Source: Alphaproteobacteria bacterium (lineage in GTDB: Bacteria > Pseudomonadota > Alphaproteobacteria > Rs-D84). From it: a stretch of 64,000 nt of DNA. The position numbers and the translations under genes are program-made. A model generated the notes under the pieces. It did no database searches. It was not told the origin of the DNA and was given only the letters and a program-made list of their open reading frames with translations. Positions within the stretch are counted from its first letter, which is position 1. Each line of letters begins with the position of its first letter. Shown piece by piece: positions 1 through 64,000 of this stretch. Location: positions 82,964 to 146,963 of the forward strand of contig SUUM01000002.1 of assembly GCA_015062525.1 (NCBI GenBank). The letters run 5' to 3'.

Positions 1-6
1 GATAAA

Positions 7-20
7 AAAGTGTATGACAT
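7..20. repeat. 14-bp direct repeat aaagtgtatgacat (left copy). Putative attL core of the 7-kb element; the right copy is at 7019-7032
   Basis: Exact 14-mer repeated at 7019-7032 (18/19 identity including flanks). It sits immediately upstream of the integrase gene. A gtaatac heptamer flanks both copies (24-30 and 7012-7018). Confidence 0.5.
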
Positions 21-1567
21 ATTGTAATACCGATAAATACATCCGGTTGCGAAACAATATTTTTTATTTTACAATGGAATTACCAAGACAAAACGGTAAA
101 AGACGGTTCTTTTGTAAATCGTTACATACCTACAATTATTACGAAGCAAGGGAAAAAGCAAAAATTATGGCGGAAAACGTTGAACATTTTGACACGATAC
201 AATTTATGAATGATTTCAATACGTTATGGAATCAGGTAATATTTGATTATAGTGGCACTGGTGGTAATTTTACCGGGTTTGCAGCCCGCAGGATATCGGA
301 TAAAACAAACCCTATGGTTTTAAAACAATTAAAAAACATGTCCGAAAAGTTAGATTTGATACAACAAAACCAACTTGACCCCGGGGACAAAATTATGTTG
401 GGACAATTAAAATCTGTTATTCCACAAATAAATGCTTTATTGGCCAAAGTGGATAATGTGGAACAATTATTGGCAAGTGCTCAAATTCAACAACCAAAAC
501 AAACCAAAAAATATAAAATTGGTGAAGTTTTGAAATCAATGTTAAAAAAGTCCAATAACCAAAAAGCAGAAACCGACAGAAAAAACAACAGTATTATAAA
601 AATGTTATCTGAAGTGGGTTTGAACCCAGATTGTGATTATGATGATTTTAATAATCCGGAAATAATCCAAAATATAGCAGAAAATATCAAAGGGTATCAA
701 ATTAAGGGTGATGCCAAACGAAAATACGTCAGATATATTCGTGATTTGATAAAACAAGCACATATTTTAGCCCCAGATTCATACCAAGAAAATTTTATAA
801 ATTTGTTGCCTGATTTACCAAAAACACCAAAACACCAACAAAAACCACATTTACCGTATTCCGAAAGTCAATTATTGGAAATGTTTGACCCGAAATACGA
901 CCACTTTAAAACTAACCCGGACGAATTTTGGACGGCTTTGATTGGTTTGTTTACCGGTGCCAGAATAAATGCAGCAACAACCTTGCAATATGGTGACATT
1001 ATTAACCAGGATGGGCTTGATTGTATTTATTTTAGACAAAATCACCCTGTAAAACACCTTAAAACCGAAGCATCCGAACGTATTGTTCCGATACCATCGC
1101 AGTTGTTGAATATGGGTTTTGTTGATTGGGTTAAAGCCAGAAAAGAAAAATTAAATACCACAGATGATGACTTCATTTTTCCAAAATGTAAAACAAAAAC
1201 AGGCAATTTTGAAAATAAATATTGGTCACGTGGTTTGGCGGTATTTTTGAAAGAAATCGGGGTTAAATCAAAAAATGGTGACCAGTTAGATTTTCATTCG
1301 TTCCGCAAAAACGCGAGTTTAAGATTACAAAATGCAGGAATAATCCAATCTTTTATTAACGATATTATCGGTTGGGAAGGCAAAAACACGATGGAACAAT
1401 CGTATTCAAATCACACTTTACCCCAGATAAAAGAACAAATTGATAAGTTGAATTATGACTTTTTACAACCCCATTTTGATAAATGGACGGAAATAATGAA
1501 AAAAGTAAAATGTAGTGAAAAAAGACGTTCGGAAACTGGGAAAAGTGGGAACAAAGGGAACAAATAA
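14..1567 (+). CDS. Tyrosine recombinase / phage-type integrase
   Basis: C-terminal catalytic-domain motifs are present: TGARINAA (box I Arg), HSFRKNASLRL (HxxR) and a downstream Tyr in EQSYSNH. The gene sits at the edge of an AT-rich island. The true start may be the internal Met (MELPRQ..., ~74). Confidence 0.75.
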   Translation: MTYCNTDKYIRLRNNIFYFTMELPRQNGKRRFFCKSLHTYNYYEAREKAKIMAENVEHFDTIQFMNDFNTLWNQVIFDYSGTGGNFTGFAARRISDKTNPMVLKQLKNMSEKLDLIQQNQLDPGDKIMLGQLKSVIPQINALLAKVDNVEQLLASAQIQQPKQTKKYKIGEVLKSMLKKSNNQKAETDRKNNSIIKMLSEVGLNPDCDYDDFNNPEIIQNIAENIKGYQIKGDAKRKYVRYIRDLIKQAHILAPDSYQENFINLLPDLPKTPKHQQKPHLPYSESQLLEMFDPKYDHFKTNPDEFWTALIGLFTGARINAATTLQYGDIINQDGLDCIYFRQNHPVKHLKTEASERIVPIPSQLLNMGFVDWVKARKEKLNTTDDDFIFPKCKTKTGNFENKYWSRGLAVFLKEIGVKSKNGDQLDFHSFRKNASLRLQNAGIIQSFINDIIGWEGKNTMEQSYSNHTLPQIKEQIDKLNYDFLQPHFDKWTEIMKKVKCSEKRRSETGKSGNKGNK

Positions 1568-1735
1568 TTCAGATTTAATTCCAGATTTGTCGAACCATAA
1601 ATAATAATAAATTACCCTTAAAAAAGTGTTCCAGGGTATCCAGTGTCAAATTTTAATGGTTTCTGTATGGTTCTATATGGGTCCGAAACGAAGAATTTAC
1701 GATTTTTTTCTAACAAACCAGCGCAGAATACAAAT

Positions 1736-2377
1736 TTACTTTTTTACATGTTTTTGAAATGATATTTGATGCAGATCAGAAATCAAATTTTTACCTTTAT
1801 AATTTTTTTCAAATTTTTTAAAGATATCAATCTGTTTGATAAAATCATCAGTATCAACATACCAGGTGTAATTATATTTATCAAATGCGTCAAACACAAT
1901 AATATCAATTTCTTTTCTGTGCTTTTTTATCCATTTATATACAGTTTCAAAATCAATATATAAAAACGTATCATTTTTTGCTATTTCGTGTATTTCACGA
2001 ATGGATAAAAATACACTAAAAAACTTGTTATTATCACTCGTTGTAATTTTTGGCACAACATTCACATTTTTCATATACAAATAATCAGTATTTTTGCAAT
2101 CTGGTAATTTTATAATACTTTTGTCGTTTGTTCCAGGGGGATAAATAGCACCAACTGGGATTAACATTTCAGAGTGCACCAACAGGGATAAAAAATACAT
2201 TAAACTTTCTGAATCCTTAAATGTTATAAATTCGGATAATGCACTAGATAACGTTCCACACAAATAATCTGTATGTTTTTCTTTGTGAATAATACAGTAA
2301 TCAAACTCATATTCAAAATCTTTGAAATGATTTTCATCCATTACATACATTGGTAAAGATTTTTTTAAATTTGACAT
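1736..2377 (-). CDS. Hypothetical protein; third gene of the nuclease operon
   Basis: 213-aa ORF lying 3 nt downstream of the GIY-YIG gene on the same strand. No recognisable motif. Confidence 0.5.
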   Translation of the reverse strand: MSNLKKSLPMYVMDENHFKDFEYEFDYCIIHKEKHTDYLCGTLSSALSEFITFKDSESLMYFLSLLVHSEMLIPVGAIYPPGTNDKSIIKLPDCKNTDYLYMKNVNVVPKITTSDNNKFFSVFLSIREIHEIAKNDTFLYIDFETVYKWIKKHRKEIDIIVFDAFDKYNYTWYVDTDDFIKQIDIFKKFEKNYKGKNLISDLHQISFQKHVKK

Positions 2378-2380
2378 ACT

Positions 2381-3370
2381 CTAATTATCATTATAACCAA
2401 AATCCCGAGTTTTTAAAACTTCTTTCCAATAATTTTCACGTTCTAGTGCTTTGGTTTTCCCTAACTCTGTCTTTGGAAATATTTCCATTATACTATATTG
2501 AAAGTTATCCTTAATATATTTAATCCCTTTTGTTTTAACTAATTCTTTTAATTTTTTATTTGGATAATCCTTGTTTGTGTCATCATAACCTTTATTCAGA
2601 TAAACAGACCAACGGCCATAAATTCCATTGTTTCCTGTTGCAGAACCTATGTATTGTTTCCCTGTATTCATATCTGTTAACACATATACACCAAACACAT
2701 TACTTAAATTCTCTTTCCAATCTCTGCTGTCTATCACTCGTTTCAAAGAATTATAATCTTTTCTAACGTTTTCATATCCAGTAAACTTTTCTTCCATATT
2801 TAAATATGGTTCTGGTAAAATTTCTGACACAACAACACTATTTATAACATCATCTGATGTATAATAAAATTGTTGGGGCTTGTTTGTGAAATTAACCACT
2901 AAACGACCATTAAACGATTCAAACTCTTTTAATTTTTTTGCGTTAGCATACCTGAAGTGTTCGTGTTTTACTTCATTAAAACCGTCTGCGTTTAAATCAA
3001 TAATTTGGTAAGCACCTATAAATAACCATTTATGAGTATCTATTTCTATAAATTCAAAAACAACATCTTCTAAACTTAACCGTTTCTTTTTTCCTGAACC
3101 CATAGACAATATAGCTTGGTCAAGAAACTTATCCTTATTCAGATACATTGTTTTAAAATCACGTATCTTTCTTACTTTCTTGCCATGTTCCTGAATTTCA
3201 TCTTGCCAAGATATATTAAACCTTAATTTACGTCGTTTGGTTGGGTAATTATTTTCAAAATTATTCTTATTAAGTCCGAATAAGATGTCAACTAGATGTA
3301 ATTCAGTATTCATATTATACCCTTTAATCGTTTGATTCTGGATATGGATAAGTTTCATCATAAATATCAC
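2381..3370 (-). CDS. GIY-YIG nuclease domain protein with an unknown ~200-aa N-terminal domain
   Basis: The C-terminus reads FGVYVLTDMNTGKQYIGSATGNNGIYGRWSVY...ENYWKEVLKTR, a canonical GIY...YIG...R...E...N arrangement. It overlaps the upstream gene by ~47 nt. Confidence 0.65.
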   Translation of the reverse strand: MIFMMKLIHIQNQTIKGYNMNTELHLVDILFGLNKNNFENNYPTKRRKLRFNISWQDEIQEHGKKVRKIRDFKTMYLNKDKFLDQAILSMGSGKKKRLSLEDVVFEFIEIDTHKWLFIGAYQIIDLNADGFNEVKHEHFRYANAKKLKEFESFNGRLVVNFTNKPQQFYYTSDDVINSVVVSEILPEPYLNMEEKFTGYENVRKDYNSLKRVIDSRDWKENLSNVFGVYVLTDMNTGKQYIGSATGNNGIYGRWSVYLNKGYDDTNKDYPNKKLKELVKTKGIKYIKDNFQYSIMEIFPKTELGKTKALERENYWKEVLKTRDFGYNDN

Positions 3371-3953
3371 GTAAATTTTTATTATTATAAGTCCAGTATT
3401 GACCTGGTTGAACGTAATACGGTAAATCCAATAATTCCTTTGTTAAAGCACTTAATGCGTATTCTTTATCATTATATAATACCTTTTTAGGACCAATAAC
3501 ACTAATTTTAATATCTGGGTCTTTTACATAAAACAATTCTGAACCGACAGGAATTCCCATTTCTTCAAAATTAAATTGCGGTCTGTGGAATTGTTTAGCA
3601 GCAGACTTTTCTGCATCAGATATATTACGAAACAAAGCATCCTGAACAGTATTTGTTATTTCACTTGTTGAAAATTCCTTTAATAAAGGGATAACTTGGT
3701 CGGGTGCAACATTGAAAAATTCACGTTTCGGGTTAACACGTTTATCCCGAAAAGCATTATGAATAATTTGTTCAATTGTTGTGCAATCTTTAACTTCACC
3801 AGCCCATAAACATTGAAAAGGGAACGGAACACCAGTTGAATATAATTCGGACATTCTGGCATTCAAATCTTTACGTTGTGTTTTTCCAATTTTTATTAAA
3901 TTCGGCATACCTTCATTAGCCAACACATAAACAATATTATATTTATCAGTCAT
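3324..3953 (-). CDS. T5orf172 / MUG113-type (GIY-YIG-like) domain protein with a C-terminal extension
   Basis: The N-terminus YNIVYVLANEGMPNLIKIGKT...ELYSTGVPFPF...EVKD...EQIIHNAF...REFF matches the conserved T5orf172 pattern (VYVL..KIG.T, STGVP.PF). Confidence 0.65.
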   Translation of the reverse strand: MTDKYNIVYVLANEGMPNLIKIGKTQRKDLNARMSELYSTGVPFPFQCLWAGEVKDCTTIEQIIHNAFRDKRVNPKREFFNVAPDQVIPLLKEFSTSEITNTVQDALFRNISDAEKSAAKQFHRPQFNFEEMGIPVGSELFYVKDPDIKISVIGPKKVLYNDKEYALSALTKELLDLPYYVQPGQYWTYNNKNLRDIYDETYPYPESND

Positions 3954-4102
3954 AATACATCCCTTTGTTATGATTATATTTTAATATACTTTGGGACTCG
4001 ATTCAATCCCATTTTGCATAAAAATATGATTTTTTACTTATTAGGGTTTACATTTTATTATTCACCCTTTATAATGTATTTTACATAAACAAGGTAAAAC
4101 AA

Positions 4103-4675
4103 ATGAAAAAAATTGTATTTATGGTCTTTTTGGTCTTTAATACCCTGTGTGCAAATGCTCAGGACGGATTTACTTTTTCACAAAATATCAGTAAATTGAA
4201 AAATTTAGATTTACATAATAACGACGCAGAGTTTACCCAAGAACAAAAGGAACAAAAACAAGTCAAAGTTTCTTTTTATAATACACTGTATAAAACCTGT
4301 ATTGATAATGGCAAACAAAGAATTAAACAAAAACAACCACTTGATAACGAAACACTTTATATGCTTGAAAAAGTGTGTGATTGTTATACTTTGACTATGA
4401 TGGACAAAGTTGATTGGAAAAAATTAAAAAATATGACAGGAAACGAAATTGATTCTTACCTGGCGACTTTCCATACAGAAGTAAAAGATGAATGTAGTGA
4501 AAGATTTAAAGATAGACCTGTTTATCAAGATAATAACACAAAAAATACAACACCTGAAAATATAAAAAACAAAGTCGATAACATAACGGGAAAAATTTTA
4601 GCGGGAATAATTTTTTCTTTAATTTTTACCCTGATAGCATGGTTGATAAGTAAAGCCATTAAAACAGATAAATAA
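4103..4675 (+). CDS. Secreted, C-terminally membrane-anchored hypothetical protein
   Basis: Signal peptide MKKIVFMVFLVFNTLCANAQ, scattered Cys residues, and a C-terminal TM helix ILAGIIFSLIFTLIAWLI. Confidence 0.5.
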   Translation: MKKIVFMVFLVFNTLCANAQDGFTFSQNISKLKNLDLHNNDAEFTQEQKEQKQVKVSFYNTLYKTCIDNGKQRIKQKQPLDNETLYMLEKVCDCYTLTMMDKVDWKKLKNMTGNEIDSYLATFHTEVKDECSERFKDRPVYQDNNTKNTTPENIKNKVDNITGKILAGIIFSLIFTLIAWLISKAIKTDK

Positions 4676-4843
4676 AATTGTAATAAATTTCATTTTTTAG
4701 TATGCGACAGGGTATTTTTGTATTATAATAGTAATAATAATGGGGTGTTGTGTAAATTTTCAGACACCCCATTTTTTTATTAAATACCCGTTTACGAATG
4801 GTCGTTTTTTTATTATAATCTTTTCGCAGACACAGAAAGATAG

Positions 4844-5050
4844 TTGACGAAAATGAAAAAAATAATGTATGCAAAACAAAGTGGTAATCAGGTCAGTTTA
4901 TACGACAGTTCAAACCGTGAATATTGTCGTGTTAATGGACAATTGGTATCATATACATCAGATTTTGTTATAACAAGTGGTGGAATATTTAGCACCCATA
5001 ACCACGTATATGATTCAAATGGTAAATGGGTTCGTGACGTGCAAAAATAA
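4844..5050 (+). CDS. Small hypothetical protein (68 aa)
   Basis: ORF only, in an AT-rich island. Confidence 0.25.
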   Translation: MTKMKKIMYAKQSGNQVSLYDSSNREYCRVNGQLVSYTSDFVITSGGIFSTHNHVYDSNGKWVRDVQK

Positions 5051-5057
5051 CAATTTA

Positions 5058-5579
5058 TTATTGTTTTGGTCTTTTATACGGAATATTAAATAATTGTTCA
5101 GATGTGAATAACCTAATTGAGTCAAAATGTTGATGGTTATCAGTTAAAATTTCTTTGCTGTTATACCCAGCAAGATTTTCAGGTGTTCGGTTTATGTTTT
5201 GCACGTCTATTGCCCTGGACGGCATTTTGTGTAAGTGCATAATAATTTCACAAGCACGTTGTATTTGTTCCAATGTATGATTGGGTGCTGTTAAATGAAT
5301 ATGAAAATGACACACGTGTTTTTTACCCAGTTCGATTACACCACGAAAACGTAAGTGGTGTCTGTTCCAATGTAGCCCACCTAATATACGTTCAAGGTCC
5401 AATAAAATGGGGTGCAATATATCAAGTGCTTTATACATATCAGATGTTTCAGAAAAAAGTGGTAAACGAATACACAAATAATGTGTGGGGTTATTTTCGT
5501 TTAAGAAGTCAATAAGTTGTGGAAGTATTTTAAGATATTGTTGTTTTGTATAAAAAGTGTCTGTTATGAATTTTTTCAT
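5058..5579 (-). CDS. Hypothetical protein with HUH-endonuclease-like motifs; possible rolling-circle Rep
   Basis: Three motifs in the canonical Rep order and spacing: YLCIRLP (motif 1-like), CHFHIHLT (HuHuuu), and AGYNSKE (YxxK). Confidence 0.4.
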   Translation of the reverse strand: MKKFITDTFYTKQQYLKILPQLIDFLNENNPTHYLCIRLPLFSETSDMYKALDILHPILLDLERILGGLHWNRHHLRFRGVIELGKKHVCHFHIHLTAPNHTLEQIQRACEIIMHLHKMPSRAIDVQNINRTPENLAGYNSKEILTDNHQHFDSIRLFTSEQLFNIPYKRPKQ

Positions 5580-6033
5580 TTTATTATTCCTGTATGTTGT
5601 GCCCCATAAAGTAATGTGTGTATTATTAAATTATGGGGTGTGTTAATTGTTATAATGTATTGTTTTTATTATATTTTTTATTTGTTGTTTTAATTATAGG
5701 TGTATTTGTCACTTGGGGTTCGTGCCCTTAAAAAAATATACCGATAATGCCCGACATTATTTTTCAAGACGTCTATTCATTAAGTCCATAATGTCCAATA
5801 ATGTCGTTTACACACACCATCAAATACTTATCAGGTGTGATATTTATACGCACCGTAACGTAAAGGCGTTTTTTCACCATACCCGGGGTCAGATACCCCA
5901 AAAATAATCACTCCATAGGTTGATAAGACACAAAACGGTTAAAATGTGTCTTTTAATAAATTGGGTAAAATAGTATCTGTTTGGGGGCTGTAAATTATAA
6001 ACCGACCATTACAAGCCCCCAACCTGTTATAAA

Positions 6034-6594
6034 TTAGACAAGATTGGTACGTAAACCATAATCCGTATTTAATCTTAGTTCTTTATAAAGGTCTATGCCA
6101 TCACGAATACTTTTCATTCGTTTGGGGTTTGTGTGGGTATATTTTGACCACAGATTCAATTCACATTGTTTGTGTGTGTCTATCAAAGCCACGTTTTCTT
6201 TGACCAAATGTATTTCAATTGTGGTCGTATCCAGCATAAAATCCAATATAACTATTTTACCAAAATCATGTGTTGGTAACTGTTCAGCACTATCAAATAC
6301 AACTGCAACGGATTGATGTAAACTGTTTATATAATTTATCATGTGATAGAATGTTTTATCATCATCCAATGGATTGCATTCTAAAAATGTTTTTATAATT
6401 ACCAGATCTTTATCAAAACAATATTTTGCAGTTCTAAATAATTGAGGTGTTAACGTATCGTTTTCATCCCCAGGGAAACAGGGATTTTGACTTGCAAATA
6501 TAATTGCATCAAAATAATTACTCATGTTTAATACCTTTGACTTAAATTCGGTCGTTTTGTTGTTTTCTGACCGAAAATGTTGATTGGAATCCAA
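6034..6594 (-). CDS. Hypothetical protein
   Basis: 186-aa ORF in the AT-rich island; no motif recognised. Confidence 0.4.
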   Translation of the reverse strand: MDSNQHFRSENNKTTEFKSKVLNMSNYFDAIIFASQNPCFPGDENDTLTPQLFRTAKYCFDKDLVIIKTFLECNPLDDDKTFYHMINYINSLHQSVAVVFDSAEQLPTHDFGKIVILDFMLDTTTIEIHLVKENVALIDTHKQCELNLWSKYTHTNPKRMKSIRDGIDLYKELRLNTDYGLRTNLV

Positions 6595-7018
6595 AGGACA
6601 TCAAAAAGGGACAAATGTTAAAAAACGACAAAAATAATCATACCGATATTTTTTTGATGACAAAGGTATTTGATTTGTTTTTGGATTTTATTTTGATTTG
6701 ACCCCACTTGGTGTCTTTTGGGGTTAATAAAAAATAGGTTCGGTTATGGGACAAAATTTATCACCCCATATATATTAGAACTATTTTTTTTACGTTTTTA
6801 ACGCTTGTTAGACTTTATAAATGTCATTTTTTTGCATTTTTTTTGATTTTTATGGTATTATGATACCAAAATCCCAAATTTTATGACTCCGTTGATAAAA
6901 CATCCTTGAAACAGTGGTCGATTGACCCAAAAAATATAAAAACTGGGTTCACGACCATAAAAACCCGTTTACATTATCAAAAAAATGGTATATAATCCGT
7001 ATCAAGAAAGTGTAATAC

Positions 7019-7032
7019 AAAGTGTATGACAT
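7019..7032. repeat. 14-bp direct repeat aaagtgtatgacat (right copy). Putative attR core
   Basis: Identical to 7-20. It is located where the AT-rich island ends and the core begins. Confidence 0.5.
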
Positions 7033-7097
7033 TTTGACGAATTTAGGTGCTGAAAATTAGCAAAAATGTTAGTTTTCTGGGGCATGACGGAAATATG

Positions 7098-7170
7098 GTA
7101 TGTTCCCCTTTGCTCGCACCAGATATTTTAAACCACCCGAAAGGGTGGTTTTTAAATATCTCGGGCAAAG
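7098..7170. repeat. ~70-nt imperfect palindrome (cccctttgc...agatattttaaaccacccgaaagggtggtttttaaatatct...gcaaagggg)
   Basis: Both arms were read directly from the sequence. Its centre is a stem-loop (accaccc gaaa gggtggt) followed by a T-run. Confidence 0.6.
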
Positions 7171-7227
7171 GGGCGAGTTGCGAGGCGAGGTTATGAAATA
7201 ACCGAAGTACTTTGCGAAGCCCAAAAT

Positions 7228-7262
7228 TTTAAAAACCACCCACTGGGGTGGTTTTTTATTGT
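7228..7262. terminator. Bidirectional intrinsic terminator (aaaaaccaccc actg gggtggtttttt)
   Basis: GC stem flanked by A-run and T-run, directly downstream of zapA (minus strand). Confidence 0.6.
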
Positions 7263-7534
7263 GTAATCTTGTGCTTAATCTCGCGTATTCGGGCCAGGAT
7301 TTCCTTCAAATCGGCATCTGTTGCGACGGCTTCTGGTTTGTTGTTCACCTCGTCAGCAAGGACAATACACAACGTCGCCAACAATGAACTTTCGGGCAGG
7401 GGCCCAATCTTGTCCAGAATCTGGCGCGCGCGCGCGTCAACCATTTTACCCAATTCAATCAGGCGCCCTTCCTGTCCATCTTCGCACCCCATTGGGTAAT
7501 TTTTATTTACAATCGGAATGGAAACAACACTCAT
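7256..7534 (-). CDS. zapA: Cell division protein ZapA
   Basis: N-terminal ...IVNKNYPMGCEDGQEGRLIELGKMVDARARQI resembles alphaproteobacterial ZapA (NYRMGCEDGQE). 92 aa. Confidence 0.7.
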   Translation of the reverse strand: MSVVSIPIVNKNYPMGCEDGQEGRLIELGKMVDARARQILDKIGPLPESSLLATLCIVLADEVNNKPEAVATDADLKEILARIREIKHKITQ

Positions 7535-7743
7535 TTTTTCAATTTCCTTAAAATAGATACAGATTTATCAATCATATCAACCGCGCGTGCATTTTTATCG
7601 CGCAGGCTGCGTACCTGTTCGGTTAATATTGCCACCTCTAAATCAGTTTGTTTGCCCGCGTGAATTGCGGTGCCACGTAATTTTGCGGCCGCTTCTTCCA
7701 GGTGGGCCAGTTCTTGAAAAATTTGCTGTTTTATATCTGCCAT
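7531..7743 (-). CDS. Small coiled-coil protein upstream of zapA (ZauP-like)
   Basis: 70-aa coiled-coil-type sequence, ATGA-overlap with zapA. This matches the zauP-zapA operon arrangement of alphaproteobacteria. Confidence 0.5.
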   Translation of the reverse strand: MADIKQQIFQELAHLEEAAAKLRGTAIHAGKQTDLEVAILTEQVRSLRDKNARAVDMIDKSVSILRKLKK

Positions 7744-7825
7744 ATCTTCAGTTTAAGACATTTTTTATATGCGTTCAACCCTAAAATGTGATATAATACG
7801 ACCATATACTGTGGGGGATGAATTT

Positions 7826-8806
7826 ATGAAGACCAAAATAATCTATATTTCCGGTAATGAAGTGTTTGAAATGTCTGAAATTCGCGCGGCATTTGATTCT
7901 GTGCGGGCCACGTTGGGGCTGGATAACGATACAATTTTATTTGGTGTTCCGGTTGACGCGGACAATGCATTATCAAATGTTGATATTACCACGCCAAGTA
8001 CGGAACCGATTGTTGAAACGGTGGTTATGCCGGCCGCAGAACCGGTTGTTGAATCAATTACAGAACCTGTTATTGAACCTGTTGTTGATGTTCAGTCATT
8101 GACCGCGGTGGACCCCGAACCGATTTCCCCAGATGAAGATATTGCCCCCCAGGAATCAGAACCTGTGATTCCAATTTTATCCATTTTATCTGCCCAGGAA
8201 ACGTCAATCGAACCCGAAATAAAAGCGGTCGCAGAACCTGTCGCAGAACCGATTGTGGAAACGGTTGCAGAACCCGTGGTGGAATCTGTGGAAGCGGCCG
8301 TGGCCCCCGCCACAGAAATTGTTGAAACCGCAATTATTTCGGATATTAACGTTAATGCGGAATTGTCTGCCCCGGTCAATGAAGATGATGCAACGGTTGA
8401 AACAATTACAATTGGCGACATGATTACGGATGATGCACCGGTTCCGCAAATGGAAAAAACGTTGGAAGAATTGTTGGAAACCATGGCACCCCTGCGCGAA
8501 GATGTTCAGCCCGAACCGGCACCTGAAATTTCCACCGATATTTTTGATGGCGACGATACGGATGCTACATTGGCGCAATTGGCAACCGAATTTGCCGACA
8601 CCCAGGATAAAATCCCCGCCACCCCACGTGCGACCGCGACGGGCAAAATTGGTAAATTAAAAAACATTTTACCATTCAAAAAGGCTAAACGCGATGACAA
8701 CGGTTTGATGGGCGATTTGTTTGGTTGGGCGGGTATTGCGGCCAACGATGATGATTTTACCATGCCTGGTTTTTTTACACCTGCGTCGAAAAAGCAGGGC
8801 GCATAA
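7826..8806 (+). CDS. Acidic, repeat-containing hypothetical protein
   Basis: Start chosen at MKTKIIYISG after a GGGGGA RBS. Body has AEPVVE/EPIVETV-type acidic repeats and a basic C-terminus. The ORF itself begins at 7769. Confidence 0.5.
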   Translation: MKTKIIYISGNEVFEMSEIRAAFDSVRATLGLDNDTILFGVPVDADNALSNVDITTPSTEPIVETVVMPAAEPVVESITEPVIEPVVDVQSLTAVDPEPISPDEDIAPQESEPVIPILSILSAQETSIEPEIKAVAEPVAEPIVETVAEPVVESVEAAVAPATEIVETAIISDINVNAELSAPVNEDDATVETITIGDMITDDAPVPQMEKTLEELLETMAPLREDVQPEPAPEISTDIFDGDDTDATLAQLATEFADTQDKIPATPRATATGKIGKLKNILPFKKAKRDDNGLMGDLFGWAGIAANDDDFTMPGFFTPASKKQGA

Positions 8807-8815
8807 TGGGCTGAT

Positions 8816-9337
8816 ATGAACGCGGATACAATTATTCGATTACTAACAAATTCTGGGTTTCACAACGTGCGTGTGGACCCCGATTTTGTATATATGGAAG
8901 ATCCGTCTTGTATCCTGCGCAGTTTTGAAACATTTGCACACTATGCCTGGGTTGCGATTGTTGTGCTGACGGGATTAATGCTGACCGGTTGGGCGATATC
9001 AATGATACGCGGTGCAAAAAATGATTTCTTTACCAATCTGCGCAATTTAATAATTATATTTGGTGTTCTATCAATTGCCAAGCCTATGATGAATATAATC
9101 TATGGCGACGATTTATTTGCGCACGGTTGTCGTACAATTACGGTTCCCATGACGGAAATGAATCGATTGCTGGATGCGCGAAATGCAAAATTAAAATCGC
9201 GTGATGAATATGATTTGTACGAAGATTTTAATATCTATGATTCCGGTGCAACATACAATGACACGCCAATTCATGAAGTTCCATATTCAGATGCGCCATC
9301 AACATCGGCGGGCGAACCCGCAGATTTAAAACTTTAG
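8816..9337 (+). CDS. Membrane protein, hypothetical
   Basis: Two hydrophobic helices (YAWVAIVVLTGLMLTGWAI and LIIIFGVLSIA). Confidence 0.45.
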   Translation: MNADTIIRLLTNSGFHNVRVDPDFVYMEDPSCILRSFETFAHYAWVAIVVLTGLMLTGWAISMIRGAKNDFFTNLRNLIIIFGVLSIAKPMMNIIYGDDLFAHGCRTITVPMTEMNRLLDARNAKLKSRDEYDLYEDFNIYDSGATYNDTPIHEVPYSDAPSTSAGEPADLKL

Positions 9338-9970
9338 TGATTTATTGTGCAACCAAGGCGACGCTTTATACGAATGCATAACACCATTAGATGCCAACAC
9401 CAAATGGTCAACCAGGGTAATATTTAATGGTGCCAAAGCCTGTCTAACATGTTCGGTCAGGTTGCAATCATCAAGTGAAAAACTGTTATCTGATATGGGA
9501 TGATTATGCAACAGCAATACACTTAACGCATTCAGTTCTAAGGCTTTCTTGGTAATTTCGCGTGGATATGCACCCGTTTGATTTATTGTTCCCTTGGTAT
9601 GTTCTTCTGTGTATATCAATCGCATATTGTCGCCCATATACAGTACAAAAAATTTCTCGACAGGTTCTTTTGCGACCAGATTGCGACAAAATTCATACAT
9701 ATATTTTTCATCATGCAAATAGTTGCCCGATTTTGCGTGTTGTTCATACGCCACCAATTCCAGTTCGTGAAACAGTTTAATAAGAATCGCTGTGTTCTTG
9801 CCAATACCTGGTACCATGGTCAATTCTTCGACAGGTGCCCGCAATACAAAATATATTCCCTGAAAGTGGTTAATTAACCTGCGTGCCAATGGCTTAACAT
9901 CGCGACGCGGTATTGCATAGGTCAACAATAATTCCAATTTTTCATAGTCTGCCAATTGGCCGTTCAGCAA
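9326..9970 (-). CDS. radC: RadC-family (JAB/MPN) protein
   Basis: LLLHNHPISD motif (HNHPSG-type) and an N-terminal ELLLTYAIPRRDV...L.NHFQG helix-hairpin region. Confidence 0.8.
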   Translation of the reverse strand: MLNGQLADYEKLELLLTYAIPRRDVKPLARRLINHFQGIYFVLRAPVEELTMVPGIGKNTAILIKLFHELELVAYEQHAKSGNYLHDEKYMYEFCRNLVAKEPVEKFFVLYMGDNMRLIYTEEHTKGTINQTGAYPREITKKALELNALSVLLLHNHPISDNSFSLDDCNLTEHVRQALAPLNITLVDHLVLASNGVMHSYKASPWLHNKSLKF

Positions 9971-10035
9971 CTTTTCTTTTTATCTTTCGCGGTGTCCCGC
10001 ATGAAACAGTTCGTCTGGCTTTGGCATATTGAATA

Positions 10036-10797
10036 TCAGACCATTTTTTCAGTAAAAATAATTGCACCATCTTCGGTAATACCGATTGTGTGTTCCCATT
10101 GTGCGGACAGACCACCATCCACCGTGCGTGCGGTCCAACCGTCCGCATCGATCTTGCATTCGGCAGATCCCGTATTAATCATCGGTTCAATCGTGAATAC
10201 CAAACCCGGGACCATTTTCACCTTGTCCCAGCGTTTATCATAGAAATGATAAATCTGTGGGTCATCATGCATAACTTTGCCAATACCATGCCCAACAAAA
10301 TCGCGCGATATTGAAAATCCGTGTGGTTTGACAACCGCCTCAATCGTCTTGCCGATTTCGGACAACGGCACACCCGGCGCACAGATTGAAATTGCTGCAT
10401 TTAATGCGTCCTGACAAACCTGAACCAGTTTTCGTGCCTGGGGGCTGACGTTGCCAATCATAAACATACGCGACGCGTCGCCATGAAACCCCTTGTACTC
10501 GGCCGTTAAATCAACATTAACAATATCGCCGTCTTTTAATATTACCTCATCACTTGGTATGCCATGTACAATAACATCATTGACAGATGTGCAAATATGC
10601 TTTGGATATCCCTGATACCCCAAATCAGACGAACGCGCCCCATTTTCTTTCAGAAATTGCGCAACCATGCGGTCAATTTCACCGGTTGAAATTCCGGCCC
10701 GAATATATGGTGAAATAAAATCAAAACAGCGTGCCACAACGTCGCCCGCCGCGCGCAGTCTTTTGAAATCCTTGGGTGCGTACACAGATGCCAACAT
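10036..10797 (-). CDS. map: Methionine aminopeptidase type I
   Basis: KVMHDDPQIYHFYD, FTIEPMIN and HGIGK motifs; 253 aa. Confidence 0.9.
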   Translation of the reverse strand: MLASVYAPKDFKRLRAAGDVVARCFDFISPYIRAGISTGEIDRMVAQFLKENGARSSDLGYQGYPKHICTSVNDVIVHGIPSDEVILKDGDIVNVDLTAEYKGFHGDASRMFMIGNVSPQARKLVQVCQDALNAAISICAPGVPLSEIGKTIEAVVKPHGFSISRDFVGHGIGKVMHDDPQIYHFYDKRWDKVKMVPGLVFTIEPMINTGSAECKIDADGWTARTVDGGLSAQWEHTIGITEDGAIIFTEKMV

Positions 10798-10803
10798 AGT
10801 TTA

Positions 10804-11793
10804 TCAGTTCCTTCTTTTTATTGCCAATTTTGCCGCACGCGCACACAGTTTTAATGCAAAGTCGCGCAATAAAACCTCGCCCGGCATGCCGGTTGTGCGC
10901 AGTTGGCGTTCCAATTCATTTAATCGGACCAGAACGGCGGTAATTTCCGCGTCTGGCCATATTTTTATTGCCTGTTTGAATTTATCTTCTACTTTCCAGA
11001 ACAGCCGTGGCAACTGTCCATCCACAACCGCGGTTTGCAGTTTTTTGAAATGCCCATCCAGCATACGGACCAGCATATTGGGTTCCTTGTTGTCGTACAG
11101 CAGTCTGTCCAACGCCTGCATAGTCTGTTGAATATGTCCCGCCGTCAAGGAATACAGAAAATCATCCAAATCCGCCGCCCCTGTATCCGGCAGACATTTT
11201 TCCACATCTGACAATTCTACAATTCGTTTGTCGTCAACATACAGCGCAATCTTGGTCAAAAATCCACGTGTAATCCCGCGGTCCCCCCCAAGGTGCGATG
11301 TCATATACGCCATGGCATCCGGTGTAATTTGTTGAATCCCCGCCGCGGCTGACAGTTCATTGCGAATTAATGTGGCAAGTGTTCGTGCATCATCGGTATA
11401 GCACGCCAATGCCGCCATATCATCCGCACCTTCGAACAGGGAACGCAATCCACCCCCCGCACGCAAATCGCCACCGGCAACAATTACCGTTGCGCACAGC
11501 CCAGAATGACCGACCAAATCTGCAACTTGTTTTGCGCATGCGTCACCTGCGTTGGAAATAATTACCATTTTGCGCCCACCGAACATAGATGGTGTACATG
11601 CCTCGGCAAACAGGGCGTCTTGCTTTTCGCGCAGTTCGTCAGAATCTAATGCAAACAGGTTGTCTTTTTCTATCCCCAGTTTTTTGACCGCTAAATCACA
11701 GTATTCATCAACCTGACCGGCGTCGGGTCCATAAATCAGCACAGCGCGGATTGTATCAATACCATTCTTAAAATCAGCATCCTTCCACTTCAT
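10804..11793 (-). CDS. holA: DNA polymerase III delta subunit
   Basis: N-terminal AVLIYGPDAGQVDEY; ~330 aa; lies immediately downstream of lptE in the conserved lptE-holA arrangement. Confidence 0.75.
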   Translation of the reverse strand: MKWKDADFKNGIDTIRAVLIYGPDAGQVDEYCDLAVKKLGIEKDNLFALDSDELREKQDALFAEACTPSMFGGRKMVIISNAGDACAKQVADLVGHSGLCATVIVAGGDLRAGGGLRSLFEGADDMAALACYTDDARTLATLIRNELSAAAGIQQITPDAMAYMTSHLGGDRGITRGFLTKIALYVDDKRIVELSDVEKCLPDTGAADLDDFLYSLTAGHIQQTMQALDRLLYDNKEPNMLVRMLDGHFKKLQTAVVDGQLPRLFWKVEDKFKQAIKIWPDAEITAVLVRLNELERQLRTTGMPGEVLLRDFALKLCARAAKLAIKRRN

Positions 11794-12281
11794 TATTTTG
11801 CGTCCGTACCCGTGTCAGCGTGTGAATATTTATATGTTTCTGCGATTGTGCGCGTACCAATCTTTTCGGCCAAAACGTTAATAGTATTTTTCACCGCATT
11901 ATTGTACGACGCATTTGACGCAACCAAATATCGCACAAAAGTGTACGATTCCGCCGCGTGTTCTGTACCGGTTGCAATTTGTTCACCGTTATGCGTCAAT
12001 GTGTATGTCGCGGTCAAAGACACCTCTTGCCAGGTTGCATCCCCGGTTTGTTCTAATGCCTTGTATTGAGTGTTCGGTTCGCTTAGTTCAACGGTTAATT
12101 TATATGTTGCATCTGCGCCGTGCTGACCGCCAAATTTTGCCCATAACGCGTTGCGCAGTTCAATGCCGTTAATTCCACTAATGGGTTCCACGTATATATC
12201 CGTATCTTGTCCTGAAAACATAGGCTTGAAACCACATGCCGATACAGCAACCAAAACAACCAGTAATAAAATTTTTTTCAT
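11793..12281 (-). CDS. lptE: LPS-assembly lipoprotein LptE-like
   Basis: Lipoprotein signal with lipobox (LVAVSACG); ~160 aa; stop overlaps the holA start. Confidence 0.55.
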   Translation of the reverse strand: MKKILLLVVLVAVSACGFKPMFSGQDTDIYVEPISGINGIELRNALWAKFGGQHGADATYKLTVELSEPNTQYKALEQTGDATWQEVSLTATYTLTHNGEQIATGTEHAAESYTFVRYLVASNASYNNAVKNTINVLAEKIGTRTIAETYKYSHADTGTDAK

Positions 12282-12348
12282 GACCCAACCATTTCCTGTT
12301 GCAATTTATTTGTATATTACCTAGACTTTTCATAAATCGCAAGGGGGA

Positions 12349-13590
12349 ATGATGAATATTTTTATCATGATTTTGGTGGCGCTGTTTATGGCGGGATACT
12401 ATCTGATGGATTCGCCCAGTCAAACTGTTGCCAAACATGAAACGGAATATGCCGTGTCTCGTTCTGACTTGCGTACTGTGGCCCAGTGTGCAACCGCTTT
12501 ACACAATGCCCAGATTAATGGCACAGAATTTAACGATATTTGTATTGAACAAAATGGTCTGGTCAGTGAATTTATCTGCCTGGACAATAAATTAAAAATC
12601 ACCAACTGTGAAATTGTTAAAAATAAAAAGCCGGCATTTAGTTATATCATTACTGCAACCCATCCAATTGACGTCAACGACCATAATGCAATGATGGAGG
12701 TGCTTGAAACTCATTACGCCGATGCCGGGACATTTGGATTGCTAAATGATGGTATGATAATGTCTGGTGGGACATCCTTGCGTCGTCAAATCCCTGCGGA
12801 AATTGTCAAAAATATGGAATTGGTGGACGGGCAATTGGTGTATTTAACCCAGTATGAAATCCCAGATGCGGGAACTGTTTATGATATTGCACCGACCCCT
12901 GACGTAATTTGTCCCGTTGGCACGGCCAAGGCATATCGTTTCGGTCGCTGGCAATGTGTGGGCTATAACACCAAAACAGATTGTGGTGGTGATATGATAT
13001 GGGATTCTGATTTATACGAATGTGTAGCGGACGAATCTCGCAAACCCCTGTGTGCAGATGCCCAGACGGCGGTTATGGTGGACAGTGTTTGGGAATGTAT
13101 TGACCCATTTCCCGATAAAATTTGTCCGGACAAAATGGTTGCGCGCCTGAATTATAATACGTTGGAATGGGAATGTGTGATGGACCCGTCTGCAACCACA
13201 AATGCTAAAAAGTGTACACATATAACATCCGGTGCGGTCTATGGTGCATTGGGTGCAACGTTGCGTGTTCCGCAAACTTCTTGTACGGACTGTGAACGTA
13301 TGGTTGTTGACAATGACACATGTACAGCAACCTGTGTACCGGACCCGGCGCGCTTGAACGATACGCGTTGTTATCCGGGCGTTGCCACCGAATGCAGCGG
13401 TCCAACACGTGCATTTTATTTTGGATTTCCATCGTCTGGTTACATTGAATCGGTCGAAGCGGTGGCGAATGTTTCGGTTCCATTGGGCAAATCATATGCC
13501 CAGAATCGTCGTTTTAATTGCCTGGATTGTGGTGCGGGCGAAATAGACGCGTCGCGTTCCATGCCACCATACGTTGCTGTGTGTAAATAA
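12349..13590 (+). CDS. Cysteine-rich secreted or membrane-anchored repeat protein
   Basis: N-terminal TM/signal, ~30 Cys, and recurring W(E/Q)C(V/I) motifs (RWQCVG, LYECVAD, VWECIDP, LEWECVMDP). Confidence 0.55.
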   Translation: MMNIFIMILVALFMAGYYLMDSPSQTVAKHETEYAVSRSDLRTVAQCATALHNAQINGTEFNDICIEQNGLVSEFICLDNKLKITNCEIVKNKKPAFSYIITATHPIDVNDHNAMMEVLETHYADAGTFGLLNDGMIMSGGTSLRRQIPAEIVKNMELVDGQLVYLTQYEIPDAGTVYDIAPTPDVICPVGTAKAYRFGRWQCVGYNTKTDCGGDMIWDSDLYECVADESRKPLCADAQTAVMVDSVWECIDPFPDKICPDKMVARLNYNTLEWECVMDPSATTNAKKCTHITSGAVYGALGATLRVPQTSCTDCERMVVDNDTCTATCVPDPARLNDTRCYPGVATECSGPTRAFYFGFPSSGYIESVEAVANVSVPLGKSYAQNRRFNCLDCGAGEIDASRSMPPYVAVCK

Positions 13591-13658
13591 CGCAATAAAG
13601 TCTATTGACAATATTCGGTAAAATTTATTAATCTATGATTAAGCGGGGGAACGTTCAT

Positions 13659-14351
13659 ATGACAAAACACTTTCACGGCGCACTTAATCGCATGACTTTA
13701 TTTACCACAATATTGATTGTGGGTGTGCTGTATTTCTGGGCTGATTTTATGGCGATTTCGATTGCGAATATTTGGTTGAACGGAATAATTATTGGCACGA
13801 CTTTGTTTGGTATTGGACTGTGTTTTGTTTTGATGTTTGGTCTGTTGCCTGAATATAAATGGTTGCATGGGTACACAACTGGTCGTCGCGGATTAAAATT
13901 ACCGCCGGTTTTATTGCGCCCGGTTGCCCAAATGTTGTCATCACGTCCAAAGCGTATATCGGCGACAACCCTGAACGGTTTTATGGAAATGATTTTATTA
14001 AGATTCGAAGATTCGCGTGAATCGGTCCGCTATATCACAAACACATTAATTTTTCTGGGACTGTTGGGAACATTCTGGGGATTGATTTTGACGGTTGGTG
14101 GATTTGCAGAATTAATCGGCAACCTGAATTTTTCTGATGAAACCGTTTTGCAGTCTATGCAGGCGGGGCTGTCCCGTCCATTGGCGGGCATGGCGACCGC
14201 GTTCACCAGTTCTTTGCTTGGCCTGGGGGGCAGTTTGACGGTTGGATTCCTGGGGTTACAGGTTCAGACCGCCCAGAATATGATTTATCACGAACTGGAA
14301 GATTACCTGGCATCACACACACGCATTGCCACCCCGGATTCGGAAAGATAG
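13659..14351 (+). CDS. MotA/TolQ/ExbB-family proton-channel protein
   Basis: LGLLGTFWGLILTVGG core helix and TM topology typical of the family. Start placed after a GGGGGA RBS; the ORF itself begins at 13635. Confidence 0.7.
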   Translation: MTKHFHGALNRMTLFTTILIVGVLYFWADFMAISIANIWLNGIIIGTTLFGIGLCFVLMFGLLPEYKWLHGYTTGRRGLKLPPVLLRPVAQMLSSRPKRISATTLNGFMEMILLRFEDSRESVRYITNTLIFLGLLGTFWGLILTVGGFAELIGNLNFSDETVLQSMQAGLSRPLAGMATAFTSSLLGLGGSLTVGFLGLQVQTAQNMIYHELEDYLASHTRIATPDSER

Positions 14352-14379
14352 AATTACAAGAAAGAGAGAGAGCGTTATC

Positions 14380-15492
14380 ATGATGAACATTCGTTATCGT
14401 ACATCAACAAACCCATGGCCTGGATTCGTAGATTTGTTTTCGAATCTGGTAATCATTCTGATATTTTTAATGATTGTGTTTGTTTTTCTGTGGACAACGA
14501 CCAGTGTGTTTAACAAAACAACGGGTGCCAAAACCGTTGCTGAATTAAAGGCGACAAACGCAGAACAGGCCGAAACAATTGCCCAAATGACCATGGACGA
14601 GGCCGAAGCCAAACGTCTGTTAATTCTTGCACGCAACCAACTGGAAATCCTGGAAAAATCTAATGCGGACCTAAATAATGAATTAAACGAAGTTGATTTA
14701 AGTGTGTCCGAACTTATCACCGCGTACGAGGCCAAGGTACTTGAATTACAGGCCCAGGGCAACGACCTGCAAAAAATGGTGGCGGACCTGAATACGCAAT
14801 TAAATCAGGCGAACCTGGACAAAGAAAAAACTGCGGCCCTGGAACAGGAACGCAAGTTGCTTCAGGACGAAATGGAATCCCAGCGTATAAAGCTGTCTGA
14901 ACAATTGGCGAAATTACAGGCGGCCCTGGATGCGTCCGAAGAAAAATCCCGCGCCCAGGAAATTCAGTATGTTGAAATGTCAACGCGCCTGAATCGCGCC
15001 CTTGCGGACAAGGTTGCAGAATTAAAAGACATGTCCCAGTATCAGTCTGAATTTTACAAGGCTGTAAAAATCGCAATTGGGGACCGCACAACAATTCACA
15101 GCGATGGCGACCGCTTTGTCGTCAACAGCGACATTTTGTTCCCAAGTGGTTCGTATAAATTATCGGCGGACGGCAAACGCCAATTACACCTGATTGCAAA
15201 TGTGATTAAAGATATGGAAGAAAAAATCCCAACCGATGTTAATTGGATTATTCGCGTTGACGGTCATACTGATAAAAAACAGGTTATATCTGGCACGGCG
15301 GGCTATAAAAACAATACTGAATTGTCCCTGTTGCGTGCAACGGCGGTTGCAAATGAATTGGCAAATGCAGGTGTGTCGCCACGTCGCCTGGTCCCCAGTG
15401 GCTTTGGCGATATGCATCCGGTGGAACTGGGCAACGACCCGGCGGCATTACAAAAAAATCGTCGCATAGAATTACAACTAACCAATCAATAA
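14380..15492 (+). CDS. MotB/OmpA-like protein with a long central coiled coil
   Basis: N-terminal TM WPGFVDLFSNLVIILIFLMIVFV. The C-terminal OmpA_C-like domain reads FPSGSYKLS...LLRATAVANEL...NRRIELQL. The ~230 aa between them is heptad-rich. Confidence 0.7.
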   Translation: MMNIRYRTSTNPWPGFVDLFSNLVIILIFLMIVFVFLWTTTSVFNKTTGAKTVAELKATNAEQAETIAQMTMDEAEAKRLLILARNQLEILEKSNADLNNELNEVDLSVSELITAYEAKVLELQAQGNDLQKMVADLNTQLNQANLDKEKTAALEQERKLLQDEMESQRIKLSEQLAKLQAALDASEEKSRAQEIQYVEMSTRLNRALADKVAELKDMSQYQSEFYKAVKIAIGDRTTIHSDGDRFVVNSDILFPSGSYKLSADGKRQLHLIANVIKDMEEKIPTDVNWIIRVDGHTDKKQVISGTAGYKNNTELSLLRATAVANELANAGVSPRRLVPSGFGDMHPVELGNDPAALQKNRRIELQLTNQ

Positions 15493-15516
15493 AAACACCC
15501 GCCACTGGCGGGTTTT
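15490..15516 (+). terminator. Intrinsic terminator (acacccgccactggcgggtttttc)
   Basis: Stem-loop plus T-run 3' of the MotB-like gene. Confidence 0.55.
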
Positions 15517-15527
15517 TCTTTTTTATG

Positions 15528-16025
15528 CTATTCAGTTATTGCATCATTGGTTGCGTCGCCTGATTTCGTCGTGTGGTCGTTAATATTTGTGCCACAGTTT
15601 TTCTGTATCATATCTGCCACATGAATGCTTTGCGCCCAGTCGCGCGCACTTGGCACCGCGCATGGGTCGCAGTCCACGCGAATTTGCCCCACATGGCACG
15701 TAAAGGCAACGTCCTGACATATGCCATATGTACGCGTTGTGATAACCTGGTTTAAATAATTTTCTGCAATTGTCCAGTACTTTTCTGGGACGGCACCCGG
15801 GTCGTATGCCCACATGCGCGCCACCATATCTCGGGTACGCTGAACACATGGGTCGGAATCTTTGACGTGAATCACATTGGTTGATACATTATTTTCCGGA
15901 TTGGGGTTATTATTTTTTATCATTACCCATGCAATTATCGCTATGCTAAATCCGACAACCAGAAACAGTAAAATATAGTGCGCTATACTGAATGCACTGG
16001 TATTTGTTTTGAATTTCTTTGCCAT
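15528..16025 (-). CDS. Membrane-anchored hypothetical protein
   Basis: Start at MAKKFKT after an AGGGG RBS; single TM (ILLFLVVGFSIAIIAWVMI); Cys-containing periplasmic part. Confidence 0.45.
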   Translation of the reverse strand: MAKKFKTNTSAFSIAHYILLFLVVGFSIAIIAWVMIKNNNPNPENNVSTNVIHVKDSDPCVQRTRDMVARMWAYDPGAVPEKYWTIAENYLNQVITTRTYGICQDVAFTCHVGQIRVDCDPCAVPSARDWAQSIHVADMIQKNCGTNINDHTTKSGDATNDAITE

Positions 16026-16165
16026 ATTGTGCCCCTGTCTTTTTTTTAATTTTATCACAGCTGCCCACGGCAAAATACGGATTTATATTCCCAGAATTTA
16101 TTGCAAAAGAAATTTTTTTGCGATAACATAACGCGAGTTTGAATTTCAGCCAAAAGGGGGATGCC

Positions 16166-17050
16166 ATGTTTGTAAGCGAAAAATTAAAAACATTCTCTTG
16201 GATAAATGTTGGCAATCCCGACCACGAAGATTTTGAAAAACTGCAAACCCAGTACAAGATTGACGAAGATACAATATCCGACATTTTGGACCCAGACGAA
16301 CAGCCACGCCTTGAAATCGAAGATGATTACAAGGTTATAATTGTCCGCTTTCCAATTATCAACCGTGAAACCGATACCCTGTGGCATACGGAACCGTTAT
16401 CGATTATTCTGTCGTCAAACCGCGTTATAACGGTCTGTCGCAAACGTTGTGATTTGCTGGATAAAATTAAAAAGTCGGAAAAAACATCGCGCGAAGAATT
16501 TATATTAAACATTTTGTACTATATCGCGGAATCATACCTGCGCATGTTAAAGGAATTAAACAAACGCGTTATCGCGTCCAAGCGTGTATTGCTGGAACGC
16601 ATCCGCAAAAAAGAATTACTTGATTTATTAGAGGTTGAAAACAGTTATACCCTGTACATGGCGGGCATACGTGGTAATGTTGCTGTGCTGGATAAATTGG
16701 AAAAGGTTCGCGGTTTTGTTAAAACAGACGAAGCCCAAGAACTGGCCGAAGATGCCCGCATTGAATTGGCCCAGGCGACCGAGGTTGTTGCATCATACAG
16801 TAAAATGTTAAAATCGATTAAAGAAACATTCGAAAGTGTTATTAACATGGATTCGAATACAAACATTAATCGTTTGACCATATGGAATATTTTATTAGTG
16901 ATACCGACGGTAATTGTTGGCTATTACGGCATGAATGTCCAATTGCCATTTGCCGAACATGATGATATTGCCCTGGCTATATTTATGTTTATTATGGTAT
17001 TACTGTTGGGGTTTGCGATATTCAGCGCAATCCGTCGTCGCATTGTGTAA
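16166..17050 (+). CDS. corA: CorA-family Mg2+/Co2+ transporter
   Basis: YYGMNVQLPF (GMN motif) followed by two C-terminal TM helices. Start placed after a GGGGGA RBS. Confidence 0.75.
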   Translation: MFVSEKLKTFSWINVGNPDHEDFEKLQTQYKIDEDTISDILDPDEQPRLEIEDDYKVIIVRFPIINRETDTLWHTEPLSIILSSNRVITVCRKRCDLLDKIKKSEKTSREEFILNILYYIAESYLRMLKELNKRVIASKRVLLERIRKKELLDLLEVENSYTLYMAGIRGNVAVLDKLEKVRGFVKTDEAQELAEDARIELAQATEVVASYSKMLKSIKETFESVINMDSNTNINRLTIWNILLVIPTVIVGYYGMNVQLPFAEHDDIALAIFMFIMVLLLGFAIFSAIRRRIV

Positions 17051-17254
17051 TTGCTGTGGTTGCGTATTGTGCAGTTCCAACGGACATTCGGTCATGGCAA
17101 TAAACATAATTTTTTGATATGTCGTTAATGACACCCAACCTGTGGTTATTTTATGATATTCTAATTCGGTTTCAATTGCCAAAATGTCGCACATTTTAAA
17201 AACAGGTATCCCCAGTTTTTGCCTGGTTGCCTCTATCTGATGTCCAATTCGCAT
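17000..17254 (-). CDS. Small hypothetical protein
   Basis: ORF only. Confidence 0.25.
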   Translation of the reverse strand: MRIGHQIEATRQKLGIPVFKMCDILAIETELEYHKITTGWVSLTTYQKIMFIAMTECPLELHNTQPQQLHNATTDCAEYRKPQQ

Positions 17255-17500
17255 GCTGTCCCCATTTGTTCACGTAAAACAAAAACCGCGATTGAGAATC
17301 AAAAGCGGTTGGAGTTTAAGCACAATTTAAACGAAATTGCGGGCTTATTCAATATATTCACCACACTCCAACCATCAGTTGGAGGTTTATCGTCTTTTCA
17401 GACGCGTTTAAATGGGTGCTTAATCCCAGTACTGGAAAATCCCCAGTACCCATACATTATACGATATCTAAAACACAATTTCAAATGCTTCGATAAATAA

Positions 17501-17950
17501 AAGTTTAGTTAAGATATTAATTTTTAGAAATTAAGCACCATTACCTGCCCCCGTCGGGCCCCGAAAAATTCAGATGAATTTTTTGGGTGACTTTGTGGGG
17601 CGGGACAGTTTTACTTGACCCGCCATGCGGGTCTTTAGTAAAACTTGGGTGGGGGCAAACATCGCATACGATAACACCAGAACAGAATACATAAAATCCC
17701 AGGGCTATAAACTAATCCGTATTCCCAATACATATTTGACCCGCACAGGAATAGATGAAGTTGTTCATACTTTGCACAGGTGCATACAAGATAATCTGGA
17801 TGTGCATAATTATTTTGTGCCTCGATATAACTAACACCCCCCACCCCGGAATTCCAACGCCAATAAATTGTCGGGAATTCCGCCCGCCCCACACACAGGG
17901 GGCAGGTAATGGTGCTTAATTTCTAAAAATTAATATCTCTGTTAAACTTT
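17501..17950. mobile_element. MITE-like non-autonomous element with 52-bp terminal inverted repeats
   Basis: 17501-17552 equals the reverse complement of 17898-17950 at 48/52 positions. Four mismatches cluster near the outer ends and the inner 39 bp are perfect. The interior contains further hairpins and no transposase-sized ORF. Confidence 0.7.
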
Positions 17951-17959
17951 TGTTTAGCG

Positions 17960-18200
17960 GGGTAAATGGGGGATTTTTAATTAAAGCGCAAAGAGCAATG
18001 AGCAAAGAGCAATTAATATTAAGACTTGTCATTCCTGCGTAGGCAGGAATAGGGTCTAGGAAGTTAATTTGGCGCACGCTGTGCGCGATTTCAAGTCCCT
18101 ATCCCCGCCTGCGCGGGGATGACAAAAATCATAGATTTTTGTAAAAACTAATGACTGATGACCGATGACTAATGACTGATGCCCAATATAAACATTGATT
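17960..18200. repeat. Cluster of short tandem repeats and GC-rich palindromes
   Basis: gcaaagagcaatgagcaaagagcaa; hairpins cattcctgcgtaggcaggaatag and atccccgcctgcgcggggat; and aatgactgatg-type 11-mers repeated ~4x (18150-18182). Confidence 0.55.
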
Positions 18201-18209
18201 TATATTGGA

Positions 18210-18569
18210 TTACAGTACAATCAAACATATCCACAATACAACGACAGATATTATTGTTAACATAACAACCGCGCTGCCGATATCTTTTACACGTCCCGAC
18301 ATTGGATTATATTCTGCCCCAATTCTATCAATGACGGTTTCTAACGCTGTGTTAATCAATTCAGCCAAGATTATAAAAGTCAGCGAAAACAACATGATAA
18401 TACGGTGTAATGTTGGGACGTCGATAAAAAATTGTAATGCGATACCGCCAACACATAACATTAAATCCTGTCGAAATGCGGCCTCGGTCTTGAAAGTGCT
18501 TACCAACCCATTCCACGAGTATCCAAATGCCCTAAGAATACGTTTGATACCGGTGTGTTCAGATTTCAT
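18210..18569 (-). CDS. dgkA: Diacylglycerol kinase
   Basis: ILRAFGYSWNGL...FRQD... and three TM helices typical of DgkA; 119 aa. Confidence 0.8.
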   Translation of the reverse strand: MKSEHTGIKRILRAFGYSWNGLVSTFKTEAAFRQDLMLCVGGIALQFFIDVPTLHRIIMLFSLTFIILAELINTALETVIDRIGAEYNPMSGRVKDIGSAVVMLTIISVVVLWICLIVL

Positions 18570-19984
18570 CTTCTTGTTCCTGTGTTAAGATAAAAATACA
18601 AGTCGTTTTTTTGTTCCAGCTTTTGTCCCAATTCAATGTCGTCATATCGTTCACGCAATGTCTTGACGTCTTGGCACCTGGTGGCAAGTGATACCCCCAA
18701 CCCTAAACGGCACCCATCTATGACGGCACCCGCAGCCTCTAAAACCGTGGGGAAAAAGTCCAAGGCCGAGACTGGTCTGTTCATATTCGCGCCATCAAAA
18801 ATATGTGTGTTAATGAAAACGTTTGCCAATGGACGATTTGGAATGTGTTGTAATGTTTTCATTAAATCACCTGCGGTTTGATTGTGGTCATTTACCAAAA
18901 TTACAACGGCGTCTGGGTCGACGGTACGAAACCATCGAACAAAGTCACCAATGATACGATCGTCGCATCGGGTGATATCCGCCATGGTTTCCTGGGGAAA
19001 ACCCAGATTGCGACAGTAATCTGTAAAATAACCTTCAAGGTGAGTATTAATGGTCTCCATAAATATAAAATATGGCTTTTCAGATTTTATAATGTCAACA
19101 ATCTTAGGTTTTGCCCAATCAAAGAATGTTCCATCATCAATCCCACCAAATGGTCGTTCTGTGGGTGGATTTTCTAATTCTGCGTATATCTGTGGTCCAT
19201 CTATTACATTATTAAACCCCATACATTTCATAAAGTTAGATTTCAGCGAAAACGAACCGCTTGCGGGGAACATAGACCAAGTTTGATATCCATTATTTGA
19301 CATTATGGTCCCCAACCCGTCGGATACCCCCAACATTTTTTCAATCTTACGAAAACGGGTGTGAAACAACGGCAAGCCTGTTGTAAATCCAGTTATTGCG
19401 GCAATAGTATGCGTTAAACCCGCCACAGAATGATAGTTCAAGAAAGAAGCGTGTGATTGCTCTAGCATGCCTATTTCCGGCGTTAACAGTAATCCATCCC
19501 CCCAATCGACAGAAGGGTTGCTGTAAGCGCGCTCCATGCTTTCCAATGCAATAAACAGTACATTGCGCTTTTTCGACCAAGAGATATTTACGTCTTTGGC
19601 ATCAACATACTCTGATTCATAGAAATTTGATTTTTGGAAATTAATAAAACTGCCAAACTGTACATTGCTGACGCACAGCTCGTATCCCAGCAAACCAATG
19701 CACAAAACATATATGCACGGCATTACGTATTTTCGGTTGCGAAATACATAGCAAACAAATGTCAACCCCACGGCAATCCCAAGTGCCAAGAACACAACAT
19801 CGTTCATAAAAGACCAAAACAACCATGGGTCCGAACCTGCTGCCGTGCCAGAGCTCAAGACAATGGCAATTTCGTCAAAGTTCACACGTTTGAACAATCC
19901 GTAAACCCAGTGTGCTGATCGCGCAAACGCTAACAAGATGAATATGGATAAAAAAACTATAACATATTTCAACAGCGTCTTCAT
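18566..19984 (-). CDS. Membrane-anchored sulfatase / alkaline-phosphatase-superfamily transferase (phosphoglycerol or phosphoethanolamine transferase-like)
   Basis: N-terminal multi-TM region followed by a sulfatase-like domain. Stop overlaps dgkA, and the dgkA pairing is typical of lipid-headgroup transferases. Confidence 0.65.
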   Translation of the reverse strand: MKTLLKYVIVFLSIFILLAFARSAHWVYGLFKRVNFDEIAIVLSSGTAAGSDPWLFWSFMNDVVFLALGIAVGLTFVCYVFRNRKYVMPCIYVLCIGLLGYELCVSNVQFGSFINFQKSNFYESEYVDAKDVNISWSKKRNVLFIALESMERAYSNPSVDWGDGLLLTPEIGMLEQSHASFLNYHSVAGLTHTIAAITGFTTGLPLFHTRFRKIEKMLGVSDGLGTIMSNNGYQTWSMFPASGSFSLKSNFMKCMGFNNVIDGPQIYAELENPPTERPFGGIDDGTFFDWAKPKIVDIIKSEKPYFIFMETINTHLEGYFTDYCRNLGFPQETMADITRCDDRIIGDFVRWFRTVDPDAVVILVNDHNQTAGDLMKTLQHIPNRPLANVFINTHIFDGANMNRPVSALDFFPTVLEAAGAVIDGCRLGLGVSLATRCQDVKTLRERYDDIELGQKLEQKNDLYFYLNTGTRR

Positions 19985-20057
19985 ACGAACAATTCTAAAT
20001 CCGAAACATAATCATGGCAAGGACAAAATTCCGATAAAAAATAGAAATATATACCAA

Positions 20058-20248
20058 AGAAAAACACCGCCGTTGCCGGCGGTATTTCCGAGTGTCCCGA
20101 AAGGAAGGAAAGGAGAAAAAGAAATTGGACACTCTAAACTGTGGTGTGGGCACCAGAGTCCAGAGGAGAGAGAATGTAGGAGGGAGTCTGAACCTCTGGT
20201 CCCCACGTGATGTTTTCACATCTGTCATTGGGTTTTGTCCCTTTGACG
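20058..20248 (-). ncRNA. Candidate sRNA (~190 nt) with consensus promoter and intrinsic terminator
   Basis: On the minus strand: -35 TTGACG (20283-20278), a 17-nt spacer, -10 TATATT (20260-20255). Nested hairpins with CU-rich loops (cuccCUCCUacauucucucuccu, uuucuuuuucuccuuuccuuccuuuc). Terminator ccgccggcaacggcgg + UGUUUUU (20083-20060). Confidence 0.5.
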
Positions 20249-20431
20249 ATTTAGAATATAGTACACTAAAATCGATTCGTCAAGCGTTTTGTCAAAAAAA
20301 ATTTTTGTATTATTAAAATACTTGTATTCCTAGGAAATGGTCCTTGTTGTTTTGCCCGTATTTCTGGAATAAAATCAACATCGTATCAGACGAAAGGTTT
20401 TTTCTGGTGCATAACCAAGAGGGAGAAAAAA

Positions 20432-20677
20432 ATGACACATGAAGATGTCTGGCGTGCCATAGAACGCTTTGCAACAGAACACGGTATGTCATGTTCTGGG
20501 TTGGCAAAATGCAGCGGTCTGGATCCGACAACGTTCAATAAAAGCAAACGTTGGTCCAAAGAAGGACAACCACGATGGCCGTCCACCAACAGCATTTCCA
20601 AGATTTTGTCGTCCACAGGGGCCAAGATTCAAGACTTTACCAAGTTTATTGATCCACCGGAACCTGTGCGCGACTAG
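20432..20677 (+). CDS. Small HTH DNA-binding protein (phage CI-repressor-type HTH); paralog of 49062-49307
   Basis: SGLAKCSGLDPTTFNKSKRWSKEGQPRWPSTNSISKIL, preceded by a GAGGGAG RBS. A terminator follows at 20704-20734. Confidence 0.55.
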   Translation: MTHEDVWRAIERFATEHGMSCSGLAKCSGLDPTTFNKSKRWSKEGQPRWPSTNSISKILSSTGAKIQDFTKFIDPPEPVRD

Positions 20678-20811
20678 ATTTCACCGGTCTTGACACCCCA
20701 AAAACCGCGATGCACCCCACCGCGGTTTTTTATTGCAAAATAAAGAATACTATGCTACTAAAACCGCAAAGGTTTGCACGATGTCGTTAATCTTGACAGA
20801 AGGAGAAAGCC

Positions 20812-21003
20812 ATGCTGAAAAACAAAGTTTTAACAGAAGAGATTATCCAATCAATAGACAATACAATTCGTTTGTTGCGTGAATTAAAGTTAGATAACGA
20901 GCAAGACAGAAAGCATGTAGAGGGCAGAATTGCCGCACTAGAATGGATTAAAACGGGGCAGGGTGGCAAGATTGTTGTTAATGTTCCAAAAGAAATGAAA
21001 TAG
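20812..21003 (+). CDS. Small hypothetical protein (63 aa)
   Basis: Preceded by a GGAG RBS and followed by a terminator (cgcccgattgggcggtttttt, 21016-21036). Confidence 0.4.
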   Translation: MLKNKVLTEEIIQSIDNTIRLLRELKLDNEQDRKHVEGRIAALEWIKTGQGGKIVVNVPKEMK

Positions 21004-21075
21004 TCGTATGTCAAAATCGCCCGATTGGGCGGTTTTTTATTGGACAAGGGAATTTATATATTCTAGAATTAATCC

Positions 21076-21495
21076 ATGTTAAACGGTGTTCGTATTTATG
21101 CATCAGACACAATATGGCGCCAAATCCTGACCGACTTTGGGGCAACTGTTTTGGACGCACCAAATCCCACGGATATAAACTTTGACGATTTGAATGTTTC
21201 TGGGCCATTAACCCCAATGGAATTAAAATCATTGATATTGAACGCTAACGATGATGCGGCTGTTTTGCGTGATGTATTTGGGGCGGATGTGTCCTTGTCG
21301 CGGGTTCCGGCTCAAATCGTGGTTGCCTTGCATAAATCAGGTGGCATGACCGGCAATGAATTAAAGGCGGCATTGGGCTATGCGCCCGATGTTGCAACAC
21401 ACACAATTGATACCGCAATTTATCAGTTGCGTCGTACATATGGACGTGGATTTATCGTTAACACAAATGGGGTATATCGCATTGGCAAACTATAA
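21076..21495 (+). CDS. Hypothetical protein
   Basis: 139-aa ORF; no motif recognised. Confidence 0.4.
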   Translation: MLNGVRIYASDTIWRQILTDFGATVLDAPNPTDINFDDLNVSGPLTPMELKSLILNANDDAAVLRDVFGADVSLSRVPAQIVVALHKSGGMTGNELKAALGYAPDVATHTIDTAIYQLRRTYGRGFIVNTNGVYRIGKL

Positions 21496-22147
21496 ATTAC
21501 TATCTTTTGATAAAATCCCAAGTACCCAGGATTACGCATTGGAATTAATCGCATCTGGTCGTGCAACCGACCATACGGCGGTCCTGGCGGCGGCCCAGTC
21601 TGCGGGGCGCGGTCGCATGCGTCGCACATGGGTGTCCCACCATGGTAATGTGTACATCAGTTTTATTTACGCGTCCCCGGAACGCGATGCACGCCTGTCT
21701 TATGCGGTTGCGGTTGCGATTGCGGAAACAATTGCATCATTTGGTATTCATCCGACGATTAAATGGCCAAACGATATTTTGGTTAATGGTAAAAAAATTG
21801 CGGGCACATTAATTGAATATTCTGGCAATTTTGTGGTTGTTGGAATTGGCATAAATGTAAATTCAAATCCAACGGTTGACCGATACAAAACAACCAAAAT
21901 GGACAATTTTGCCGAAATTCCTATGAATGAATTATTAAATCGTCTGATGCGCAACATGGATAAATGGCGTCGTGCGGATTTTCGTGCGGTGCGCGCCCGT
22001 TGGACGGAATTAGCGGCGTGTATTAATTGCCCGGTAAAATACCAGGGCGAATCGGCGGAACTGATTGGAATAAACGAAAATGGCGCATTGGTTTTGCGTC
22101 GTGGTTCGCGCTATTTGTTGGTATATGGTGATGAAATAAGCGTATAA
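21467..22147 (+). CDS. birA: Biotin--[acetyl-CoA-carboxylase] ligase
   Basis: ASGRATDHTAVLAAAQSAGRGRMRRTWVSHHGNVYISF (GRGRxGRxW motif). Start placed at the internal Met; the ORF is open from 21380. Confidence 0.75.
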   Translation: MGYIALANYKLLSFDKIPSTQDYALELIASGRATDHTAVLAAAQSAGRGRMRRTWVSHHGNVYISFIYASPERDARLSYAVAVAIAETIASFGIHPTIKWPNDILVNGKKIAGTLIEYSGNFVVVGIGINVNSNPTVDRYKTTKMDNFAEIPMNELLNRLMRNMDKWRRADFRAVRARWTELAACINCPVKYQGESAELIGINENGALVLRRGSRYLLVYGDEISV

Positions 22148-22316
22148 ATCCCTGGATTTCAGCGGGTTTGAAAATATTATCTTGACTTTTATCTGAATTT
22201 GTGATATTATATAACACATAAACAGCACAAATTCTGTCCACAACACGCGTTGTGGTTTTTTTATTCCCCATGTATTTTCTGCATGGGTTTTTATTTTTTA
22301 ACAATAGGGCCATCAA

Positions 22317-22733
22317 ATGCAAATGACATTAATAAAAAATCCAGACACGTCTGGGACTTCAAACATGGCATATAAAATCGCGCGGGTTGTCTATGCGCAA
22401 ACGGGTGGGGCATCGTTGCCATTGGTATGTGCATTTACATCAATGATAAAAAATTTATCAGACGCATCGGGCGTTGCGATATCTGATTTGATTGGCGATA
22501 AAACAATATTTCCGGCCCTGGGGGATTCGGATATAAATCATGTACGTCTGCATGTGCCGGCACAAAATCGTGCATTTCAAATGTGCGTACGTACGGCGTA
22601 TCGGATGCTGATGGGGCAACTGCCGGACAGTTGTTATGGCGCCACGCGTTTTCATTACTCGGATGAAATACCCGCATGGGCAACATCGCGTGGATACATT
22701 GCAGATATAGATGGCATATTATTTTATTTGTAA
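22317..22733 (+). CDS. SleB/Hydrolase_2-type cell-wall hydrolase (phage endolysin-like)
   Basis: IARVVYAQTGGASL... and ...GATRFHYSDEIPAWA resemble the conserved Hydrolase_2 ends. First gene of the phage-like cluster. Confidence 0.45.
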   Translation: MQMTLIKNPDTSGTSNMAYKIARVVYAQTGGASLPLVCAFTSMIKNLSDASGVAISDLIGDKTIFPALGDSDINHVRLHVPAQNRAFQMCVRTAYRMLMGQLPDSCYGATRFHYSDEIPAWATSRGYIADIDGILFYL

Positions 22734-22744
22734 TGGTCATATTC

Positions 22745-22942
22745 ATGAAACGAATAATACGCGGTGGATACCTGTCTGGGTATCGTACATACATAATTTC
22801 TGCAACGGGTATTTTGTCAGCCATTGGTGCATACCTGGTTGGCGATACAGATTTGTTCACAATGTTGCAGGCAATATTTACATTGGCTGGAATATATTTT
22901 CTGCGCCGTTCAAACGAAACCAAAGGAAAAAATAATGGATAA
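22745..22942 (+). CDS. Small two-TM membrane protein (holin-like)
   Basis: Two hydrophobic helices and a charged C-terminus, immediately after the putative endolysin. Confidence 0.35.
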   Translation: MKRIIRGGYLSGYRTYIISATGILSAIGAYLVGDTDLFTMLQAIFTLAGIYFLRRSNETKGKNNG

Positions 22943-23591
22943 CATCCCAGAAAAATTTCGCAACAATGATGGAACATTGAATACAGATGCGTTAATGCGA
23001 TCTTATAATGAATTGGAAAAAAAGATTGGCACAATGGTATCGATTCCAAATGAAAATTCAGATGATGCTGCGCGCCAAAAATTTAATCGTGCAATTGGTG
23101 TTCCGGACAGTGCATCTGAATATCCGACCAATGAATTATATGATGATGAAAATCTGCGTCAAAAATTTTTTGAAATAGGTTTAACAAAACACCAGGTGGA
23201 AAAAATTTATGATATAGCGAACGATTTTTTATCACCAGTAATTTCAGAATTGTTTGCCGCGCGTGATGATGTATCTGCGATGAATGAATTAAAAAATTTC
23301 TTTGGTGGCGATGAAAAAATGCTAGATGCATTGCGTGCGATAAACACATTTGGTGAACGTTTTTTACCACAAGATGCATTTGAATCATTGTGCGCCACAC
23401 CCCAGGGAATTCAAAGCGTGTACAAGATGATGCAATCAATGGAACCAAATATTAAAACAGACAAAAACGAAAATGAAAATTTATCAGATTCTGATTTGCG
23501 TCGCATGATGCGTGATCCAAAATATTGGCGTGATGGTGATACAGAATACATTCGAAAAATAGAAAACGGTTTCAAAAAATTGTATTCATAA
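22935..23591 (+). CDS. Putative phage head scaffolding protein
   Basis: N-terminal MDNIPEKFRNNDGTLNTDALMRSYNELEKKIG matches the IPEKF..DG..D.DAL.KSY.ELEKK scaffold signature of podovirus-like phages. Acidic and helical. Confidence 0.5.
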   Translation: MDNIPEKFRNNDGTLNTDALMRSYNELEKKIGTMVSIPNENSDDAARQKFNRAIGVPDSASEYPTNELYDDENLRQKFFEIGLTKHQVEKIYDIANDFLSPVISELFAARDDVSAMNELKNFFGGDEKMLDALRAINTFGERFLPQDAFESLCATPQGIQSVYKMMQSMEPNIKTDKNENENLSDSDLRRMMRDPKYWRDGDTEYIRKIENGFKKLYS

Positions 23592-23703
23592 TTTACAATA
23601 ATGCACTTTCTGCTTTACTAAGTTTTGTAATTACGATAAAATGTAATCAAGAACAAAACAGATTTGTTCTGTCCAAAACTTTTTATATTGAAGGAGAGAA
23701 AGA

Positions 23704-24165
23704 ATGGCATTCTTGTTTAAAAGAAAAACAGCAAAGAAAGTAGTTGCTGAAAAACCAGCGGCAAAACCAGCAGCAAAGAAAGCACCTGCAAAAAAAGTAG
23801 CTGCAAAACCAGTTGCGAAAAAAGCACCTGCTAAAAAAGTGGCTGCAAAACCAGTTGCGAAAAAAGCACCTGCAAAGAAAGTAGCGGCAAAACCAGTTGC
23901 AAAGAAAGCGCCTGCAAAAAAGGTAGCGGCAAAACCAGTTGCAAAGAAAGCACCTGCAAAAAAAGTAGCGGCAAAACCAGTTGCAAAGAAAGCACCTGCT
24001 AAAAAAGTAGCTGCAAAACCAGTTGCGAAGAAAGCACCCGCTAAAAAAGCAGCGGCAAAACCAGTTGCGAAAAAAGCACCTGCAAAAAAAGTAGCGGCAA
24101 AACCAGCTGTTAAAAAAGCATGTGCAAAAAAAACATGTGCAAAAAAAGTTTGCAAGAAAAAATAA
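23704..24165 (+). CDS. Lys/Ala-rich tandem-repeat basic protein (histone H1-like)
   Basis: ~9 copies of the 14-aa unit [14 protein letters not shown] (42-nt DNA repeats at 23790-24110); Cys-containing basic C-terminus; terminator at 24179-24200. Confidence 0.65.
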
Positions 24166-24380
24166 TATCAATTATTAACCCCGCATCTGCGGGGTTTTTT
24201 AATAAAAGTATCAGTCAGATATTTGCGCAGGTCTGACTGATATTTTTTATGGATAATCCGCACCTGCGGACCCTAAAACTTTTTGTCTGATGGCGCATTT
24301 TATGCACAACCAAAATACAAAATATTTTGCGGTGCCGTACATTGGCACCTGTGTTTAATTTTATACCAAAGGATTTTTTT

Positions 24381-25202
24381 ATGTCTGTTTCCATCGATAA
24401 TGTATTTGTGAAACAATTCGAGGCTGATGTTCATTTAGCGTACCAGCAAATGGGCACAAAACTGCGTTCCACGGTTCGCAGTAAATCGGGTGTCGTCGGT
24501 GCATCCACTACATTTCAAAAGGTTGGTCGTGGCACGGCCAGCACCAAATCACGTCATGGTATTGTGCCTGTGATGAATCTGAATCACGAACCGGTTGAAT
24601 GTATGTTGGCTGATTATTACGCGGGCGATTGGGTTGACGCATTGGATGAATTAAAGGTAAATATTGATGAACGTCGTGTTGTTGCATCTGCGGGCGCATA
24701 TGCCCTGGGGCGCAAGACCGATGAATTAATCGTGTCGGCCATGAACAATGCAACGGCAAATGTTGGAGATTATTCAACTGGTCTGACCAAAGATTTGATT
24801 TTATCGGCGGTCGAAGTCTTGAACACTAACGACGTCCCAGATGATGGTCGTCGTTTTGCGGTTGTTGGCGTACGCCAATGGAATGAACTGTTGTCAATGG
24901 ATGAATTCGTATCTGCCGATTACGTAGGTGATGCGTTGCCATTGTTGAACGGGGGCGTCGCACGCAAATGGTTGGGCATTACATGGGTTCTGTATAACGG
25001 TCTGCCGGGCACAGATACAAATCGCGATTGCTTTATCTATCACGCATCCAGCATCGGTCATGCCTGTGGCCAGGAAGTCAAAACGGATATCTCGTGGCAT
25101 GGTGAACGCGCTGCACACTTTATCAGCAACAGCATGTCCCAGGGTGCGGTCTTGATTGACGGCGATGGCATTGTCCGCGTTAAATGTTCGGATGCTGAAT
25201 AA
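24381..25202 (+). CDS. Putative phage major capsid protein
   Basis: The only call basis is its position immediately after the scaffold gene and its size (274 aa). Start at MSVSIDN after AAAGGA. Confidence 0.45.
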   Translation: MSVSIDNVFVKQFEADVHLAYQQMGTKLRSTVRSKSGVVGASTTFQKVGRGTASTKSRHGIVPVMNLNHEPVECMLADYYAGDWVDALDELKVNIDERRVVASAGAYALGRKTDELIVSAMNNATANVGDYSTGLTKDLILSAVEVLNTNDVPDDGRRFAVVGVRQWNELLSMDEFVSADYVGDALPLLNGGVARKWLGITWVLYNGLPGTDTNRDCFIYHASSIGHACGQEVKTDISWHGERAAHFISNSMSQGAVLIDGDGIVRVKCSDAE

Positions 25203-25242
25203 CACACTTTGAAATTCAACTTTTAACCAAAAGGAAACACAT

Positions 25243-25476
25243 ATGGCTTTTCAGAACAAGAATTTATCTGTCATCGCGTATGCAAATGGATTTACATTGT
25301 GGCATTATTGCGGCACATCTGAAACATTGGCAACAATTAGTGCCAACGGATATTTCAATGCGGTCAAAACATTGATGAACATTGGTGATATTATCATCAT
25401 CAACGCATCAGATAACACCGCGATTAAGAAAATTAATATCACAGACCTGAATGTGACAACGGTTGCATTGGCATAA
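25243..25476 (+). CDS. Small phage-cluster protein
   Basis: ORF with RBS; context only. Confidence 0.3.
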   Translation: MAFQNKNLSVIAYANGFTLWHYCGTSETLATISANGYFNAVKTLMNIGDIIIINASDNTAIKKINITDLNVTTVALA

Positions 25477-25557
25477 CATACTTTTTTTTCTCCTTTCCTT
25501 TAGGGGTCGGCAAAAATTTGCCGACCTTAAAACATTTATAAAACCAAAGGTGCAAAA

Positions 25558-26076
25558 ATGCTTACTAAAATAGACTTATGCTCTATGGCGTTATTAAAAA
25601 TTGGCGAAAGCCCAATTCAATCATTAACCGATGACAGCGCACCTGCGAAACTGGCACGTACATTGTTTGATACTGTGATGGATTCACTTATTTCCGCCCA
25701 CCCATGGCGTTTTGCAACCCAAGTTCTGGATTTAACCAAGAACACAGACGGCGATTTTTTAATTCCGACCAACGTTTTGCGCGTGTTAAAAACATCTGGA
25801 CGCATCAACGGAAACCGGGTTGTCTGCGATGGTGACACAACAACAATAACAGCCGTTGTAAAAACGTCCCCAGAATCATATCCGGGATATTTTGTATCCC
25901 TGGCGGCGACACGCCTGGCGATGGAATTTTGTATTCCGTTAATGGGGGATCAAACAGTATTTCGCATGTTGGCGGCATTGTATGAAACAGAATTACAAAC
26001 CGCAAAGTTCATAGACAGTACAACTGCCACATCTGATGGTATATCTGATTTTTCATTAATTAACGCACGCTTTTAA
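25558..26076 (+). CDS. Phage structural protein, hypothetical
   Basis: Context only. Confidence 0.35.
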   Translation: MLTKIDLCSMALLKIGESPIQSLTDDSAPAKLARTLFDTVMDSLISAHPWRFATQVLDLTKNTDGDFLIPTNVLRVLKTSGRINGNRVVCDGDTTTITAVVKTSPESYPGYFVSLAATRLAMEFCIPLMGDQTVFRMLAALYETELQTAKFIDSTTATSDGISDFSLINARF

Positions 26077-26093
26077 TTTGGGGGATTTATCAC

Positions 26094-27809
26094 ATGGCAG
26101 ATTTTATTAAAACACAAAATTCATTTGCAAATGGTGCGGTTGCGCCCGAATTCTATGCGCGCGATAATATCAACGGCCTGTCCAGATTGGAAAATATGGA
26201 TGTTTTGGCGGGTGGCGGTCTGTCGCGTCGGTGCGGATTGCGTGATATAATTTCGTTGCGGGGACCGGCACGTTTAATACCTTTTTCCGTGTCAGATGGC
26301 GAAGAGTATATTCTTGCAATAACTGATTTTTATATTGGTATATACCAAGACGGCATACGCACTCAATCGCTAAAGACCCCATGGTCATATAATGATGCCA
26401 TGCATCTGCAATATGCCCAGCGTTTTGGAACAATGATATTTGTACATCCTGATTATCAGCCACAAACATTGTATAAATCAGGCGACACATTTTGTTTTCG
26501 TGAATTTGAATTTTCGCGCAACGATGCGGATATGACGGTTAATATGCCATTTGTAAAGTTTGATGATGCATCCGACATAAAAATAACGGTCAGCGCCCAT
26601 TCATCTGGCAATAACTATGCAACGTTCACCACAAACGCAGATTTTTGGACGCCTGAAAATGTTGGCGGTCGTCTGCATTTATTGACACGTCAATGGCAAA
26701 TCACAGAATACATCAGTCCGACACAGGTCGTTGTTCATACAAATGGCACCTATACTTTGCCGAACGCGGCTGTATCTGATTGGCGCGAGTGTGCATTCAG
26801 CACGCGTCGCGGTTGGCCACGCAGTATTACATTTCACCAAGATAGATTGGTGTTTGGTGGTTCGCGTTCATGGCCGGCGGGAATATGGCTGTCGCGTGTT
26901 GGACAACATAATAACTTTGACACTGGTACTGGTCTGGATGACGAAGCGATATTTATATCTTTATTATCGGCACAACGTCAACAAATTTGCACCGTCGTCA
27001 GCAGTGATTCATTACAAATCCTGACCAATGTCGGTGAATGGGCTATTTCCAGCAAGCCTTTAACCCCATCTGTTGTTGATATTAAACAACACACATCAGT
27101 CGGTTCGTATGTTGCGCGTTATCTGCCACCCCAGAAAATCGAAGGCGCAACCGTATTTGTATCTACATCCGGTCATGATATACGCGAATTGGCATTGGAT
27201 GAACTGGGTGAAAAATATAACGCAAATGATTTATGTGCATTTTCCAAGCATTTGCTAAATAATCCGATTGATATGGCATATAATGATTCCACGCGCCAAT
27301 TGTTTGTTGTATTGGCGGATGGCACAATGTCTGTTTTGAACCAGAATGCGGCCCTGGGGATTTCTGCATGGGGCGCGTATAAAACCCGTGGTGAATTTTT
27401 ATCGGTTGCGGTTTGTGATGGGCATACGTATGTTGCAACACACCGTGAAGATGGTGTGCATTTGGAAAGATTTGATGCAGATACAATGACGGACGCAGGC
27501 AAGTACAGTTTTTCTTTTTATGCATCTGGTCTGCCTTTGCGCGCGTCCGGGCATAATGCCACGCGTCTGCGCCTGCGCAAGATAGTGGCGCGTGTTCTAA
27601 ACACTAAATCCATATCAATAAACAATCATCAAATAACCCTGCCAAATGAAATATATGCCCCCAACCATCCTGGATTCAGCGGCGATGTTTCCGTTGGTCT
27701 GTTGGGAACCAAGAACGATTGTATGACGCCAACATGGACAATTCATGGCAACGAAGATTATCCAATAACGGTACTTTCTGTCAGTTTGCACGGTTGGTAC
27801 TCGGTTTAA
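26094..27809 (+). CDS. Large phage structural protein (tail/tubular-type?), hypothetical
   Basis: 571-aa ORF downstream of the capsid gene; context only. Confidence 0.4.
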   Translation: MADFIKTQNSFANGAVAPEFYARDNINGLSRLENMDVLAGGGLSRRCGLRDIISLRGPARLIPFSVSDGEEYILAITDFYIGIYQDGIRTQSLKTPWSYNDAMHLQYAQRFGTMIFVHPDYQPQTLYKSGDTFCFREFEFSRNDADMTVNMPFVKFDDASDIKITVSAHSSGNNYATFTTNADFWTPENVGGRLHLLTRQWQITEYISPTQVVVHTNGTYTLPNAAVSDWRECAFSTRRGWPRSITFHQDRLVFGGSRSWPAGIWLSRVGQHNNFDTGTGLDDEAIFISLLSAQRQQICTVVSSDSLQILTNVGEWAISSKPLTPSVVDIKQHTSVGSYVARYLPPQKIEGATVFVSTSGHDIRELALDELGEKYNANDLCAFSKHLLNNPIDMAYNDSTRQLFVVLADGTMSVLNQNAALGISAWGAYKTRGEFLSVAVCDGHTYVATHREDGVHLERFDADTMTDAGKYSFSFYASGLPLRASGHNATRLRLRKIVARVLNTKSISINNHQITLPNEIYAPNHPGFSGDVSVGLLGTKNDCMTPTWTIHGNEDYPITVLSVSLHGWYSV

Positions 27810-27836
27810 CACACTATAAAATACAAGGACATAAAC

Positions 27837-28184
27837 ATGGGACAAGTTGTATCAGATATAACAGAAATCTTGGATTACAAAGACGCTAAAAAGGCGGCAA
27901 AAAACCAACGCCAGGAAATTATTGCACAAATGGCGGCGGATGAAGCGGAAAAAACAAATCTGGTGAAAAAGGCATTGGCAACCCAGCGTGCAAAATACGG
28001 TGCATCTGGCATGCGCACCGCCGGGATAACCGAAGGTGCGGTGTTGCGACGCTTGAAATCGGAAACCGCCGCCCCGTACGAAGAAAAACGTCGCAACAAT
28101 ATGACAAAATTAAAAAACGCGCGTGCTAAAAAGCCAAATTTATTGAAATCTTTACTATCCAGATTTGATGATTTGGTTGGTTAA
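27837..28184 (+). CDS. Basic hypothetical phage protein
   Basis: Context only. Confidence 0.3.
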   Translation: MGQVVSDITEILDYKDAKKAAKNQRQEIIAQMAADEAEKTNLVKKALATQRAKYGASGMRTAGITEGAVLRRLKSETAAPYEEKRRNNMTKLKNARAKKPNLLKSLLSRFDDLVG

Positions 28185-28203
28185 TATGTGATGGGGGTAT
28201 ACT

Positions 28204-28755
28204 ATGTATAAAATATCTTATATCACAGACGGCTTGACAACGGAATTTGCATTCTCTTTTCCTTTTTTCCAGGTCGCAGATGTTCGCATTGCAATAAATG
28301 ATTCTGTTGGGGATGGTGCTTTTAATTACACTATTATGCCAAATGAAGATTTTTCTGGCGGAAATGTTGTTTTTGATATTGCGCCCCCCGCGGATACAAA
28401 ATTAGATATCTTTCGTCAAATATCGTTATCGCGCACAATTGATTACCAACCCACCCACAGAATAGACCCCGAAGATTTGAATACAGACTTTAACTTTCTG
28501 TTATCCGCGTTTCGGGATTTACATTCTGTGAACGTTGACCTGGTTGAATGGGCGAACATCCATGATGATATTAAATCGTTAATAAATTACACACACGATG
28601 TCATCAACGATAAATTGGGTGGTGGTGCAGTATTGGGGTTGTATCGGAATCTGGTTGGTGTATTGGAAAATGCGCTGCCTAAACTGATTAACGATTACGG
28701 TTCAATCACAGAACCCGCCCCGAATGAAAACCGCGATGATTACGGAATTTTATAG
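28204..28755 (+). CDS. Hypothetical phage protein upstream of terminase
   Basis: Context only. Confidence 0.35.
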   Translation: MYKISYITDGLTTEFAFSFPFFQVADVRIAINDSVGDGAFNYTIMPNEDFSGGNVVFDIAPPADTKLDIFRQISLSRTIDYQPTHRIDPEDLNTDFNFLLSAFRDLHSVNVDLVEWANIHDDIKSLINYTHDVINDKLGGGAVLGLYRNLVGVLENALPKLINDYGSITEPAPNENRDDYGIL

Positions 28756-29341
28756 TTTTTTAGATGAATGGAATCGTGTTCTGGGGTTGCAGACACCCGC
28801 GCATCACCGTCAAATTATGGAATTTTTATACGGTGTTTTGTGTGAAGCGCCACATCGTGGATTGTTGATGGCGTTTCGTCATTCGGGCAAATCAACGGTT
28901 GTTGGTGTGTTTGTGGCGTGTGTATTATACCTGCGTCCACAAACCAGAATTTTGATACTGTCTGCGGAATCGGGACTGGCATCGCGTATGGTATCGCACA
29001 TTCGGCATATATTGGAAAATCATCCGTGGTGTGCACATTTGGTACCACAAAATAAGAAAGAATGGGCATCCACCCGTATAACGGTTAATCGCCCAATCGG
29101 TATTCGCGAACCATCTGTTATTTGCCAGGGATTACATGGCAACATAACCGGTCTGCGTGCAGATATTATCATATGCGATGATGTGGAAGTTCCAAACACA
29201 TCCAACACCCCCCAGAAACGCGAACAAATGCGTGAACGTTTGCGGGAATTGGATTTCATCTTGTCCCCAAATGGGGCGATGATTTATATCGGCACGCCAC
29301 ACACGCACGATACAATATATCGAACCGCGGACGACGATTAA
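28724..29341 (+). CDS. Terminase large subunit, N-terminal ATPase fragment
   Basis: Walker A AFRHSGKST and Walker B IIICDDVE. Ends ...IYIGTPHT (motif III region), then a stop. Confidence 0.7.
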   Translation: MKTAMITEFYSFLDEWNRVLGLQTPAHHRQIMEFLYGVLCEAPHRGLLMAFRHSGKSTVVGVFVACVLYLRPQTRILILSAESGLASRMVSHIRHILENHPWCAHLVPQNKKEWASTRITVNRPIGIREPSVICQGLHGNITGLRADIIICDDVEVPNTSNTPQKREQMRERLRELDFILSPNGAMIYIGTPHTHDTIYRTADDD

Positions 29342-29979
29342 TTCATACTGCTGATAAATGTGCGCAGTTTTGCCAACAATTCCGCACCCGCATCACCAAA
29401 CATAGGCAAATAAGTTTCATATTCTGGCATATCGGCTTGCACTTGGGCACGCACACGTTCTGAAATCGGATTAGCAATAATTTCATTCGCCACATCCCAC
29501 AGTCTATAGGCATTATAGGTTTGTTTAACAATGTTCCATTTGTCTAATAGATTGGGTCGCGCATTTAATATTGCCCGAATGGAATTCTGCCATTCTTCGC
29601 CAAAGTTGCGTACCAGTTCCAATGACATAAACCTGTCCAGGCCTGCCTGATCTGGTGTAAATTCTTGCAGGGCATTTTCCAGTTCGCGCCATTGATTTGG
29701 GTTCAGTTTAATTGTTGCAACATCTTCGGCGGTCATCATTCCACCATATGGTAAAAGTTCTGAATCTATTGAATCCATAGCAGTTTTGCCACTGCGCAGG
29801 TTTTCAATATGTTGTACCAATAATTTACCCGTTGGCATGTCGCGCAGTTCCTTGATTACATCATCGGTTGCATCATTCACAAAAATTGGATTAACTGTTG
29901 CCCAACCGCCAATAATAACATGTTCTTGGCGATACAGGTTTAATAATCTTAATGCGATTGCGCTGGTTTTAACGTTCAT
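29338..29979 (-). CDS. Hypothetical protein (part of the opposite-strand insert module)
   Basis: 213-aa ORF; no motif recognised. Confidence 0.4.
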   Translation of the reverse strand: MNVKTSAIALRLLNLYRQEHVIIGGWATVNPIFVNDATDDVIKELRDMPTGKLLVQHIENLRSGKTAMDSIDSELLPYGGMMTAEDVATIKLNPNQWRELENALQEFTPDQAGLDRFMSLELVRNFGEEWQNSIRAILNARPNLLDKWNIVKQTYNAYRLWDVANEIIANPISERVRAQVQADMPEYETYLPMFGDAGAELLAKLRTFISSMN

Positions 29980-30003
29980 AGGTTCTCTCTCCGTCTGTGT
30001 GTG

Positions 30004-31017
30004 TTATTCCATAACAATCATAACAACCTTGTGCATGGTCTGGGCTGTGATTTTTTCATCAGGTGATGACATCTGACCATAAACTTTGCCCTTGGAATCC
30101 TGGCGTACACTGACGATTTGTGCGTTGATTGTTGTTTCATCATCCAATGCGTCAAAGTCTGTATCAATCGCCACCGCCAAATCACCAGGCTGTGCCGGGG
30201 TTGCAGAATCTGCAAACACATACGATTTTTCTGGTATAAAACCGCCCAAACGCTTGGAATTTGGTATAACCGCATAGATACCCGCGCGCCCCTCTAATGT
30301 CATGGGGGCGACAATCATAGTTTTGTCAGATTTTTTGAATGCGATTACTTTGCCCGCGGGTGTACCGAACACAGGCACCAGTTTTTTGCGTGCGCTGTCA
30401 TACAATTTTGCGCCATACAATCCGCCATGCATATCCATGCCCGACATTGGATTACCCGGCACCAGTACAGACTTAACACGTTCTTTGACCTTGCTGATAT
30501 GCTTGTTCAATTCGCCGGATTTATACAGGTTCGCGATTTTATCGAACAATTCTTCGGCACCCATTGCAAATGATTTTGCCAATGGTTCAATTTCATTTTG
30601 ATAAATTTCGCGTTGTCCAACCTCAATCTTATGATAAACGGACAGCGTCATACCGGCATCTTTGGCGGCCTGGGCGATTGTTTTGCCGGTTTGCTGACGA
30701 ATTTTACGCAGACCGCTGCCAAATACCTTCAGACCGCTGTTTTCATTGTCTGACATACGGCGTTTAATTTCGCTTTGCCATTGGTCTGCAACATCATCGG
30801 ATTCCTTGATGAAAATATCAGACAGTTTGCACCCCAGAATATTACAAATATTCAGCAACTGCTTCTGATTCAGGCGGCGCACACCCTTTTCAATCTTGGA
30901 AACAGCGGACAAAGACAACCCAGCACGACGTGCCAATTCGGTCATCTTCATACCATTCGCCAAACGAATGTTGCGTATATTATTTGGAAATATAATTTCT
31001 TCTTGGGCCATGGGCAA
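30004..31017 (-). CDS. CI/LexA-like repressor with two XRE-type HTH domains and an S24 peptidase-like C-terminus
   Basis: Two HTH_3-like segments (IRLANGMKMTELARRAGLSLSAVSKIEKG and LRKIRQQTGKTIAQAAKDAGMTLSVYHKIEVG). The C-terminal VPGNPMSGMD motif is GDSM-like, with downstream Lys residues. Confidence 0.6.
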   Translation of the reverse strand: MPMAQEEIIFPNNIRNIRLANGMKMTELARRAGLSLSAVSKIEKGVRRLNQKQLLNICNILGCKLSDIFIKESDDVADQWQSEIKRRMSDNENSGLKVFGSGLRKIRQQTGKTIAQAAKDAGMTLSVYHKIEVGQREIYQNEIEPLAKSFAMGAEELFDKIANLYKSGELNKHISKVKERVKSVLVPGNPMSGMDMHGGLYGAKLYDSARKKLVPVFGTPAGKVIAFKKSDKTMIVAPMTLEGRAGIYAVIPNSKRLGGFIPEKSYVFADSATPAQPGDLAVAIDTDFDALDDETTINAQIVSVRQDSKGKVYGQMSSPDEKITAQTMHKVVMIVME

Positions 31018-31088
31018 ACTCCTAAATGACTAATACTTGACAAAATAATAGTCAATTTAAGTCCCCCGCGCAAGCAAATAATTATAAA

Positions 31089-32654
31089 TTACAATGGCAT
31101 ATCATCTGGGATTGCGTCTGGGTCAATTGCGGTCGGCATAGAATCCGTATCATTTGCCAATTGCGCCGCCGTAATTGTTGGGGCGGGCTGTGCAAATTCA
31201 TTTTCGCCACGTGCCTCGAATTCATCCAGATTGTCGAACAAACTGTAATCGCCAAAGAATGCAGTACGCACGGTTTCGGGTCGTCCATGACGGTTTTTCC
31301 CGATAATGATATCGGCCTTGCCACGTGCGCGTTCCATTCTGCTTTGCCAAGATTCGCGCATTTTCTCGTTAACGTTATTTGATATGCGTTCGGACGGGTC
31401 GCGATTCTGCAAATAGTACTCTTCGCGGTACGTGAACATAACAATGTCCGCGTCCTGTTCAATGGAACCAGATTCACGCAAATCAGACAGCATTGGTCGC
31501 TTATCATCACGCGATTCCACGCTGCGCGACAACTGGGACAGGGCGATAACCGGCACATCCAATTCCTTGGCCAGCATTTTTAACCCTCGTGTAATTTCGG
31601 AAATTTCCTGAACACGGTTGTCATTGTGTTTTCCACCGGGCGACGTCATCAATTGCAAATAGTCGATAACAATCAACGCAATTCCACCATGTTTGCGCGC
31701 CAAACGTCGCGCACGCGTACGCATCATGGGTACCGACATACCCGGTGTATCATCAATAAACAACGGCACCTGACCAATTGCGGCGGAATACTGTGACATC
31801 TTCAAGAAATCTTCATCGGTCAGCGTCCCTTCGCGCATGGCGGTTGCGGGAATTTTTGATTGCGACGACAGTACACGCGCCGCCAATTGGGATGCCGACA
31901 TTTCAAGGCTAAAAAACACCACCGCGCCCTTGTAATTTTTATTTGCGCGACCAAAGGCGATTGCCTGGGCTGCATTGAATGCGATATTCATAGCCAACGT
32001 GGTTTTACCCATTGCCGGTCGTCCCGCGATAATAATCAGGTCCGAATGGTGTAATCCGCTGATTGATTTGTCCAACGCATTCAGCCCCGTTGTCAGACCG
32101 GACAATTGTCCATCTGCCTTGTATGCAATTTCCGCCTCGGCCAGGGCGCTTTGCAATGCATTTGAAATAGATGTAATTTCGCGTTCAGATGTTCCCGTTG
32201 TTGCCATATCGAACAACTTTTGTTCTGCGACCTCAATCTGACGCGCCACGGGGTTGTCTAAATCTTCTACAAATGCCTTGTCCGATATATCTTGGGCCAG
32301 GGCGATTAAATCACGGCGCAGTGCATGTTCATATACAATGCGTCCATATTGTTCAACATTAACAACGGTTGCGCCGGCGCTGGTCAATTGGCTTAAATAG
32401 TCCACGCCACCAACGGATTCCAGAACACCCTGTTGGTCCAGATAATTTTTCGCGGTAATAATATCAAACGGAATACCGGCGGCAAATTGTTTTTCCGCCA
32501 ACTTATAGATTTCCTGATGCGCAGGATGTGAAAAATGTTTGTAATTCAGGAATTCGCCAACCCGTTCCAACGCACGATTATTCATCAGCACTGCGGCCAA
32601 AACCGCCTGTTCTGCTTCCAGATTTGTTGGTAATGTTTTGGGGGTAAAATCCAT
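31089..32654 (-). CDS. DnaB-family replicative helicase
   Basis: N-terminal LEAEQAVLAAVLMN, Walker A GRPAMGKTTLAMNIA, DYLQLM, and a C-terminal acidic extension. Start placed at MDFTPKT; the ORF is open to 32864. Confidence 0.8.
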   Translation of the reverse strand: MDFTPKTLPTNLEAEQAVLAAVLMNNRALERVGEFLNYKHFSHPAHQEIYKLAEKQFAAGIPFDIITAKNYLDQQGVLESVGGVDYLSQLTSAGATVVNVEQYGRIVYEHALRRDLIALAQDISDKAFVEDLDNPVARQIEVAEQKLFDMATTGTSEREITSISNALQSALAEAEIAYKADGQLSGLTTGLNALDKSISGLHHSDLIIIAGRPAMGKTTLAMNIAFNAAQAIAFGRANKNYKGAVVFFSLEMSASQLAARVLSSQSKIPATAMREGTLTDEDFLKMSQYSAAIGQVPLFIDDTPGMSVPMMRTRARRLARKHGGIALIVIDYLQLMTSPGGKHNDNRVQEISEITRGLKMLAKELDVPVIALSQLSRSVESRDDKRPMLSDLRESGSIEQDADIVMFTYREEYYLQNRDPSERISNNVNEKMRESWQSRMERARGKADIIIGKNRHGRPETVRTAFFGDYSLFDNLDEFEARGENEFAQPAPTITAAQLANDTDSMPTAIDPDAIPDDMPL

Positions 32655-33522
32655 GTCAAATTCCTTTACTTCTATGCCAATGGTATATGAAAAAAATGCT
32701 TTTTCAACGCCTTTTTTGCGTGGGTATAAATTGCTGAAAATTCCGATAGTTAATGCAGCGGGCACCCCTGCGTGGCCCGAAGTTTTTCCCATTGCGCGCA
32801 TTGACCAATTGCGTGAAACGGTTGGCGCGCGCCACTTTTCATCGCAAATGATGTTGGAATGCACACCACTTGAACGTGCACGCCTGGACCCAGGTGGGGT
32901 TAAATTTTATGATGCCGAATTCGACACGCGCACCGCACATATTGGTGAATTTCACATAACGGGTATGACCCTGTATTGGGACCCTGCAACCGGTCGTCGC
33001 CATCGCGACGGCAGTGCCTGTGTATTATTATATCGTGATGATAAAAACCGCCATATTTTCATTCATGATATTTTATACCTGACCGTATCAGATGACGAAA
33101 TGTTCCCATTGTCGCGCCAGTGCGATATGGTCCTGGATTTTATGTGCGCGCGTTCTTTACATCGCATAACACTAGAAACTAATGGCCTGGGAATCGGGGT
33201 GCCTGAAATTATGCATGATTGTGCGACAAAACGTGGTGCAAACATTTATGTGAACAGAATCCAAAATCACAAATCAAAATCAGATCGTATTTTGAATGCA
33301 ATTGAACCGGCGCTATCAACGGGGCGGCTGCACGCGCACACGCGCGTACAAAACACACCCCTGATGGCGGAAATGTTGGGCTGGTCGCCGATTGGCGCGC
33401 CGGGCATTCACGATGACGGTCTGGACGCAGTCGCCGGCGCGATTGCAGACACGCCAACCCCCGTTCGCGCAATCGGCACCCAAATTCAAACATTCACCGC
33501 CAATACAAATTTCAAGATATAA
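32638..33522 (+). CDS. Terminase large subunit, C-terminal fragment (post-motif-III linker plus RNase-H-like nuclease)
   Basis: TPAWPEVFPIARIDQLRETVGARHFSSQMMLE matches the WPE.FP...L..R..(I/V)G...F..QY.Q.P element. Nuclease motifs YWDPATG...DGSA and GIHDDGLDA are present. Confidence 0.7.
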   Translation: MGVKSMSNSFTSMPMVYEKNAFSTPFLRGYKLLKIPIVNAAGTPAWPEVFPIARIDQLRETVGARHFSSQMMLECTPLERARLDPGGVKFYDAEFDTRTAHIGEFHITGMTLYWDPATGRRHRDGSACVLLYRDDKNRHIFIHDILYLTVSDDEMFPLSRQCDMVLDFMCARSLHRITLETNGLGIGVPEIMHDCATKRGANIYVNRIQNHKSKSDRILNAIEPALSTGRLHAHTRVQNTPLMAEMLGWSPIGAPGIHDDGLDAVAGAIADTPTPVRAIGTQIQTFTANTNFKI

Positions 33523-33539
33523 AACCAAAAGGAACCAAA

Positions 33540-34775
33540 ATGTATCAAAATTTACAAAATATGTATAAACGTGCATTGGATATGCGAGCACCATGGATTT
33601 CTCGCTGGGATGCGGCGCGCCGCTATGCCATGCCGTCGGCCGATGATGATGCGGCAACATTATTTGACGCAACCGCCATGGATGCATCGGATAATCTGGC
33701 GGCATCGATTTATACATTGCTGACACCGCCCGAATCAATGTGGTTGCAATTGGTGGGCGAAAGCGACTTGTCCCAGAACGCAGATTATGCCACATCTGTC
33801 TTGCGTGCGAATTTGAACGACTCAAATTTTTATACGACAATTCACCAATGTTATATGGATTTGGTCGTGTTGGGGACAGCGTGCCTGTTTATGTCAGAAA
33901 GCCCAATTGGCGCATCATCTGCATTTACATTCACGGCAATCCCAATGAACGATATTGCGATATTACCCAACGCGGTATTCCACACAACATCCATGTCCGC
34001 CCGTGAAGTCATGGAAAAATATCCCACATGGACACCACCGGCAAACCTGCGCGACACAATAAATCGCGACCCCGAAACCCCATTAAAATTGGTGCAAAGC
34101 CTGGTTGGCACAGATTTTGTAGCATGGTTGGACGTTGGTGGCGATATTGAAAATAATATTGTATCCACAGGCACATTTGAAACGAACCCATACATTATAT
34201 TCCGCTGGGCTGTGTCATCTGGTGAATTATATGGACGCGGTCCGGTCTTGCGCGCATTGCCAGACATTAAAACAGCGAACAAAGTCGTTGAACTGGTATT
34301 AAAGAACGCAACAATCGCGGTATCTGGCATCTGGATGGCGGACGATGATGGTGTTATAAATTTGCAGAACATAAACCTGACACCTGGCGCGATTATTCCC
34401 AAGGCTGTGGGTTCATCGGGCCTGACGCCGTTAACCAGTGGTGCGAACTTTGATGTGTCCCAGTTGATATTGCGCGACCTGCGCGAACGCATCCGCCATG
34501 CATTATTGGCGGACCGATTGGGACTGCTAAGTGAAAAAGAAATGACCGCCACAGAAATCATGGCGCGCAACGCCGACATGATGCGAATCTTGGGGGCGAC
34601 ATACGGTCGCCTGATGCATGAATTCATCCGTCCCCTGTGCGACCGCGGACTTCAGATACTTGCACGTCGCGGAATAATTGAACCAATCCGCCTGAACGGT
34701 GATGCAGAACTAAAATACATCGCGCCAATCGCACAAATGACGGCATTGGAAACTGTTATCGGGGGTAATTTATGA
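33540..34775 (+). CDS. Putative phage portal protein
   Basis: 411 aa; position immediately 3' of the terminase is the only call basis. Confidence 0.45.
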   Translation: MYQNLQNMYKRALDMRAPWISRWDAARRYAMPSADDDAATLFDATAMDASDNLAASIYTLLTPPESMWLQLVGESDLSQNADYATSVLRANLNDSNFYTTIHQCYMDLVVLGTACLFMSESPIGASSAFTFTAIPMNDIAILPNAVFHTTSMSAREVMEKYPTWTPPANLRDTINRDPETPLKLVQSLVGTDFVAWLDVGGDIENNIVSTGTFETNPYIIFRWAVSSGELYGRGPVLRALPDIKTANKVVELVLKNATIAVSGIWMADDDGVINLQNINLTPGAIIPKAVGSSGLTPLTSGANFDVSQLILRDLRERIRHALLADRLGLLSEKEMTATEIMARNADMMRILGATYGRLMHEFIRPLCDRGLQILARRGIIEPIRLNGDAELKYIAPIAQMTALETVIGGNL

Positions 34776-34975
34776 CAGATATATCATTAAACTACGCGCG
34801 TTGCTTTGGCGCGCCATCGGGTCGTGCGGTCTTGGAACACCTGCGCAAAATAACGATTGAACGCACATTGGGTCCCAACACATCGGACAACGAATTGCGC
34901 TGGGCCGAATCCCAGCGCGCCTTGGTTCGCCAAATCGAAGCACTTATTGCGCGGGGCAGGGGGGACAAATCATGA
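34772..34975 (+). CDS. Small hypothetical protein
   Basis: ATGA overlap with the portal gene. Confidence 0.3.
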   Translation: MTDISLNYARCFGAPSGRAVLEHLRKITIERTLGPNTSDNELRWAESQRALVRQIEALIARGRGDKS

Positions 34976-35208
34976 TAACATTGGACTTTCTGCGCAACAG
35001 TTGGTTTTTGATAGTGTTCATTGGTGGGTTGGTCTATTGGGCCGCCCGCCAAGATTTATCGGTTGCCGAACACGAAACATTTGACAGTCGCATAACATCA
35101 CTTGAAAATCGCACGACGATATTGGAAACAGGTATCGGCCAAATTCAGATAAAAATCGACGATATCAAAGAAGACCTGACACTAATCAAAGGCGCAGTTA
35201 TTAAATAA
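34972..35208 (+). CDS. Small membrane protein with a coiled-coil tail
   Basis: N-terminal TM (WFLIVFIGGLVYWAA). Confidence 0.35.
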   Translation: MITLDFLRNSWFLIVFIGGLVYWAARQDLSVAEHETFDSRITSLENRTTILETGIGQIQIKIDDIKEDLTLIKGAVIK

Positions 35209-35269
35209 TCCCCAAAATTCCCCTCCTGTGGAGGGGTGGCAATCTCGGCGTAGCGTAGCGAAGACGGAT

Positions 35270-35475
35270 GGCGGGGAGGATTCTTTATTTTTCTCAACAC
35301 AACGAAATTTTTCGTCGGAACTTTTCAAGCAATCAATCCCCTTCGCTGGCGAAGGGGTGCCCACAGGGCGGGGTAGTGGTAATATATTGCTATTAATACT
35401 CACCGCCCTTGGCGGGGAGGATTCTTTATTTTTCTCAACACAACGAAATTTTTCGTCGGAACTTTCAGACAATCA
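35270..35475. repeat. Two ~60-65-bp direct repeats (141-bp period) with intervening GC hairpins
   Basis: ggcggggaggattctttatttttctcaacacaacgaaatttttcgtcggaacttt occurs at 35270 and at 35411. The palindromes cccctcctgtggagggg and ccccttcgctggcgaagggg lie nearby. Confidence 0.7.
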
Positions 35476-35501
35476 GAAAACCGGCAAAAGGAATAATAAA
35501 C

Positions 35502-35978
35502 ATGCCTATTCAGATTCAGTTCCGACGCGGCTCATCCGCCGAACACGAAACATTTACCGGTGCGCCCGGCGAAATCACGGTTGACACCACAAATAACACG
35601 CTGCGCGTTCATGATGGCGAAACGCCCGGTGGCACCACACTTGCGAAACGCAGCGAAATCCCCGACCTGACGCCACTTGATTATATTGTAGAATCTGGTC
35701 GCACAGACACCATGTGGTGGCGCAAATACAAAAGTGGCGCTGTTGATATGGGCGGTCATTACACAGGTAATGCAACCACAATCACATTACCCGTAAAACT
35801 GGCAAATACGAATTATGAAGTCCTGATAACCAAGAACAGCGCCCCATCTTATTGGGCGACAACGCATATAACCCTTGGTTCGCGCAGTGCAGATAAATTT
35901 GTTGTTGCCGCATATGGCGACAGTGCCAGCATACGCATAGCATGGCAAATAACGAATGCCATTGCCGCCAGCGAATAA
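35502..35978 (+). CDS. Phage tail-fibre-like protein (conserved N-terminal IQ(F/L)RRG...GE...DT..L..GDG module)
   Basis: MPIQIQFRRGSSAEHETFTGAPGEITVDTTNNTLRVHDGETPGG; terminator at 35978-36004. Confidence 0.55.
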   Translation: MPIQIQFRRGSSAEHETFTGAPGEITVDTTNNTLRVHDGETPGGTTLAKRSEIPDLTPLDYIVESGRTDTMWWRKYKSGAVDMGGHYTGNATTITLPVKLANTNYEVLITKNSAPSYWATTHITLGSRSADKFVVAAYGDSASIRIAWQITNAIAASE

Positions 35979-36003
35979 AAAAACCGGGTCCCCCCGGTTT
36001 TTA

Positions 36004-37143
36004 TTAGAATTTAAGATGCTTCAGATGTCGGAACAACCGTTGAAAACTAGATTCATGTTTCTTTGATTTATAGTTATACAAGTCATTAACATGTTGTGCG
36101 GAATAATTTATAACAAATTCGCAATAATCAAACATCAGGCGGTTTGAATTTTCTTCTGAGACATGTTTTACAGGTGTCATATTATCCAGAATATTCAAAA
36201 CTTCATTTATCTTTGTGGATAATTTATATCGTTGTTCTGCAATACGCTTTAATTCATCAGATTGTTCTAATGTCGTATTGTATTGCGACACAATTTCATC
36301 CGCAATTTGTTCTGCTGTTTTCTTGGTAAAGAAATTTCGGCCCGAAAAATTTGCACTTTCTTCAACTAAGACATTTTCAGGTGTGATATATCCGCTACCA
36401 CCAAATCGGTCATAATTATATACGGGGATTCCCATTGCCATGGCGTACTGTACTGTTTTACCAATAGACACAACCACATCGTGTCTTGCAAGTACATCTG
36501 GCACAATATCAACTGGATTTTTACCACCATAAACAATAGTATCGTAACCCTGATTTTCCAGTATTTGTAATGCGGCACTTAATTCACAAGGAATATGGTT
36601 TGATATAACAGCGATACTTTTTAGCGGGCGCGAATAATCATGTTTATAATCAAAAAAATAATCTGGCGCAGTATTTGGCAACACATGAATAATATCACCA
36701 TCAATATCATATTCGTTTATGAACATGTTTTTAGTTTTTGGGGTTAAAGTTAAAAATAAATCCACAGACTTTGTAAAGAACAACGGTTTGTCAATTGGTA
36801 AAATTTTACTGATACAAGAGTTTATCAATCTGTCATATTGCAAACCTCTGCGAATCAAGTATGGCAATATGGGCCAATGGTGTGCCCAAACAATGTCGAT
36901 ATGTATATCTGTTGGAAAATCAAAAACGTTGAATAATTTTACATTATTTCTGGCAAAGAATTGTTTTGTTGATTCATTGGTAAGTGCGCCAACACAAAAC
37001 ACATTATACCCCAAAGAGTGTAAATAGTTCCCGATTTCTGCCGTATATTTTACACCCCCATGCAAACCATCGGCATAGAAAATAGTAATCAGAACGTTTT
37101 TCACGATTTTATCCTCTTTTGGTATTGTATAAATTTTGTACAA
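36004..37143 (-). CDS. Putative glycosyltransferase (GT-B-like), hypothetical
   Basis: 379-aa ORF in an operon with GT4 and GT2 genes; weak GT-B-like C-terminal pattern. Confidence 0.4.
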   Translation of the reverse strand: MYKIYTIPKEDKIVKNVLITIFYADGLHGGVKYTAEIGNYLHSLGYNVFCVGALTNESTKQFFARNNVKLFNVFDFPTDIHIDIVWAHHWPILPYLIRRGLQYDRLINSCISKILPIDKPLFFTKSVDLFLTLTPKTKNMFINEYDIDGDIIHVLPNTAPDYFFDYKHDYSRPLKSIAVISNHIPCELSAALQILENQGYDTIVYGGKNPVDIVPDVLARHDVVVSIGKTVQYAMAMGIPVYNYDRFGGSGYITPENVLVEESANFSGRNFFTKKTAEQIADEIVSQYNTTLEQSDELKRIAEQRYKLSTKINEVLNILDNMTPVKHVSEENSNRLMFDYCEFVINYSAQHVNDLYNYKSKKHESSFQRLFRHLKHLKF

Positions 37144-38254
37144 GTGCTGTTATCTGATCTAATACAACATAGGGGTTAAACCTATCTAAGTTCTGAAGCG
37201 CTATCGATTTCATTTTGTCAATGTTGATCTGATTGTGATAGACCTGAGACATTTTTACTGCTAAATCATTTGGGTTTTGTGGTTTAAATAATAAGCCTGC
37301 TTCTCCGTTCATTAAAATCTCTGCCACACCAGACTTTACATTTGAAGCTATATTCAATGTATTCAAGGCTTGTGCCTCTATCAACACGGTTGGCAATACC
37401 TCTCCAAAAGATGATAGGATATGGGCTAAAGCCCCCTTAACGTATCCGAAAGGATTGGGGACATTCCCCAAAAACACAACATGATTGTCTAGATGTAGCT
37501 GGTCAGTCAATTCTTCCCATTGTTGACGTAATGGACCATCGCCACACATGTACAACTTCACGTCAGGATAATTTTCTTGCTCTAGAAAAAGTTTAAAGCC
37601 CTTAATCAATGTTTCGTGGTCTTTATCTGTGTGCAATCTGGCAACTGATACAAAATATTTATGTGGTAATTCTGACATTTGTCCTTGTTCTACACGATTT
37701 TGTATAGATATAACATCAACAGGATTATAAATACATTCTATTTTATGTGCTAATTCAGGATGTTTAATAACAAAGTCGTTATAGAATGATTGGGATATGG
37801 CAACAATTTTGTGATAGGATTCTATATTTTTCATGTATTCAGGATTAGAAAAATATGCAGATATAGAACAATGTAAAAAAGCGATTTTGGGTCTGTTGAC
37901 TTTTTTTATCTGATTACAAAAACATCCATTAAAATAATCGATAACAATATCATATTGCCTTAACTGTCTGCAAAAACGAATTTTTTCTATACGTTTCCTC
38001 AGCCGCCAAATTTTTTTTTGTAAATATTTAGTTGGTCTGGGTTGCATGTGATAAAAAAAGCCATTGTCAAACAAATTTATATTGTTGTTTTGAAAGAAGT
38101 GTAAAAAACGTTTTTCTGTGACCTTGACGCGTGATATAACGCTAACTTCATACTTGTCATTATCTTTTAATAGTTCCAAGATTTGTAATAAACAAGTCTC
38201 TATCCCACCCGTTATTAGGTGGTGCATTAAGAAAACTACTTTTACTTTTGGCAT
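37109..38254 (-). CDS. Glycosyltransferase family 4 (GT-B)
   Basis: N-terminal HHLITGGIETCLLQ and C-terminal ...SFGEVLPTVLIEAQALNT...; 381 aa. Confidence 0.65.
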   Translation of the reverse strand: MPKVKVVFLMHHLITGGIETCLLQILELLKDNDKYEVSVISRVKVTEKRFLHFFQNNNINLFDNGFFYHMQPRPTKYLQKKIWRLRKRIEKIRFCRQLRQYDIVIDYFNGCFCNQIKKVNRPKIAFLHCSISAYFSNPEYMKNIESYHKIVAISQSFYNDFVIKHPELAHKIECIYNPVDVISIQNRVEQGQMSELPHKYFVSVARLHTDKDHETLIKGFKLFLEQENYPDVKLYMCGDGPLRQQWEELTDQLHLDNHVVFLGNVPNPFGYVKGALAHILSSFGEVLPTVLIEAQALNTLNIASNVKSGVAEILMNGEAGLLFKPQNPNDLAVKMSQVYHNQINIDKMKSIALQNLDRFNPYVVLDQITALVQNLYNTKRG

Positions 38255-40209
38255 TTTTCTACCTCTTTACCAATACAAATAGCGTAATACAGTTTGCCAA
38301 TCTTTATTTCCAATGTGCCAAGATTATCGTGTAGTTTCGGAAATATCAAAACCTTCATGGTCTTAATGCCTCTAATACGTATCTTGATTGGGTCAAACAC
38401 ACAAACCGAAAAAGTTTGCAAAGTAGTGCGCCATATAGATTTTTTTGCAATTTTAAGTGATTTTAATGGATGCTTTATTACCGTCCCCATAGGAATTTTG
38501 GAACCAAATAAAGACATATAAATATCATTTTGAGGATTGCTGGATGTCTTGATATTGAACATATGTTTCTTATCTTGTTTGCTTGGCTCCTCAACAAAGC
38601 AGTTTATCCAGGCTACAATGGTTTCGTATTCAAGATAAATATCTGCCCCAGCAAATAATTTCTTTATATCATTTGCAAATTGTTCCGCAGCATTTGAAAT
38701 ATCGGGATACACTGTTCGAATTATCTTTTCCGCCTCGGATATATTTTTTTTATATATAGGTTGTCCTTGTTCTGTTATGCCTTCAATAGGATATTCGGGT
38801 GATGTCATCAAAAATTCCATCAAAGCCCAATGTGAAATATAACTGATTTTTGGATGTTTTTTAGATGTTAAAGCCCACGAGGAATATGTGTTTCTGGGTA
38901 ATATTTCTGTTTTATTTATAGTATGCCAATACATGGCATAGCTATTAACAGATTTTTTTAACGCAGATTCAATTAATTGCTGTGCTGAAAAGTTTTCAGT
39001 TATTGTATCTACTATACCAACGTTCTTGCTGTTCGCGGTACATGAATAAATGTAATCTGAATATGTGGTAAAATTTTTATTTGCCAAAGGTTGCAAATAT
39101 TGTTTGTTAGATTCTAAAAAATCTAGCATAGAGATTTTTGTAAAATCGGCTTCACTAACTTTTTTAGCAAAAGAATCATCATTGTTTGCAAAATACTGAA
39201 TCACAGCACGTTGTTGAGTATCAGCAACAGCAGATTTGTCAGACCTGTAATCCAATCGACAAATCAGGTTCAAGAACCGTGGTGCATAAACATATGAATT
39301 CTTGATTGTGTTATTAAATGTGTTAAAAACACGCTGCAAACTGTATCCATCGCGTGCCACAAACATAAGGTGGTCAATCCCCTGATTCTGTGCCGTCTGT
39401 TCAATCCATCGTGTATAACCATAAATTACTGGACCCCCATATTCGTATCCCAATTTTTCCCAGTAATTTTTGGCAACTGCCATACCCATACGTTCGACCT
39501 GGTCACGCATTGCCATAATCGCCACCAGAATACTTGCCCCCAGGTTGTCGTCCTGCTTGCGATAAAATTTGGACATGCGAACATTATTTTTCAGAAAGGT
39601 TTTCACCAGGTGTGGATACAAATATGCCCGCAATCCATGTTCGCGTGGTCTTTTATAGTCTGATTTTTTGTTGTCCCCAATATGCAATATTTTGTTTGCC
39701 GGCACCCCCATATCGCGAATTATTGTATCAAACAGTATCCCGCGCGCCTTGGTCTGGTTAATGTCGCCCGACACATACAGCCTGTCATAACCACCAAACC
39801 CATTCTTATCCAATACATCTGCAATAAATTCTGTTGGCAGATACATATCAGATGCAACAACGATTTTTTTGCCATTTTCACGTGCGAAATCCCAAATTTC
39901 TTTCATTTCTGGGTTTTGGCGCAACACCATACGTTCCCAATCCAGCTCTATCGACTTCAGATGTTTAAAGCATCCATCGATTTCCTCGTAAATTTCATCA
40001 AATGTAATATCTTGCTTGGCCGGGTTTTTCTGACGTACATTCCATTCTGCTGCCACACGGCATGTCATAAAGAACGGTGCATTATAATGCTTTTCGATAT
40101 GTAAAAACAAATCAATGGGTCGCACATATGGTCGAAATAACAACGTATCAAATATGTCAAATGACACAATATCAACATTTTTTATCAACTTTTGTATTTT
40201 TTTATTCAT
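38242..40209 (-). CDS. HAD-superfamily hydrolase domain protein with a large C-terminal unknown domain
   Basis: N-terminal VSFDIFDTLL (DxDx(T/V) motif I) and ...HIGDNKKSD (motif IV-like). The C-terminal ~450 aa is unassigned. Confidence 0.5.
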   Translation of the reverse strand: MNKKIQKLIKNVDIVSFDIFDTLLFRPYVRPIDLFLHIEKHYNAPFFMTCRVAAEWNVRQKNPAKQDITFDEIYEEIDGCFKHLKSIELDWERMVLRQNPEMKEIWDFARENGKKIVVASDMYLPTEFIADVLDKNGFGGYDRLYVSGDINQTKARGILFDTIIRDMGVPANKILHIGDNKKSDYKRPREHGLRAYLYPHLVKTFLKNNVRMSKFYRKQDDNLGASILVAIMAMRDQVERMGMAVAKNYWEKLGYEYGGPVIYGYTRWIEQTAQNQGIDHLMFVARDGYSLQRVFNTFNNTIKNSYVYAPRFLNLICRLDYRSDKSAVADTQQRAVIQYFANNDDSFAKKVSEADFTKISMLDFLESNKQYLQPLANKNFTTYSDYIYSCTANSKNVGIVDTITENFSAQQLIESALKKSVNSYAMYWHTINKTEILPRNTYSSWALTSKKHPKISYISHWALMEFLMTSPEYPIEGITEQGQPIYKKNISEAEKIIRTVYPDISNAAEQFANDIKKLFAGADIYLEYETIVAWINCFVEEPSKQDKKHMFNIKTSSNPQNDIYMSLFGSKIPMGTVIKHPLKSLKIAKKSIWRTTLQTFSVCVFDPIKIRIRGIKTMKVLIFPKLHDNLGTLEIKIGKLYYAICIGKEVEKCQK

Positions 40210-40227
40210 GATAAACGCTCTCCAGGC

Positions 40228-41133
40228 TCAGGCAATTCGACCTATTTTTATAAATTCAAACAGATATATTTCTCCGTCCTGCACCTTTAACAATGGTATT
40301 TTTTCAAACAGGTAATATTTTGTTTTTGTGATACCGTACTGTTTTTTTCGAATAATTGGCAAGAACCCGAATAAACGCACGTGTTTGTTGGTTTCGCCCG
40401 CTAACGCCATCAGGTGCTCTTTTAGCCTATTATCATCTGTAATATATTCTATAATATTTGCCTTTACTCGTTCTGCGCTTTCGCGTTGTATTTTCTGTGA
40501 TACAACGGACACGTTCATATTGTGCCAACGGTATCTTAACAATTTTTCCGGGACATTGTGTATAGGTGCAACCTTGATAATCTGCGACCAAATTTCATAG
40601 TCCTCGGCGTGTGGAAAATCTGGATTATAGTATATTTTGTTATCTCGCAATACTGATGTTCGGATGGTTGTCGTGGGGTGCGATAAGGGTGTTCCAACAA
40701 TCAACATATCTAAAATTTTTGCGCGTTCAGGATATTGGCGAACAGATGGATTAATATTTTCACCGAACTTTTCATGCCACCCACCAACCGCACCAACATG
40801 TGGGTTTTCATCCAGATATGCAACTTGTTTTTCCAATCTCTCGGGCATGGCTATATCATCACTATCCATGCGGGCGATGTATTCACCACGTGCTAAATCC
40901 AGTCCCTGGTTCAGAACGGCAATTAAACCCTGATTTTTCTTGTTGTCAATAAATCTTATGCGTTTGTCGGTCTTGGCATATTGGGCGATGATATCTGCGG
41001 TTTTATCTGTGCTGCCATCATTAATGATTAAAAATTCAAAATCGGAAAAAGTCTGATTCAGGATACTTTCAATTGCCTCTGCAATATATCTCTCAGAATT
41101 ATATGCAGTCATTAAAACAGAAACTTTTGGCAT
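40228..41133 (-). CDS. Glycosyltransferase family 2
   Basis: VSVLMTAYNSERYIAEAIESILNQTFSDFEFLIINDGSTD and DSDD motifs. Confidence 0.8.
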   Translation of the reverse strand: MPKVSVLMTAYNSERYIAEAIESILNQTFSDFEFLIINDGSTDKTADIIAQYAKTDKRIRFIDNKKNQGLIAVLNQGLDLARGEYIARMDSDDIAMPERLEKQVAYLDENPHVGAVGGWHEKFGENINPSVRQYPERAKILDMLIVGTPLSHPTTTIRTSVLRDNKIYYNPDFPHAEDYEIWSQIIKVAPIHNVPEKLLRYRWHNMNVSVVSQKIQRESAERVKANIIEYITDDNRLKEHLMALAGETNKHVRLFGFLPIIRKKQYGITKTKYYLFEKIPLLKVQDGEIYLFEFIKIGRIA

Positions 41134-41280
41134 GGGCGTCCTTTACGTTAAAAAAACAGGGGATGGACGTTCAAACAATCAGAAAACAAGTTAAACTTTT
41201 TTTCTAACTTCGCGCGTTTTCAATATATGGCGCACGCGTCCACCCCACATGGGAATGAGATCCGGTTGCCCCAGATATGT

Positions 41281-41499
41281 AAAAACCGCCATAATTCAGG
41301 CGGCCGGGAAGTTAGAAACCTCATGGTAATTAGATGAGCCCGTGGGTTTTTGGGCGTGCACCCTGTTATATGACCCGCGGCTTCCCGAACCACGCCGGGA
41401 AGCGATGCGTATGCACCGCATTTTTAACGATGCACAACGCACCGAATTACCAAGAGGGGAGTTTCTAAGTCCCCGGATTTCCACACTCACGGGAAAACC
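41281..41499 (-). ncRNA. Candidate structured RNA (~220 nt) between rpmG and the glycosyltransferase operon
   Basis: Perfect minus-strand promoter: TTGACA (41534-41529), 17-nt spacer, TATGAT (41511-41506). Multiple hairpins, loop-loop complementarity (cuuagaaac / guuucuaa), and terminator gccgccugaauuauggcggUUUUU (41305-41281). No protein-like ORF. Confidence 0.45.
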
Positions 41500-41597
41500 A
41501 AACCAATCATAGGAATAAATGCTATAATTGTCAAGCCACATATATACAAAAAAATCCCCCGCGATTGCGGGGAACTGAACCAAACTGAATATGGGTA

Positions 41598-41776
41598 CTA
41601 GTGTGAAACCTTTGCTTCGGTCATAACGACATGCTTGCGCAATTTTTTGTCGTATTTACGGAACTTCATTTTGCCCTGTGTATTTTCAGACTTAGTATTT
41701 TTAGTTGTAATATAGAAGACGCCAGTTTCATTATTTCTTAACTGTACAACTTCTTTGCTACCTTTTTTAGATGCCA
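41598..41776 (-). CDS. rpmG: 50S ribosomal protein L33
   Basis: Manual translation gives MASKKGSKEVVQLRNNETGVFYITTKNTKSENTQGKMKFRKYDKKLRKHVVMTEAKVSH (58 aa). It matches the L33 pattern TG.FYTTTKN...KKFD...R.HV..EAK. The ORF is below the track cutoff. Confidence 0.75.
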
Positions 41777-41918
41777 TTTTATTCGCCCTTTATTTCATTC
41801 TGGGTCGGATTGTATGTTATATTTTACTGGAAATCAAGTAATTTTTATCATAAAATAAAAATCTATATAAAAAAAGCGCGGGTATGGCGACTATGGAATG
41901 CCGCCATACCCGTGGAAT

Positions 41919-42003
41919 GCGGGTATGGCGAAACTGGTAGACGCACTGGATTTAGGTTCCAGCGGGGCAACCCATAGGAGTTCGACTCTCCTTACCCGCA
42001 CCA
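41919..42003 (+). tRNA. tRNA-Leu (anticodon UAG) with long variable arm
   Basis: 7-bp acceptor stem gcgggta/tacccgc, anticodon loop tuUAGgu, long variable arm, T-loop ttcgact, 3' CCA encoded. Confidence 0.8.
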
Positions 42004-42090
42004 ATCTTATTATGTATTCATTAATTGTTTTTTGCGCTTTTTGAAGTTTGTTTGTTGAAAAAAATCCCGCAATCGCGGGATTTTTAATCT

Positions 42091-42585
42091 TTATTCTGCC
42101 ATTTCTGGTGCAGGTGTTTCCGGCGCCGGCATTTCTGGGCGTGTATTGCGTTTCATATGTTTGCGCGCTGCTTTGAATTCTTCGCGTGAAACACAGCCGT
42201 TCGCATCTGTGTCCATCATTGGAACCATTTCCGCCAATTTTGGACATTTTACAACCAAGCAACCATTTTCAAATTCTGGACGCGGACACATTTTGCCACG
42301 TTTGTCACAGCAAGACATTTTTGCCGTCGCAAAACCCAATGCGAAAATGATTAAAACCAAAACCAGTTTTTTCAGGAAACGACCAAATGTGCATTTCTTT
42401 TTCGCGCACATGCATTCGCCACCACATGCACATCCCTTGTCGCAACCGCATGGGAATTTTTCAACGACTGGTGCCGCCACTACCTTTTTTGCGACTGTTT
42501 TTTTTGCTGTCGCTGGTTTAGAAACTGTTTTTTTTGCAACTGTTTTTTTTGTTGTTGTTGCTTTTTTAGTTGTTTTTTCTGCCAT
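42091..42585 (-). CDS. Lys-rich / Cys-cluster / single-TM protein with a C-terminal EF-hand-like loop
   Basis: N-terminal KKxxAKK repeats; Cys-rich PCGCDKGCACGGECMC; TM LVLVLIIFALGFA; DTDANGCVSREEF fits the EF-hand consensus DxDxNGxVSxxE. Confidence 0.5.
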   Translation of the reverse strand: MAEKTTKKATTTKKTVAKKTVSKPATAKKTVAKKVVAAPVVEKFPCGCDKGCACGGECMCAKKKCTFGRFLKKLVLVLIIFALGFATAKMSCCDKRGKMCPRPEFENGCLVVKCPKLAEMVPMMDTDANGCVSREEFKAARKHMKRNTRPEMPAPETPAPEMAE

Positions 42586-42685
42586 TTGTCCTTCCTTTAT
42601 TTGTTCGACATTTTGATTGTATTCAAATTAAAAAACGTTGTAAAGAAAAAATTTCTAATATAAACCCCGCAATTGCGGGGTGAAA

Positions 42686-42916
42686 TTACTTTTTCTTGGC
42701 TGCAGTTTTCTTGGTGCTTGGTGCTTTTTTTGTTGGCAAAGCCTTGTATTCTTTGTGCAGCACTACAATGCAAGTATATGCCAACAGCGCAGAAATCGCG
42801 GTAATCAACCCTGGAATTAATCCATCAGAAAATACCGCAAACAGCAAAATTGCCACCACCAGCACGATGGTATAACCCAAATTTTTGGATAACACAGTCA
42901 ACAGTTTATCAAACAT
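42686..42916 (-). CDS. Small membrane protein with a basic tail
   Basis: Two TM helices plus KKAPSTKKTAAKKK. Shares the MFDKL N-terminus with the next gene. Confidence 0.4.
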   Translation of the reverse strand: MFDKLLTVLSKNLGYTIVLVVAILLFAVFSDGLIPGLITAISALLAYTCIVVLHKEYKALPTKKAPSTKKTAAKKK

Positions 42917-43054
42917 TGATTTCCCCCTTGTGATTTTGTTTGGACAATAACACTATACAAATGTTTTTATTATTTTTCCACGAAAAAATACCACCCATTT
43001 CTGGGTGGCATTAAACAAGGGAGATATGAACAAACTAACATTGTAATTTATGGC

Positions 43055-43816
43055 TTACAAAACCACATGCCCGCCCAGACGTGCCGTCTTTGGAATTGGC
43101 CCAAATGATGAACGTGGACTGACATAAATGTTGCCTGTGATGACAAAGTCGCCACAGAACTGCAACATATTCACATCGCGCAGGAACAGGTTCCCATTGA
43201 TACGAATATCACATGGCAACGTGTATTTGCGCATATTCTGCAAATACAAATTACCGTCAACTTGTGCGCCATTTTGCAACATTGCGCCGGCGCCACGACT
43301 GTCAATAACAATATCGCCCATAAATTTATTGTTGCGGTGTGCTATTTGTTGTTTTGCAATCTGTACCTCAACGCGTTTTACAGGAACAACATTAATGGCG
43401 GGTTGTTCTTTTTTATATGTCTGCGCATTGACCTTGATTGGCAAAACGGGACGAGGTCTAACGTTGCGTGGGGCGGCGGCTTCTGAAACCACTATTTGTT
43501 CCGCATGCTGTGGCTTTGCGACAACTACAACCTGCTTGCGACAGCCAACTACATCAATAATCAGCATAGAAAACAAAACGATGATTGCAACCAGTAATGC
43601 CAAATTTACCATCGCGACCAAATTAATGCCACACAGCCAGTTCCAAAAGCGTCTGCACAGTTTTGCAATCATACGGAATGGCCAACAGATAACATTCCAC
43701 ACACGTGCCCAGAACCCCTTACGCTTGGTATTTTTGCGTGTGGTCTTTGTTTTTGTATTTTTCTTGTTTGCCTTAACACGATGTGCGGCGAATTTCATTT
43801 TTAGTTTATCAAACAT
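43055..43816 (-). CDS. Membrane-anchored protein with a bactofilin-like beta-helical repeat region
   Basis: Basic N-terminus, TM, and a C-terminal G/N-periodic region (IDSRGAGAMLQNGAQVDGNLYL...RINGNLFL...VITGNIYV). Confidence 0.4.
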   Translation of the reverse strand: MFDKLKMKFAAHRVKANKKNTKTKTTRKNTKRKGFWARVWNVICWPFRMIAKLCRRFWNWLCGINLVAMVNLALLVAIIVLFSMLIIDVVGCRKQVVVVAKPQHAEQIVVSEAAAPRNVRPRPVLPIKVNAQTYKKEQPAINVVPVKRVEVQIAKQQIAHRNNKFMGDIVIDSRGAGAMLQNGAQVDGNLYLQNMRKYTLPCDIRINGNLFLRDVNMLQFCGDFVITGNIYVSPRSSFGPIPKTARLGGHVVL

Positions 43817-43946
43817 TTATTGCCCCTTTGGCTGTCTGTAATTTCTTTAGCCTAAAAATAGTATTTGTCAATACGTTTGTCAAGTCTTTTTGTCAAATTT
43901 TTATCTTTTGACCTTTTTTGCGATATAGGTTAAGATATACATCTAG

Positions 43947-44669
43947 ATGAAAACGAATATATTACTGTCTTTATTAATGGCTGGATGCGCGGCCACGTGG
44001 CATGCCCCGTCTGATTTTACATATACGCCAATTAGTGCGGGTAAATATACACTTGCCACGTACCAGCATTTATCTGACACCACATCCCCAATTCATATTT
44101 ATATCGAAGGCGACGGCAATTCATTCAATGCGCGTGGCGTTCCAACATCTGACCCGACCCCGCATGGCACATTTGTTCGTGACATGGCAACGCGTGACAC
44201 ATCACCAAACGTTGTGTATCTGGCGCGTCCGTGTCAATATATTATGTCGCCCGCATGCACTCGGTCTGATTGGACCGACGGTCGTTTTTCACCCGATATT
44301 ATTGATTCTATGACCCAGGCTATCAAGACCCTGGCACAAAATCGCCCAATTGTTTTGATTGGCTATTCAGGTGGTGCGATGGTATCTGGGATGGTCATAA
44401 ATCAAAACCCAAAAATGAATATTGTGCATTGGATAACGGTGGCGGGTGTTCTAAATCATTCCGACTGGACGGCCCATTTTGGCGACAAACCACTGACAAA
44501 ATCGCTTAATATGACCGCGTTGCCACGCGTGCCCCAGACACACTATATCGTATCAGGCGACCGCGTCGTTCCGAACCACCTGTCGCATAAATGGGTTGGG
44601 GCGGAAAAATTGATAGAAATTACGAACGCAACACATGATAGAATACCCGAATTACAATTAAGTTTCTAA
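43947..44669 (+). CDS. Lipoprotein, alpha/beta-hydrolase-like
   Basis: Lipobox LLMAGCA; nucleophile-elbow-like LIGYSGGAMVSG. Confidence 0.5.
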   Translation: MKTNILLSLLMAGCAATWHAPSDFTYTPISAGKYTLATYQHLSDTTSPIHIYIEGDGNSFNARGVPTSDPTPHGTFVRDMATRDTSPNVVYLARPCQYIMSPACTRSDWTDGRFSPDIIDSMTQAIKTLAQNRPIVLIGYSGGAMVSGMVINQNPKMNIVHWITVAGVLNHSDWTAHFGDKPLTKSLNMTALPRVPQTHYIVSGDRVVPNHLSHKWVGAEKLIEITNATHDRIPELQLSF

Positions 44670-44755
44670 TATTTTTGTTGACAGAAGTATATTTTGTGTT
44701 GTATGCTTGTTTGCATAAAACAATCAAGTATATCTCGTGTTACTAAGGGGCAGTC

Positions 44756-45361
44756 ATGGCATACTCGTACGCAGAAAAAATAGCAATTTTAGAATTCGCA
44801 CGCAACCGTGGTACTATCGCGGCCGCAGAACATTTTGGCGTTTCGTCATCAACGGTTGTGCGCTGGAACAAAAAATACCAAATTTATGAAACCTTGATTA
44901 TGCGTACATTTTCAATTGAGCAGAAGATTGAAATGTTGCAATACGCAAACGAACATGGGTTGTCTAATGCCATGAATCACTATGATGTGGACGTTGCTAC
45001 ACTGCAGGCATGGAATAAAAAATTAAATGTCTACAAACGGCGCGGTACAAAGCGTTTTTCTACAACTAACAAATTATCTGTGCGTGGGTCACTTGCAACC
45101 AAGATGCGTGTATTAGAATATGCGCGCGACCATGGGCCTGCTGCGGCGGCACGTGTGTTTAATATTGCCGCGTCAACCATTCGTTTTTGGAACCAAGAAC
45201 TGAATGTATATCCTACACGAAAATATCGCATATTTTCAGCGGAATTACAGTCTGAAATAATTGCATACGCAAACCAGCACGGTATCACTGACGCGGCGCG
45301 ACATTTTAAAGTTCGTGTTTTCCAGATTCAGGATTGGATTACCAAACAAAATCAAAAATAA
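44756..45361 (+). CDS. Protein built from four tandem ~50-aa HTH repeats
   Basis: Four repeats of (E/Q)KI..LE(F/Y)A...G...AA..F.V..ST...WN..LNVY, resembling transposase-OrfA/HTH_Tnp-type helix-turn-helix units. Confidence 0.55.
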   Translation: MAYSYAEKIAILEFARNRGTIAAAEHFGVSSSTVVRWNKKYQIYETLIMRTFSIEQKIEMLQYANEHGLSNAMNHYDVDVATLQAWNKKLNVYKRRGTKRFSTTNKLSVRGSLATKMRVLEYARDHGPAAAARVFNIAASTIRFWNQELNVYPTRKYRIFSAELQSEIIAYANQHGITDAARHFKVRVFQIQDWITKQNQK

Positions 45362-45363
45362 TC

Positions 45364-46920
45364 TTATAACTTAACACCATATTTGCCACGGTTTATCGGG
45401 CGATATGACAAAGCCTCGGCTAAATCGGTCATTTCTATGTCGTCGCCCCCGCGCAAATCGGCGATTGTGCGCGCCAATCGTTTAATACGGTTATACCCAC
45501 GTGCCGACATCCCCATTTTTTCCGCGGCAGTATTCAAAAATGTCGTTAATTCTGGTGATAGGGCGGCAAATTGTTCCAGCGCGGGTCCGTCCAGCATCGC
45601 GTTAACGCACCCTTGGCGCGATATTTGTCGGTCGCGTGCCGCAACAACGCGTGCGCGGATTGTTGCGCTGGATTCGCGCGGGGTTGTATCGGTTGTCATT
45701 TCCCAAGGTTTTACCGCGTCCACATCAACATGTAAATCAATACGGTCCAATAATGGTCCTGAAATCTTGTTCTGATATGCCTCGGCACATCGTGGTGCGC
45801 GCGAACAAGACAACGCTGCATTCCCCAAATGTCCGCACGGACATGGATTCATCGCGGCGATTAATTGAAAACGTGCGGGATATGTTGCGTTTCTTTTTGC
45901 GCGTGAAATCAAAATGCGTCCCGATTCCATTGGCTGGCGCAGGATTTCCAACGTTGCGCGATTAAATTCTGGCAATTCGTCCAAGAACAGTACCCCATTG
46001 TGCGCCAATGATATTTCACCCGGTCTTGCATCTGACCCACCACCCGCCAACGCGACGGGGCTGGACGTATGGTGCACGCTACGGAATGGGCGGGTTGCTA
46101 ACAAACCGCGCGTTCCCAATTCCCCCGCAATGGAATATATAGTTGATGTTTCCAGTATTTCATGCGCGGTCATTTCGGGCATAATTGTTGGCAATCGCGA
46201 TGCCAGCATTGTTTTCCCAGACCCCGGTGGCCCGACCATTAACATTGCATGCCCACCGGCCGCCGCAATTTCCAGCGCACGTTTTGCCGCCGCCTGGCCA
46301 TGAACATCCGCCATATCCAGCGCGGATTCAGGCGCGCCCGCAGGTGCCGTTAATTCCGGTACTGGCAAAATCTGGGTGCCTTTGAAATGGTTAATCAGTT
46401 GTACAACATGAAACGGTGCCAGAATATTTTCATGCCCCGCCCATCGTGCCTGGGCGCCTTGGTCGCCGGGACAGATTATCCCCAGTCCCCGTGAATTTGC
46501 CCAAACGGATGCAGGTAATACTGCATCTGTCTTTACAATTGCGCCGTTTAATCCAACTTCGCCCAGAATGACATATTTTTCCAATTCGTTTTCGGGCAAC
46601 ACCCCAATTGCACATAAAATTCCGCATAAAATAGGCAAATCAAAGTGCGATCCACTTTTTTCAACGTCCGCCGGCGATAAATTGACCGTCAACCGCTTTG
46701 GCGGTAATGATAAATTCATCGACGCCAACACATTACGAATACGTTCCGCAGATTCCTTGACCGCGCGGTCCGCCAGTCCAATGATGTTAAATTCAGGCTT
46801 AGACAGCCCCGACGACAATTGCACCTGGACATCAATCTGTGTCGCTTCCATTCCATTAAATATGATTGAATTCAAAGATATCATAAGTTTCATATTATAA
46901 CTTGAATTAACTTTGTGCAA
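45364..46920 (-). CDS. comM: YifB/ComM-family Mg-chelatase-like AAA+ ATPase
   Basis: N-terminal Lon-protease-like domain followed by an AAA+ core (Walker A LMVGPPGSGKTM, Walker B LFLDELPEF); ~515 aa. Confidence 0.85.
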   Translation of the reverse strand: MHKVNSSYNMKLMISLNSIIFNGMEATQIDVQVQLSSGLSKPEFNIIGLADRAVKESAERIRNVLASMNLSLPPKRLTVNLSPADVEKSGSHFDLPILCGILCAIGVLPENELEKYVILGEVGLNGAIVKTDAVLPASVWANSRGLGIICPGDQGAQARWAGHENILAPFHVVQLINHFKGTQILPVPELTAPAGAPESALDMADVHGQAAAKRALEIAAAGGHAMLMVGPPGSGKTMLASRLPTIMPEMTAHEILETSTIYSIAGELGTRGLLATRPFRSVHHTSSPVALAGGGSDARPGEISLAHNGVLFLDELPEFNRATLEILRQPMESGRILISRAKRNATYPARFQLIAAMNPCPCGHLGNAALSCSRAPRCAEAYQNKISGPLLDRIDLHVDVDAVKPWEMTTDTTPRESSATIRARVVAARDRQISRQGCVNAMLDGPALEQFAALSPELTTFLNTAAEKMGMSARGYNRIKRLARTIADLRGGDDIEMTDLAEALSYRPINRGKYGVKL

Positions 46921-46956
46921 GTTTTATTATACCACATAACAACAAAAGGATTTTAT

Positions 46957-47835
46957 ATGCCCGCCAAGAATAAAAATGTCGCCCGTGAATGGTTTAACAC
47001 AATATTTTATGGGGCTCTGATTGCCATTGTTTTTCGCAGTTTTCTGCTGGAACCATTTAATATTCCATCCGGATCAATGATACCAACACTACACGTTGGC
47101 GATCACATATTTGTAGAAAAATGGGCATATGGCTATTCGCGTTATTCGTTCCCATTTGGTTCTTGGAAAATGTGGAATGGTCGTTTCTGGGCGACGGAAC
47201 CGGAAATAGGCGACGTTATTGTGTTCCGCAATCCAATCAATGAACACCAGGATTATGTTAAACGTTTAATTGGCAAACCGGGCGACAAGATTCAGATGAT
47301 AGACGGCCGCCTGCATATCAATGGCACGATGGTGCCGCGCGAAAATCCGCGTCCATACATTGTTGCGATGTTGCCTAAATCGATGCGTTCGGTCGGCTAT
47401 TATCGTGATAATATGTCGATTAAGGGCAACAAAATCTGGATTGATAATAAGCCCGCCGATTTTAATTACACAATTGAATACAAGCCTGATGATTTTTGCC
47501 ATATGTACAACGGTGCATGCGGTGTGTTCAGTGCGACGGAATATAGCGAAACATTACCAAACGGCGTATCGCACAGCATAATTGAAATGGCGGATAATGC
47601 GCACTTTGATAACACAGAATTATTTACTGTACCTGAAAATCATTATTTCTTTATGGGCGACAATCGCGACAACAGTGGCGACAGCCGTGGCGACGTTGGC
47701 TTTGTCCCACGCGATAATGTACTGGGTAATGTATGGTTTATATGGTATTCACATAATTACTATGCGCCAATGCTGGCCATTTGGAATTGGGGCAATAAAA
47801 TGCGTTGGGACAGATTTGGCATGGGGATAGATTAA
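46957..47835 (+). CDS. lepB: Signal peptidase I
   Basis: TM, then IPSGSMIPTL (Ser nucleophile) and later GDNRDNSGDSR (catalytic Lys region). Start placed after AAAAGGA; ORF open from 46915. Confidence 0.85.
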   Translation: MPAKNKNVAREWFNTIFYGALIAIVFRSFLLEPFNIPSGSMIPTLHVGDHIFVEKWAYGYSRYSFPFGSWKMWNGRFWATEPEIGDVIVFRNPINEHQDYVKRLIGKPGDKIQMIDGRLHINGTMVPRENPRPYIVAMLPKSMRSVGYYRDNMSIKGNKIWIDNKPADFNYTIEYKPDDFCHMYNGACGVFSATEYSETLPNGVSHSIIEMADNAHFDNTELFTVPENHYFFMGDNRDNSGDSRGDVGFVPRDNVLGNVWFIWYSHNYYAPMLAIWNWGNKMRWDRFGMGID

Positions 47836-47836
47836 A

Positions 47837-48484
47837 ATGAAAGAACTTGGATACGAATTTAAGAATAAATCATTACTGGACCTTGCGCTGACACAAAGCG
47901 GTGTAAATTCCATACATAACAACGAACGATTGGAATTTATTGGTGATCGTGTGCTGGGGTTATCTGTGGCAGATTTGTTAATGGATATGTACCCGTGCGA
48001 GACCGAGGGCGAACTTGCCCGTCGTCATGCCCAGTTGGTATCGACCGACACATTGGGACAAATGGCGCGTGAATTGGGTCTGCACCAGCGGGTGCGTCAT
48101 GGGCACATGACGGCGGGGCGCACAAAACACATGCTGGCAAACAGTATGGAGGCTATATTCGGCGCCATATATATTGACGGGGGATTCGAAGCCGCACGTG
48201 ATGTCATTGTTAAATTATGGCGCGATTTGGCGGCGCGTGATGTTGTCGCCCCAAAGGATCCAAAAACAGCACTACAAGAATTGGTCCAGCAAACCGCCAA
48301 GGGGCAATTGCCAGTATATGAATACGGCACCGGTCGTGGCGAATCCCATAATCCGGTATTTCATGTGCGTGTTACGGCGCTGGGGAAATTTGCAATCGCA
48401 TCTGGTGATTCTAAAAAGGCGGCCAGCACAGCCGCCGCGGCAGAATTACTGAAAGTGCTTGCAAATTCAGGGCAGGGGAATTAA
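47837..48484 (+). CDS. rnc: Ribonuclease III
   Basis: ERLEFIGDRVLGLSVADLLM signature and C-terminal dsRBD; lepB-rnc synteny. Confidence 0.9.
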   Translation: MKELGYEFKNKSLLDLALTQSGVNSIHNNERLEFIGDRVLGLSVADLLMDMYPCETEGELARRHAQLVSTDTLGQMARELGLHQRVRHGHMTAGRTKHMLANSMEAIFGAIYIDGGFEAARDVIVKLWRDLAARDVVAPKDPKTALQELVQQTAKGQLPVYEYGTGRGESHNPVFHVRVTALGKFAIASGDSKKAASTAAAAELLKVLANSGQGN

Positions 48485-48519
48485 AATCAACACAAACAAC
48501 AAACAAGTAAGGGTAAAAA

Positions 48520-48849
48520 ATGTTTTCAATTTTATTGGTTTTATTAATTATCGTCGCAGTTATGATGATTGGTCTAATTTTATTACAAAAGTCCGAAGGT
48601 TCGGGCATGTCTGGTTCATCTGCGGCATCTATGTTTGGTGGCGCTTTAACTGGTGCTGCGGCGGGTAATTTTTTGACGCGTGCAACGGCATGGTTGGCGA
48701 CAATTTTCTTTATTTTATGTGCTGCATTGGCTCTTGTGGCATCTAAATCCGATATGGCTGCGCCACAAAGTGATTTGCGCAATGAAATCATACACCAGGA
48801 AAGCGCACCAACCCCACAACAACCTGCGCCCGCCCCAATTACAGAATAA
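48520..48849 (+). CDS. secG: Preprotein translocase subunit SecG
   Basis: MFSILLVLLIIVAVMMIGLILLQKSEGSG...FGG; terminator at 48853-48876. Confidence 0.8.
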   Translation: MFSILLVLLIIVAVMMIGLILLQKSEGSGMSGSSAASMFGGALTGAAAGNFLTRATAWLATIFFILCAALALVASKSDMAAPQSDLRNEIIHQESAPTPQQPAPAPITE

Positions 48850-49061
48850 AACACCGCCCAATCGGGCGGTTGTTTTTTATTATTTTGAACTAATATGATT
48901 GTTTGGTATCGCGCATCCGATTCATTTGCCTAAACGCAAATTTGGGATATCTTTTGTTATATCGGGGTTCAAAACAACTGGTGGTTGTATGACTCGATAT
49001 TCTGTTGTGTTTGTGCCAAAATACACATCATACATATTTTTATTTACAAGGGAATAAAATA

Positions 49062-49307
49062 ATGAAATATCATCACGCTATTTGGCAATCGATATGCTAT
49101 ATTGCCCAAATTAATAATACAACATGTTCCGGACTTGCCAAAATGTGTGGTCTGGACGCGACAATTTTTAACCCCAGCAAGCGCAAAACAGTCTATGGTC
49201 AGCCCCGCTGGATAAGCACCGCCACCCTGGCCAAAGTCTTAACCACAACAAACATCAGCCCCATTCAATTCGCAGAAATTGTGCAAATGTTTCTGGATGA
49301 AAAATAG
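49062..49307 (+). CDS. Small HTH protein, paralog of 20432-20677
   Basis: CSGLAKMCGLDATIFNPSKRKTVYGQPRWISTATLAKVL aligns with SGLAKCSGLDPTTFNKSKRWSKEGQPRWPSTNSISKIL. Confidence 0.5.
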   Translation: MKYHHAIWQSICYIAQINNTTCSGLAKMCGLDATIFNPSKRKTVYGQPRWISTATLAKVLTTTNISPIQFAEIVQMFLDEK

Positions 49308-49464
49308 GAACGCTCACCTCAGAAATATTATTATGTCGCCGTTTAAAAGCCTGCATTATTCAGGCGTTTAGAACAACCCGCCAAGTAAATTTCTGAAAAA
49401 ACATAATTTAATGAAAAAAACACTTGAAATAGGATTTAATAAGGTATATTATTAGCAACGCTAT

Positions 49465-49502
49465 TCGGGCATAGTTCAGTCGGTAGAACAACGGACTGTT
49501 AA
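49465..49502 (+). pseudogene. Truncated tRNA-Asn, 5' half only (through the anticodon loop)
   Basis: 49444-49502 matches 58942-59000 (promoter region plus tRNA positions 1-38, 2 mismatches) and then diverges. A shared terminator-like hairpin cccagatttctggg+T-run lies at 49538-49556 and 59045-59066. Confidence 0.7.
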
Positions 49503-49625
49503 GCATGAGAGTAAGCCCAACAACAAATTCGAGTTTTGCCCAGATTTCTGGGTTTTTTTGTTGCTTTTTTTCAGTTCTGACGACTTATCACATTACGCTT
49601 AAAACCTGTTAAAACCTGTATGGAT

Positions 49626-49740
49626 ACCGTTTGAAAAACATACATTTTCATACCGCAAACCGATTTGAACCAAATTTTGTGTTCCACGATTTCAATACTG
49701 ATTTCTAGTTGATTTCAATGATGATTTCAACCAGAAAAAT
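49626..49740. repeat. Iteron-like short repeats (gatttcaa x4-5) plus a shared ttgaaaaacatacattt...accgcaaaccgatttgaa motif
   Basis: cgatttgaacc, cgatttcaatactgatttctagttgatttcaatgatgatttcaacc. The ~45-bp motif recurs at 59136-59180, and its first half also at 58818-58836. Confidence 0.55.
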
Positions 49741-49995
49741 TATACACACTTTTCCCCACCCCAGCACAACGGAATATCAATCTCTATCATTTTGCCCTCA
49801 CAATGCATAGAATAGCAAAAAAGGAGTCGCCAAACGGCTAACCCCTTTCCTATTCTGCTTTGGTTTTACACTACAATTATATGGATTTCAACAGGAAAGA
49901 TTTCATACTGCTGTAGCTATATGTGCATTTTCTTTATTGAATATACTTGCATATTGCTTTTTTGTGGATAAAATGTGTAAAAGTCGCTAAATAAA

Positions 49996-50595
49996 ATGTT
50001 AGATAAAGCCAAACAGATTGTCCAGTTTATGGATACTGTTGAAAAACTTTGTTATATAAAACGGTTTGCTACCTTAAAAGACAATAACAGGGAACGTGAT
50101 AGTGACCACATAATGAAATTGTCTTTCTTGGTTTTGTTGGTAGCCGATTTTCTTAGTGATAGATTAAATAAAACAAAACTTTTTGAACTTGCTCTTGTTC
50201 ATGATTTAGCTGAAGCGGATGCTGGTGATGTCTCTTATATAGAACAATTTGAGAATAATGAAGCCGTTGAACATAAAAGAGTTAAAGAATTAAATGTTAT
50301 TAAATCGTATCAAAAGCTTTTACCGTCACCACTTAATGATAAAATATATGAATTATTCATGGAGTATGAAACAGGCTGTACCATAGAATCCAAAATTATA
50401 CATAGTTTGGACAAGTTAGAGGGTGACTTGCAGTGTTGTAAGGACCTAAACCTATCGACTTATTGCAATCACAATGCTTTTATATCCCGTATATCCGCAC
50501 TCCAAAAGCATAAATATAGCACCATGACGAATGAGCCGATTATAGAAGCACTGGAAAGATTGATTCTTGAAAAGTCAAAGGATACTTCGAATTAG
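49996..50595 (+). CDS. HD-domain phosphohydrolase (YfbR-like)
   Basis: RDSDHIMKLSFLVLLVADFL ... LVHDLAEADAGDV (H...HD...D metal-ligand pattern). Confidence 0.6.
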   Translation: MLDKAKQIVQFMDTVEKLCYIKRFATLKDNNRERDSDHIMKLSFLVLLVADFLSDRLNKTKLFELALVHDLAEADAGDVSYIEQFENNEAVEHKRVKELNVIKSYQKLLPSPLNDKIYELFMEYETGCTIESKIIHSLDKLEGDLQCCKDLNLSTYCNHNAFISRISALQKHKYSTMTNEPIIEALERLILEKSKDTSN

Positions 50596-50618
50596 TAGAA
50601 ACGAGGAGCTAAACAAGT

Positions 50619-52229
50619 ATGACAAGGTTTACCAATAATTTGACAGGCGATATGGGTATTTCAAAGGAAAGCTATTCTAAATTATTTGGATACTTATCTG
50701 AAGTTTTTGCTCAAAAATTAAAAAAAACAATCCTAAATGAAATCAACAAATTAAGAGAGACAAACAAAGATTATAGACTTCTTGAGGTTTCTGATACACT
50801 TATTGTATCCATCTTTAAGTCCACAAAAAGAGAAGCTGTACGCTTGTGTGTTGGCTATCCTTTTCCGTTAGCTAGCAAGCAGTCTAGAATCTTCTTTTCA
50901 GGATATAAAGTTTCTGTTTTTATCCGTGATGAGCCCGTTAGAAAATTGCAACGGGAATATTTATTCAATTATTTGCAAAAAAACTATTCTGCAAAGCTGA
51001 ACATCATACATTCTACTGGTGATTTCAGAAAAAATTTATCTGGAACAAATAGAAAATTTAATAACAGGTGTTTTTATGTTGATTTGTATGACTTTATTGG
51101 AGACAGTATTATCGGCTTAAAATTTCTAGAGTCACTCAGGAAAACGCTTAGAATTCCAAAGACACGGTGCACTGTATTTTCTAAACATAGCAAACACATC
51201 CCGACTCAATACGCTATCTTTAACTCAACCAAATTTGCCAATTTAGTCAATAATTATGAGTATTCTACAATTATTGTTCCTGCATTGATTGACAATCAGT
51301 TTGATGCGTTTCTTAAAATTTTAAAATCAATTACACTCAAGAATTTCCGAATTATTGTTCCCAGCCGGAATCTATTTCTGACATTTTCTGAGAATAACAG
51401 TGAGATATTCTGGTGTAAATCACGAGACGTTCTTTTCAAGACAAATTCCATAGATAACTACATGGACATAGCATTAAATACTTTTACTGGAGAGCCTATT
51501 TCTGTGCTACCAAAAACAATAAAGGTTAGAAAAATTACAAAAAATGTATTTATAAATCCATTTAGCTCTTTAGAGGGGAAATCTATTTCTGTTGATGATT
51601 GTTCTAAAATTTGTGAACATTTACTATACAATGGCTTTAATGTCTTTGTTTCTGCAGGCTTTCACCAAGAGGAGTACATACAAAAATTAAAAGTTAAGAA
51701 TATAACTTTACTATATGATTCTGGATTTAAGGACCTTTCAGAAAAACTAACAGCACATAACATTGGATTGGTGATTAGCACAGATTCTGGTATTGCTCAT
51801 ATGACAGCGACCCTAGGCATTGCAACAATTGTGATTTATCATAGTTTCTTTTGGGACAGCTGTAGCAAACAATCAATTAGCAACGATGCCCTTGGCGGTT
51901 TTTGTCGAGCGCATTTACCAATGATACCAGTTGTAAATTCCGGGATACTGGATGCAGTAGAAAATATTTACCATCCTGCCATGACGTATAAACAGAAAAA
52001 ATGTATTAGGAGAACATTAAAACGAATGCAGGGAGCTTCAAATAAAACTGTCTTTTCTTTACATAAAGATCTTGTTTCTAAATTCCCGCATTTACATACG
52101 TTCTATTGCCCGGACATGTTACTTAAAAACGTTATAAACAATTCTAACAAAACAGACTCTTGGTCCTTGGTTAGTAATGTATGGCAAAATCTACCTGCTT
52201 ATAAAGTATCCAATTTTACTTTTGTTTAG
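50619..52229 (+). CDS. GT9-family (heptosyltransferase-like) glycosyltransferase with a ~150-aa N-terminal extension
   Basis: CFYVDLYDFIGDSIIGLKFLESLRK (GT9 N-terminal motif) and ISTDSGIAHMTATLGIATIVIY (GT9 C-terminal NDSGPMHLAAALG-like motif). Confidence 0.55.
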   Translation: MTRFTNNLTGDMGISKESYSKLFGYLSEVFAQKLKKTILNEINKLRETNKDYRLLEVSDTLIVSIFKSTKREAVRLCVGYPFPLASKQSRIFFSGYKVSVFIRDEPVRKLQREYLFNYLQKNYSAKLNIIHSTGDFRKNLSGTNRKFNNRCFYVDLYDFIGDSIIGLKFLESLRKTLRIPKTRCTVFSKHSKHIPTQYAIFNSTKFANLVNNYEYSTIIVPALIDNQFDAFLKILKSITLKNFRIIVPSRNLFLTFSENNSEIFWCKSRDVLFKTNSIDNYMDIALNTFTGEPISVLPKTIKVRKITKNVFINPFSSLEGKSISVDDCSKICEHLLYNGFNVFVSAGFHQEEYIQKLKVKNITLLYDSGFKDLSEKLTAHNIGLVISTDSGIAHMTATLGIATIVIYHSFFWDSCSKQSISNDALGGFCRAHLPMIPVVNSGILDAVENIYHPAMTYKQKKCIRRTLKRMQGASNKTVFSLHKDLVSKFPHLHTFYCPDMLLKNVINNSNKTDSWSLVSNVWQNLPAYKVSNFTFV

Positions 52230-53130
52230 ACTGTTTATGGCTTAACATTGGATAAAAACAGCACTCTGTACAGCAGGGACATTTCTCTTTTGTGCCAAGA
52301 TCCTTGATAACCATGGGCTTACTTATAACCCTACCACTATTTATACAAGGTGTCATTGTTCCATCTGGGCGCACGAATACAAATTCGCTACCTGCAAGGC
52401 AATTATCCATTATGTCTATCTGCCCAGTCTTAAAGAAATTGTGTTGAGCTGCAATAAACTTATCATCAGCCTTGAACTTACGAGAGAAGTCCATTATTGT
52501 TGTCACGTCTTCTTCTGGGATACACAAATTAACATCTGAGTTATGATAAAAGTCATCGTTATTATTAGCAAATCTAAAGGTATATGTGCATCCATATTTA
52601 CTTGCTAGTTCCGCAACATGTTCCAAGTTCGCAATGTTGCTATTGTGAGGTGTTATTGTTGTAGAAAACACAACGTTTATCTTCGGCAGCTGTTCTCTGA
52701 TTAGTTTCGCTGTTTGTATAACTGAATCATAGCAATTTATTCCACGTACTTTATGCATATCCTCTGGTCGCCCCTCTATTGATAGACATAAATATTCATT
52801 CTCTATCTTACCGTATACACTTTCCAGCAATGCCAAAACTCTTTTAGGATACGTTCCATTTGAGTTTACCCATAAATGCTTTAAGGCAGGCAGGTTGTCT
52901 ATTATAGACTTTACAACGTCTATTGCATCTTTTCTTAAAACGGGTTCGCCTCCTGATATACTCGCATCAATTATATCCTTGAAATAATCCTGTTTAAACA
53001 AATCGCCAAACTGTTCTGCATTTATTTCTGTTGGGGTAATCCCGGTCTTCCATATGTTGCACATAGTACAACGACTATTACATTTGTTGGTTATGGCAAT
53101 TGTTGCATATTTTACCATTTTACTTCCCAT
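52216..53130 (-). CDS. Radical SAM enzyme with C-terminal SPASM/twitch Cys cluster
   Basis: CNSRCTMCNIW (CxxxCxxC), SGGEP glycine-rich motif, and C-terminal C...C...CPCCTECC. Confidence 0.75.
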   Translation of the reverse strand: MGSKMVKYATIAITNKCNSRCTMCNIWKTGITPTEINAEQFGDLFKQDYFKDIIDASISGGEPVLRKDAIDVVKSIIDNLPALKHLWVNSNGTYPKRVLALLESVYGKIENEYLCLSIEGRPEDMHKVRGINCYDSVIQTAKLIREQLPKINVVFSTTITPHNSNIANLEHVAELASKYGCTYTFRFANNNDDFYHNSDVNLCIPEEDVTTIMDFSRKFKADDKFIAAQHNFFKTGQIDIMDNCLAGSEFVFVRPDGTMTPCINSGRVISKPMVIKDLGTKEKCPCCTECCFYPMLSHKQSKQK

Positions 53131-54181
53131 TTCTTTGTTTTTGCAATTGATGATCGTACATTAGTTTATTCAGTCTTTTTCTGAACTCTATTTCTGGTAG
53201 ATTGATATCCAGATTTATCTTGAAGTTTTCTTTTTCTTCAAGTTCGGATATTTCCTGAGAGTGATAATTTCTTTCTACTTCCTTGCTTATTACATCGTAT
53301 GTATCCTGTTCAGAATGAATAAATTGAATTCCTGTTGACAGCCAATATTCATATGAAATTTTAACAAGCAACCTCAGATCTACCTTATTCTGATTCAATA
53401 GCGGCATTAGTTTCTTTAGCAGCATACGCATTTTGGAGCCTTGCCCCTTATACTTTGGAACAATACCAGAAGCCGCCATCAATACTGACGTATGAACACA
53501 ATCCAATAGTGCGGTCATATTATCTTTATCTAATTTACTATCTGTATAAAATTCTTTGAATACGGGCAAATACAAGCCATTTTTATTAAGTAACCAATTC
53601 AGACGTTCTAACCCCATACCAACCTCAATAATATTATAAGTTTTGGACATGTATGGGAAATCATGCATAAATATTACTTCAGAAATTTGATCTTCGCCCA
53701 GATATAAGGCTAAAAAGGATTCACTGAATTTTTTATTACCCCATTGCGCTTGGTATGTAGAAGTTCTGACATCGACCCTGTCTGGGGTAGCACCATAATT
53801 AACCATCGTTTTTATCAAGTTATTTGCGGACGAGATAAATTGTTCTTCCGTTCCATTGATTGTAACAGCAGCAAAATTTATAAATGAAGTACCAGTCCCC
53901 TGTTTCACATCATTAACATATTGCATCCTGATAACTGGTTGATACACCATGAAATTAGGGACCGTTGATAGGTCCACTCCCTTTGACTCCATACTTTCTA
54001 AACGCTGAATTGCAGAAGTTGTAAACAGTGTTGTTTCCCTTTTATCATCTCTAACAACACTTTCTGGTTTCATTAGATTGTATTCTGGGAAGAATTTGTG
54101 GGGTTCTCCCCCCTTGGCCGAAATGATCGTATTTGGCCATGAAACACTTTTTTCAATCTTTTGCAAATCCAGGTTTATCAT
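53120..54181 (-). CDS. Class II aminoacyl-tRNA-synthetase catalytic-core-like protein (AlaRS/GlyQ-type)
   Basis: IIEVGMGLERLNWLL matches the (D/E)(T/V)GMGLERL element of AlaRS/GlyQ. TLFTTSAIQ resembles the AlaRS FTNAGMNQF region and EVIFMHDF resembles E(I/V)WNLVFMQ. 353 aa, with no tRNA-binding or editing domains. Confidence 0.45.
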   Translation of the reverse strand: MINLDLQKIEKSVSWPNTIISAKGGEPHKFFPEYNLMKPESVVRDDKRETTLFTTSAIQRLESMESKGVDLSTVPNFMVYQPVIRMQYVNDVKQGTGTSFINFAAVTINGTEEQFISSANNLIKTMVNYGATPDRVDVRTSTYQAQWGNKKFSESFLALYLGEDQISEVIFMHDFPYMSKTYNIIEVGMGLERLNWLLNKNGLYLPVFKEFYTDSKLDKDNMTALLDCVHTSVLMAASGIVPKYKGQGSKMRMLLKKLMPLLNQNKVDLRLLVKISYEYWLSTGIQFIHSEQDTYDVISKEVERNYHSQEISELEEKENFKINLDINLPEIEFRKRLNKLMYDHQLQKQRNGK

Positions 54182-55500
54182 TTCATGTGTTCCTTAAAGC
54201 TTGTATATTTTTGCATTTTTATTCGTTCTCTAAGGTCATCAAACGTGTTCTCTATACGAACTTTATTTCTTGTATGCGGAATTATAACATCTTGCCCACC
54301 CATGTAAGGTTGCAGGGCTTTTGGTATTCTTATGTACCCATCTTTTGTCTGATGATTTTCCATCAGTGCAATTACAGCACGTTCAGTTATTGCGGTAGAT
54401 GATATTGTATGTGCAAATGACCTCGTGCCTTTATCCTTTATTTTAATGTTAGCCCGACGAGCTTGGAAATCTGACAAATTTGAATTAGAGTGTGTTTCTT
54501 TATATGTTTGTTGAGAAGGGAACCATGCCTCAGTATCATACTTTTTATATCCAGGTGCCGCTATATCGCCAACACAAACGTTAACCACTCTAAACGGAAT
54601 TTCCAAGGATTTCATTATATCTTCTATGTTTCGTTGACAGAACAACTGCATCATTTCAGAGTCTTCTGGACGACAAAATATAATCTGTTCTTGTTTGTAA
54701 AATTGATGAACTCTGAATATCCCTCGATTAGCTTTTCCCGCAGCCCCAGATTCACTCCTAAAACAAGGAGTCTGTGCAGTATATAACAATGGCAACTTGT
54801 CTGCATCTAGAGTTTCGCCTGAATGATAGGGTACAATTGTTTGTTCAGATGTGCCTATCATGGTCAAATCCCAATCTTTTACATTATACTCTTGGTCCAT
54901 AATAAACGGGTGATACCCTGTAATATATAAGGCCTGTTCTTTTGTTAATAATGGCGTTCCCATTATTTCAAAACCTCGTTTTTCTAACAGATCTTCTGTG
55001 AAAGCAAAGACAGCATTCCTTAATCTAAGGCCATCATTTAGCCAGTAGAAAAATCCTCTGCCAGATATTTTTGTGCCTTTTTCAATATCTAAAATACCTA
55101 ATCTTGTCCCCAATTCATCATGCGACAACACCTTAAATCCTTTTGGAGTTGTATCACCGAATTTATATATTTCTACATTTTCAGTATCATCTTGACCAAC
55201 GGGTACATCTTCTGAGAGGTCGTTTGGGATCATTGCTGACAGAGCTCTCAACTCCTGACTTTTTTGAGCTATTTTGGTTTCTAACTGGGCCAATTTTGGT
55301 TTTTGTTGTTTTGCGGCCTCAATGTTTCTTTCAGCAGCATATTTATTTGCTAACGCACGCTCTTGTTCCACACAAGCTAACAGCTGACGATATTCTTCAT
55401 CTGCTTTGAGCAATGCATCAACATCTAATTTTACTTTTCGTAAAGCAACAAGTTTTCTAAAATAATCAGGATTTTGTCTAATAGCTTTCATGTCTAACAT
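54178..55500 (-). CDS. serS: Seryl-tRNA synthetase (full-length paralog or acquired copy)
   Basis: N-terminal MLDMKAIRQNPDYFRKLVALRKVKLDVDALLKADEEYRQLL (coiled-coil arm), TPCFRSESGAAGKANRGIFRVHQFYKQEQIIF (motif 2/3 region), AT-rich codon usage. ORF open to 55539. Confidence 0.8.
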   Translation of the reverse strand: MLDMKAIRQNPDYFRKLVALRKVKLDVDALLKADEEYRQLLACVEQERALANKYAAERNIEAAKQQKPKLAQLETKIAQKSQELRALSAMIPNDLSEDVPVGQDDTENVEIYKFGDTTPKGFKVLSHDELGTRLGILDIEKGTKISGRGFFYWLNDGLRLRNAVFAFTEDLLEKRGFEIMGTPLLTKEQALYITGYHPFIMDQEYNVKDWDLTMIGTSEQTIVPYHSGETLDADKLPLLYTAQTPCFRSESGAAGKANRGIFRVHQFYKQEQIIFCRPEDSEMMQLFCQRNIEDIMKSLEIPFRVVNVCVGDIAAPGYKKYDTEAWFPSQQTYKETHSNSNLSDFQARRANIKIKDKGTRSFAHTISSTAITERAVIALMENHQTKDGYIRIPKALQPYMGGQDVIIPHTRNKVRIENTFDDLRERIKMQKYTSFKEHMK

Positions 55501-55601
55501 GTATAAACCCCTTGTTAATTGTGGATATTTGTAGCACAAAATTGACAGATGTCAATATATTTGTTTGACAACACGCCTTTTTTTGTATAAATTTATCTCA
55601 A

Positions 55602-56543
55602 ATGGAACAGAAAAATACATTTTTTGCAAATCTGAAAACAAAAATTAAGCTTGCATCTTGGTGGCGACATTTTGTTCACCCACACCAACTATGGACTGCC
55701 ATAAAGTTCGCAGGACACTTTTATACAAAATTTTCTCAGGAAGAAAAAACACAATTTCAAGATGAACTGTCTGTTGTTTTAATTATTAAGGATGAGGCAA
55801 GCTACTTAGCTGAATGGATTGAATATCATAAAATAGTTGGGGTTACTAAGTTTTATATATATGACAATGAGTCTACAGATAATATAAAAGAAATTCTTAA
55901 AAATTACAGGGAGGACGTTGTCTATAAATATTGGCCTGGTAGAGGCCAGCAAATTTCTGCCTATAACGATGCTCTTAAGAATTATAAATTAAAAACTAAA
56001 TGGATGGCATTCATTGATACTGACGAATTCTTGGTACCTGTCCAACATAAAACTATTATTGATGTCATAAATGATATAAAACCAAAATATGGCCTGGGGG
56101 CGAGTTGGGTTAATTATGGTGACAGCGGACATGCGAAGCGAACCCCGGGGTTAACCATAGAACGGTTTACAAAAAGAGCACCATTGGAACATCCTAAAAA
56201 TCTCATGGTGAAATCGATTATCAACCCAAGGGCTGCTTTTATGTTTGCTGTCCATAATGGTTGTTTTCTTGGTTTCAGAAGCGGAATTGATGAAAATGGT
56301 AGAAAAATCGCAGGTTTTAATCTAAAACCCAGCATAAAGAAAATTCGTGTTAATCACTATTTTACAAAAAGTTATGAGGAATTTTTGAATAAAACAAAAC
56401 GTGGCGATGCAGAAACGCCAGACGGTCGTTTCAATAAATCCTTTGATGAGGGGAACACAAATGACATATATGATGATATTATGTTAAAATATGTTCCCGA
56501 AATCAAGGCTAGGCTAGAGAAGAAGGGATTGCTTACTCGATAA
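55602..56543 (+). CDS. GT92/GT2-like glycosyltransferase
   Basis: VVLIIKDEASYLAEWIEYHKIVGVTKFYIYDNESTDN signature. Confidence 0.5.
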   Translation: MEQKNTFFANLKTKIKLASWWRHFVHPHQLWTAIKFAGHFYTKFSQEEKTQFQDELSVVLIIKDEASYLAEWIEYHKIVGVTKFYIYDNESTDNIKEILKNYREDVVYKYWPGRGQQISAYNDALKNYKLKTKWMAFIDTDEFLVPVQHKTIIDVINDIKPKYGLGASWVNYGDSGHAKRTPGLTIERFTKRAPLEHPKNLMVKSIINPRAAFMFAVHNGCFLGFRSGIDENGRKIAGFNLKPSIKKIRVNHYFTKSYEEFLNKTKRGDAETPDGRFNKSFDEGNTNDIYDDIMLKYVPEIKARLEKKGLLTR

Positions 56544-57174
56544 TCTCTACTCCCTCACCAACAGTTTCTAATACATTTCCATCTACATCGAATATCAAGC
56601 CACAATTTTCTGGTATACAATAAACCTTAAACTTGTTTTCTTTTGCCACTTTTTTGACATGCTCAGAAGTTTCAGGCCAATGACACGCAACACATGCACC
56701 TTGTAATAAATTTAGCCCATCTTCTTGTTTATAATCGCCACGTTCATCCATTGCAGCAGCGGTCTTTATTGAACGCCCCATAATGATTGCACCGGCACTG
56801 CCACCATAAACTGGCTTACCCGATTTCATAAACATTATTAACTTTTTATCAAGTCCGTACTTTAATACATTATCTAGAAGTTTAAATGTATTTCCACCGC
56901 CAATATATACAGCATCATAATCATCTAAAATAATATTTTTTCCTGTCTGATCGTTTAGCATTTCTATAGCGATCGTATCACTGTATAACCTAACAACACT
57001 TGTAAACCATTCAAGCCCACCAGTATAATTTCCAGAATCCATCGCCAATGGCACATATAGGATTCTTCCTGTTGCTGGTAACGTATTGAAAAATATCGTA
57101 TCCAAGCGAGCACTATCCTCTGCACCACCGCCACCACCTAGATACAAAGTTGCTTTTTTATTTTCTATCGACAT
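56533..57174 (-). CDS. Peptidase S51 (dipeptidase E / cyanophycinase-like)
   Basis: LYLGGGGG..., VYGGSAGAIIMG (Ser nucleophile GxSAG), later His/Glu. Confidence 0.65.
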   Translation of the reverse strand: MSIENKKATLYLGGGGGAEDSARLDTIFFNTLPATGRILYVPLAMDSGNYTGGLEWFTSVVRLYSDTIAIEMLNDQTGKNIILDDYDAVYIGGGNTFKLLDNVLKYGLDKKLIMFMKSGKPVYGGSAGAIIMGRSIKTAAAMDERGDYKQEDGLNLLQGACVACHWPETSEHVKKVAKENKFKVYCIPENCGLIFDVDGNVLETVGEGVEIIE

Positions 57175-57799
57175 TGTTTTCTCCTTTGTTTTGGTATAAT
57201 TGTGGATTCAAATCTGGATCATTATACATCTTAAATTGATAATACGATGCAATTCTTTTTTTCCCAGACAGATATTCTTTTATTAAGTGTTTTACTGCTT
57301 TGACGAGAGATTTTTTTTGTTCCAACAAAACATCCAGCTTTTCAGAAGCTTGTTTCACTTTTTCAAAGCTGGTGTCGGTTCTTTGTGTTTGTTCGTTCAT
57401 GTGAAAAATTTTAAGGGATAAAATTGATAATCTATCTATCGTCATACCAAGTGTTTCTGTGTTTTGTATATCTTCACATACATCGGGTAATTCTGGGAGT
57501 AATAATTTAGTTATTGCGGTATCTATATTTTCATAGAAATTAGTTCGCATTTGATTAAGCTTATCAATTTTATATTTACAATCTGCAATTACAACAGGAG
57601 GAACATCTTTACGTCTGGCTATGTCTTCTGTATGCCATAACTTAAAGTTCATCAAATGATTTGCTTTAACATAGTTATATAATGTTTCTATCGGAGAACT
57701 GGATACCTCAAACTCCTCAGCCAAATCTTCCTCGTTTACATGCCATAATTCTGTATATTTTTCTTGGGCTTTAGCGATAGTATCTATTATTTCATCCAT
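57158..57799 (-). CDS. Hypothetical protein
   Basis: 213-aa ORF overlapping the S51 gene start; no motif recognised. Confidence 0.4.
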   Translation of the reverse strand: MDEIIDTIAKAQEKYTELWHVNEEDLAEEFEVSSSPIETLYNYVKANHLMNFKLWHTEDIARRKDVPPVVIADCKYKIDKLNQMRTNFYENIDTAITKLLLPELPDVCEDIQNTETLGMTIDRLSILSLKIFHMNEQTQRTDTSFEKVKQASEKLDVLLEQKKSLVKAVKHLIKEYLSGKKRIASYYQFKMYNDPDLNPQLYQNKGENNVDRK

Positions 57800-58135
57800 T
57801 ATATACCTCTCTTATAATTTCATTAACTAGCATATTTTTCTTCATTAGACAATATTTTTATCATTATATGATTTACATTCTGAATATATTTCGCCTTTGG
57901 CCAATCCAGCCAATGATATACGTGTGGTTGAAACAACGTTCTTTAGATTTGCAACCTCATCCAATGTAAAGTATTGCATATCTGCACACTTGTCCCCCTC
58001 GCAGTTGCGAATTGTGCCGGTATATTTTGATACCTCGAAAAAGAAATCAAAAGATTCTGTTCGACTGGCCAGATTGCTGGTGACATGAACACATTTGATA
58101 TCGCAAGTGGCTATTTAGCAAATTATAATAGATTA

Positions 58136-58729
58136 TTATTTTGTGCCATTCTCTGCTTCAATCAACTCATCAATGGCCATTAGCTTATCCTCCTGTTTAG
58201 ACAGACTTTTTTTCACAATAGATAAATCCTGAGTTTTGACATATTTTGCAACATCTTTTGGAATATATTTTAGTTTTTGACCTTCTATTTCTAGCGCTTT
58301 GCGCTGTTTTGTTAACGCCATAACTGTCTGTTTCCTTAAATCACGCAAAAACGCTATTCTTTCCGTTTTTTTTAGATGTAAATATTTTTCATTATTTACT
58401 ATTTCTATTTTAAATGGTTCTAGTTTAGATTGTTTAGCTTTTGCTTTCACCGCTCTTATAGTCCAAATTGGTAAAAGGATCAAGAGCCAATACATCAGTA
58501 AAACTATCGCGGTCGCAGCGATACCAATTCCCACTCTATAAATAGCTTTTTCTCGAACCGGGGCAGGAACAAAACAACATACCAACACCATAAGCAACAA
58601 CCAAAAACTAAATTGCATAATTTTTTTATTTGTCTTCGAGGTTTCGCCATATATTTTATATAAACACCAAAACAAAACAACAAAAGCTACCAAACCTATA
58701 AATTTAAATATGGTTACTAAAACATCCAT
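58136..58729 (-). CDS. Membrane protein with a C-terminal coiled coil, hypothetical
   Basis: Three to four TM helices followed by a Lys/Glu-rich helical tail. Confidence 0.45.
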   Translation of the reverse strand: MDVLVTIFKFIGLVAFVVLFWCLYKIYGETSKTNKKIMQFSFWLLLMVLVCCFVPAPVREKAIYRVGIGIAATAIVLLMYWLLILLPIWTIRAVKAKAKQSKLEPFKIEIVNNEKYLHLKKTERIAFLRDLRKQTVMALTKQRKALEIEGQKLKYIPKDVAKYVKTQDLSIVKKSLSKQEDKLMAIDELIEAENGTK

Positions 58730-58962
58730 GGAAAAACCTCTTATTTTTATTCCTATTCTAGCAACAACATTTGAAAATGTAAATTGAATATATTAGCGAT
58801 TAAATTATTGTTAGCACGGTCGTTTGAAAAACATACATTTACATACACTCTGGGACAAAAGTCGCAGGTTTCTGCGGTTTTGCGGGGTGCATAACACACG
58901 ACAAAATTCTTCTAAAAACGCTTGACTTCTGCATTTTTTTAGTATATTATATGCAACGCTAT

Positions 58963-59038
58963 TCGGGCATAGTTCAGTCGGTAGAACAACGGACTGTTAA
59001 TCCGTATGTCGTTGGTTCGAGTCCAACTGCCCGAGCCA
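58963..59038 (+). tRNA. tRNA-Asn (anticodon GUU)
   Basis: Acceptor tcgggca/tgcccga, D-stem gttc/gaac, anticodon loop cuGUUaa, T-arm gttgg ttcgagt ccaac, CCA encoded; 76 nt. Confidence 0.85.
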
Positions 59039-59279
59039 GATTTAGCCCAGATTTCTGGGCTTTTTTCTTTGTTTCCAGATTTCTAACTTGTTATCATTTT
59101 CCTCATTAAATGATTCTTGTTGACCGTATAGTCATTCAAAAAACATACATTTTTACACCGCAAACCGATTTGAAATGGTTTATTGATATACGTTATAAGA
59201 GTTAATATCAACCCTTATTTTAATGCCAGTTTTCTCTGTTTGTCCTTAATAAACTTTGCCCTAGACACTCGAAACCTTT

Positions 59280-60746
59280 TTATGAGATATAGCCCTGCAC
59301 CACCTCTAGCAACCGAACCATTGCGATAGTGTCCTGGCCACAGTATTCATGCAAATTCTTCATCATTTCTTCGGTTTGTGCTGGCGTTTGTTTACCAACC
59401 ATAAAGTCCATAAATTGATCACTGGCCTCGGTTCCGTTGTGTATTCCCAAATTCTCATACGACATTTCCGGTATGAATGCTGGCAATGTTTGTTTAATCG
59501 ATGCGCTGCCGTTCTGACATGGGCGATACAATCCACGTTCACGAAATGGCATCAGCAAGTCCAACATGCGGTCATTTATCGCCAGCAGTTGATCTGAATA
59601 TTCTGGAAAGTCACGGGCCATTTCTGTATTGCGACCTTGTTCAAATCCCTGGTTATAGACAATGACCGATCCGGTGGTACCGATAGTTTCTATCAGTTTC
59701 TTTATCAAACCCGGTCTTGGATCTGTGCTGGATTCATCGTGCAGATATTCGTAGTGTTCCAGTTCGCCCCCTGGGGTCCGTTGCACATGCAGTGAAAACT
59801 GGAAACAAATCTGCTGATATGGCCTTGAGTTATCAAACATCGGTACCGCTGGCATGATGGACTCGTAGTCCAGGAAATACAGTGGCCACTGCAATTGGTC
59901 TGTAAAGTTGTGCAGAATGTCCGGATTGACGACTTCGGTTCCGGTCAGGTATGCCTCTATGTCGCCTGGGTGCATTTGCTTGATACGTTCCTGTTCCGGT
60001 ATGCCGGTCAGGTCCGCACCGTATGCTGCATACATTTCATCTGCCAGCGCACCCTTAAATGCATTGAATACTGAATAGTCCGGTATATTCCGCCAGCAAT
60101 GGTGTTTGTAAGGACAATCATAGAACTTATTGCACTTGCCCTTGGATATTGCAATCCCCAGTTCTGGGCCGTCTAACACCGCACGAATGCGTTTCACATC
60201 TGCTGCGACTTGTTCCATTGGCTGCAGCTCTTCGTTTACGTTATGCAGCACAAACAGTTCCTGGATATCCAGCGCACCGTGTCTGACGTATTCTGGGTTC
60301 AGGGTAAGTATGTAGCAATCACGTATTTTGACACCACATTGTGTGAATACATATTTCTGGAATGACGCATCAAGATAGTGGTATTCGTGGGGGCTTGTGG
60401 TTGACTTAACCTCTATGATGTCCCATGTGCCGTCATTATTATTACGAAGAATGTCCACCGCACAGTATTCGCCTGTCTTGGTGGACAATGTTGCCTCATA
60501 GATATATGGGTCATCAGCCTTTATGGCATCTTGGGTCTGCCATGCTGCCTCATATTCCCATGGTTTAGCTGTGATGTATCTGCCACCTGGGAACTTATCT
60601 ATGGCCAATCTTCCGATTTCGTGTCCACGTTCCAGGATTGCCATGTTCATTTCAGTCTGGATATCCTTGCGCAGTTTCTTGAACCATATTGCGTTTGGAC
60701 ATTTTACCCCTAATACATAATCTGATTTTGATATTTTGAACATCAC
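59280..60746 (-). CDS. PD-(D/E)XK-fold nuclease-like protein (Cas4/RecB-like N-terminus, DUF2779-like)
   Basis: N-terminal ...SDYVLGVKCPNAIWF... then CAVDILRNNNDGTWDIIEVKSTTS (D...D/E.K core). 488 aa; 4-nt overlap with the downstream gene. Confidence 0.5.
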   Translation of the reverse strand: MMFKISKSDYVLGVKCPNAIWFKKLRKDIQTEMNMAILERGHEIGRLAIDKFPGGRYITAKPWEYEAAWQTQDAIKADDPYIYEATLSTKTGEYCAVDILRNNNDGTWDIIEVKSTTSPHEYHYLDASFQKYVFTQCGVKIRDCYILTLNPEYVRHGALDIQELFVLHNVNEELQPMEQVAADVKRIRAVLDGPELGIAISKGKCNKFYDCPYKHHCWRNIPDYSVFNAFKGALADEMYAAYGADLTGIPEQERIKQMHPGDIEAYLTGTEVVNPDILHNFTDQLQWPLYFLDYESIMPAVPMFDNSRPYQQICFQFSLHVQRTPGGELEHYEYLHDESSTDPRPGLIKKLIETIGTTGSVIVYNQGFEQGRNTEMARDFPEYSDQLLAINDRMLDLLMPFRERGLYRPCQNGSASIKQTLPAFIPEMSYENLGIHNGTEASDQFMDFMVGKQTPAQTEEMMKNLHEYCGQDTIAMVRLLEVVQGYIS

Positions 60747-61522
60747 GAAACCTTTATTCTTCCTTTATAATAGTACCAAAGCAAATGATCAAAACCATTT
60801 TTGCTTATCTTGTTACCTGCTTTTTTTATAATTTTCTCTATTGTTTCCGAATATACCGCATAGTCTTCCAGTTCTTGCTTTTTTACTTCAATTCCATAGT
60901 AATCAATATACAGTGGTAATGCGTTTTTTAATATTGAGTCGTATATTGAGTAATTGTCTTGCTCTTTCTTGCCCTCGAACAGATAAAAGCATGCATAGTG
61001 ACAGAACTTGCTTGCAAACGACTTGTTTTCCCTGGGCCTTATGGTTGCACTAGTTTTCCTTGCAATTATTTCTACCAGTTTATATTTCGTGCCATGTGGG
61101 TCTTGTAGATAATGTAGTAGTTTTTCTAGTGGAATCTTGCATATTCTTTCTGTTATTTCATCACGTCCAATACCGTCTGCGTTCAGATGTGTGGAATTAT
61201 CTCGATCTACAGCTATCACAGCATTTGCTATGATGTTCTTGTATGTTTTTCTGTCCGTCATGTTTTTTTTAATGTAATCCCTTAACTGACACATCCAATA
61301 TGCTGTTGAACCACCTTTGCCATTCTTGTCCGGCCCATACTCTTTGTTGCCGGAGTTTAAGTATGCAGCATCATTTTGAATCATAGCCTCAACCCTGGCC
61401 ACATTGTCTTGGGTTATTTCTACGAGTCCCTTAGTTTCTATGGTCGTGAGCATATATTTTTTTGCTATTTCTAGTTCATTTCCGATCTTATTCATTGATT
61501 GCCTTTCCATTGATTGTGCCAA
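60743..61522 (-). CDS. Hypothetical protein co-transcribed with the PD-(D/E)XK gene
   Basis: 259-aa ORF; no motif recognised. Confidence 0.4.
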   Translation of the reverse strand: MAQSMERQSMNKIGNELEIAKKYMLTTIETKGLVEITQDNVARVEAMIQNDAAYLNSGNKEYGPDKNGKGGSTAYWMCQLRDYIKKNMTDRKTYKNIIANAVIAVDRDNSTHLNADGIGRDEITERICKIPLEKLLHYLQDPHGTKYKLVEIIARKTSATIRPRENKSFASKFCHYACFYLFEGKKEQDNYSIYDSILKNALPLYIDYYGIEVKKQELEDYAVYSETIEKIIKKAGNKISKNGFDHLLWYYYKGRIKVS

Positions 61523-61659
61523 TTATAATTCTTCATAGGAATAAAAGCAATCTGTATCAAGATTGTTTTTTGCTAATTTTTCTTATAAAAGTCTGGAATT
61601 TTTTCCATTCAATGGTATAGTAAAAAGGATATTTAATTCTAGACATAAAGGGATATGAT

Positions 61660-64000
61660 ATGGCCGACACTGATTTCCGATTTTTCACGAATACTGATAG
61701 GGATTCTCTGCTTTCTCGATTTCAAACGACATTAAAAGACGCACGGTATTTTGATGTCCTGGTCGGGTATTTGCGTGCCAGTGGTTTTAACAATCTGTAC
61801 AAGGCATTTACTAAAATTGAAAAAATGAGAGTTTTGGTTGGTCTAAGTGCCGACCGTCAGGTTGTTTCCTTAGTTGAAGAATCTAATCCCCAGGGGCAAC
61901 TAAGGTTGTCACGCCATGATCTGAAGCAGAATTGTGCGGAACATGTCAAAAAGGAATTTGAGAATTGCGATGATTCCCCCGACACCGAAGACTCTGTTGC
62001 CTCTTTGCGACAGATGATTAAGGATGGTAAGCTTGAAATTCGTGCGTTCCCAGAACGGAACATTCATGCCAAGGTATATATCACCCGTTTCCCTGATGAC
62101 GATCGTGATTTTGGTAGTGTTATTACTGGATCTAGCAATTTTAGTGAAAACGGCTTAAAGGCAAACCATGAATTCAATGTTGAATTAAAAGATACACCGG
62201 ATGTAAAATTTGCCCTGGAACGCTTTGAGCAACTTTGGGAGCAAAGTGACGATATTACCAGCGAATACATCGATACAATCGATACGCAGACATGGCTAAA
62301 CCCCAATATTACACCTTACGAAATCTATCTGAAGTTCCTGTACGAATATTTCAAGGAGGAAATCAATTTCGATAAGGAAGGTGGCTTTATGTTGCCAGAT
62401 GGCTTTATGGAATTGGAATACCAGAAACAAGCTGTTACAGCGGCTAAAAAGATCCTGAATGCATATAACGGTGTATTCCTTGCTGACGTTGTTGGTTTAG
62501 GAAAAACATATATTACTGCATTATTGCTGCAACAAATGCCTGCCGAACGTAAACTGATTATTTGTCCACCTGTCTTGATGGATGGTTGGAAGGCTGCTAT
62601 TCGGGATTTTCGTGTTGGCGGTGCGGTCGTGGAATCTTTGGGCAAACTGGACAAAATTGAAAAACAGGCTGAAAACTACGATATTATCGTGATTGACGAA
62701 GCCCACCGTTTCCGCAATGAAGTTACATTTGGCTTTGAAAAGCTACAGCAAATCTGTCAGGGCAAAAAGGTTGTTCTGGTTTCTGCTACGCCAATCAACA
62801 ATAAATTTGATGATTTACTGTCCCTGATCAAGTTGTTTCAGCCAGTGAAACGCAGCACCATCCCTGGTGTAGTCAACTTGGAAGAATTCTTTAAGAGACA
62901 GTCTAGAAAACTAAATGGTCTGCAAAAAGGCACGCCTGAATATCGTGCTGCTGTTTCTGCTGCCTCTGCACAAATCAGAAACAAGGTTCTATCTCATCTT
63001 ATGGTTCGCCGCACTAGAACTGAGATCAAAAAATACTTTGATAAAGACATTAAAAATCAGGGACTTCATTTCCCAGAAGCGGCCGATCCACGTCGTATTA
63101 TTTACCAGTTTGATGAGCAGATCGACAATGTCTTTAATCAGACAATCGATTTGTTAAAGGAATTTTCATATTCCCGTTATACGCCACTGCTTTTCTTAAA
63201 GGAAAAACTTAGTGATTTTGCCGCACAACGTCAAAAGAATATTGGTGGCTTTATGAAGGGCATCCTTGTAAAACGTCTGGAAAGCAGTTTCTATGCATTT
63301 AAGCAGTCAACTGACAGGTTTGTCTTATCTTATGAACGCTTTATTGACATGTTCCAAAAAGGAACTGTGTACATCAGCAACAAGGTGAATGTTTATGACC
63401 TGCTGGACAACGACCAGGAAGACAAGCTCTTGAAGCTGGTTGAGGATGAAAAGGCGGAGATGTATTCTTCCGATCAGTTTAATGATGATTTTCTACCGGC
63501 TCTGCGAAGTGATCTGACCATACTGAGACATATCCAAAAGTTATGGAAAGAGATTGATCAAGACCCAAAAGCGGATGAGTTTGTCCGCATGTTGAAAAAG
63601 GACAAGGACCTTGCCGGTAAGAAAGTTATCGTCTTTACGGAATCCAAGGAAACATCCGACATTGTGTACAAACGCCTGGCCAAGGAATTCAAGGGCCGTG
63701 TTATTCGCTATTCTAGTGAGGGTGGCGACTTTGATGGCCGAACGTTATCTACCGAAGATGCACGCCAGCGCATCAATGAAAACTTTGATCCACGTGAAAA
63801 AACACAGTCGGACGACATTGATATTTTGATTACCACTGACGTGTTGGCTGAAGGTGTGAATCTGCATCGTTCAAATATCTTGGTCAATTATGATCTGCCT
63901 TGGAATCCAACCAGAGTTTTACAGCGTGTCGGTCGTGTAAATCGTGTTGGTTCATCGTTTGCTGAATACTTTGTCTATAACTGTTTCCCAACATCGGTAT
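61660..64000 (+). CDS. PLD-family (HKD) nuclease domain fused to an SNF2-family helicase; 3' end beyond the window
   Basis: HKD motif NIHAKVYITRF...GSSNFSENGL; helicase motifs DVVGLGKTYI (I), DEAHRFRN (II), SATPINN (III), QRVGRVNRVGS (VI). No stop codon before 64000. It is absent from the ORF track only because it is incomplete. Confidence 0.75.
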   Translation, partial: MADTDFRFFTNTDRDSLLSRFQTTLKDARYFDVLVGYLRASGFNNLYKAFTKIEKMRVLVGLSADRQVVSLVEESNPQGQLRLSRHDLKQNCAEHVKKEFENCDDSPDTEDSVASLRQMIKDGKLEIRAFPERNIHAKVYITRFPDDDRDFGSVITGSSNFSENGLKANHEFNVELKDTPDVKFALERFEQLWEQSDDITSEYIDTIDTQTWLNPNITPYEIYLKFLYEYFKEEINFDKEGGFMLPDGFMELEYQKQAVTAAKKILNAYNGVFLADVVGLGKTYITALLLQQMPAERKLIICPPVLMDGWKAAIRDFRVGGAVVESLGKLDKIEKQAENYDIIVIDEAHRFRNEVTFGFEKLQQICQGKKVVLVSATPINNKFDDLLSLIKLFQPVKRSTIPGVVNLEEFFKRQSRKLNGLQKGTPEYRAAVSAASAQIRNKVLSHLMVRRTRTEIKKYFDKDIKNQGLHFPEAADPRRIIYQFDEQIDNVFNQTIDLLKEFSYSRYTPLLFLKEKLSDFAAQRQKNIGGFMKGILVKRLESSFYAFKQSTDRFVLSYERFIDMFQKGTVYISNKVNVYDLLDNDQEDKLLKLVEDEKAEMYSSDQFNDDFLPALRSDLTILRHIQKLWKEIDQDPKADEFVRMLKKDKDLAGKKVIVFTESKETSDIVYKRLAKEFKGRVIRYSSEGGDFDGRTLSTEDARQRINENFDPREKTQSDDIDILITTDVLAEGVNLHRSNILVNYDLPWNPTRVLQRVGRVNRVGSSFAEYFVYNCFPTSV

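Follow-up and report, generated by a model that had tools for sequence, protein, structure and literature searches.

A tRNA-Gly(GCC) island with candidate integrase arm-type sites, a small HUH Rep, and predicted anti-phage genes in an uncultured gut alphaproteobacterium

In bacteriophage lambda, attP consists of a core with arms of tandem direct arm-type sites, which have a period of about one helical turn and are bound by the N-terminal domain of Int. Islander tDNA islands are reported to combine a tyrosine integrase, an intact tRNA, and a displaced tRNA 3' fragment (PMC4383910). Tycheposons of Prochlorococcus are small cargo elements of streamlined genomes, with related tyrosine recombinases that each use a different tRNA (bioRxiv 10.1101/2020.12.28.424599), and actinomycete ICEs of the pSAM2 type, which are ~10 kb in size, use tRNA 3' ends and a tyrosine integrase, with the rolling-circle protein RepSA copying the excised circle (PMC2440964). 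At attL/intS of the KplE1 prophage, a tRNA-int locus, arm-type sites overlap the int expression signals, leading to negative autoregulation (PMC2951348).

The locus described here is a 7.3-kb mobile island that sits in the 3' end of a tRNA-Gly(GCC) gene of an uncultured gut bacterium, at the left edge of the window (the whole 64,000-nucleotide stretch of DNA that was analyzed). We consider it likely that the best overall explanation is a tRNA-Gly island with integrase arm-type sites, Rep-driven replication, and an anti-phage cargo. Such an island is ordinary in principle: as in Islander tDNA islands, the integrase lies beside an intact tRNA, a 3' fragment is located at the far end, and the tRNA is restored. 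Relative to such islands, nothing essential differs, and the 17-bp identity block of the island is short. The following features define the island and its right flank.

1..1567, + strand: tyrosine integrase, 522 aa, N terminus MIKKCMTYCNTDKYIRL
7105..7121, + strand: attR core CCCCTTTGCTCGCACCA, a displaced duplicate of the tRNA-Gly(GCC) 3' end
7122..7255, no strand: chromosomal spacer outside the island, with an older ~103-bp remnant and hairpins, followed by the zapA terminator

The AT-rich stretch, with a GC content of 26 to 35% over positions 1 to 7000 against 39 to 52% beyond, had been pointed out in an earlier sequence-only reading and is a genuine integrative island, with tRNA 3'-end repeats 7,256 bp apart (an exact 17-bp repeat at positions 14 to 30 and 7270 to 7286 of contig L001). 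The right copy is the attR core and the true right end of the island, as shown by the exact repeat, the comparison of empty and occupied sites, ARAGORN, and the alignment of the L003 flank, which starts at window position 7105. Its twin is located outside the window at positions -151 to -135 and completes an intact tRNA-Gly(GCC) called by ARAGORN, which bears out the earlier guess that the target was a tRNA. All data are metagenome assemblies, among which the island is present in contigs L001, L002, L091, and L092 and absent from L003 to L007; the same ZapA is encoded in both sets. In conspecific empty contigs, whose flanks are 95 to 98% identical to the occupied site (97.6% for L003 and 95.1% for L005), an intact tRNA-Gly(GCC) adjoins zapA, and the tRNA sequence is the same in empty and occupied sites. 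This comparison shows presence or absence of the island among near-identical strains with exact junctions, and it places island DNA up to position 7104 on the right and ~134 bp past the window edge on the left. The spacer beyond attR (fold z-score, -7.4) contains a degenerate second tRNA 3' fragment on the minus strand at 7210 to 7223, and a terminator scan places the zapA terminator at 7231 to 7256. The ~103-bp remnant was also found in the empty sites L003, L004, L006, L007, and L008 and is missing from L005.

The integrase assignment of the sequence-only reading was confirmed by matches to PF00589 (E = 2.9e-11) and the PHROG 1 integrase (E = 3.7e-21), with an additional weak N-terminal match to DUF6538 in Pfam. 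The last base of the start ATG is window position 1, leaving 2 nucleotides outside the window, and a Shine-Dalgarno sequence, AAGGGGTG, precedes the ATG in L001. In L002 and L091, the protein is called as 522 aa and begins with MIKKCMTYC; the family consensus is MxKKCMTxC, and every member starts with MxxxCxxxC. Across 80 GTDB loci, the integrase gene is located 148 to 217 bp downstream of a same-strand tRNA, at least 15 different tRNA genes being used. The att repeats of the family are tRNA 3' ends of 17 to 28 bp, the elements are 4.5 to 11 kb in size, and the hosts are uncultured gut and rumen Alphaproteobacteria. The family core genes are those for the integrase and the 173-aa HUH Rep, and some larger relatives carry DUF927/DUF5906 proteins. 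Like tycheposons, the family has a replication module, defense and niche cargo, and stacked remnants beside the tRNA; however, the replication gene is for a small HUH Rep and not for a primase, helicase, or polymerase, and the host is a gut alphaproteobacterium. For the island itself, we propose that the integrase would recombine attP with attB at their identical 17-bp cores; neither an excisionase nor a directionality factor was identified. The replication module comprises the following features.

5058..5579, - strand: HUH-type replication initiator (Rep), 173 aa
5752..5806, no strand: inverted repeat CGACATTATT...AATAATGTCG, a weak Rep origin or binding-site candidate located ~200 bp upstream of rep
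6034..6525, - strand: 163-aa protein (186 aa if the open reading frame extends to 6594), traveling with rep as a module
4844..5050, + strand: 68-aa protein, convergent with rep and conserved in 9 loci

That the second gene noticed earlier encodes a Rep is supported by conserved motifs, fold matches, and PF23343, although the E value of 3e-4 falls below the curated cutoff; 38 of 46 relatives match this family, the best with 1.4e-8. Motif I is YLCIRLP (residues 34 to 40), motif II is H91-F-H93-IHL, and motif III is Y139-NS-K142-E. In tblastn matches from 39 related loci, H91, H93, and Y139 as well as the Y-xx-K motif are invariant. When an AlphaFold2 model (pLDDT, 75.8) was compared by Foldseek, the matches were consistently to HUH Reps, those of adeno-associated virus (AAV), nanovirus, and microvirus, but were weak, with TM scores of at most 0.55. 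The inverted repeat is found at the same distance from rep only in L010, L013, L012, and L060 and not throughout the family, for which the region near rep yielded no shared origin motif. The 163-aa protein, which accompanies rep in L010, L013, L093, and L094, has no family match in Pfam, PADLOC, PHROGs, or NCBIfam, and its single-sequence AlphaFold2 model (pLDDT, 35) is unusable; the 68-aa protein has no match in Pfam or PHROGs.

It is conceivable, albeit doubtful, that the island is a satellite or mobilizable element and that its Rep functions in transfer and not in maintenance, either as an oriT relaxase for helper conjugation or with its single-stranded DNA packaged by a filamentous phage. 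In Vibrio CTX/RS1 biology, the single-stranded DNA of RS1 is packaged by a helper filamentous phage, and integrative mobilizable elements (IMEs) with Rep-type relaxases are reportedly covered in a review. In line with such a role, the match of the Rep family is to the ORF2/G2P type seen in filamentous and small single-stranded DNA phages, and the element itself lacks structural and transfer genes; as stated earlier, it is not a full prophage, being too small and too sparsely equipped for one. In L022, the minimal relative with 4.46 kb, the only genes besides int and rep are those for small membrane proteins and a secreted protein with an anchor. However, no helper was identified, among 19 relatives none was found to encode a Zot-like ATPase, coat, relaxase-accessory, or coupling protein, and only one IMG/VR contig carries an integrase relative. 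Transfer of this kind extends the tRNA-Gly island explanation and does not exclude it. Under that explanation, the small HUH Rep would, after excision, probably nick an origin and copy the circle by rolling-circle replication, which would give the island a chance of transfer. The resemblance to pSAM2 lies in tRNA 3'-end integration, a tyrosine integrase, and a Rep. The island differs in that it lacks FtsK-like Tra, Kor, and Spd genes, no Xis was identified, the host phylum is different, and its Rep, of the ORF2/G2P type, is a much smaller protein.

Next to both ends of the island lie the repeats to which the sequence-only reading had drawn attention, and with them the following candidate sites.

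9..31, + strand: left-arm (tRNA-side) tandem 12-bp arm-type candidates AGTGTATGACA (9 to 19) and ATTGTAATACC (21 to 31), including the 14-mer at 7 to 20 and the heptamer at 24 to 30
7009..7031, + strand: right-arm tandem 12-bp arm-type candidates AGTGTAATACA (7009 to 7019) and AGTGTATGACA (7021 to 7031), including the 14-mer at 7019 to 7032 and the heptamer at 7012 to 7018
6968..6996, + strand: sigma-70-like promoter TTTACA-17-TATAAT (11 of 12 consensus matches), pointing to attR and directly upstream of the right-arm sites

As reported earlier, both copies of the 14-mer AAAGTGTATGACAT are exact and on the plus strand, and both are flanked by a GTAATAC heptamer, after the left copy and before the right one; the repeat match reaches 18 bp with one mismatch. 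The left copy had been placed immediately 5' of the integrase gene, but it lies inside it: since the ATG ends at position 1, the 14-mer covers codons 3 to 7, and the left site pair overlaps codons 3 to 11 (K-K-C-M-T-Y-C-N-T). Exact direct repeats of at least 14 bp are not rare in such AT-rich DNA (6 observed versus 1.1 expected, with at least one in 66% of Markov simulations), whereas a pair of that length within 250 bp of both ends occurred in 0.1% of simulations. An exact AGTGTAWKACA motif is found in the 64 kb only at 9 to 19, 7009 to 7019, and 7021 to 7031. Furthermore, relatives have AAGTGTnnnnCA-type tandem pairs at fixed distances in both arms: the left-arm layout is present at the integrase 5' end in every family member inspected, and a noncoding pair is located 72 to 105 bp from the core (73 bp in the island). 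In 18 of 19 elements, the left- and right-arm 24-mers match each other better than random interior windows do, an equally good match being reached by only 17 of 760 windows. As the tandem layout recurs in these 18 of 19 delimited relatives with other tRNAs, the 14-mers and heptamers are probably two tandem 12-bp integrase arm-type sites per arm. Similarity within elements is only modestly above that between elements (19.3 versus 17.4 of 24), so that conservation of position and motif is the main argument for the sites.

Since the left-arm sites lie in coding sequence, protein constraint (a CxxxC peptide) could explain part of their conservation. A stronger version of this argument, which we regard as improbable, is that the pair is functionless, the left copy merely encoding the integrase N terminus and the right one being a duplicate of the int 5' end left over from an event such as recombination of tandem elements. 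The shared start of all family integrases fits this idea, as do the tandem or decayed insertions known in the family (L030 and L040). However, the right-arm pair is noncoding, without a start codon or ribosome-binding site; it lies upstream of attR, whereas the int gene of a tandem element would be downstream of the att core; and its distance from the core is kept even where the arms of relatives have otherwise diverged.

With functional arm-type sites, the N-terminal domain of the integrase would bind four sites, a tandem pair of 12-bp sites to either side of the core. The earlier suggestion of arm-type architecture was right in direction, but it applies to the 14-mers and heptamers themselves, which, in the excised circle, would lie on both sides of the real core. 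As in a lambda-type attP, the core is flanked by arms with tandem, directly repeated candidate sites; in contrast to lambda, there are two per arm with a 12-bp period, and no IHF or Xis sites were identified. The promoter-like element is the best consensus match in the region, and in 11 of 19 relatives, a similar hexamer pair ends at a distance of 96 to 117 bp from the core, although background matches are common in AT-rich DNA. Because the left pair lies on the first integrase codons and the right pair directly downstream of this element, integrase binding is probably autoregulatory and would also throttle integrase expression, in analogy to KplE1 IntS. In both systems, int follows the tRNA on the same strand and the arm-type sites or candidates lie over int expression signals; those of KplE1 overlap the -10 box, whereas those of the island overlap the first codons. 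On the other hand, a terminator-like hairpin directly after the attL core would, in the circle, keep transcription from the right-arm promoter from reaching int.

The cargo of the island consists of the following genes.

1736..2377, - strand: 213-aa protein, last gene of the cargo operon, 4 bp downstream of the UzuA-like gene
2381..3361, - strand: UzuA-like protein (Uzume single-gene anti-phage system)
3324..3953, - strand: T5orf172/MUG113-domain protein, PADLOC PDC-S57
4103..4675, + strand: 190-aa protein whose translation shows a signal peptide at the N terminus and a membrane anchor at the C terminus

The three-gene nuclease operon of the earlier reading more aptly comprises two predicted anti-phage genes and the gene for the 213-aa protein. 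The UzuA-like protein (PADLOC UzuA, E = 1.6e-47; PHROG 26160, E = 1e-37; start at 3361 or 3370) has a C-terminal GIY-YIG nuclease domain (Pfam, E = 2.2e-6), and the second protein matches PDC-S57 over its full length (E = 6.3e-71) and Pfam T5orf172 (E = 1.7e-17); PDC-S57 is only a candidate defense gene. These strong profile matches and domains agree with Uzume and PDC-S57 as predicted, with the differences that the N-terminal ~95 residues fall outside the UzuA match and that the two genes share an operon with a third. For the 213-aa protein, no usable match was obtained in Pfam, PADLOC, PHROGs, or NCBIfam; it is found together with UzuA and PDC-S57 in L012. Homologues of the 190-aa protein with the same layout are present in L010, L012, and, more distantly, L022. 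The payload would be an anti-phage defense of the Uzume-type GIY-YIG nuclease, the T5orf172 protein, and the 213-aa protein. Sister elements carry other defense genes in the same slot, such as an AAA_15/21 ATPase in L010, and in a census, the cargo of relatives was mostly restriction-modification, toxin, and abortive-infection genes. The L012 cassette has 95.7% nucleotide identity to that of the island with an integrase only 74% identical, and the cassette is probably swapped between sister elements.

We consider it very improbable that the island is a remnant, immobile and in decay, and polymorphic simply through an ancestral insertion or deletion. The older remnant at the same site would be in keeping with this, and the circular excised form proposed earlier was not recovered, the attP junction being absent from JGI metagenome contigs and IMG/VR. 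However, the int and rep reading frames are intact, the 17-bp repeats match perfectly, and the island is polymorphic between strains with 97.6% identical flanks; the same integrase occurs with other cargo (L010), the same cargo occurs with another integrase (L012), and a 100% identical Rep is found in the tRNA-Pro element L093. Together, these observations point to recent activity.

There is next to no likelihood that the 14-mers serve as att sites, with the crossover inside them, and delimit a 7.0-kb element, as the location of the exact repeat close to both ends and to the GC shift had suggested: the empty-site comparison refutes this boundary, in that L003 to L007 carry the tRNA with the 17-bp core and zero copies of the 14-mer instead of the single copy expected, and positions 7033 to 7104 and ~140 bp to the left of the left copy are island specific and missing from empty sites. 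Moreover, the left copy lies within the integrase gene, and the same pair occurs in elements with another core and target. The latter are the tRNA-Pro elements L013 and L060, in which the N-terminal 65 aa of the integrase are 91 to 92% identical to those of the island integrase and the remainder is 41 to 62% identical. The sole other match to the 14-mer in the 64 kb, at 30395 to 30408 on the minus strand, has 2 mismatches and is within chance expectation.

Contigs of other samples encoding a protein identical to the ZapA of the window (7256-7534) were retrieved with that protein as the query. One of these contigs, L002, is 100% identical to the window across 17.5 kb and contains the complete left flank, in which the integrase is followed by a tRNA-Gly(GCC) gene and a P-type ATPase. 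Five others (L003-L007) have the same flanking genes and lack the island, with tRNA-Gly located 32-135 bp from zapA; the nucleotide identity of the flanks to the window is 97.6% for L003 and 95.1% for L005. The L003 alignment starts at window position 7105, and the sequence common to both junctions is CCCCTTTGCTCGCACCA, which corresponds to the last 17 nt of the tRNA, CCA included. In L001, a further occupied site whose position 166 is window position 1, the two copies of CCCCTTTGCTCGCACCA, at 14-30 and 7270-7286, are spaced 7256 bp apart. The main features are as follows.

Features of the element and its junctions (window coordinates; negative positions lie to the left of the window edge)
about -135, outside the window: intact tRNA end
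9-31: left-arm tandem pair, AGTGTATGACA + ATTGTAATACC
5058-5579: Rep, 173 aa
7009-7031: right-arm tandem pair, AGTGTAATACA + AGTGTATGACA
7105-7121: displaced tRNA fragment (attR core)

An intact tRNA-Gly(GCC) was found at the junction in L002 and in a third occupied site, L091, and the tRNA sequence is the same in occupied and empty sites. The element has a tyrosine recombinase at one end (PF00589, E value of 2.9e-11; PHROG 1 integrase), junctions formed by an intact tRNA on one side and, as its direct repeat, the displaced 3' fragment on the opposite side, and empty sites at exactly these junctions in related genomes (L003-L007 compared with L002 and the window). On this sequence evidence, we regard it as a 7.26-kb predicted defence island in tRNA-Gly(GCC). 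The sequence-only reading had suspected a tRNA target, and this is borne out by a gene that lies outside the window. It had also taken a 14-bp repeat as the element boundary and expected an empty site with a single copy of it; this expectation failed because no empty site contains the 14-mer, all of them having an intact tRNA. The map is thus corrected: the ends are the displaced 17-bp tRNA fragment at 7105-7121 and tRNA-Gly, and not the 14-mer. A 6S RNA gene (ssrS) downstream of zapA was also considered as the integration target and was rejected, as no Rfam match was obtained at the gathering threshold or at E values of up to 10; the hairpins in this region are terminators and an old att remnant.

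This older remnant of about 103 bp (7122-7255) separates the attR core from the zapA terminator and is present in the empty sites L003, L004, L006, L007, and L008 and absent in L005. It contains a degenerate second tRNA 3' fragment on the minus strand (7210-7223) and, at 7164-7173, an inverted copy, GGCAAAGGGG, which forms a long hairpin with the attR core by base pairing (fold z-score of -7.4). These features suggest that this tRNA site was used more than once. A 70-aa coiled-coil-like open reading frame (ORF) without a Pfam match (7531-7743, minus strand), previously labelled zauP, overlaps the zapA start by 4 bp.

Relatives of the integrase with 40-99% identity were retrieved in 80 loci of GTDB genomes, all from uncultured gut or rumen Alphaproteobacteria, several of them labelled Candidatus Enterousia. 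Of the 59 loci in which ARAGORN predicted a nearby tRNA, 58 have the integrase on the tRNA strand, 148-217 bp downstream; the exception is L080, with a gap of 671 bp. The targets comprise 15 different tRNA genes, and 19 loci could be delimited by a tRNA 3'-end repeat of 17-28 bp, giving elements of 4.5-11 kb. The smallest of these (L022, 9846-14308; 4.46 kb, tRNA-Tyr) contains only int, rep, and genes for a 92-aa protein, a 218-aa secreted anchored homologue of the 190-aa protein of the window, and a 73-aa membrane protein, and these genes may approximate the minimal set of the family. In L030 and L040, only the 3' half of tRNA-Gly precedes int, about 190-240 bp upstream, and the full tRNA gene is absent, which suggests a tandem insertion or a decayed target. 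The family is absent from the searchable literature, where no paper linking Rs-D84 with integrases was found.

The sequence observations behind the 14-mer proposal hold. AAAGTGTATGACAT occurs exactly at 7-20 and 7019-7032 on the plus strand, GTAATAC heptamers are located at 24-30 and 7012-7018, and the GC content shifts from 26-35% up to about position 7000 to 39-52% past it. The repeat lengthens to 18 bp when one mismatch is allowed, and the only other near-match in the 64 kb, on the minus strand with 2 mismatches, is within chance expectation. The element contains 6 exact direct repeats of at least 14 bp against 1.1 expected; one or more such repeats appeared in 66% of Markov simulations and are hence not rare in AT-rich DNA, but a repeat pair within 250 bp of both ends was seen in only 0.1%. 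Furthermore, each 14-mer copy belongs to a tandem pair with a period of 12 bp, which explains the swapped position of the heptamer. Exact matches to AGTGTAWKACA in the whole window are confined to these arm positions, and the excised circle would have the 17-bp core between the two 14-mers, 72 bp after the first and 141 bp before the second.

A tandem pair of AAGTGTnnnnCA-like sites is present in both arms of the 19 delimited elements, one pair overlapping the 5' end of the integrase gene and the other located 72-105 bp from the core. The 24-mer match between left and right arms outscored 40 random interior windows in 18 of the 19 elements; 17 of 760 random windows matched as well as the arms, 16 of them from one element. 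Strict covariation of the arm sites was rejected, since similarity within an element is only modestly above that between elements (19.3 versus 17.4 of 24), and the evidence therefore consists of a conserved motif and position with partial covariation, as exemplified by L014, where each arm has two copies of GTGTAATACA, and by L054 and L058 with GTGTGATGCA. The same 14-mer pair is found in two tRNA-Pro elements with a different core, L013 and L060, whose integrases are 91-92% identical to that of the window over the first 65 residues and 41-62% identical elsewhere. This pattern fits a recognition of arm sites by the N-terminal domain with a separate core specificity. Taken together, the tandem sites are probably arm-type integrase sites, and the 14-mer is an internal, probably functional one. 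The family offers compact pairs of att site and integrase for at least 15 tRNA targets and, with identical arm sites combined with different cores, is a natural set in which to study shifts in integrase target specificity. Two other repeats were noticed near the core: TAGAAATCCAACACTTTT occurs twice in the tRNA-side arm (L001 43-60 and 110-127; window -122 to -105 and -55 to -38), the first copy being a terminator-like hairpin directly after the tRNA, and the 10-mer AAAATGTTAG is present in both arms, at 6 bp from the core on the left and at 32 bp on the right (7063-7072).

The start codon of the integrase gene is an ATG two codons before KKC, its third base being position 1 of the window, as indicated by a Shine-Dalgarno sequence (AAGGGGTG), 522-aa gene calls, and the family consensus; the left-arm sites therefore cover codons 3-11. 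All family integrases have the N terminus MxxxCxxxC (window 1-31; loci L012-L073). Each of its two Cys codons is the TGT of one of the 12-bp arm sites, so that DNA site and peptide constraints overlap. In KplE1, arm sites of IntS lie over the int expression signals, resulting in negative autoregulation (PMC2951348), and by analogy, synthesis of the island integrase is probably under feedback via its arm sites. A promoter-like TTTACA-17-TATAAT sequence (6968-6996; 11 of 12 matches) is located just upstream of the right-arm sites and directed at the core; 11 of the 19 relatives have comparable hexamers ending 96-117 bp from the core, such matches being common in AT-rich DNA. A junction promoter driving int solely in the circle was also considered, but a terminator-like hairpin directly following the attL core weakens this idea.

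Among the ORFs are those of the tyrosine integrase (PF00589), of a GIY-YIG and a T5orf172 protein, and of a small protein with a weak match to the ORF2/G2P Rep family. Relatives of this small Rep were detected by tblastn in 39 of the GTDB loci, and Rep and integrase are therefore the core genes of the family. It contains the rolling-circle Rep motifs in order, namely, I (YLCIRLP, uuTuxxP-like), II (H91-F-H93, HUH), and III (Y139-NS-K142, YxxK), and alignments revealed that H91, H93, and Y139 are invariant across 21 sequences and at least 90% conserved across 46. The Rep of the window scored 21.4 bits with PF23343 (ORF2/G2P Rep family), under the cutoff of 27.8, and 38 of 46 diverse relatives matched this family at an E value of ≤0.01 (best, 1.4e-8). 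An AlphaFold2 model (pLDDT, 75.8; pTM, 0.75) gave low-scoring but consistent matches to HUH Reps, among them AAV Rep, nanovirus M-Rep, SIRV ORF119, initiators of microviruses and of the P2 type, and ORF2/G2P proteins, with TM scores of ≤0.55 and E values down to 1e-5 in BFVD and of 0.03 or worse in the PDB. A Rep profile had no meaningful match among PDB sequences, and the family is small, with 219 clusters at an E value of ≤0.001 among 1.84 billion representatives. Alignment of rep-flanking DNA and k-mer enrichment over 37 loci revealed no family-wide motif for a replication origin, and an inverted repeat at 5752-5806 is clade specific. The HUH Rep could act as the relaxase of an integrative mobilisable element; no oriT or helper conjugation system was identified for the island.

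The cargo includes one operon coding for UzuA (PADLOC E value of 1.6e-47), the candidate defence protein PDC-S57 (PADLOC E value of 6.3e-71), and a 213-aa protein without an assigned family. Uzume is a single-gene GIY-YIG defence system (bioRxiv 10.1101/2024.10.26.620412), and a single UzuA protein with a GIY-YIG domain is encoded here (Pfam E value of 2.2e-6). The cargo is annotated as predicted antiphage defence, with a presumed protective activity. The 213-, 190-, 68-, and 163-aa proteins had no usable match in four profile libraries; the lone NCBIfam match of the 213-aa protein is noise (15 bits versus a cutoff of 304), and an AlphaFold2 prediction for the 163-aa protein had a pLDDT of 35 and could not be used. 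Among relatives, modules appear in other combinations. L010, which has the same tRNA-Gly target and an integrase gene with 95% nucleotide identity, carries an AAA_15/21 ATPase (PD-T4-4_A/HEC-02A-like) with partner genes in the cassette slot instead of UzuA/PDC-S57, and L012, a tRNA-Pro element, has a cassette with 95.7% nucleotide identity together with an integrase that is 74% identical. A 100% identical Rep is present in L093, a 12,130-bp contig with a 5.66-kb tRNA-Pro(TGG) element that has another integrase and other cargo, and again in L095, beside a Fic-domain gene. The rep gene and the 163-aa gene are a pair that, by sequence comparison, moves as a module. A census of 102 nonredundant cargo ORFs from the 19 delimited relatives was dominated by restriction-modification enzymes, HipA, Fic, PLD, AAA ATPases, and a superinfection-immunity protein, with some DUF927/DUF5906 proteins; no structural or conjugation families were among the top matches.

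With every sequence-level feature of a tyrosine-integrase island in tDNA, the island is ordinary in kind. It resembles the tycheposons (bioRxiv 10.1101/2020.12.28.424599) in tRNA targeting and cargo, but those elements have a primase, helicase, or polymerase replication module, whereas the island has an HUH Rep and no primase or helicase. Similarly, the pSAM2-type elements (PMC2440964) pair an integrase with a rolling-circle Rep and reside at a tRNA, as does the island, but these actinomycete integrative and conjugative elements encode an FtsK-like Tra and Xis; no such domains were found in the island or among the top families of the 102 cargo ORFs. Lacking these modules, it is filed under neither type and is best described as tycheposon-like. 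A prophage, inovirus, or known phage satellite (PICI or P4-like) was rejected, given that there was no PHROG structural match and no Pfam structural or Zot family; a single IMG/VR contig contains an integrase relative.

To our knowledge, few other mobile elements are known in this host group. A small, precisely delimited element would carry Uzume, PDC-S57, and alternatives to them between strains of uncultured gut bacteria with relatives of less than about 1 Mb in genome size (PMC12306168). As one joint proposal, which we consider somewhat doubtful, the family may be the main mobile element and defence gene carrier of genome-reduced gut Alphaproteobacteria (order Rs-D84, Candidatus Enterousia, and relatives) and the gut counterpart of the marine tycheposons, with an integrase subtype for each of at least 15 tRNA genes, a core of the integrase and a miniature ORF2/G2P-type HUH Rep, and first integrase codons (MxxxCxxxC) that double as its own arm sites and so provide built-in feedback.

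Excision, replication, and transfer of the island are presumed. The attP junction expected in the circle is ...ATGGTATGTT-CCCCTTTGCTCGCACCA-AAGTTAAAATG..., and the repaired attB is expected to be ...GGTTCGAG-CCCCTTTGCTCGCACCA-GATATTTTAAACC...; the attP junction 34-mer was absent from assembled JGI metagenome contigs and IMG/VR. Elsewhere in the window, two stretches of low GC content (36000-41200 and 50000-58000; 33-36% GC) were considered as further copies of the element and rejected as glycosyltransferase loci. They encode, among others, glycosyltransferases, a radical-SAM protein, related enzymes, and a seryl-tRNA synthetase and look like surface polysaccharide loci unrelated to the island.

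Follow-up and report, generated by a model that had tools for sequence, protein, structure and literature searches.

A UzuA-type GIY-YIG Nuclease Gene between T5orf172 and SseB-like Genes: Probable Stacked Cargo of a Small tRNA-Gly Island in a Gut Alphaproteobacterium

Introduction

Uzume, whose only protein is UzuA, is said to have been described by Millman and colleagues in 2022 as a single-gene GIY-YIG anti-phage system. It is listed as a single-gene GIY-YIG system (bioRxiv 10.1101/2024.10.26.620412), and its mechanism is listed as unknown (PMC12926258). Several described proteins offer points of comparison. CMoRE / PD-T4-3 is a GIY-YIG enzyme with proven type IV activity as a single protein, specific for 5hmC and glucosyl-5hmC (PMC12923530; PDB 9u75). 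Modification-dependent restriction enzymes consist of a reader of the PUA superfamily (EVE, YTH, or ASCH) fused to a nuclease (PMC6765204, PMC7897488), and a type IV role has been predicted for fusions of EVE and GIY-YIG domains (PMC7641849). SseB N-terminal domains (PF07179) are predicted to be Tic22-like peptide-binding chaperones of conflict systems centred on ADP-ribosylglycohydrolases (PMC9503650).

Here we compare these systems with three adjacent genes in a 64,000-nucleotide stretch of genomic DNA (the window). The genes lie in an island at a tRNA-Gly gene, and the host is an uncultured gut alphaproteobacterium. An earlier note on this DNA had read them as a single new system with the sensor/effector logic of abortive infection. 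We favor a different reading, to which we assign a probability of roughly 0.6, namely that they are a co-oriented stack of separate anti-phage genes carried as island cargo and not an obligate three-component machine. By profile and alignment, genes 1 and 2 belong to families that are already catalogued, and gene 3 is a little-known partner gene.

Results and Discussion

The window contains the following features of the island, in order of position.

14-1567, plus strand: tyrosine integrase (Pfam Phage_integrase, 2.9e-11; phrog_1, integrase, 3.7e-21)
1568-1735: cargo slot flanked by the integrase and gene 3, empty in the window copy
1736-2377, minus strand: gene 3, a 213-aa divergent SseB-domain protein (family-level Pfam matches)
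2381-3313, minus strand (longest open reading frame 2381-3370): gene 2, a 310-aa protein of the UzuA (Uzume) family (PADLOC and homolog alignment)
3324-3953, minus strand: gene 1, a 209-aa T5orf172 (GIY-YIG superfamily) protein with a C-terminal extension (Pfam and PADLOC)
4103-4675, plus strand: 190-aa protein with a hydrophobic N- and C-terminus (from the list of open reading frames)
5058-5579, minus strand: 173-aa protein, weakly Rep ORF2/G2P-like (Pfam REP_ORF2-G2P, 3e-4, under the cutoff)
6034-6594, minus strand: 186-aa protein of unknown function (from the list of open reading frames)
7105-7121: probable attR, 17 bp (CCCCTTTGCTCGCACCA) identical to the 3' end of tRNA-Gly(GCC)

The proposal that these genes lie in a small mobile island next to an integrase is well founded, as integrase, low GC content, and tRNA-Gly repeat are all present. 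The GC content is about 30% in the island and about 45% in the host, and it steps up at position 7000 (about 0.30 before, about 0.46 after). A tRNA-Gly(GCC) gene sits just past the integrase in the near-identical contig L100, and comparison of this tRNA region with the window recovers the repeat of the tRNA 3' end (E = 2.7e-5). Judged by this repeat, the island, on the side away from the integrase, probably ends at positions 7105-7121 and would then measure about 7.2 kb. The integrase and gene 3 are convergent (tail to tail) and 168 nt apart. Sister islands carry genes of defense type in this slot: a 483-aa PDC-M36A-like gene in L100 (8.9e-50) and, in L011-L018, a 432-aa ABC-ATPase similar to PD-T4-4_A/HEC-02A together with a 177-aa gene. 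The 190-aa gene is shared with the sister islands at 99.5% identity, and past this gene they have a DUF927 protein instead. The content of this slot and the PADLOC matches of both nuclease genes agree with the earlier suggestion that the cargo is related to defense.

Three co-oriented minus-strand open reading frames had been described, in which genes 1 and 2 overlap by 47 nt and a 3-nt gap separates genes 2 and 3. All three frames are present, as is the gap from the gene 2 stop codon to the gene 3 ATG, but the overlap arises only from the most upstream GTG (3370) and is an artifact of choosing the longest frame. Gene 2 starts at the ATG at 3313 (MNTELHLVD...), from which 33 homologs align; an AAAGGG Shine-Dalgarno-like sequence lies upstream of this codon, and the 310-aa form is also predicted by gene callers on several sister contigs. 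With this start, genes 1 and 2 are 10 nt apart. The start of gene 3 has no Shine-Dalgarno sequence, and given the 3-nt gap, gene 3 probably relies on gene 2 for its translation. The three genes are probably co-transcribed. A promoter and terminator scan found no terminators and 24 sites resembling promoters where 17 were expected, and AT-rich DNA of this kind makes such a scan uninformative.

Two of the three genes can be placed in catalogued families. Gene 1 contains the motifs VYVL..KIGKT, STGVPFPF, and REFF that had been pointed out, and it matches the Pfam profiles T5orf172 (1.7e-17) and MUG113 (5.4e-16). The PADLOC model PDC-S57 (PDLC05041) matches with 6.3e-71 and aligns amino acids 1-203 with profile positions 1-208 of 212, and there is a partial match to the C-terminal T5orf172 part of PD-Lambda-1 (3.7e-14). 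Its homologs number over 1300 and measure about 205-209 aa. Relatives with 68-84% identity stand alone in variable regions with neither UzuA nor gene 3 nearby, and the homologs in L106-L113 have no conserved neighbor and lie near type I restriction-modification, KAP NTPase, and FtsK-like genes. The dN/dS ratio between the window and a sister island is 0.011. From these profile matches, gene 1 is a stand-alone protein of the PDC-S57 type, a catalogued single-gene candidate family; our literature search found no paper that names PDC-S57, and the family is a computational candidate only. The gene 1 protein may bind or cut DNA.

Gene 2 consists of a beta-rich, conserved N-terminal domain (approximately amino acids 1-175) and a GIY-YIG nuclease domain (approximately amino acids 200-310). 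The PADLOC UzuA model (PDLC03973) matches with 1.6e-47, where amino acids 96-329 of the long frame align with positions 53-278 of 278 and the first approximately 50 profile positions remain unaligned. A full-length MAFFT alignment of gene 2 with 33 homologs (32-76% identity) has 21 invariant columns, and the GIY-YIG catalytic residues Y210, R234, and E293, intact in gene 2, are invariant across it. W96 in the N-terminal domain is invariant as well. On this comparison gene 2 is a full-length UzuA and thus a member of the Uzume family, which is listed as a single-gene system. The C-terminal GIY-YIG domain that had been predicted is confirmed by the profile match and the conserved catalytic residues, and by homology and these residues it would act as a nuclease. 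What had been taken for an uncharacterized N-terminal sensor of about 200 aa is the N-terminal domain that is conserved throughout the UzuA family. This domain shows weak fold matches to PUA-like readers of modified bases, and the Pfam models EVE, ASCH, and YTH match none of 33 family members. We infer that it is most likely a beta-barrel-like reader of DNA or modified bases of the PUA/EVE/YTH type, and the resemblance of its predicted fold hints at type IV restriction.

The ancestry of the GIY-YIG domain bears on an alternative in which both nuclease genes are selfish, either of the homing-endonuclease type or serving to maintain the mobile element, with gene 3 as unrelated cargo. One option under this alternative is that gene 1 encodes a DNA-binding regulator with a T5orf172 domain like that of the phage satellite PLE; T5orf172 regulators and nucleases are indeed found in PLE and in phage ICP1 (PMC8096241, PMC8263062). 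Although I-TevI is the nearest relative of the gene 2 domain in both fold and sequence, the match to the group I intron endonuclease model TIGR01453 reaches only 30.3 bits against a cutoff of 56, Pfam detects no NUMOD/IENR-type DNA-binding module in gene 2 and 33 family members, and a family-specific domain precedes the GIY-YIG domain, which is at the C-terminus. UzuA relatives do occur in viral contigs and match a PHROG family, but the genes stand by themselves among island or prophage cargo, outside introns, inteins, and conserved phage genes. Furthermore, searches of cultured-phage records yield gene 2 in three records and neither full-length gene 1 nor gene 3. We regard selfish genes as the least probable of the explanations weighed here, and a very improbable one.

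The distribution of the three genes supports our reading that they are separate. We surveyed 145 UzuA loci (80 genomic, 63 viral, and 2 further). Gene 1 is near UzuA in none of these, and a gene-3 domain is near it in two, the near-identical pair L020/L021; the 63 viral loci have neither. UzuA homologs with 57-58% identity likewise have no gene 3. No same-strand open reading frame of at least 60 aa starts within 150 nt downstream of UzuA in 45 of the 80 genomic loci, and the UzuA family as a whole has no conserved neighbor. Among all loci of gene 1, gene 2, and gene 3 examined, the three are never together outside the sister-island family.

These findings bear directly on the reading of the earlier note, that the three genes form one new sensor/effector system. 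It draws on their shared orientation, the gaps of 10 nt and 3 nt without a terminator-like site between them, and the conservation of the block in about 10 sister contigs. However, genes 1 and 2 are 99.5-99.7% identical between the sister contigs and the window, so these contigs are near-identical copies of one island and do not constitute independent evidence. The presumed co-conserved unit is thus kept only in near-identical sister islands, a result that the note itself had named as speaking against its proposal, and the lack of co-conservation largely refutes a single three-gene system. In addition, each nuclease gene matches the model of a separate single-gene family. We consider such a system highly unlikely.

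Divergence between the window and the sister islands points in the same direction. Whereas dS is 0.18 for gene 1, it is 0.023 for gene 2, and within gene 3 it is 0.085 for the 5' part and 0.56 for the 3' part; the integrases are only 60% identical. These unequal values indicate that the three genes have separate histories, which argues against a single system. The comparison places a recombination breakpoint within gene 3, at approximately position 2100. We had also considered a breakpoint at the exact boundary of genes 2 and 3, which would make gene 3 a separate insert, and rejected it given this position. It seems likely that recombination, which reshuffles the cargo of islands in this family, brought the three genes together.

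Gene 3 had been described as free of recognizable motifs; we assign it to the SseB N-terminal-domain proteins as a divergent member. The window protein scores 13.9 bits against SseB (PF07179; E = 0.064), below the gathering threshold of 21 bits, but three family members exceed this threshold (P0282, P0277, and P0032, with 34.4, 24.3, and 23.7 bits), and a 386-aa protein of L020 that contains the gene-3 domain reaches 20.7 bits. Membership in SseB therefore holds at the level of the family and not for the window sequence alone. Throughout the family no Pfam match other than SseB is consistent, and SseB also ranks first. The family is small, with 17 representatives among 1.84 billion proteins. 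An exhaustive profile search for remote homologs of gene 3 returned only this family, a PDB sequence search gave nothing meaningful, and searches of cultured-phage and IMG/VR sequences gave no match. Family members have their own conserved N-terminal peptide and a basic C-terminal tail. The most conserved part is the acidic and aromatic N-terminal peptide at residues 8-30, which is predicted to be disordered, and this suggests that gene 3 has a binding partner. The gene 3 protein may be a peptide-binding adaptor or chaperone.

Most relatives of gene 3 are translationally coupled to a protein of about 180 aa that is unrelated to UzuA. This coupling is seen in seven distinct contexts of the gene-3 family, including that of the distant member in L116. 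Outside this island, family genes also follow other nucleases of their operon, namely Mrr (L001) or a protein with a D..ELK motif (L102, L019, and L020). Neither the partner of about 180 aa nor a 227-aa protein encoded in L020 has a match in Pfam, PADLOC, PHROG, or PDB sequence searches. We examined two possible relationships of the partner: homology to the N-terminal domain of gene 2, as a split form of a fused arrangement, was rejected (no BLASTP match; hhalign probability 0.3%), and the partner does not match the 386-aa L020 fusion in its N-terminal part either. Our impression, by eye only, is that the partner may carry motifs like those of uracil-DNA glycosylases. In the window, gene 3 comes after UzuA and not after this usual coupled partner.

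The position of gene 3 invites a further alternative, a two-component Uzume made up of genes 2 and 3, with gene 1 separate. The SseB-like protein would then be a regulator, inhibitor, or sensor adaptor that might hold the nuclease inactive or use its own conserved N-terminal peptide to connect the nuclease with a phage protein. The 3-nt gap and the missing Shine-Dalgarno sequence fit translational coupling of the two genes, and purifying selection acts on gene 3 (dN/dS = 0.19) in these islands although its usual partner is absent. UzuA and the gene-3 domain are adjacent again in L020/L021, a prophage-like element in which UzuA (56% identity) lies 68 nt upstream of the gene-3-domain protein (42% identity). 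As this is another mobile element, the adjacency is not unique to the island of the window. However, the L020 protein is itself coupled, by a 1-nt overlap, to the downstream 227-aa gene, and the remaining 143 of the 145 UzuA loci have no gene-3 domain, including those of relatives with 51-58% identity. Gene-3 relatives do follow other nucleases, and SseB domains are predicted chaperones in conflict systems with nuclease effectors (PMC9503650), but Uzume is listed with one gene only (bioRxiv 10.1101/2024.10.26.620412), the conserved gene-3 partner shows no relation to UzuA (no BLASTP match; hhalign below 1%), and the recombination breakpoint lies within gene 3. A neighbor-joining tree of UzuA, for which there are no support values, interleaves genes with and without a gene-3 neighbor in one clade and does not distinguish a single ancestral pairing followed by losses from two separate gains. 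On balance we think a two-component variant unlikely, if worth keeping in view.

A broader proposal is that the gene-3 family is a portable accessory subunit of an undescribed modular defense family, always coupled to an upstream gene and combined with interchangeable DNA-targeting enzymes: UzuA here, the type IV enzyme Mrr, the D..ELK-motif protein, and, most often, the protein of about 180 aa. We find this doubtful. If it were true, genes 2 and 3 would be a two-component Uzume variant in which the SseB-like protein controls or targets a nuclease that reads DNA modifications.

Under the reading that we prefer, a stack of separate genes, the window exemplifies routine stacking of defense genes in the cargo of small islands in a poorly studied gut alphaproteobacterium, and its value lies mainly in annotation. 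Two further points follow from the individual genes. First, a PUA-like reader ahead of a GIY-YIG nuclease would give a testable idea for Uzume, in which modified phage DNA is restricted by a type IV mechanism. Second, together with its partner of about 180 aa the SseB-like protein makes up a very small conserved pair that no defense database lists, and the occurrence of this pair beside restriction-type nucleases makes it a candidate for a new small defense or regulatory module.

Comparison with Known Systems

The T5orf172 proteins CapR and Odn of PLE and ICP1 (PMC8096241, PMC8263062) share the T5orf172 domain with gene 1, which likewise resides on a small integrative element. However, CapR, Odn, and PD-Lambda-1 differ from gene 1 in architecture and length and have only this domain of about 100 aa in common with it. 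Homing endonucleases of the I-TevI type join an N-terminal GIY-YIG domain to NUMOD/IENR-type modules and lie within or next to a conserved phage or intron target. They differ from gene 2, whose GIY-YIG domain is C-terminal and whose contexts are island and prophage cargo.

CMoRE / PD-T4-3, with an N-terminal GIYxY-YIG domain and a modified-cytosine sensor at the C-terminus, has the reverse domain order, as the candidate sensor is N-terminal in UzuA, and dependence on modification is, for UzuA, our inference. The sensing domains of the two are unrelated as far as tested, and the PADLOC model of PD-T4-3 does not match gene 2. The assignment of the UzuA N-terminal fold is tentative in comparison with the fusions of PUA-superfamily readers, given that the corresponding Pfam models are unmatched in the UzuA family. 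Genes of the gene-3 family share operons with nucleases, as in the SseB conflict systems, but the island in the window has no ADP-ribosylglycohydrolase gene.

Gene 1 agrees with PDC-S57 in its end-to-end model match and in having homologs that are free-standing in variable or defense-type regions, and it differs in its place directly upstream of UzuA, which is specific to this island family. Gene 2 shares with the 33 aligned homologs of the Uzume family its length, its two-domain layout, and its conserved catalytic residues; what sets this locus apart is the SseB-like gene that begins 3 nt after UzuA.

An integrative island with a variable cargo slot

The earlier note on this DNA had described three co-oriented minus-strand genes beside the integrase of a small mobile island, and this part of its account holds. 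The integrase is followed by the three open reading frames in a low-GC stretch (~30% G+C from window position 1 to about 7000, against ~45% past it), which ends at a tRNA 3'-end repeat.

Features of the island in the window
14-1567, tyrosine integrase, convergent with gene 3
1568-1735, slot separating gene 3 from the integrase, empty
1736-2377, minus strand, gene 3, SseB-like protein, 213 aa
2381-3313, minus strand, gene 2, UzuA, 310 aa
3324-3953, minus strand, gene 1, T5orf172 protein, 209 aa
7105-7121, exact 17-bp repeat of the tRNA-Gly(GCC) 3' end

In L100, a near-identical metagenomic contig reaching beyond the window's left edge, the tRNA-Gly(GCC) gene lies just past the integrase. Based on this position and the 17-bp copy of the tRNA 3' end, the three genes are cargo of an integrative island of ~7.2 kb at tRNA-Gly. 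Whereas the window has a single copy of the repeat at the end of the island, L100 has two (1170-1185 and 1282-1300), which may be what is left there of a previous or tandem integration. The source names given for identical proteins indicate an uncultured alphaproteobacterium of the gut.

The slot beside the integrase holds a PDC-M36A-like 483-aa gene in the near-identical island of L100 (6794-8245), and in the sister islands (L011 8652-10483) it holds an ABC-ATPase similar to PD-T4-4_A/HEC-02A together with a 177-aa gene. Being empty in the window and differently filled in its relatives, the slot shows the pattern of a defence-cargo hotspot rather than of a fixed operon, and it looks like a site of cargo exchange. 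The replication modules of window and sister islands are unlike, yet their defence cargo is nearly identical: the window encodes a 173-aa protein that weakly resembles rolling-circle Rep ORF2/G2P (5058-5579, minus strand), and the sister islands a 647-aa DUF927 protein farther along (L011 2399-4342). Just outside the island, 7769-8806 on the plus strand encodes a very acidic 345-aa protein with many repeated EPV/AEP-type segments.

The three genes are not one conserved system

The earlier note named a lack of co-conservation as a result that would refute its candidate three-gene defence module, and this is what we find: outside this island family the three genes are separate, and the reading as a new module is not supported. 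The trio does recur in about ten other contigs, with genes 1 and 2 at 99.5-99.7% identity; these are all copies of one island and therefore do not constitute independent evidence. Homologs of gene 1 (68-84% identity) are free-standing, without UzuA or gene 3 nearby. Among the best 80 UzuA loci from species genomes, gene 1 is found at none and the gene-3 domain at two, which are near-identical to each other; 45 of the 80 have no same-strand ORF of at least 60 aa starting within 150 nt downstream, and the remainder are heterogeneous. On viral contigs, 63 UzuA loci show neither gene 1 nor gene 3, and gene 3 is likewise missing beside two UzuA homologs of 57-58% identity.

Inside the island family, too, the histories of the genes diverge. 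A comparison of the window with the sister island L015 gives dS values of 0.18 (gene 1) and 0.023 (gene 2); in gene 3 dS is 0.085 over the first 90 codons and 0.56 over the remainder, with a breakpoint inside that gene. Identity between the two integrases is only 60%. Purifying selection acts on each of the three genes (dN/dS 0.011, 0.058 and 0.19 for genes 1, 2 and 3).

The overlap of 47 nt previously read between genes 1 and 2 arises only if the most upstream GTG (3370) is taken as the start of gene 2. The corresponding start in 33 homologs, the AAAGGG preceding ATG 3313 (MNTELHLVD...) and several 310-aa gene calls on sister contigs favor that ATG, which leaves 10 nt between the two genes. 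For genes 2 and 3 the earlier spacing of 3 nt stands, and no Shine-Dalgarno sequence precedes gene 3.

Genes 1 and 2

Gene 1 is of the T5orf172/MUG113 type, as had been recognized from its motifs (Pfam T5orf172, 1.7e-17; MUG113, 5e-16), and probably binds or cuts DNA through the T5orf172 domain. It is matched end to end by PDC-S57 (6.3e-71), a candidate single-gene family of PADLOC, on which a literature search found no paper; the family is large and its members vary very little in length.

Gene 2 matches the PADLOC model of UzuA (1.6e-47), the single protein of Uzume, a one-gene GIY-YIG system (bioRxiv 10.1101/2024.10.26.620412) whose mechanism is given as unknown (PMC12926258). Homology shows a complete GIY-YIG active site. 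The N-terminal domain, earlier called uncharacterised, is the conserved N-terminal domain of the UzuA family, as homologs from many phyla align over the whole length. In the AF2 model (pLDDT 93.8) this domain is a predicted beta-rich, barrel-like unit, and its fold matches, all weak, are dominated by modified-base readers of the PUA superfamily (13 of the top 60), including the EVE proteins PH1033 and THYN1, several YTH domains and ASCH. Fusion of a PUA-type reader to a nuclease is the usual architecture of modification-dependent restriction enzymes (PMC6765204, PMC7897488), a role also predicted for EVE-GIY-YIG fusions (PMC7641849). Based on these matches and precedents, we propose that the N-terminal domain of UzuA would read a feature of phage DNA and the C-terminal domain would cut. 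We give this model about even odds, since no sequence profile supports the PUA assignment. For both genes 1 and 2 a reading as homing endonucleases was considered and rejected: the score of the intron-endonuclease model is far under its cutoff, the domains come in another order, and the genes lie in cargo positions.

In Streptococcus (L024-L033, about 6915-8120), a gene for a conserved protein of 325-404 aa begins about 9-54 nt after UzuA. The protein has a coiled coil, a membrane segment and C-terminal repeats, and may be a lineage-specific partner or just a fixed neighbor.

Gene 3 and its usual partner

Gene 3 has no match among PADLOC models or PHROG. Its sole consistent database signal is the SseB N-terminal domain, which qualifies the earlier view that it lacks a recognizable motif. 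The window copy scores 13.9 bits, under threshold, whereas relatives reach 34.4, 24.3 and 23.7 bits, over the Pfam cutoff of 21, and the match spans the identical region in all of them. An exhaustive profile search of 1.84 billion proteins returned just 17 representatives. Residues 1-36 are predicted to be disordered, yet no other part of the sequence is as conserved. SseB domains are predicted chaperones in conflict systems that also have nuclease effectors (PMC9503650), and by this analogy gene 3 most likely encodes a protein- or peptide-binding adaptor. Such domains are reported in ADP-ribosylglycohydrolase-centered conflict systems (PMC9503650); in L115 (5001-6715) a UzuA homolog of 57% identity is followed 11 nt on by an ADP-ribosylglycohydrolase gene, which may be a coincidence.

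Relatives of gene 3 (53-70% identity, plus one far more distant member) are preceded by a ~180-aa protein, with a 1-3-nt gap or overlap (37 nt in the distant member, L116). This protein carries the motifs LLCNPGGD and EYYPYHTKRS, has no Pfam, PADLOC, PHROG or PDB match and is not related to UzuA, a kinship that we considered and rejected. Together with the SseB-like protein it makes up a conserved pair coupled in translation, which is a candidate for a two-gene module not yet described. The pair often lies at a variable site of the chromosome, with MarR-RND efflux genes on one side and MerR-gyrA on the other. Some loci also have, farther upstream, either an Mrr enzyme of type IV or a protein of 227 aa that carries a D..ELK motif.

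Loci with gene-3 relatives or the D..ELK protein
L001 7459-8639, ~180-aa and SseB-like pair
L005 7451-8615, same pair
L009 1189-2372, same pair
L103 5457-6639, same pair
L116 51-1302, same pair, distant member
L020 8189-8872, ~220-aa D..ELK protein in an operon with a gene-3 family member
L019 119-796, same
L102 738-1397, same
L080 6381-7025, ~220-aa D..ELK protein directly after a UzuA homolog, Bathyarchaeia MAG

The D..ELK motif is restriction-endonuclease-like, and the protein that carries it has no database match.

Genes 2 and 3 could together be a two-component variant of Uzume, given the translational coupling of gene 3 to UzuA and its retention by selection in the absence of the usual ~180-aa partner. 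A second, diverged pairing exists in a prophage-like context (L020/L021; UzuA 56% and gene-3 domain 42% identical), but there the domain forms the C-terminal half of a larger protein (386 aa) whose start lies 68 nt past UzuA. This protein shares one base with a 227-aa gene downstream, and its tight coupling is thus to that other neighbor. In a neighbor-joining tree, UzuA genes with and without gene 3 are interleaved in one clade, which decides nothing on pairing. We regard this variant as unlikely, and a modular SseB-like accessory system as rather improbable, although worth a follow-up.

We read the region as a stack of known-type single-gene defence genes with an SseB-like gene of uncertain role. 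Genes 1 and 2 are new members of the catalogued families PDC-S57 and Uzume; what is new, absent from the defence databases searched and with a function suggested by context, is the gene-3 family together with its ~180-aa partner, and the way both are associated with restriction-type nucleases.

Follow-up and report, generated by a model that had tools for sequence, protein, structure and literature searches.

Ion-driven motors of the 5:2 type are known to power flagella, gliding, type IX secretion, Ton uptake, Tol-Pal constriction, SiiE secretion and Zorya defence. Their parts are distributed differently from system to system. In MotB, the plug and linker together comprise ~50 aa. The Tol and Ton systems encode their long periplasmic element (TolA, TonB) as a protein distinct from the peptidoglycan binder (Pal), and TolR and ExbD, each of ~140 aa, lack an OmpA domain. 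The periplasmic part of GldM consists of globular domains, ends at outer-membrane machinery and also lacks an OmpA domain. In the Zorya motor, ZorA has three transmembrane (TM) helices and a tail of ~500 aa (70 nm) in EcZorA, while the peptidoglycan-binding domain of ZorB is fused to its TM helix without a linker (PMC11946911). ZorA Thr147 contacts ZorB Asp26, and Thr147 and Ser184 of ZorA as well as Asp26 of ZorB are experimentally required; both the output and the assembly of the TM motor depend on the ZorA tail, every tested truncation of which abolished defence (PMC11946911). GldLM/PorLM and SiiAB are established as non-flagellar 5:2-type motors with a distinctive periplasmic part on the B-like subunit, GldM being a long periplasm-spanning dimer and SiiA carrying a MotB-like peptidoglycan-binding domain (see also PMC9389320, PMC12204202).

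In this study, we analyzed a pair of adjacent genes, here called A and B, in a stretch of alphaproteobacterial DNA of 64,000 nucleotides (the window). The following features were located, all on the + strand:

13659..14351, +, gene A: 230 aa, tail-less form of its family, ZorA/TolQ/ExbB-like channel subunit with four TM helices
14070..14072, +, codon of Thr138 of A, in the LGLLGTFWGL motif of TM3, a family-invariant column
14211..14213, +, codon of Ser185 of A, in the AFTSSLLGL motif of TM4, an invariant column
14380..15492, +, gene B: 370 aa, TM helix with Asp, long helix and OmpA-type domain, PRK09039-type family
14431..14433, +, codon of Asp18 of B, in the W-P-G-F-V-D motif where the TM helix meets the cytoplasm
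14515..15078, +, helical stalk of B, predicted to be periplasmic: residues 46-233, ~190 aa, ~28 nm if straight
15112..15489, +, OmpA-like peptidoglycan-binding domain of B: residues 245-370
15497..15523, +, terminator-like hairpin with T-run: 7 bp, 6 of them GC, 5 nt past the B stop codon, bidirectional, strong

The gene calls and coordinates in the original prediction for A and B were correct. A Shine-Dalgarno-like motif (GGGGGA) lies 8-9 nt upstream of the start of gene A, B follows the stop codon of A after a spacer of 28 nt, and the intrinsic terminator-like hairpin closes the A-B unit. Strong purifying selection acts on both genes (dN/dS ~0.05 for A and for B), which are thus far more than a chance pair of open reading frames (ORFs). 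Within B, the TM part is the most constrained (dN/dS 0.018), and the stalk helix has a dN/dS of 0.07. A GLLGTxxG-type motif is found in the window only in gene A (all six frames). Genes farther out from the pair include radC, map, holA, an lptE-like gene and corA, and mobile and phage-like DNA is also present in the window (Pfam on ORFs). The statement that flagellar, Tol-Pal and TonB genes are missing from the vicinity was borne out by a Pfam scan of the window, which detected none of them among the ORFs in 1-41 kb and the 10 largest of 41-64 kb. The two Cys-rich neighbours (413 aa and 181 aa), one of which had been pointed out earlier, were rejected as parts of the system: they have no family matches and are not conserved, accompanying A-B in the nearest relatives (L001-L003) only and being absent in L004-L010.

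Subunit A contains four hydrophobic helices (residues ~12-36, 38-66, 126-153 and 175-200), a loop of ~60 aa between TM2 and TM3 (residues 67-125) and only ~10-30 residues beyond TM4, hence no C-terminal tail. Its AlphaFold2 (AF2) model is confident (pLDDT 90, pTM 0.82). When this model was compared with the PDB using Foldseek, the best 50 matches were all ZorA, TolQ, ExbB, MotA or PomA chains, with probabilities of 0.72-1.00, led by ZorA 8vvn (8vvn_D first), TolQ 9ddm and ExbB 5sv1. TM-scores reached 0.58 for TolQ/ExbB; MotA and PomA gave 0.28-0.38 versus 0.47-0.58 for the other motors. At the profile level, the PADLOC model ZorA1 matched A with an E-value of 5.8e-13, the ZorA profiles covering TM3-TM4. 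The Pfam model MotA_ExbB (PF01618) did not match the A protein of the window, and its scores for the relatives were 17-24 bits, the cutoff being 22.9. Since a Pfam match is missing, the MotA/ExbB kinship of A was established through structure and the ZorA profiles, and its kinship to the 5:2 motors rests on these profiles, the GLLGTFWG motif and the confident AF2 model. Searches of the PDB sequences yielded matches to ZorA and ExbB with an HMM of the A core, none of them significant (best E 0.58), and mostly unrelated coiled coils with a full-length profile, via the tails of the relatives. Judged from the model, A has the predicted pentameric channel-subunit fold of 5:2 ion-driven motors. The description of A as a compact four-TM homolog of MotA, TolQ and ExbB is therefore upheld by ZorA profiles, AF2 fold and Foldseek, though not by Pfam MotA_ExbB.

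The invariant columns of the A alignment are Thr138, Ser185, Gly134, Gly137 and Gly141. In the HMM alignment with ZorA (8vvn/8qyh), a match that is itself not significant, Thr138 falls on the GT within the ZorA motif containing Thr147; in the same non-significant match, the residue opposite Ser185 is the Ser in the ZorA motif AFLTSV, Ser184 of EcZorA.

Subunit B was expected to have a MotB-like single TM helix and a C-terminal OmpA domain, and both are present. The motif W-P-[GA]-[FYW]-V-D occurs in 71/71 family members with an intact N-terminus and its Asp column (Asp18) is invariant in the family alignment, so that the conserved TM aspartate proposed as a check is in place. Asp18 occupies the position of ZorB Asp26 and MotB Asp32. 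The Pfam model OmpA (PF00691) matches residues 254-362 of B (E 1.4e-15), and the domain contains the motifs GHTD (295-298) and N-x-x-L-S-x-x-R-A-x-x-V (312-323) with the invariant columns G295, H296, T297, D298, N312, L315, S316, R319, A320 and V323. Among PDB sequences, this domain matches MotS, PomB and Pal. With its motifs intact, it is a predicted peptidoglycan binder. The AF2 model of B, computed as a monomer, is of modest confidence (mean pLDDT 70, pTM 0.39).

Between both parts, AF2 predicts a single continuous helix from residue 19 to 233, of which ~190 aa extend beyond the TM helix. The original prediction of a coiled coil of ~230 aa stands in part: the long helix is real and under selection, but it measures ~190 aa, and heptads are clear only at ~74-143. 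There, the 3.5-residue periodicity is significant (z = 2.0-2.8), while that of the whole segment was matched by 144/2000 shuffles. A low-complexity segment, the outcome that had been named as counting against a coiled coil, was rejected; the stalk contains no proline, its 12-mer entropy of 2.85 bits comes close to the 3.04 bits of the globular OmpA domain, and its dN/dS is low (0.07). An antiparallel hairpin finds no support in the AF2 model, computed for the monomer, which runs as a straight helix, with a pLDDT of 80-90, over the sole glycine in the middle of the stalk. For E. coli, the distance from inner membrane to peptidoglycan is given as roughly 9 nm (PMC11946911), and a straight stalk of 28 nm would be ~3x that distance. 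Considering this length and family members reaching 902 aa, a simple 'stator post' geometry is not tenable as drawn.

Homologs of A at E < 1e-30 formed 163 clusters (50% identity), and 2302 homologs of B were found. The names of the A cluster members are uninformative ('hypothetical', 'MotA', 'ExbB/TolQ'). B lies directly downstream of A in 74/80 species loci, mostly of Alphaproteobacteria; the remaining 6/80 are interrupted by the end of a contig or by the ORF calling and could not be judged, so the two genes are never separate in judgeable loci (74/74). Mainstream lineages have the fixed locus order pgk...thiE-efp-suhB-A-B: a suhB-type inositol monophosphatase (IMPase) gene is located upstream in 43 loci, and efp, a thiE-like gene, pgk and an ABC exporter are recurrent. 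The annotated locus of S. meliloti has the same order, with the pair as LZK74_31000 and LZK74_30995; there, A is annotated upstream of a PRK09039 protein as 'MotA/TolQ/ExbB proton channel family protein'. The NCBIfam model NF006543 gives a full-length match to B (E 8.3e-74, residues 9-370 against 12-349 of 350). Its score of 249.5 bits is below the curated equivalog cutoff of 305, which makes B a divergent branch of PRK09039 (NF006543 to NF006546, NF006542), and four sister models match with E-values of 1e-49 to 1e-57. PRK09039 is catalogued as 'peptidoglycan-binding protein' without an assigned function. The pair is consequently no orphan, as had been assumed, but a conserved syntenic two-gene module across Alphaproteobacteria whose B protein already belongs to PRK09039. 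Conservation of the neighbourhood holds for the A-B adjacency and not for the Cys-rich neighbours.

Like the pair of the window, typical PRK09039 pairs have A before B, and their B protein shows the Asp motif, a long helical linker and an OmpA domain. The linker of B comprises 160-902 aa (median 210) and is never shorter than 160 aa; in Paracoccaceae, whole B proteins attain about 1070-1090 aa. The typical pairs differ in that their A protein carries a C-terminal tail and in their pgk-thiE-efp-suhB context, which the flanking genes of the window do not resemble. This cytoplasmic helical tail, present on most A homologs, has ~150 aa (median 149 aa) and can be aligned to the first part of the ZorA tail, the ZorA profile matches extending into it. 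The tail was lost in the gut lineage of the window (near Candidatus Enterousia); apart from this, the pair is an ordinary family member. In the literature on 5:2 motors, ZorAB- and MotAB-like pairs, PRK09039 and Tn-seq, we found no study of the A-B family and no experimental data on any of its members, and the keyword passages of two evolutionary surveys do not mention it.

Based on these data, we consider it probable that A and B form a peptidoglycan-anchored motor of A5B2 composition, driven by the proton motive force, with a housekeeping role in the cell envelope rather than one in defence. A and B would assemble in the inner membrane into an ion-driven motor, presumably A5B2, that belongs to the MotAB/ExbBD/TolQR/ZorAB class. 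In it, two B TM helices, each with its Asp18, would stand inside a ring of A subunits, and the invariant Thr138 and Ser185 of A may gate the access of protons to Asp18. The OmpA domain would bind peptidoglycan, whereby B2 would be the fixed part around which the A ring turns; proton flow would turn, or at least cycle, this ring. As the distinctive trait of the family, the wall anchor would be held at the tip of a stalk that is helical, in part a coiled coil, and at least 160 aa long (~190 aa, ~28 nm in the pair of the window). In most lineages, the ZorA-like cytoplasmic tail of ~150 aa on the A ring is the likely output element; with the tail lost in the gut lineage, output there would have to pass through the membrane ring or the B stalk. 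The module is presumably a vertically inherited housekeeping part of the alphaproteobacterial cell envelope and no phage-defence island. The idea of a stator-like machine from the original prediction thus gains support from a MotAB/ZorAB-type unit with the Asp in B and the Thr/Ser pair in A, and both architecture and context speak against an ordinary flagellar, Tol or Ton energiser.

An alternative reading is a cell-envelope tether: B as a strut linking inner membrane and peptidoglycan, or spacing the periplasm, with A as a non-conducting partner and no motor at all. A long, rod-shaped helix that leads into an OmpA domain fits such a role, the variation of the stalk between 160 and 902 aa among lineages recalls structural or ruler proteins, and the loss of the A tail in the lineage of the window points the same way. 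We nevertheless regard a passive tether as unlikely, because the TM Asp of B and the Thr, Ser and Gly residues in TM3 and TM4 of A are invariant in > 70 species-level members, the signature of an active ion path; moreover, the TM part of B is its most constrained region, and A and B never occur apart in the examined loci. A Zorya-type anti-phage system in minimal or degenerate form, with a ZorAB-like sensor of envelope perturbation whose effectors are encoded elsewhere or are dispensable, is still less probable. The suggested profile comparison with ZorA and ZorB gave a divided result. In favour of this reading, ZorA models are the best profile matches of A (PADLOC ZorA1 and NCBIfam ZorA_4), the C-terminal part of B matches ZorB3 (E 8.6e-19), ZorA 8vvn is the top structural match, tailed relatives of A align into the ZorA tail, and mobile, phage-like DNA is found in the window. 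However, the NCBIfam ZorA models score A far below their cutoffs (NF033917 27 bits against 500, NF033915 16.8 bits against 100), the A protein of the window lacks the tail whose truncation abolished defence in all tested ZorA variants (PMC11946911), and the linker-free ZorB contrasts with the at least 160 aa always present in the A-B family. PADLOC found no match to a defence protein in the two genes flanking A-B, and none of the effector genes zorC, D, E, F and G was detected beside the pair (PADLOC for the two flanking genes, Pfam for the wider neighbours). Within ~10 kb there is no effector-like ORF, the Pfam matches being housekeeping families and the longest ORF having 472 aa. Without effector genes, at a fixed chromosomal locus with housekeeping neighbours across Alphaproteobacteria instead of a patchy occurrence in islands, a role in defence, one of the options raised originally, is unlikely.

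That the pair is an additional flagellar stator paralogous to MotAB/PomAB is a very remote option even though some sources name the relatives 'MotA' or 'chemotaxis protein MotB', the OmpA domain resembles those of MotS, PomB and MotB, and the Asp is at the MotB position. The cytoplasmic loop of A, with its ~60 aa, leaves no space for a torque-generating domain of the MotA type, MotA and PomA had the low TM-scores given above, and the NCBIfam models for MotB, MotD and MotS score B with 32-68 bits against cutoffs of 250-301. In addition, flagellar genes are absent from the window and from the conserved locus, and a linker of 190 aa is unlike that of any flagellar stator. It is just as improbable that the pair is a divergent TolQR or ExbBD energiser of the organism. 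Structurally, TolQ and ExbB rank high among the matches of A, but its partner is of the MotB/ZorB type with an OmpA domain and not a TolR/ExbD-type protein of ~140 aa. Genes for TolA, TolB, Pal, TonB and TonB-dependent receptors are absent beside the pair in the window and at the S. meliloti locus, and the S. meliloti replicon carrying A-B also has a separate annotated tolQ ~39 kb away and a second TolQ/ExbB-like locus.

Returning to the peptidoglycan-anchored motor, we tentatively suggest, at somewhat less than even confidence, that the family represents a distinct, apparently unstudied class of 5:2 motors in the core alphaproteobacterial envelope, a 'housekeeping ZorAB' with a stalk of 24 to > 100 nm and mostly a short rotor tail. 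Such a motor could couple the proton motive force to a process in the wall or periplasm such as spacing, tension sensing, division or polar growth. If true, this would add a new function to the short list of 5:2 motors and a new architecture, in which a TM-Asp helix, a very long stalk and a peptidoglycan anchor are combined in one chain. The pair is conserved at a fixed locus across the class including rhizobia and Rhodobacteraceae and has been kept in an uncultured gut lineage. As S. meliloti carries LZK74_31000/30995, it is directly testable in a tractable species. The family also bears on the origin of the Zorya sensor motor; it may be the evolutionary stock of that motor, or the reverse.

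Among the known systems, ZorAB is the closest relative of A by both profile and structure (PDB 8qyd series, 8vvn). ZorA Thr147/Ser184 and ZorB Asp26 have their counterparts in the Thr/Ser pair of A and the Asp of B, ZorB has a peptidoglycan-binding domain like B, and most members of the A family have a cytoplasmic helical tail like ZorA. They differ in the layout: A of the window has four hydrophobic helices and no tail, whereas ZorA has three TM helices and a tail of ~500 aa, compared with ~150 aa in the relatives of A, and the TM helix and domain directly joined in ZorB are separated in B by a helix of ~190-200 aa (family minimum 160 aa). As ZorAB needs its tail, the tail-less ring of the window may work differently. 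An architecture reversed relative to Zorya, with the long helix on B, applies to the lineage of the window, but not to most of the family, whose A proteins carry the tail of ~150 aa. Finally, the distribution of A-B is core and syntenic, that of Zorya patchy. MotAB/PomAB resemble A-B as a two-gene unit with a four-TM A subunit, both termini of which are predicted inside, the Asp at the cytoplasmic end of the B TM helix and a C-terminal OmpA-like domain in B. In contrast, they have a large cytoplasmic torque-generating domain that is missing in A of the window, a linker of ~50 aa instead of 190 aa, and the poorest structural matches to A among the motors, and A-B has no flagellar context. GldLM/PorLM (type IX secretion, gliding) and SiiAB are precedents for a non-flagellar motor whose B-like subunit bears the distinctive periplasmic part; a sequence relationship to A-B was not detected here, and no secretion-system genes are located near the pair. 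TolQ and ExbB resemble A in fold and size (TM-score up to 0.58), and TolQR-TolA-Pal and ExbBD-TonB share with A-B the idea of an inner-membrane motor connected by a long periplasmic element to the wall or outer-membrane layer. What the Tol and Ton systems split among several proteins, B unites in one chain: TM-Asp helix, stalk and peptidoglycan binder.

Gene A (MotA/TolQ/ExbB/ZorA-like, four transmembrane (TM) helices) and gene B (MotB/ZorB-like, with an OmpA domain) lie in the window among the following features:

Upstream, divergent: radC, map, holA and an lptE-like gene
12349-13590, plus strand: Cys-rich protein with N-terminal hydrophobic segment, directly flanking A-B
13659-14351, plus strand: gene A, 230 aa
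14380-15492, plus strand: gene B, 370 aa, N-terminus MMNIRY
15497-15523: terminator-like GC-rich hairpin of 7 bp followed by a T-run, reading as a terminator on both strands
15528-16073, minus strand: second Cys-rich protein with N-terminal hydrophobic segment, directly flanking A-B
Downstream: corA, a gene for an LtaS-type sulfatase, and birA

The ATG of A is preceded by a GGGGGA Shine-Dalgarno-like motif at a distance of 8-9 nt. A ends with TAG, the start of B follows 28 nt downstream after a purine-rich stretch, and the hairpin begins five bases beyond the B stop codon. Due to the 28-nt spacer and the hairpin with T-run after B, the two genes appear to form a bicistronic unit. Relative to their closest counterparts in pig-gut metagenomes, dN/dS was ~0.05 for A and for B, and within B 0.07 for the helical middle and 0.018 for the TM part. 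A and B are functional genes. Scanning of all six frames revealed the sole GLLGTxxG-type motif of the window in gene A.

Protein A has four hydrophobic helices (about residues 12-36, 38-66, 126-153 and 175-200). Positive charges precede helix 1 and recur in the loop of residues 67-125, so that by the positive-inside rule both termini would be cytoplasmic. The Pfam search of A gave no match. Nevertheless, A belongs to the family of ion-driven A5B2 (5:2) motors comprising MotAB, TolQR, ExbBD and ZorAB, as judged from ZorA profiles, a confident model and its PDB matches. The PADLOC ZorA profiles aligned to TM3-TM4 (ZorA1, E 5.8e-13), and NCBIfam ZorA_4 matched weakly, far under its cutoff. The AlphaFold2 model, which drew on 27 diverse homologs, had a mean pLDDT of 90 and a pTM of 0.82. 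All of its 50 best PDB matches were A subunits of 5:2 motors, led by type I ZorA from Shewanella (8vvn) and followed by TolQ and ExbB of E. coli and Acinetobacter (TM-score up to 0.58), while MotA/PomA matched clearly more poorly (0.28-0.38). In the HMM alignment, the motifs LGLLGTFWGL and AFxSSLxGL corresponded to the ZorA motifs holding Thr147 and Ser184, which make contact with the essential Asp26 of ZorB and are required together for function (PMC11946911). Family-invariant residues of A include G134, G137, T138 and G141 in the former motif and F182, S185 and G188 in the latter.

The N-terminus of B is short and basic, and W13-P-G-F-V-D18 runs into a single TM helix, the same arrangement as for MotB Asp32 and ZorB Asp26. 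The conserved aspartate that the original prediction proposed to check is thus present as Asp18, and W-P-[GA]-[FYW]-V-D was kept in every B with an intact N-terminus. In the AlphaFold2 model (33 close homologs; mean pLDDT 70, and 80-90 over residues 80-190), residues 19-233 form one unbroken predicted helix, followed by an OmpA-type alpha/beta domain (245-370). Pfam OmpA matched residues 254-362 (E 1.4e-15), and the nearest solved sequences were the peptidoglycan-binding domains of MotS, PomB and MotB, and also Pal. Both canonical motifs for binding, namely GHTD (295-298) and N-x-x-L-S-x-x-R-A-x-x-V (312-323), show no variation in the family. Beyond the membrane the helix comprises ~190 aa, with no proline and two glycines. 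It is not low-complexity, its local entropy of 2.85 bits per 12-mer being near that of the globular domain (3.04 bits). Significant heptad-type (3.5-residue) periodicity was confined to about residues 74-143 (z = 2.0-2.8); for the helical segment in full, 144 of 2000 shuffles reached the observed power. Of the proposed ~230-aa coiled coil, the long helix and a heptad region therefore stand, but neither the length nor heptads throughout, and the segment is better described as a helical stalk, part of which is a canonical coiled coil. As a straight rod, it would measure ~28 nm (190 x 0.148 nm), about three times the inner membrane-peptidoglycan distance of roughly 9 nm in E. coli (PMC11946911).

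B matched NCBIfam NF006543 (PRK09039, 'peptidoglycan-binding protein') over its full length (E 8e-74), with 249.5 bits below the curated cutoff of 305 bits. For A, a word-index search gave 6056 homologs, and an exhaustive search of 50%-identity representatives gave 1702 matches, 163 of them below 1e-30. A one-genome-per-species scan gave a confirmed relative in at least 578 species, the closest being Candidatus Enterousia sp. (88%). The best 80 of these were nearly all Alphaproteobacteria (Rhodobacteraceae/Paracoccaceae, Hyphomicrobiales, Rhodospirillales, Acetobacteraceae, Kordiimonadaceae, Sphingomonadales), with a few labelled gamma, beta or delta. A B homolog lay directly downstream on the same strand in 74 of these 80 loci, the other six being interrupted by contig ends or ORF calls. 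Hence, the pair described as an orphan is one ordinary, though tail-less, member of a family.

Across this family, the B linker between TM and OmpA domain has a minimum of 160 aa, a median of 210 aa and a maximum of 902 aa, the latter in a Paracoccaceae B of about 1070-1090 aa. In five loci from Paracoccaceae and relatives (L057, L067, L052, L078, L064), B homologs of 780-1091 aa have helical linkers of 600-900 aa, well beyond any periplasm width. Most A homologs have 350-400 aa, some up to 614 aa, with a helical, cytoplasmic tail after TM4 (median 149 aa) into which the PADLOC ZorA1 and ZorA3 profiles extend. The tail is absent in A of the window and of its nearest relatives (230-268 aa). Since tails of 161-171 aa persist in two Enterousia-like genomes at a slightly greater distance (L007, L008), the loss is recent and lineage-specific. 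The architecture, seen as reversed relative to Zorya, is so for this organism alone; in the family as a whole, A bears a cytoplasmic helical extension and B another that is presumably periplasmic. Across species, the length of the stalk correlates with that of the tail (Spearman 0.55).

The pair is set among housekeeping genes in the window. As predicted, flagellar, Tol-Pal and TonB families were not detected there by Pfam among the ORFs called in 1-41 kb and the 10 largest ORFs of 41-64 kb; neither were Zorya-effector families, with PADLOC applied to the two flanking genes. The Cys-rich flanking proteins, which are membrane-bound or secreted, gave no Pfam, NCBIfam or PADLOC match and were rejected as system parts, as they accompany A-B only in the nearest relatives (L001-L003) and are absent next to it in L004-L010. 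In mainstream Alphaproteobacteria the locus reads gap-pgk ... thiE-like - efp - suhB - A - B - ABC exporter (convergent), and suhB (inositol monophosphatase) was upstream of A-B in 43 loci. An annotated S. meliloti record has exactly this order, with A as 'MotA/TolQ/ExbB proton channel family protein' (368 aa) and B as 'peptidoglycan-binding protein' (342 aa). This replicon also carries a separate annotated tolQ ~39 kb off and a second TolQ/ExbB-like locus; therefore, A-B is not the Tol or Ton energiser, at least in this genome. The 3.7-Mb replicon (CP090106.1) is filed as plasmid 'pSymB', yet has the chromosomal core genes purE, rpmE and tolQ. In 13 mainstream alphaproteobacterial loci (cluster 11; e.g. 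L050, 6849-7847), A is immediately preceded by a co-oriented gene for a Pro/Ala-rich protein that ends in an OmpA-like domain of its own; this protein is a possible third component in those lineages and is absent from the window.

Further features were observed in the window. Positions 1-7000 form a low-GC island (about 30% vs 40-47% elsewhere) with a phage-type integrase (14-1567, plus strand) and a T5orf172/MUG113-domain protein (3324-3953, minus strand), probably an integrated mobile element; zapA (7256-7534, minus strand) marks the resumption of core genes. A 345-aa protein (7769-8806, plus strand) consists largely of acidic Pro/Glu/Val/Ile-rich repeats (EPV/EPI motifs), had no family match at the threshold used and shares 60% identity with its L001 counterpart. 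Positions 22824-35978 comprise a structural gene cluster resembling those of phages or GTAs. Its products include the capsid protein (24327-25202) and a T7-type protein for capsid assembly, a protein of 571 aa, a head-tail connector (33540-34775) and a fibre N-terminus of Mtd_N type; the cluster is interrupted by an HTH regulator (30004-31017, minus strand) and DnaB (31089-32864, minus strand). In the pig-gut relatives L001-L003, the first part of the cluster is found at the corresponding position. A 42-nt tandem repeat (23731-24132; 9.6 copies, 88% match) located between the scaffold-like gene and the capsid gene encodes on the plus strand a 14-aa Lys/Ala/Pro-rich repeat.

In the most far-reaching reading, A-B would be a new type of 5:2 motor, akin to the Zorya sensor and with a housekeeping role throughout the class; this is possible rather than probable. 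A Zorya-type defence system has the best profile similarity on its side, but the A tail is missing, a B linker is present, effectors are absent and the synteny is that of core genes, which makes it distinctly unlikely. A passive tether would suit the rod-plus-anchor shape and its variable length; it is unlikely, as the ion-path residues are invariant and the TM helix is the most constrained region. Flagellar stator and TolQR/ExbBD identities both fail on architecture and context, and each is highly improbable.

The A fold class, the conserved Asp/Thr/Ser triad, the intact peptidoglycan-binding domain, the obligate A-B linkage and the strong constraint suggest that A-B most likely works as an A5B2-type complex that would be proton-driven. 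In MotAB and ZorAB, B2 is fixed at the wall and the A ring moves around it; likewise, B2 would be held at the wall here while the A ring cycles or rotates about it. The stalk is too long for a simple perpendicular post in the gap between inner membrane and peptidoglycan; it would have to be tilted, follow the wall or extend to the zone near the outer membrane. Its great variation in length speaks against a strict ruler role. A constitutive function in the envelope, the weakest step of this account, is favoured by the fixed position among housekeeping genes, the vertical distribution, the absence of effector genes and the retention of the pair in this uncultured gut lineage; the same observations count against the defence role considered in the original prediction. 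The pair may serve in spacing, in the sensing of tension or of the wall, or in division or polar growth.

Our literature search found no publication on the A-B family, and the passages returned by keyword searches of recent surveys on MotAB-relative evolution and periplasmic force transducers do not mention it. In such passages, one survey describes OmpA-related domains as lacking from non-flagellar B subunits. NCBI already lists B as a conserved family without an assigned function, which makes the finding a 'known unknown'. ZorB has no linker, whereas the anchor of the A-B family sits on a very long helical stalk, compared with a plug-plus-linker of ~50 aa in E. coli MotB, going by the sequence excerpted from PMC12505986. 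In this lineage, the rotor A without cytoplasmic tail is a second distinguishing feature, and with the long stalk it makes A-B a distinct variant of the A5B2-type motor.
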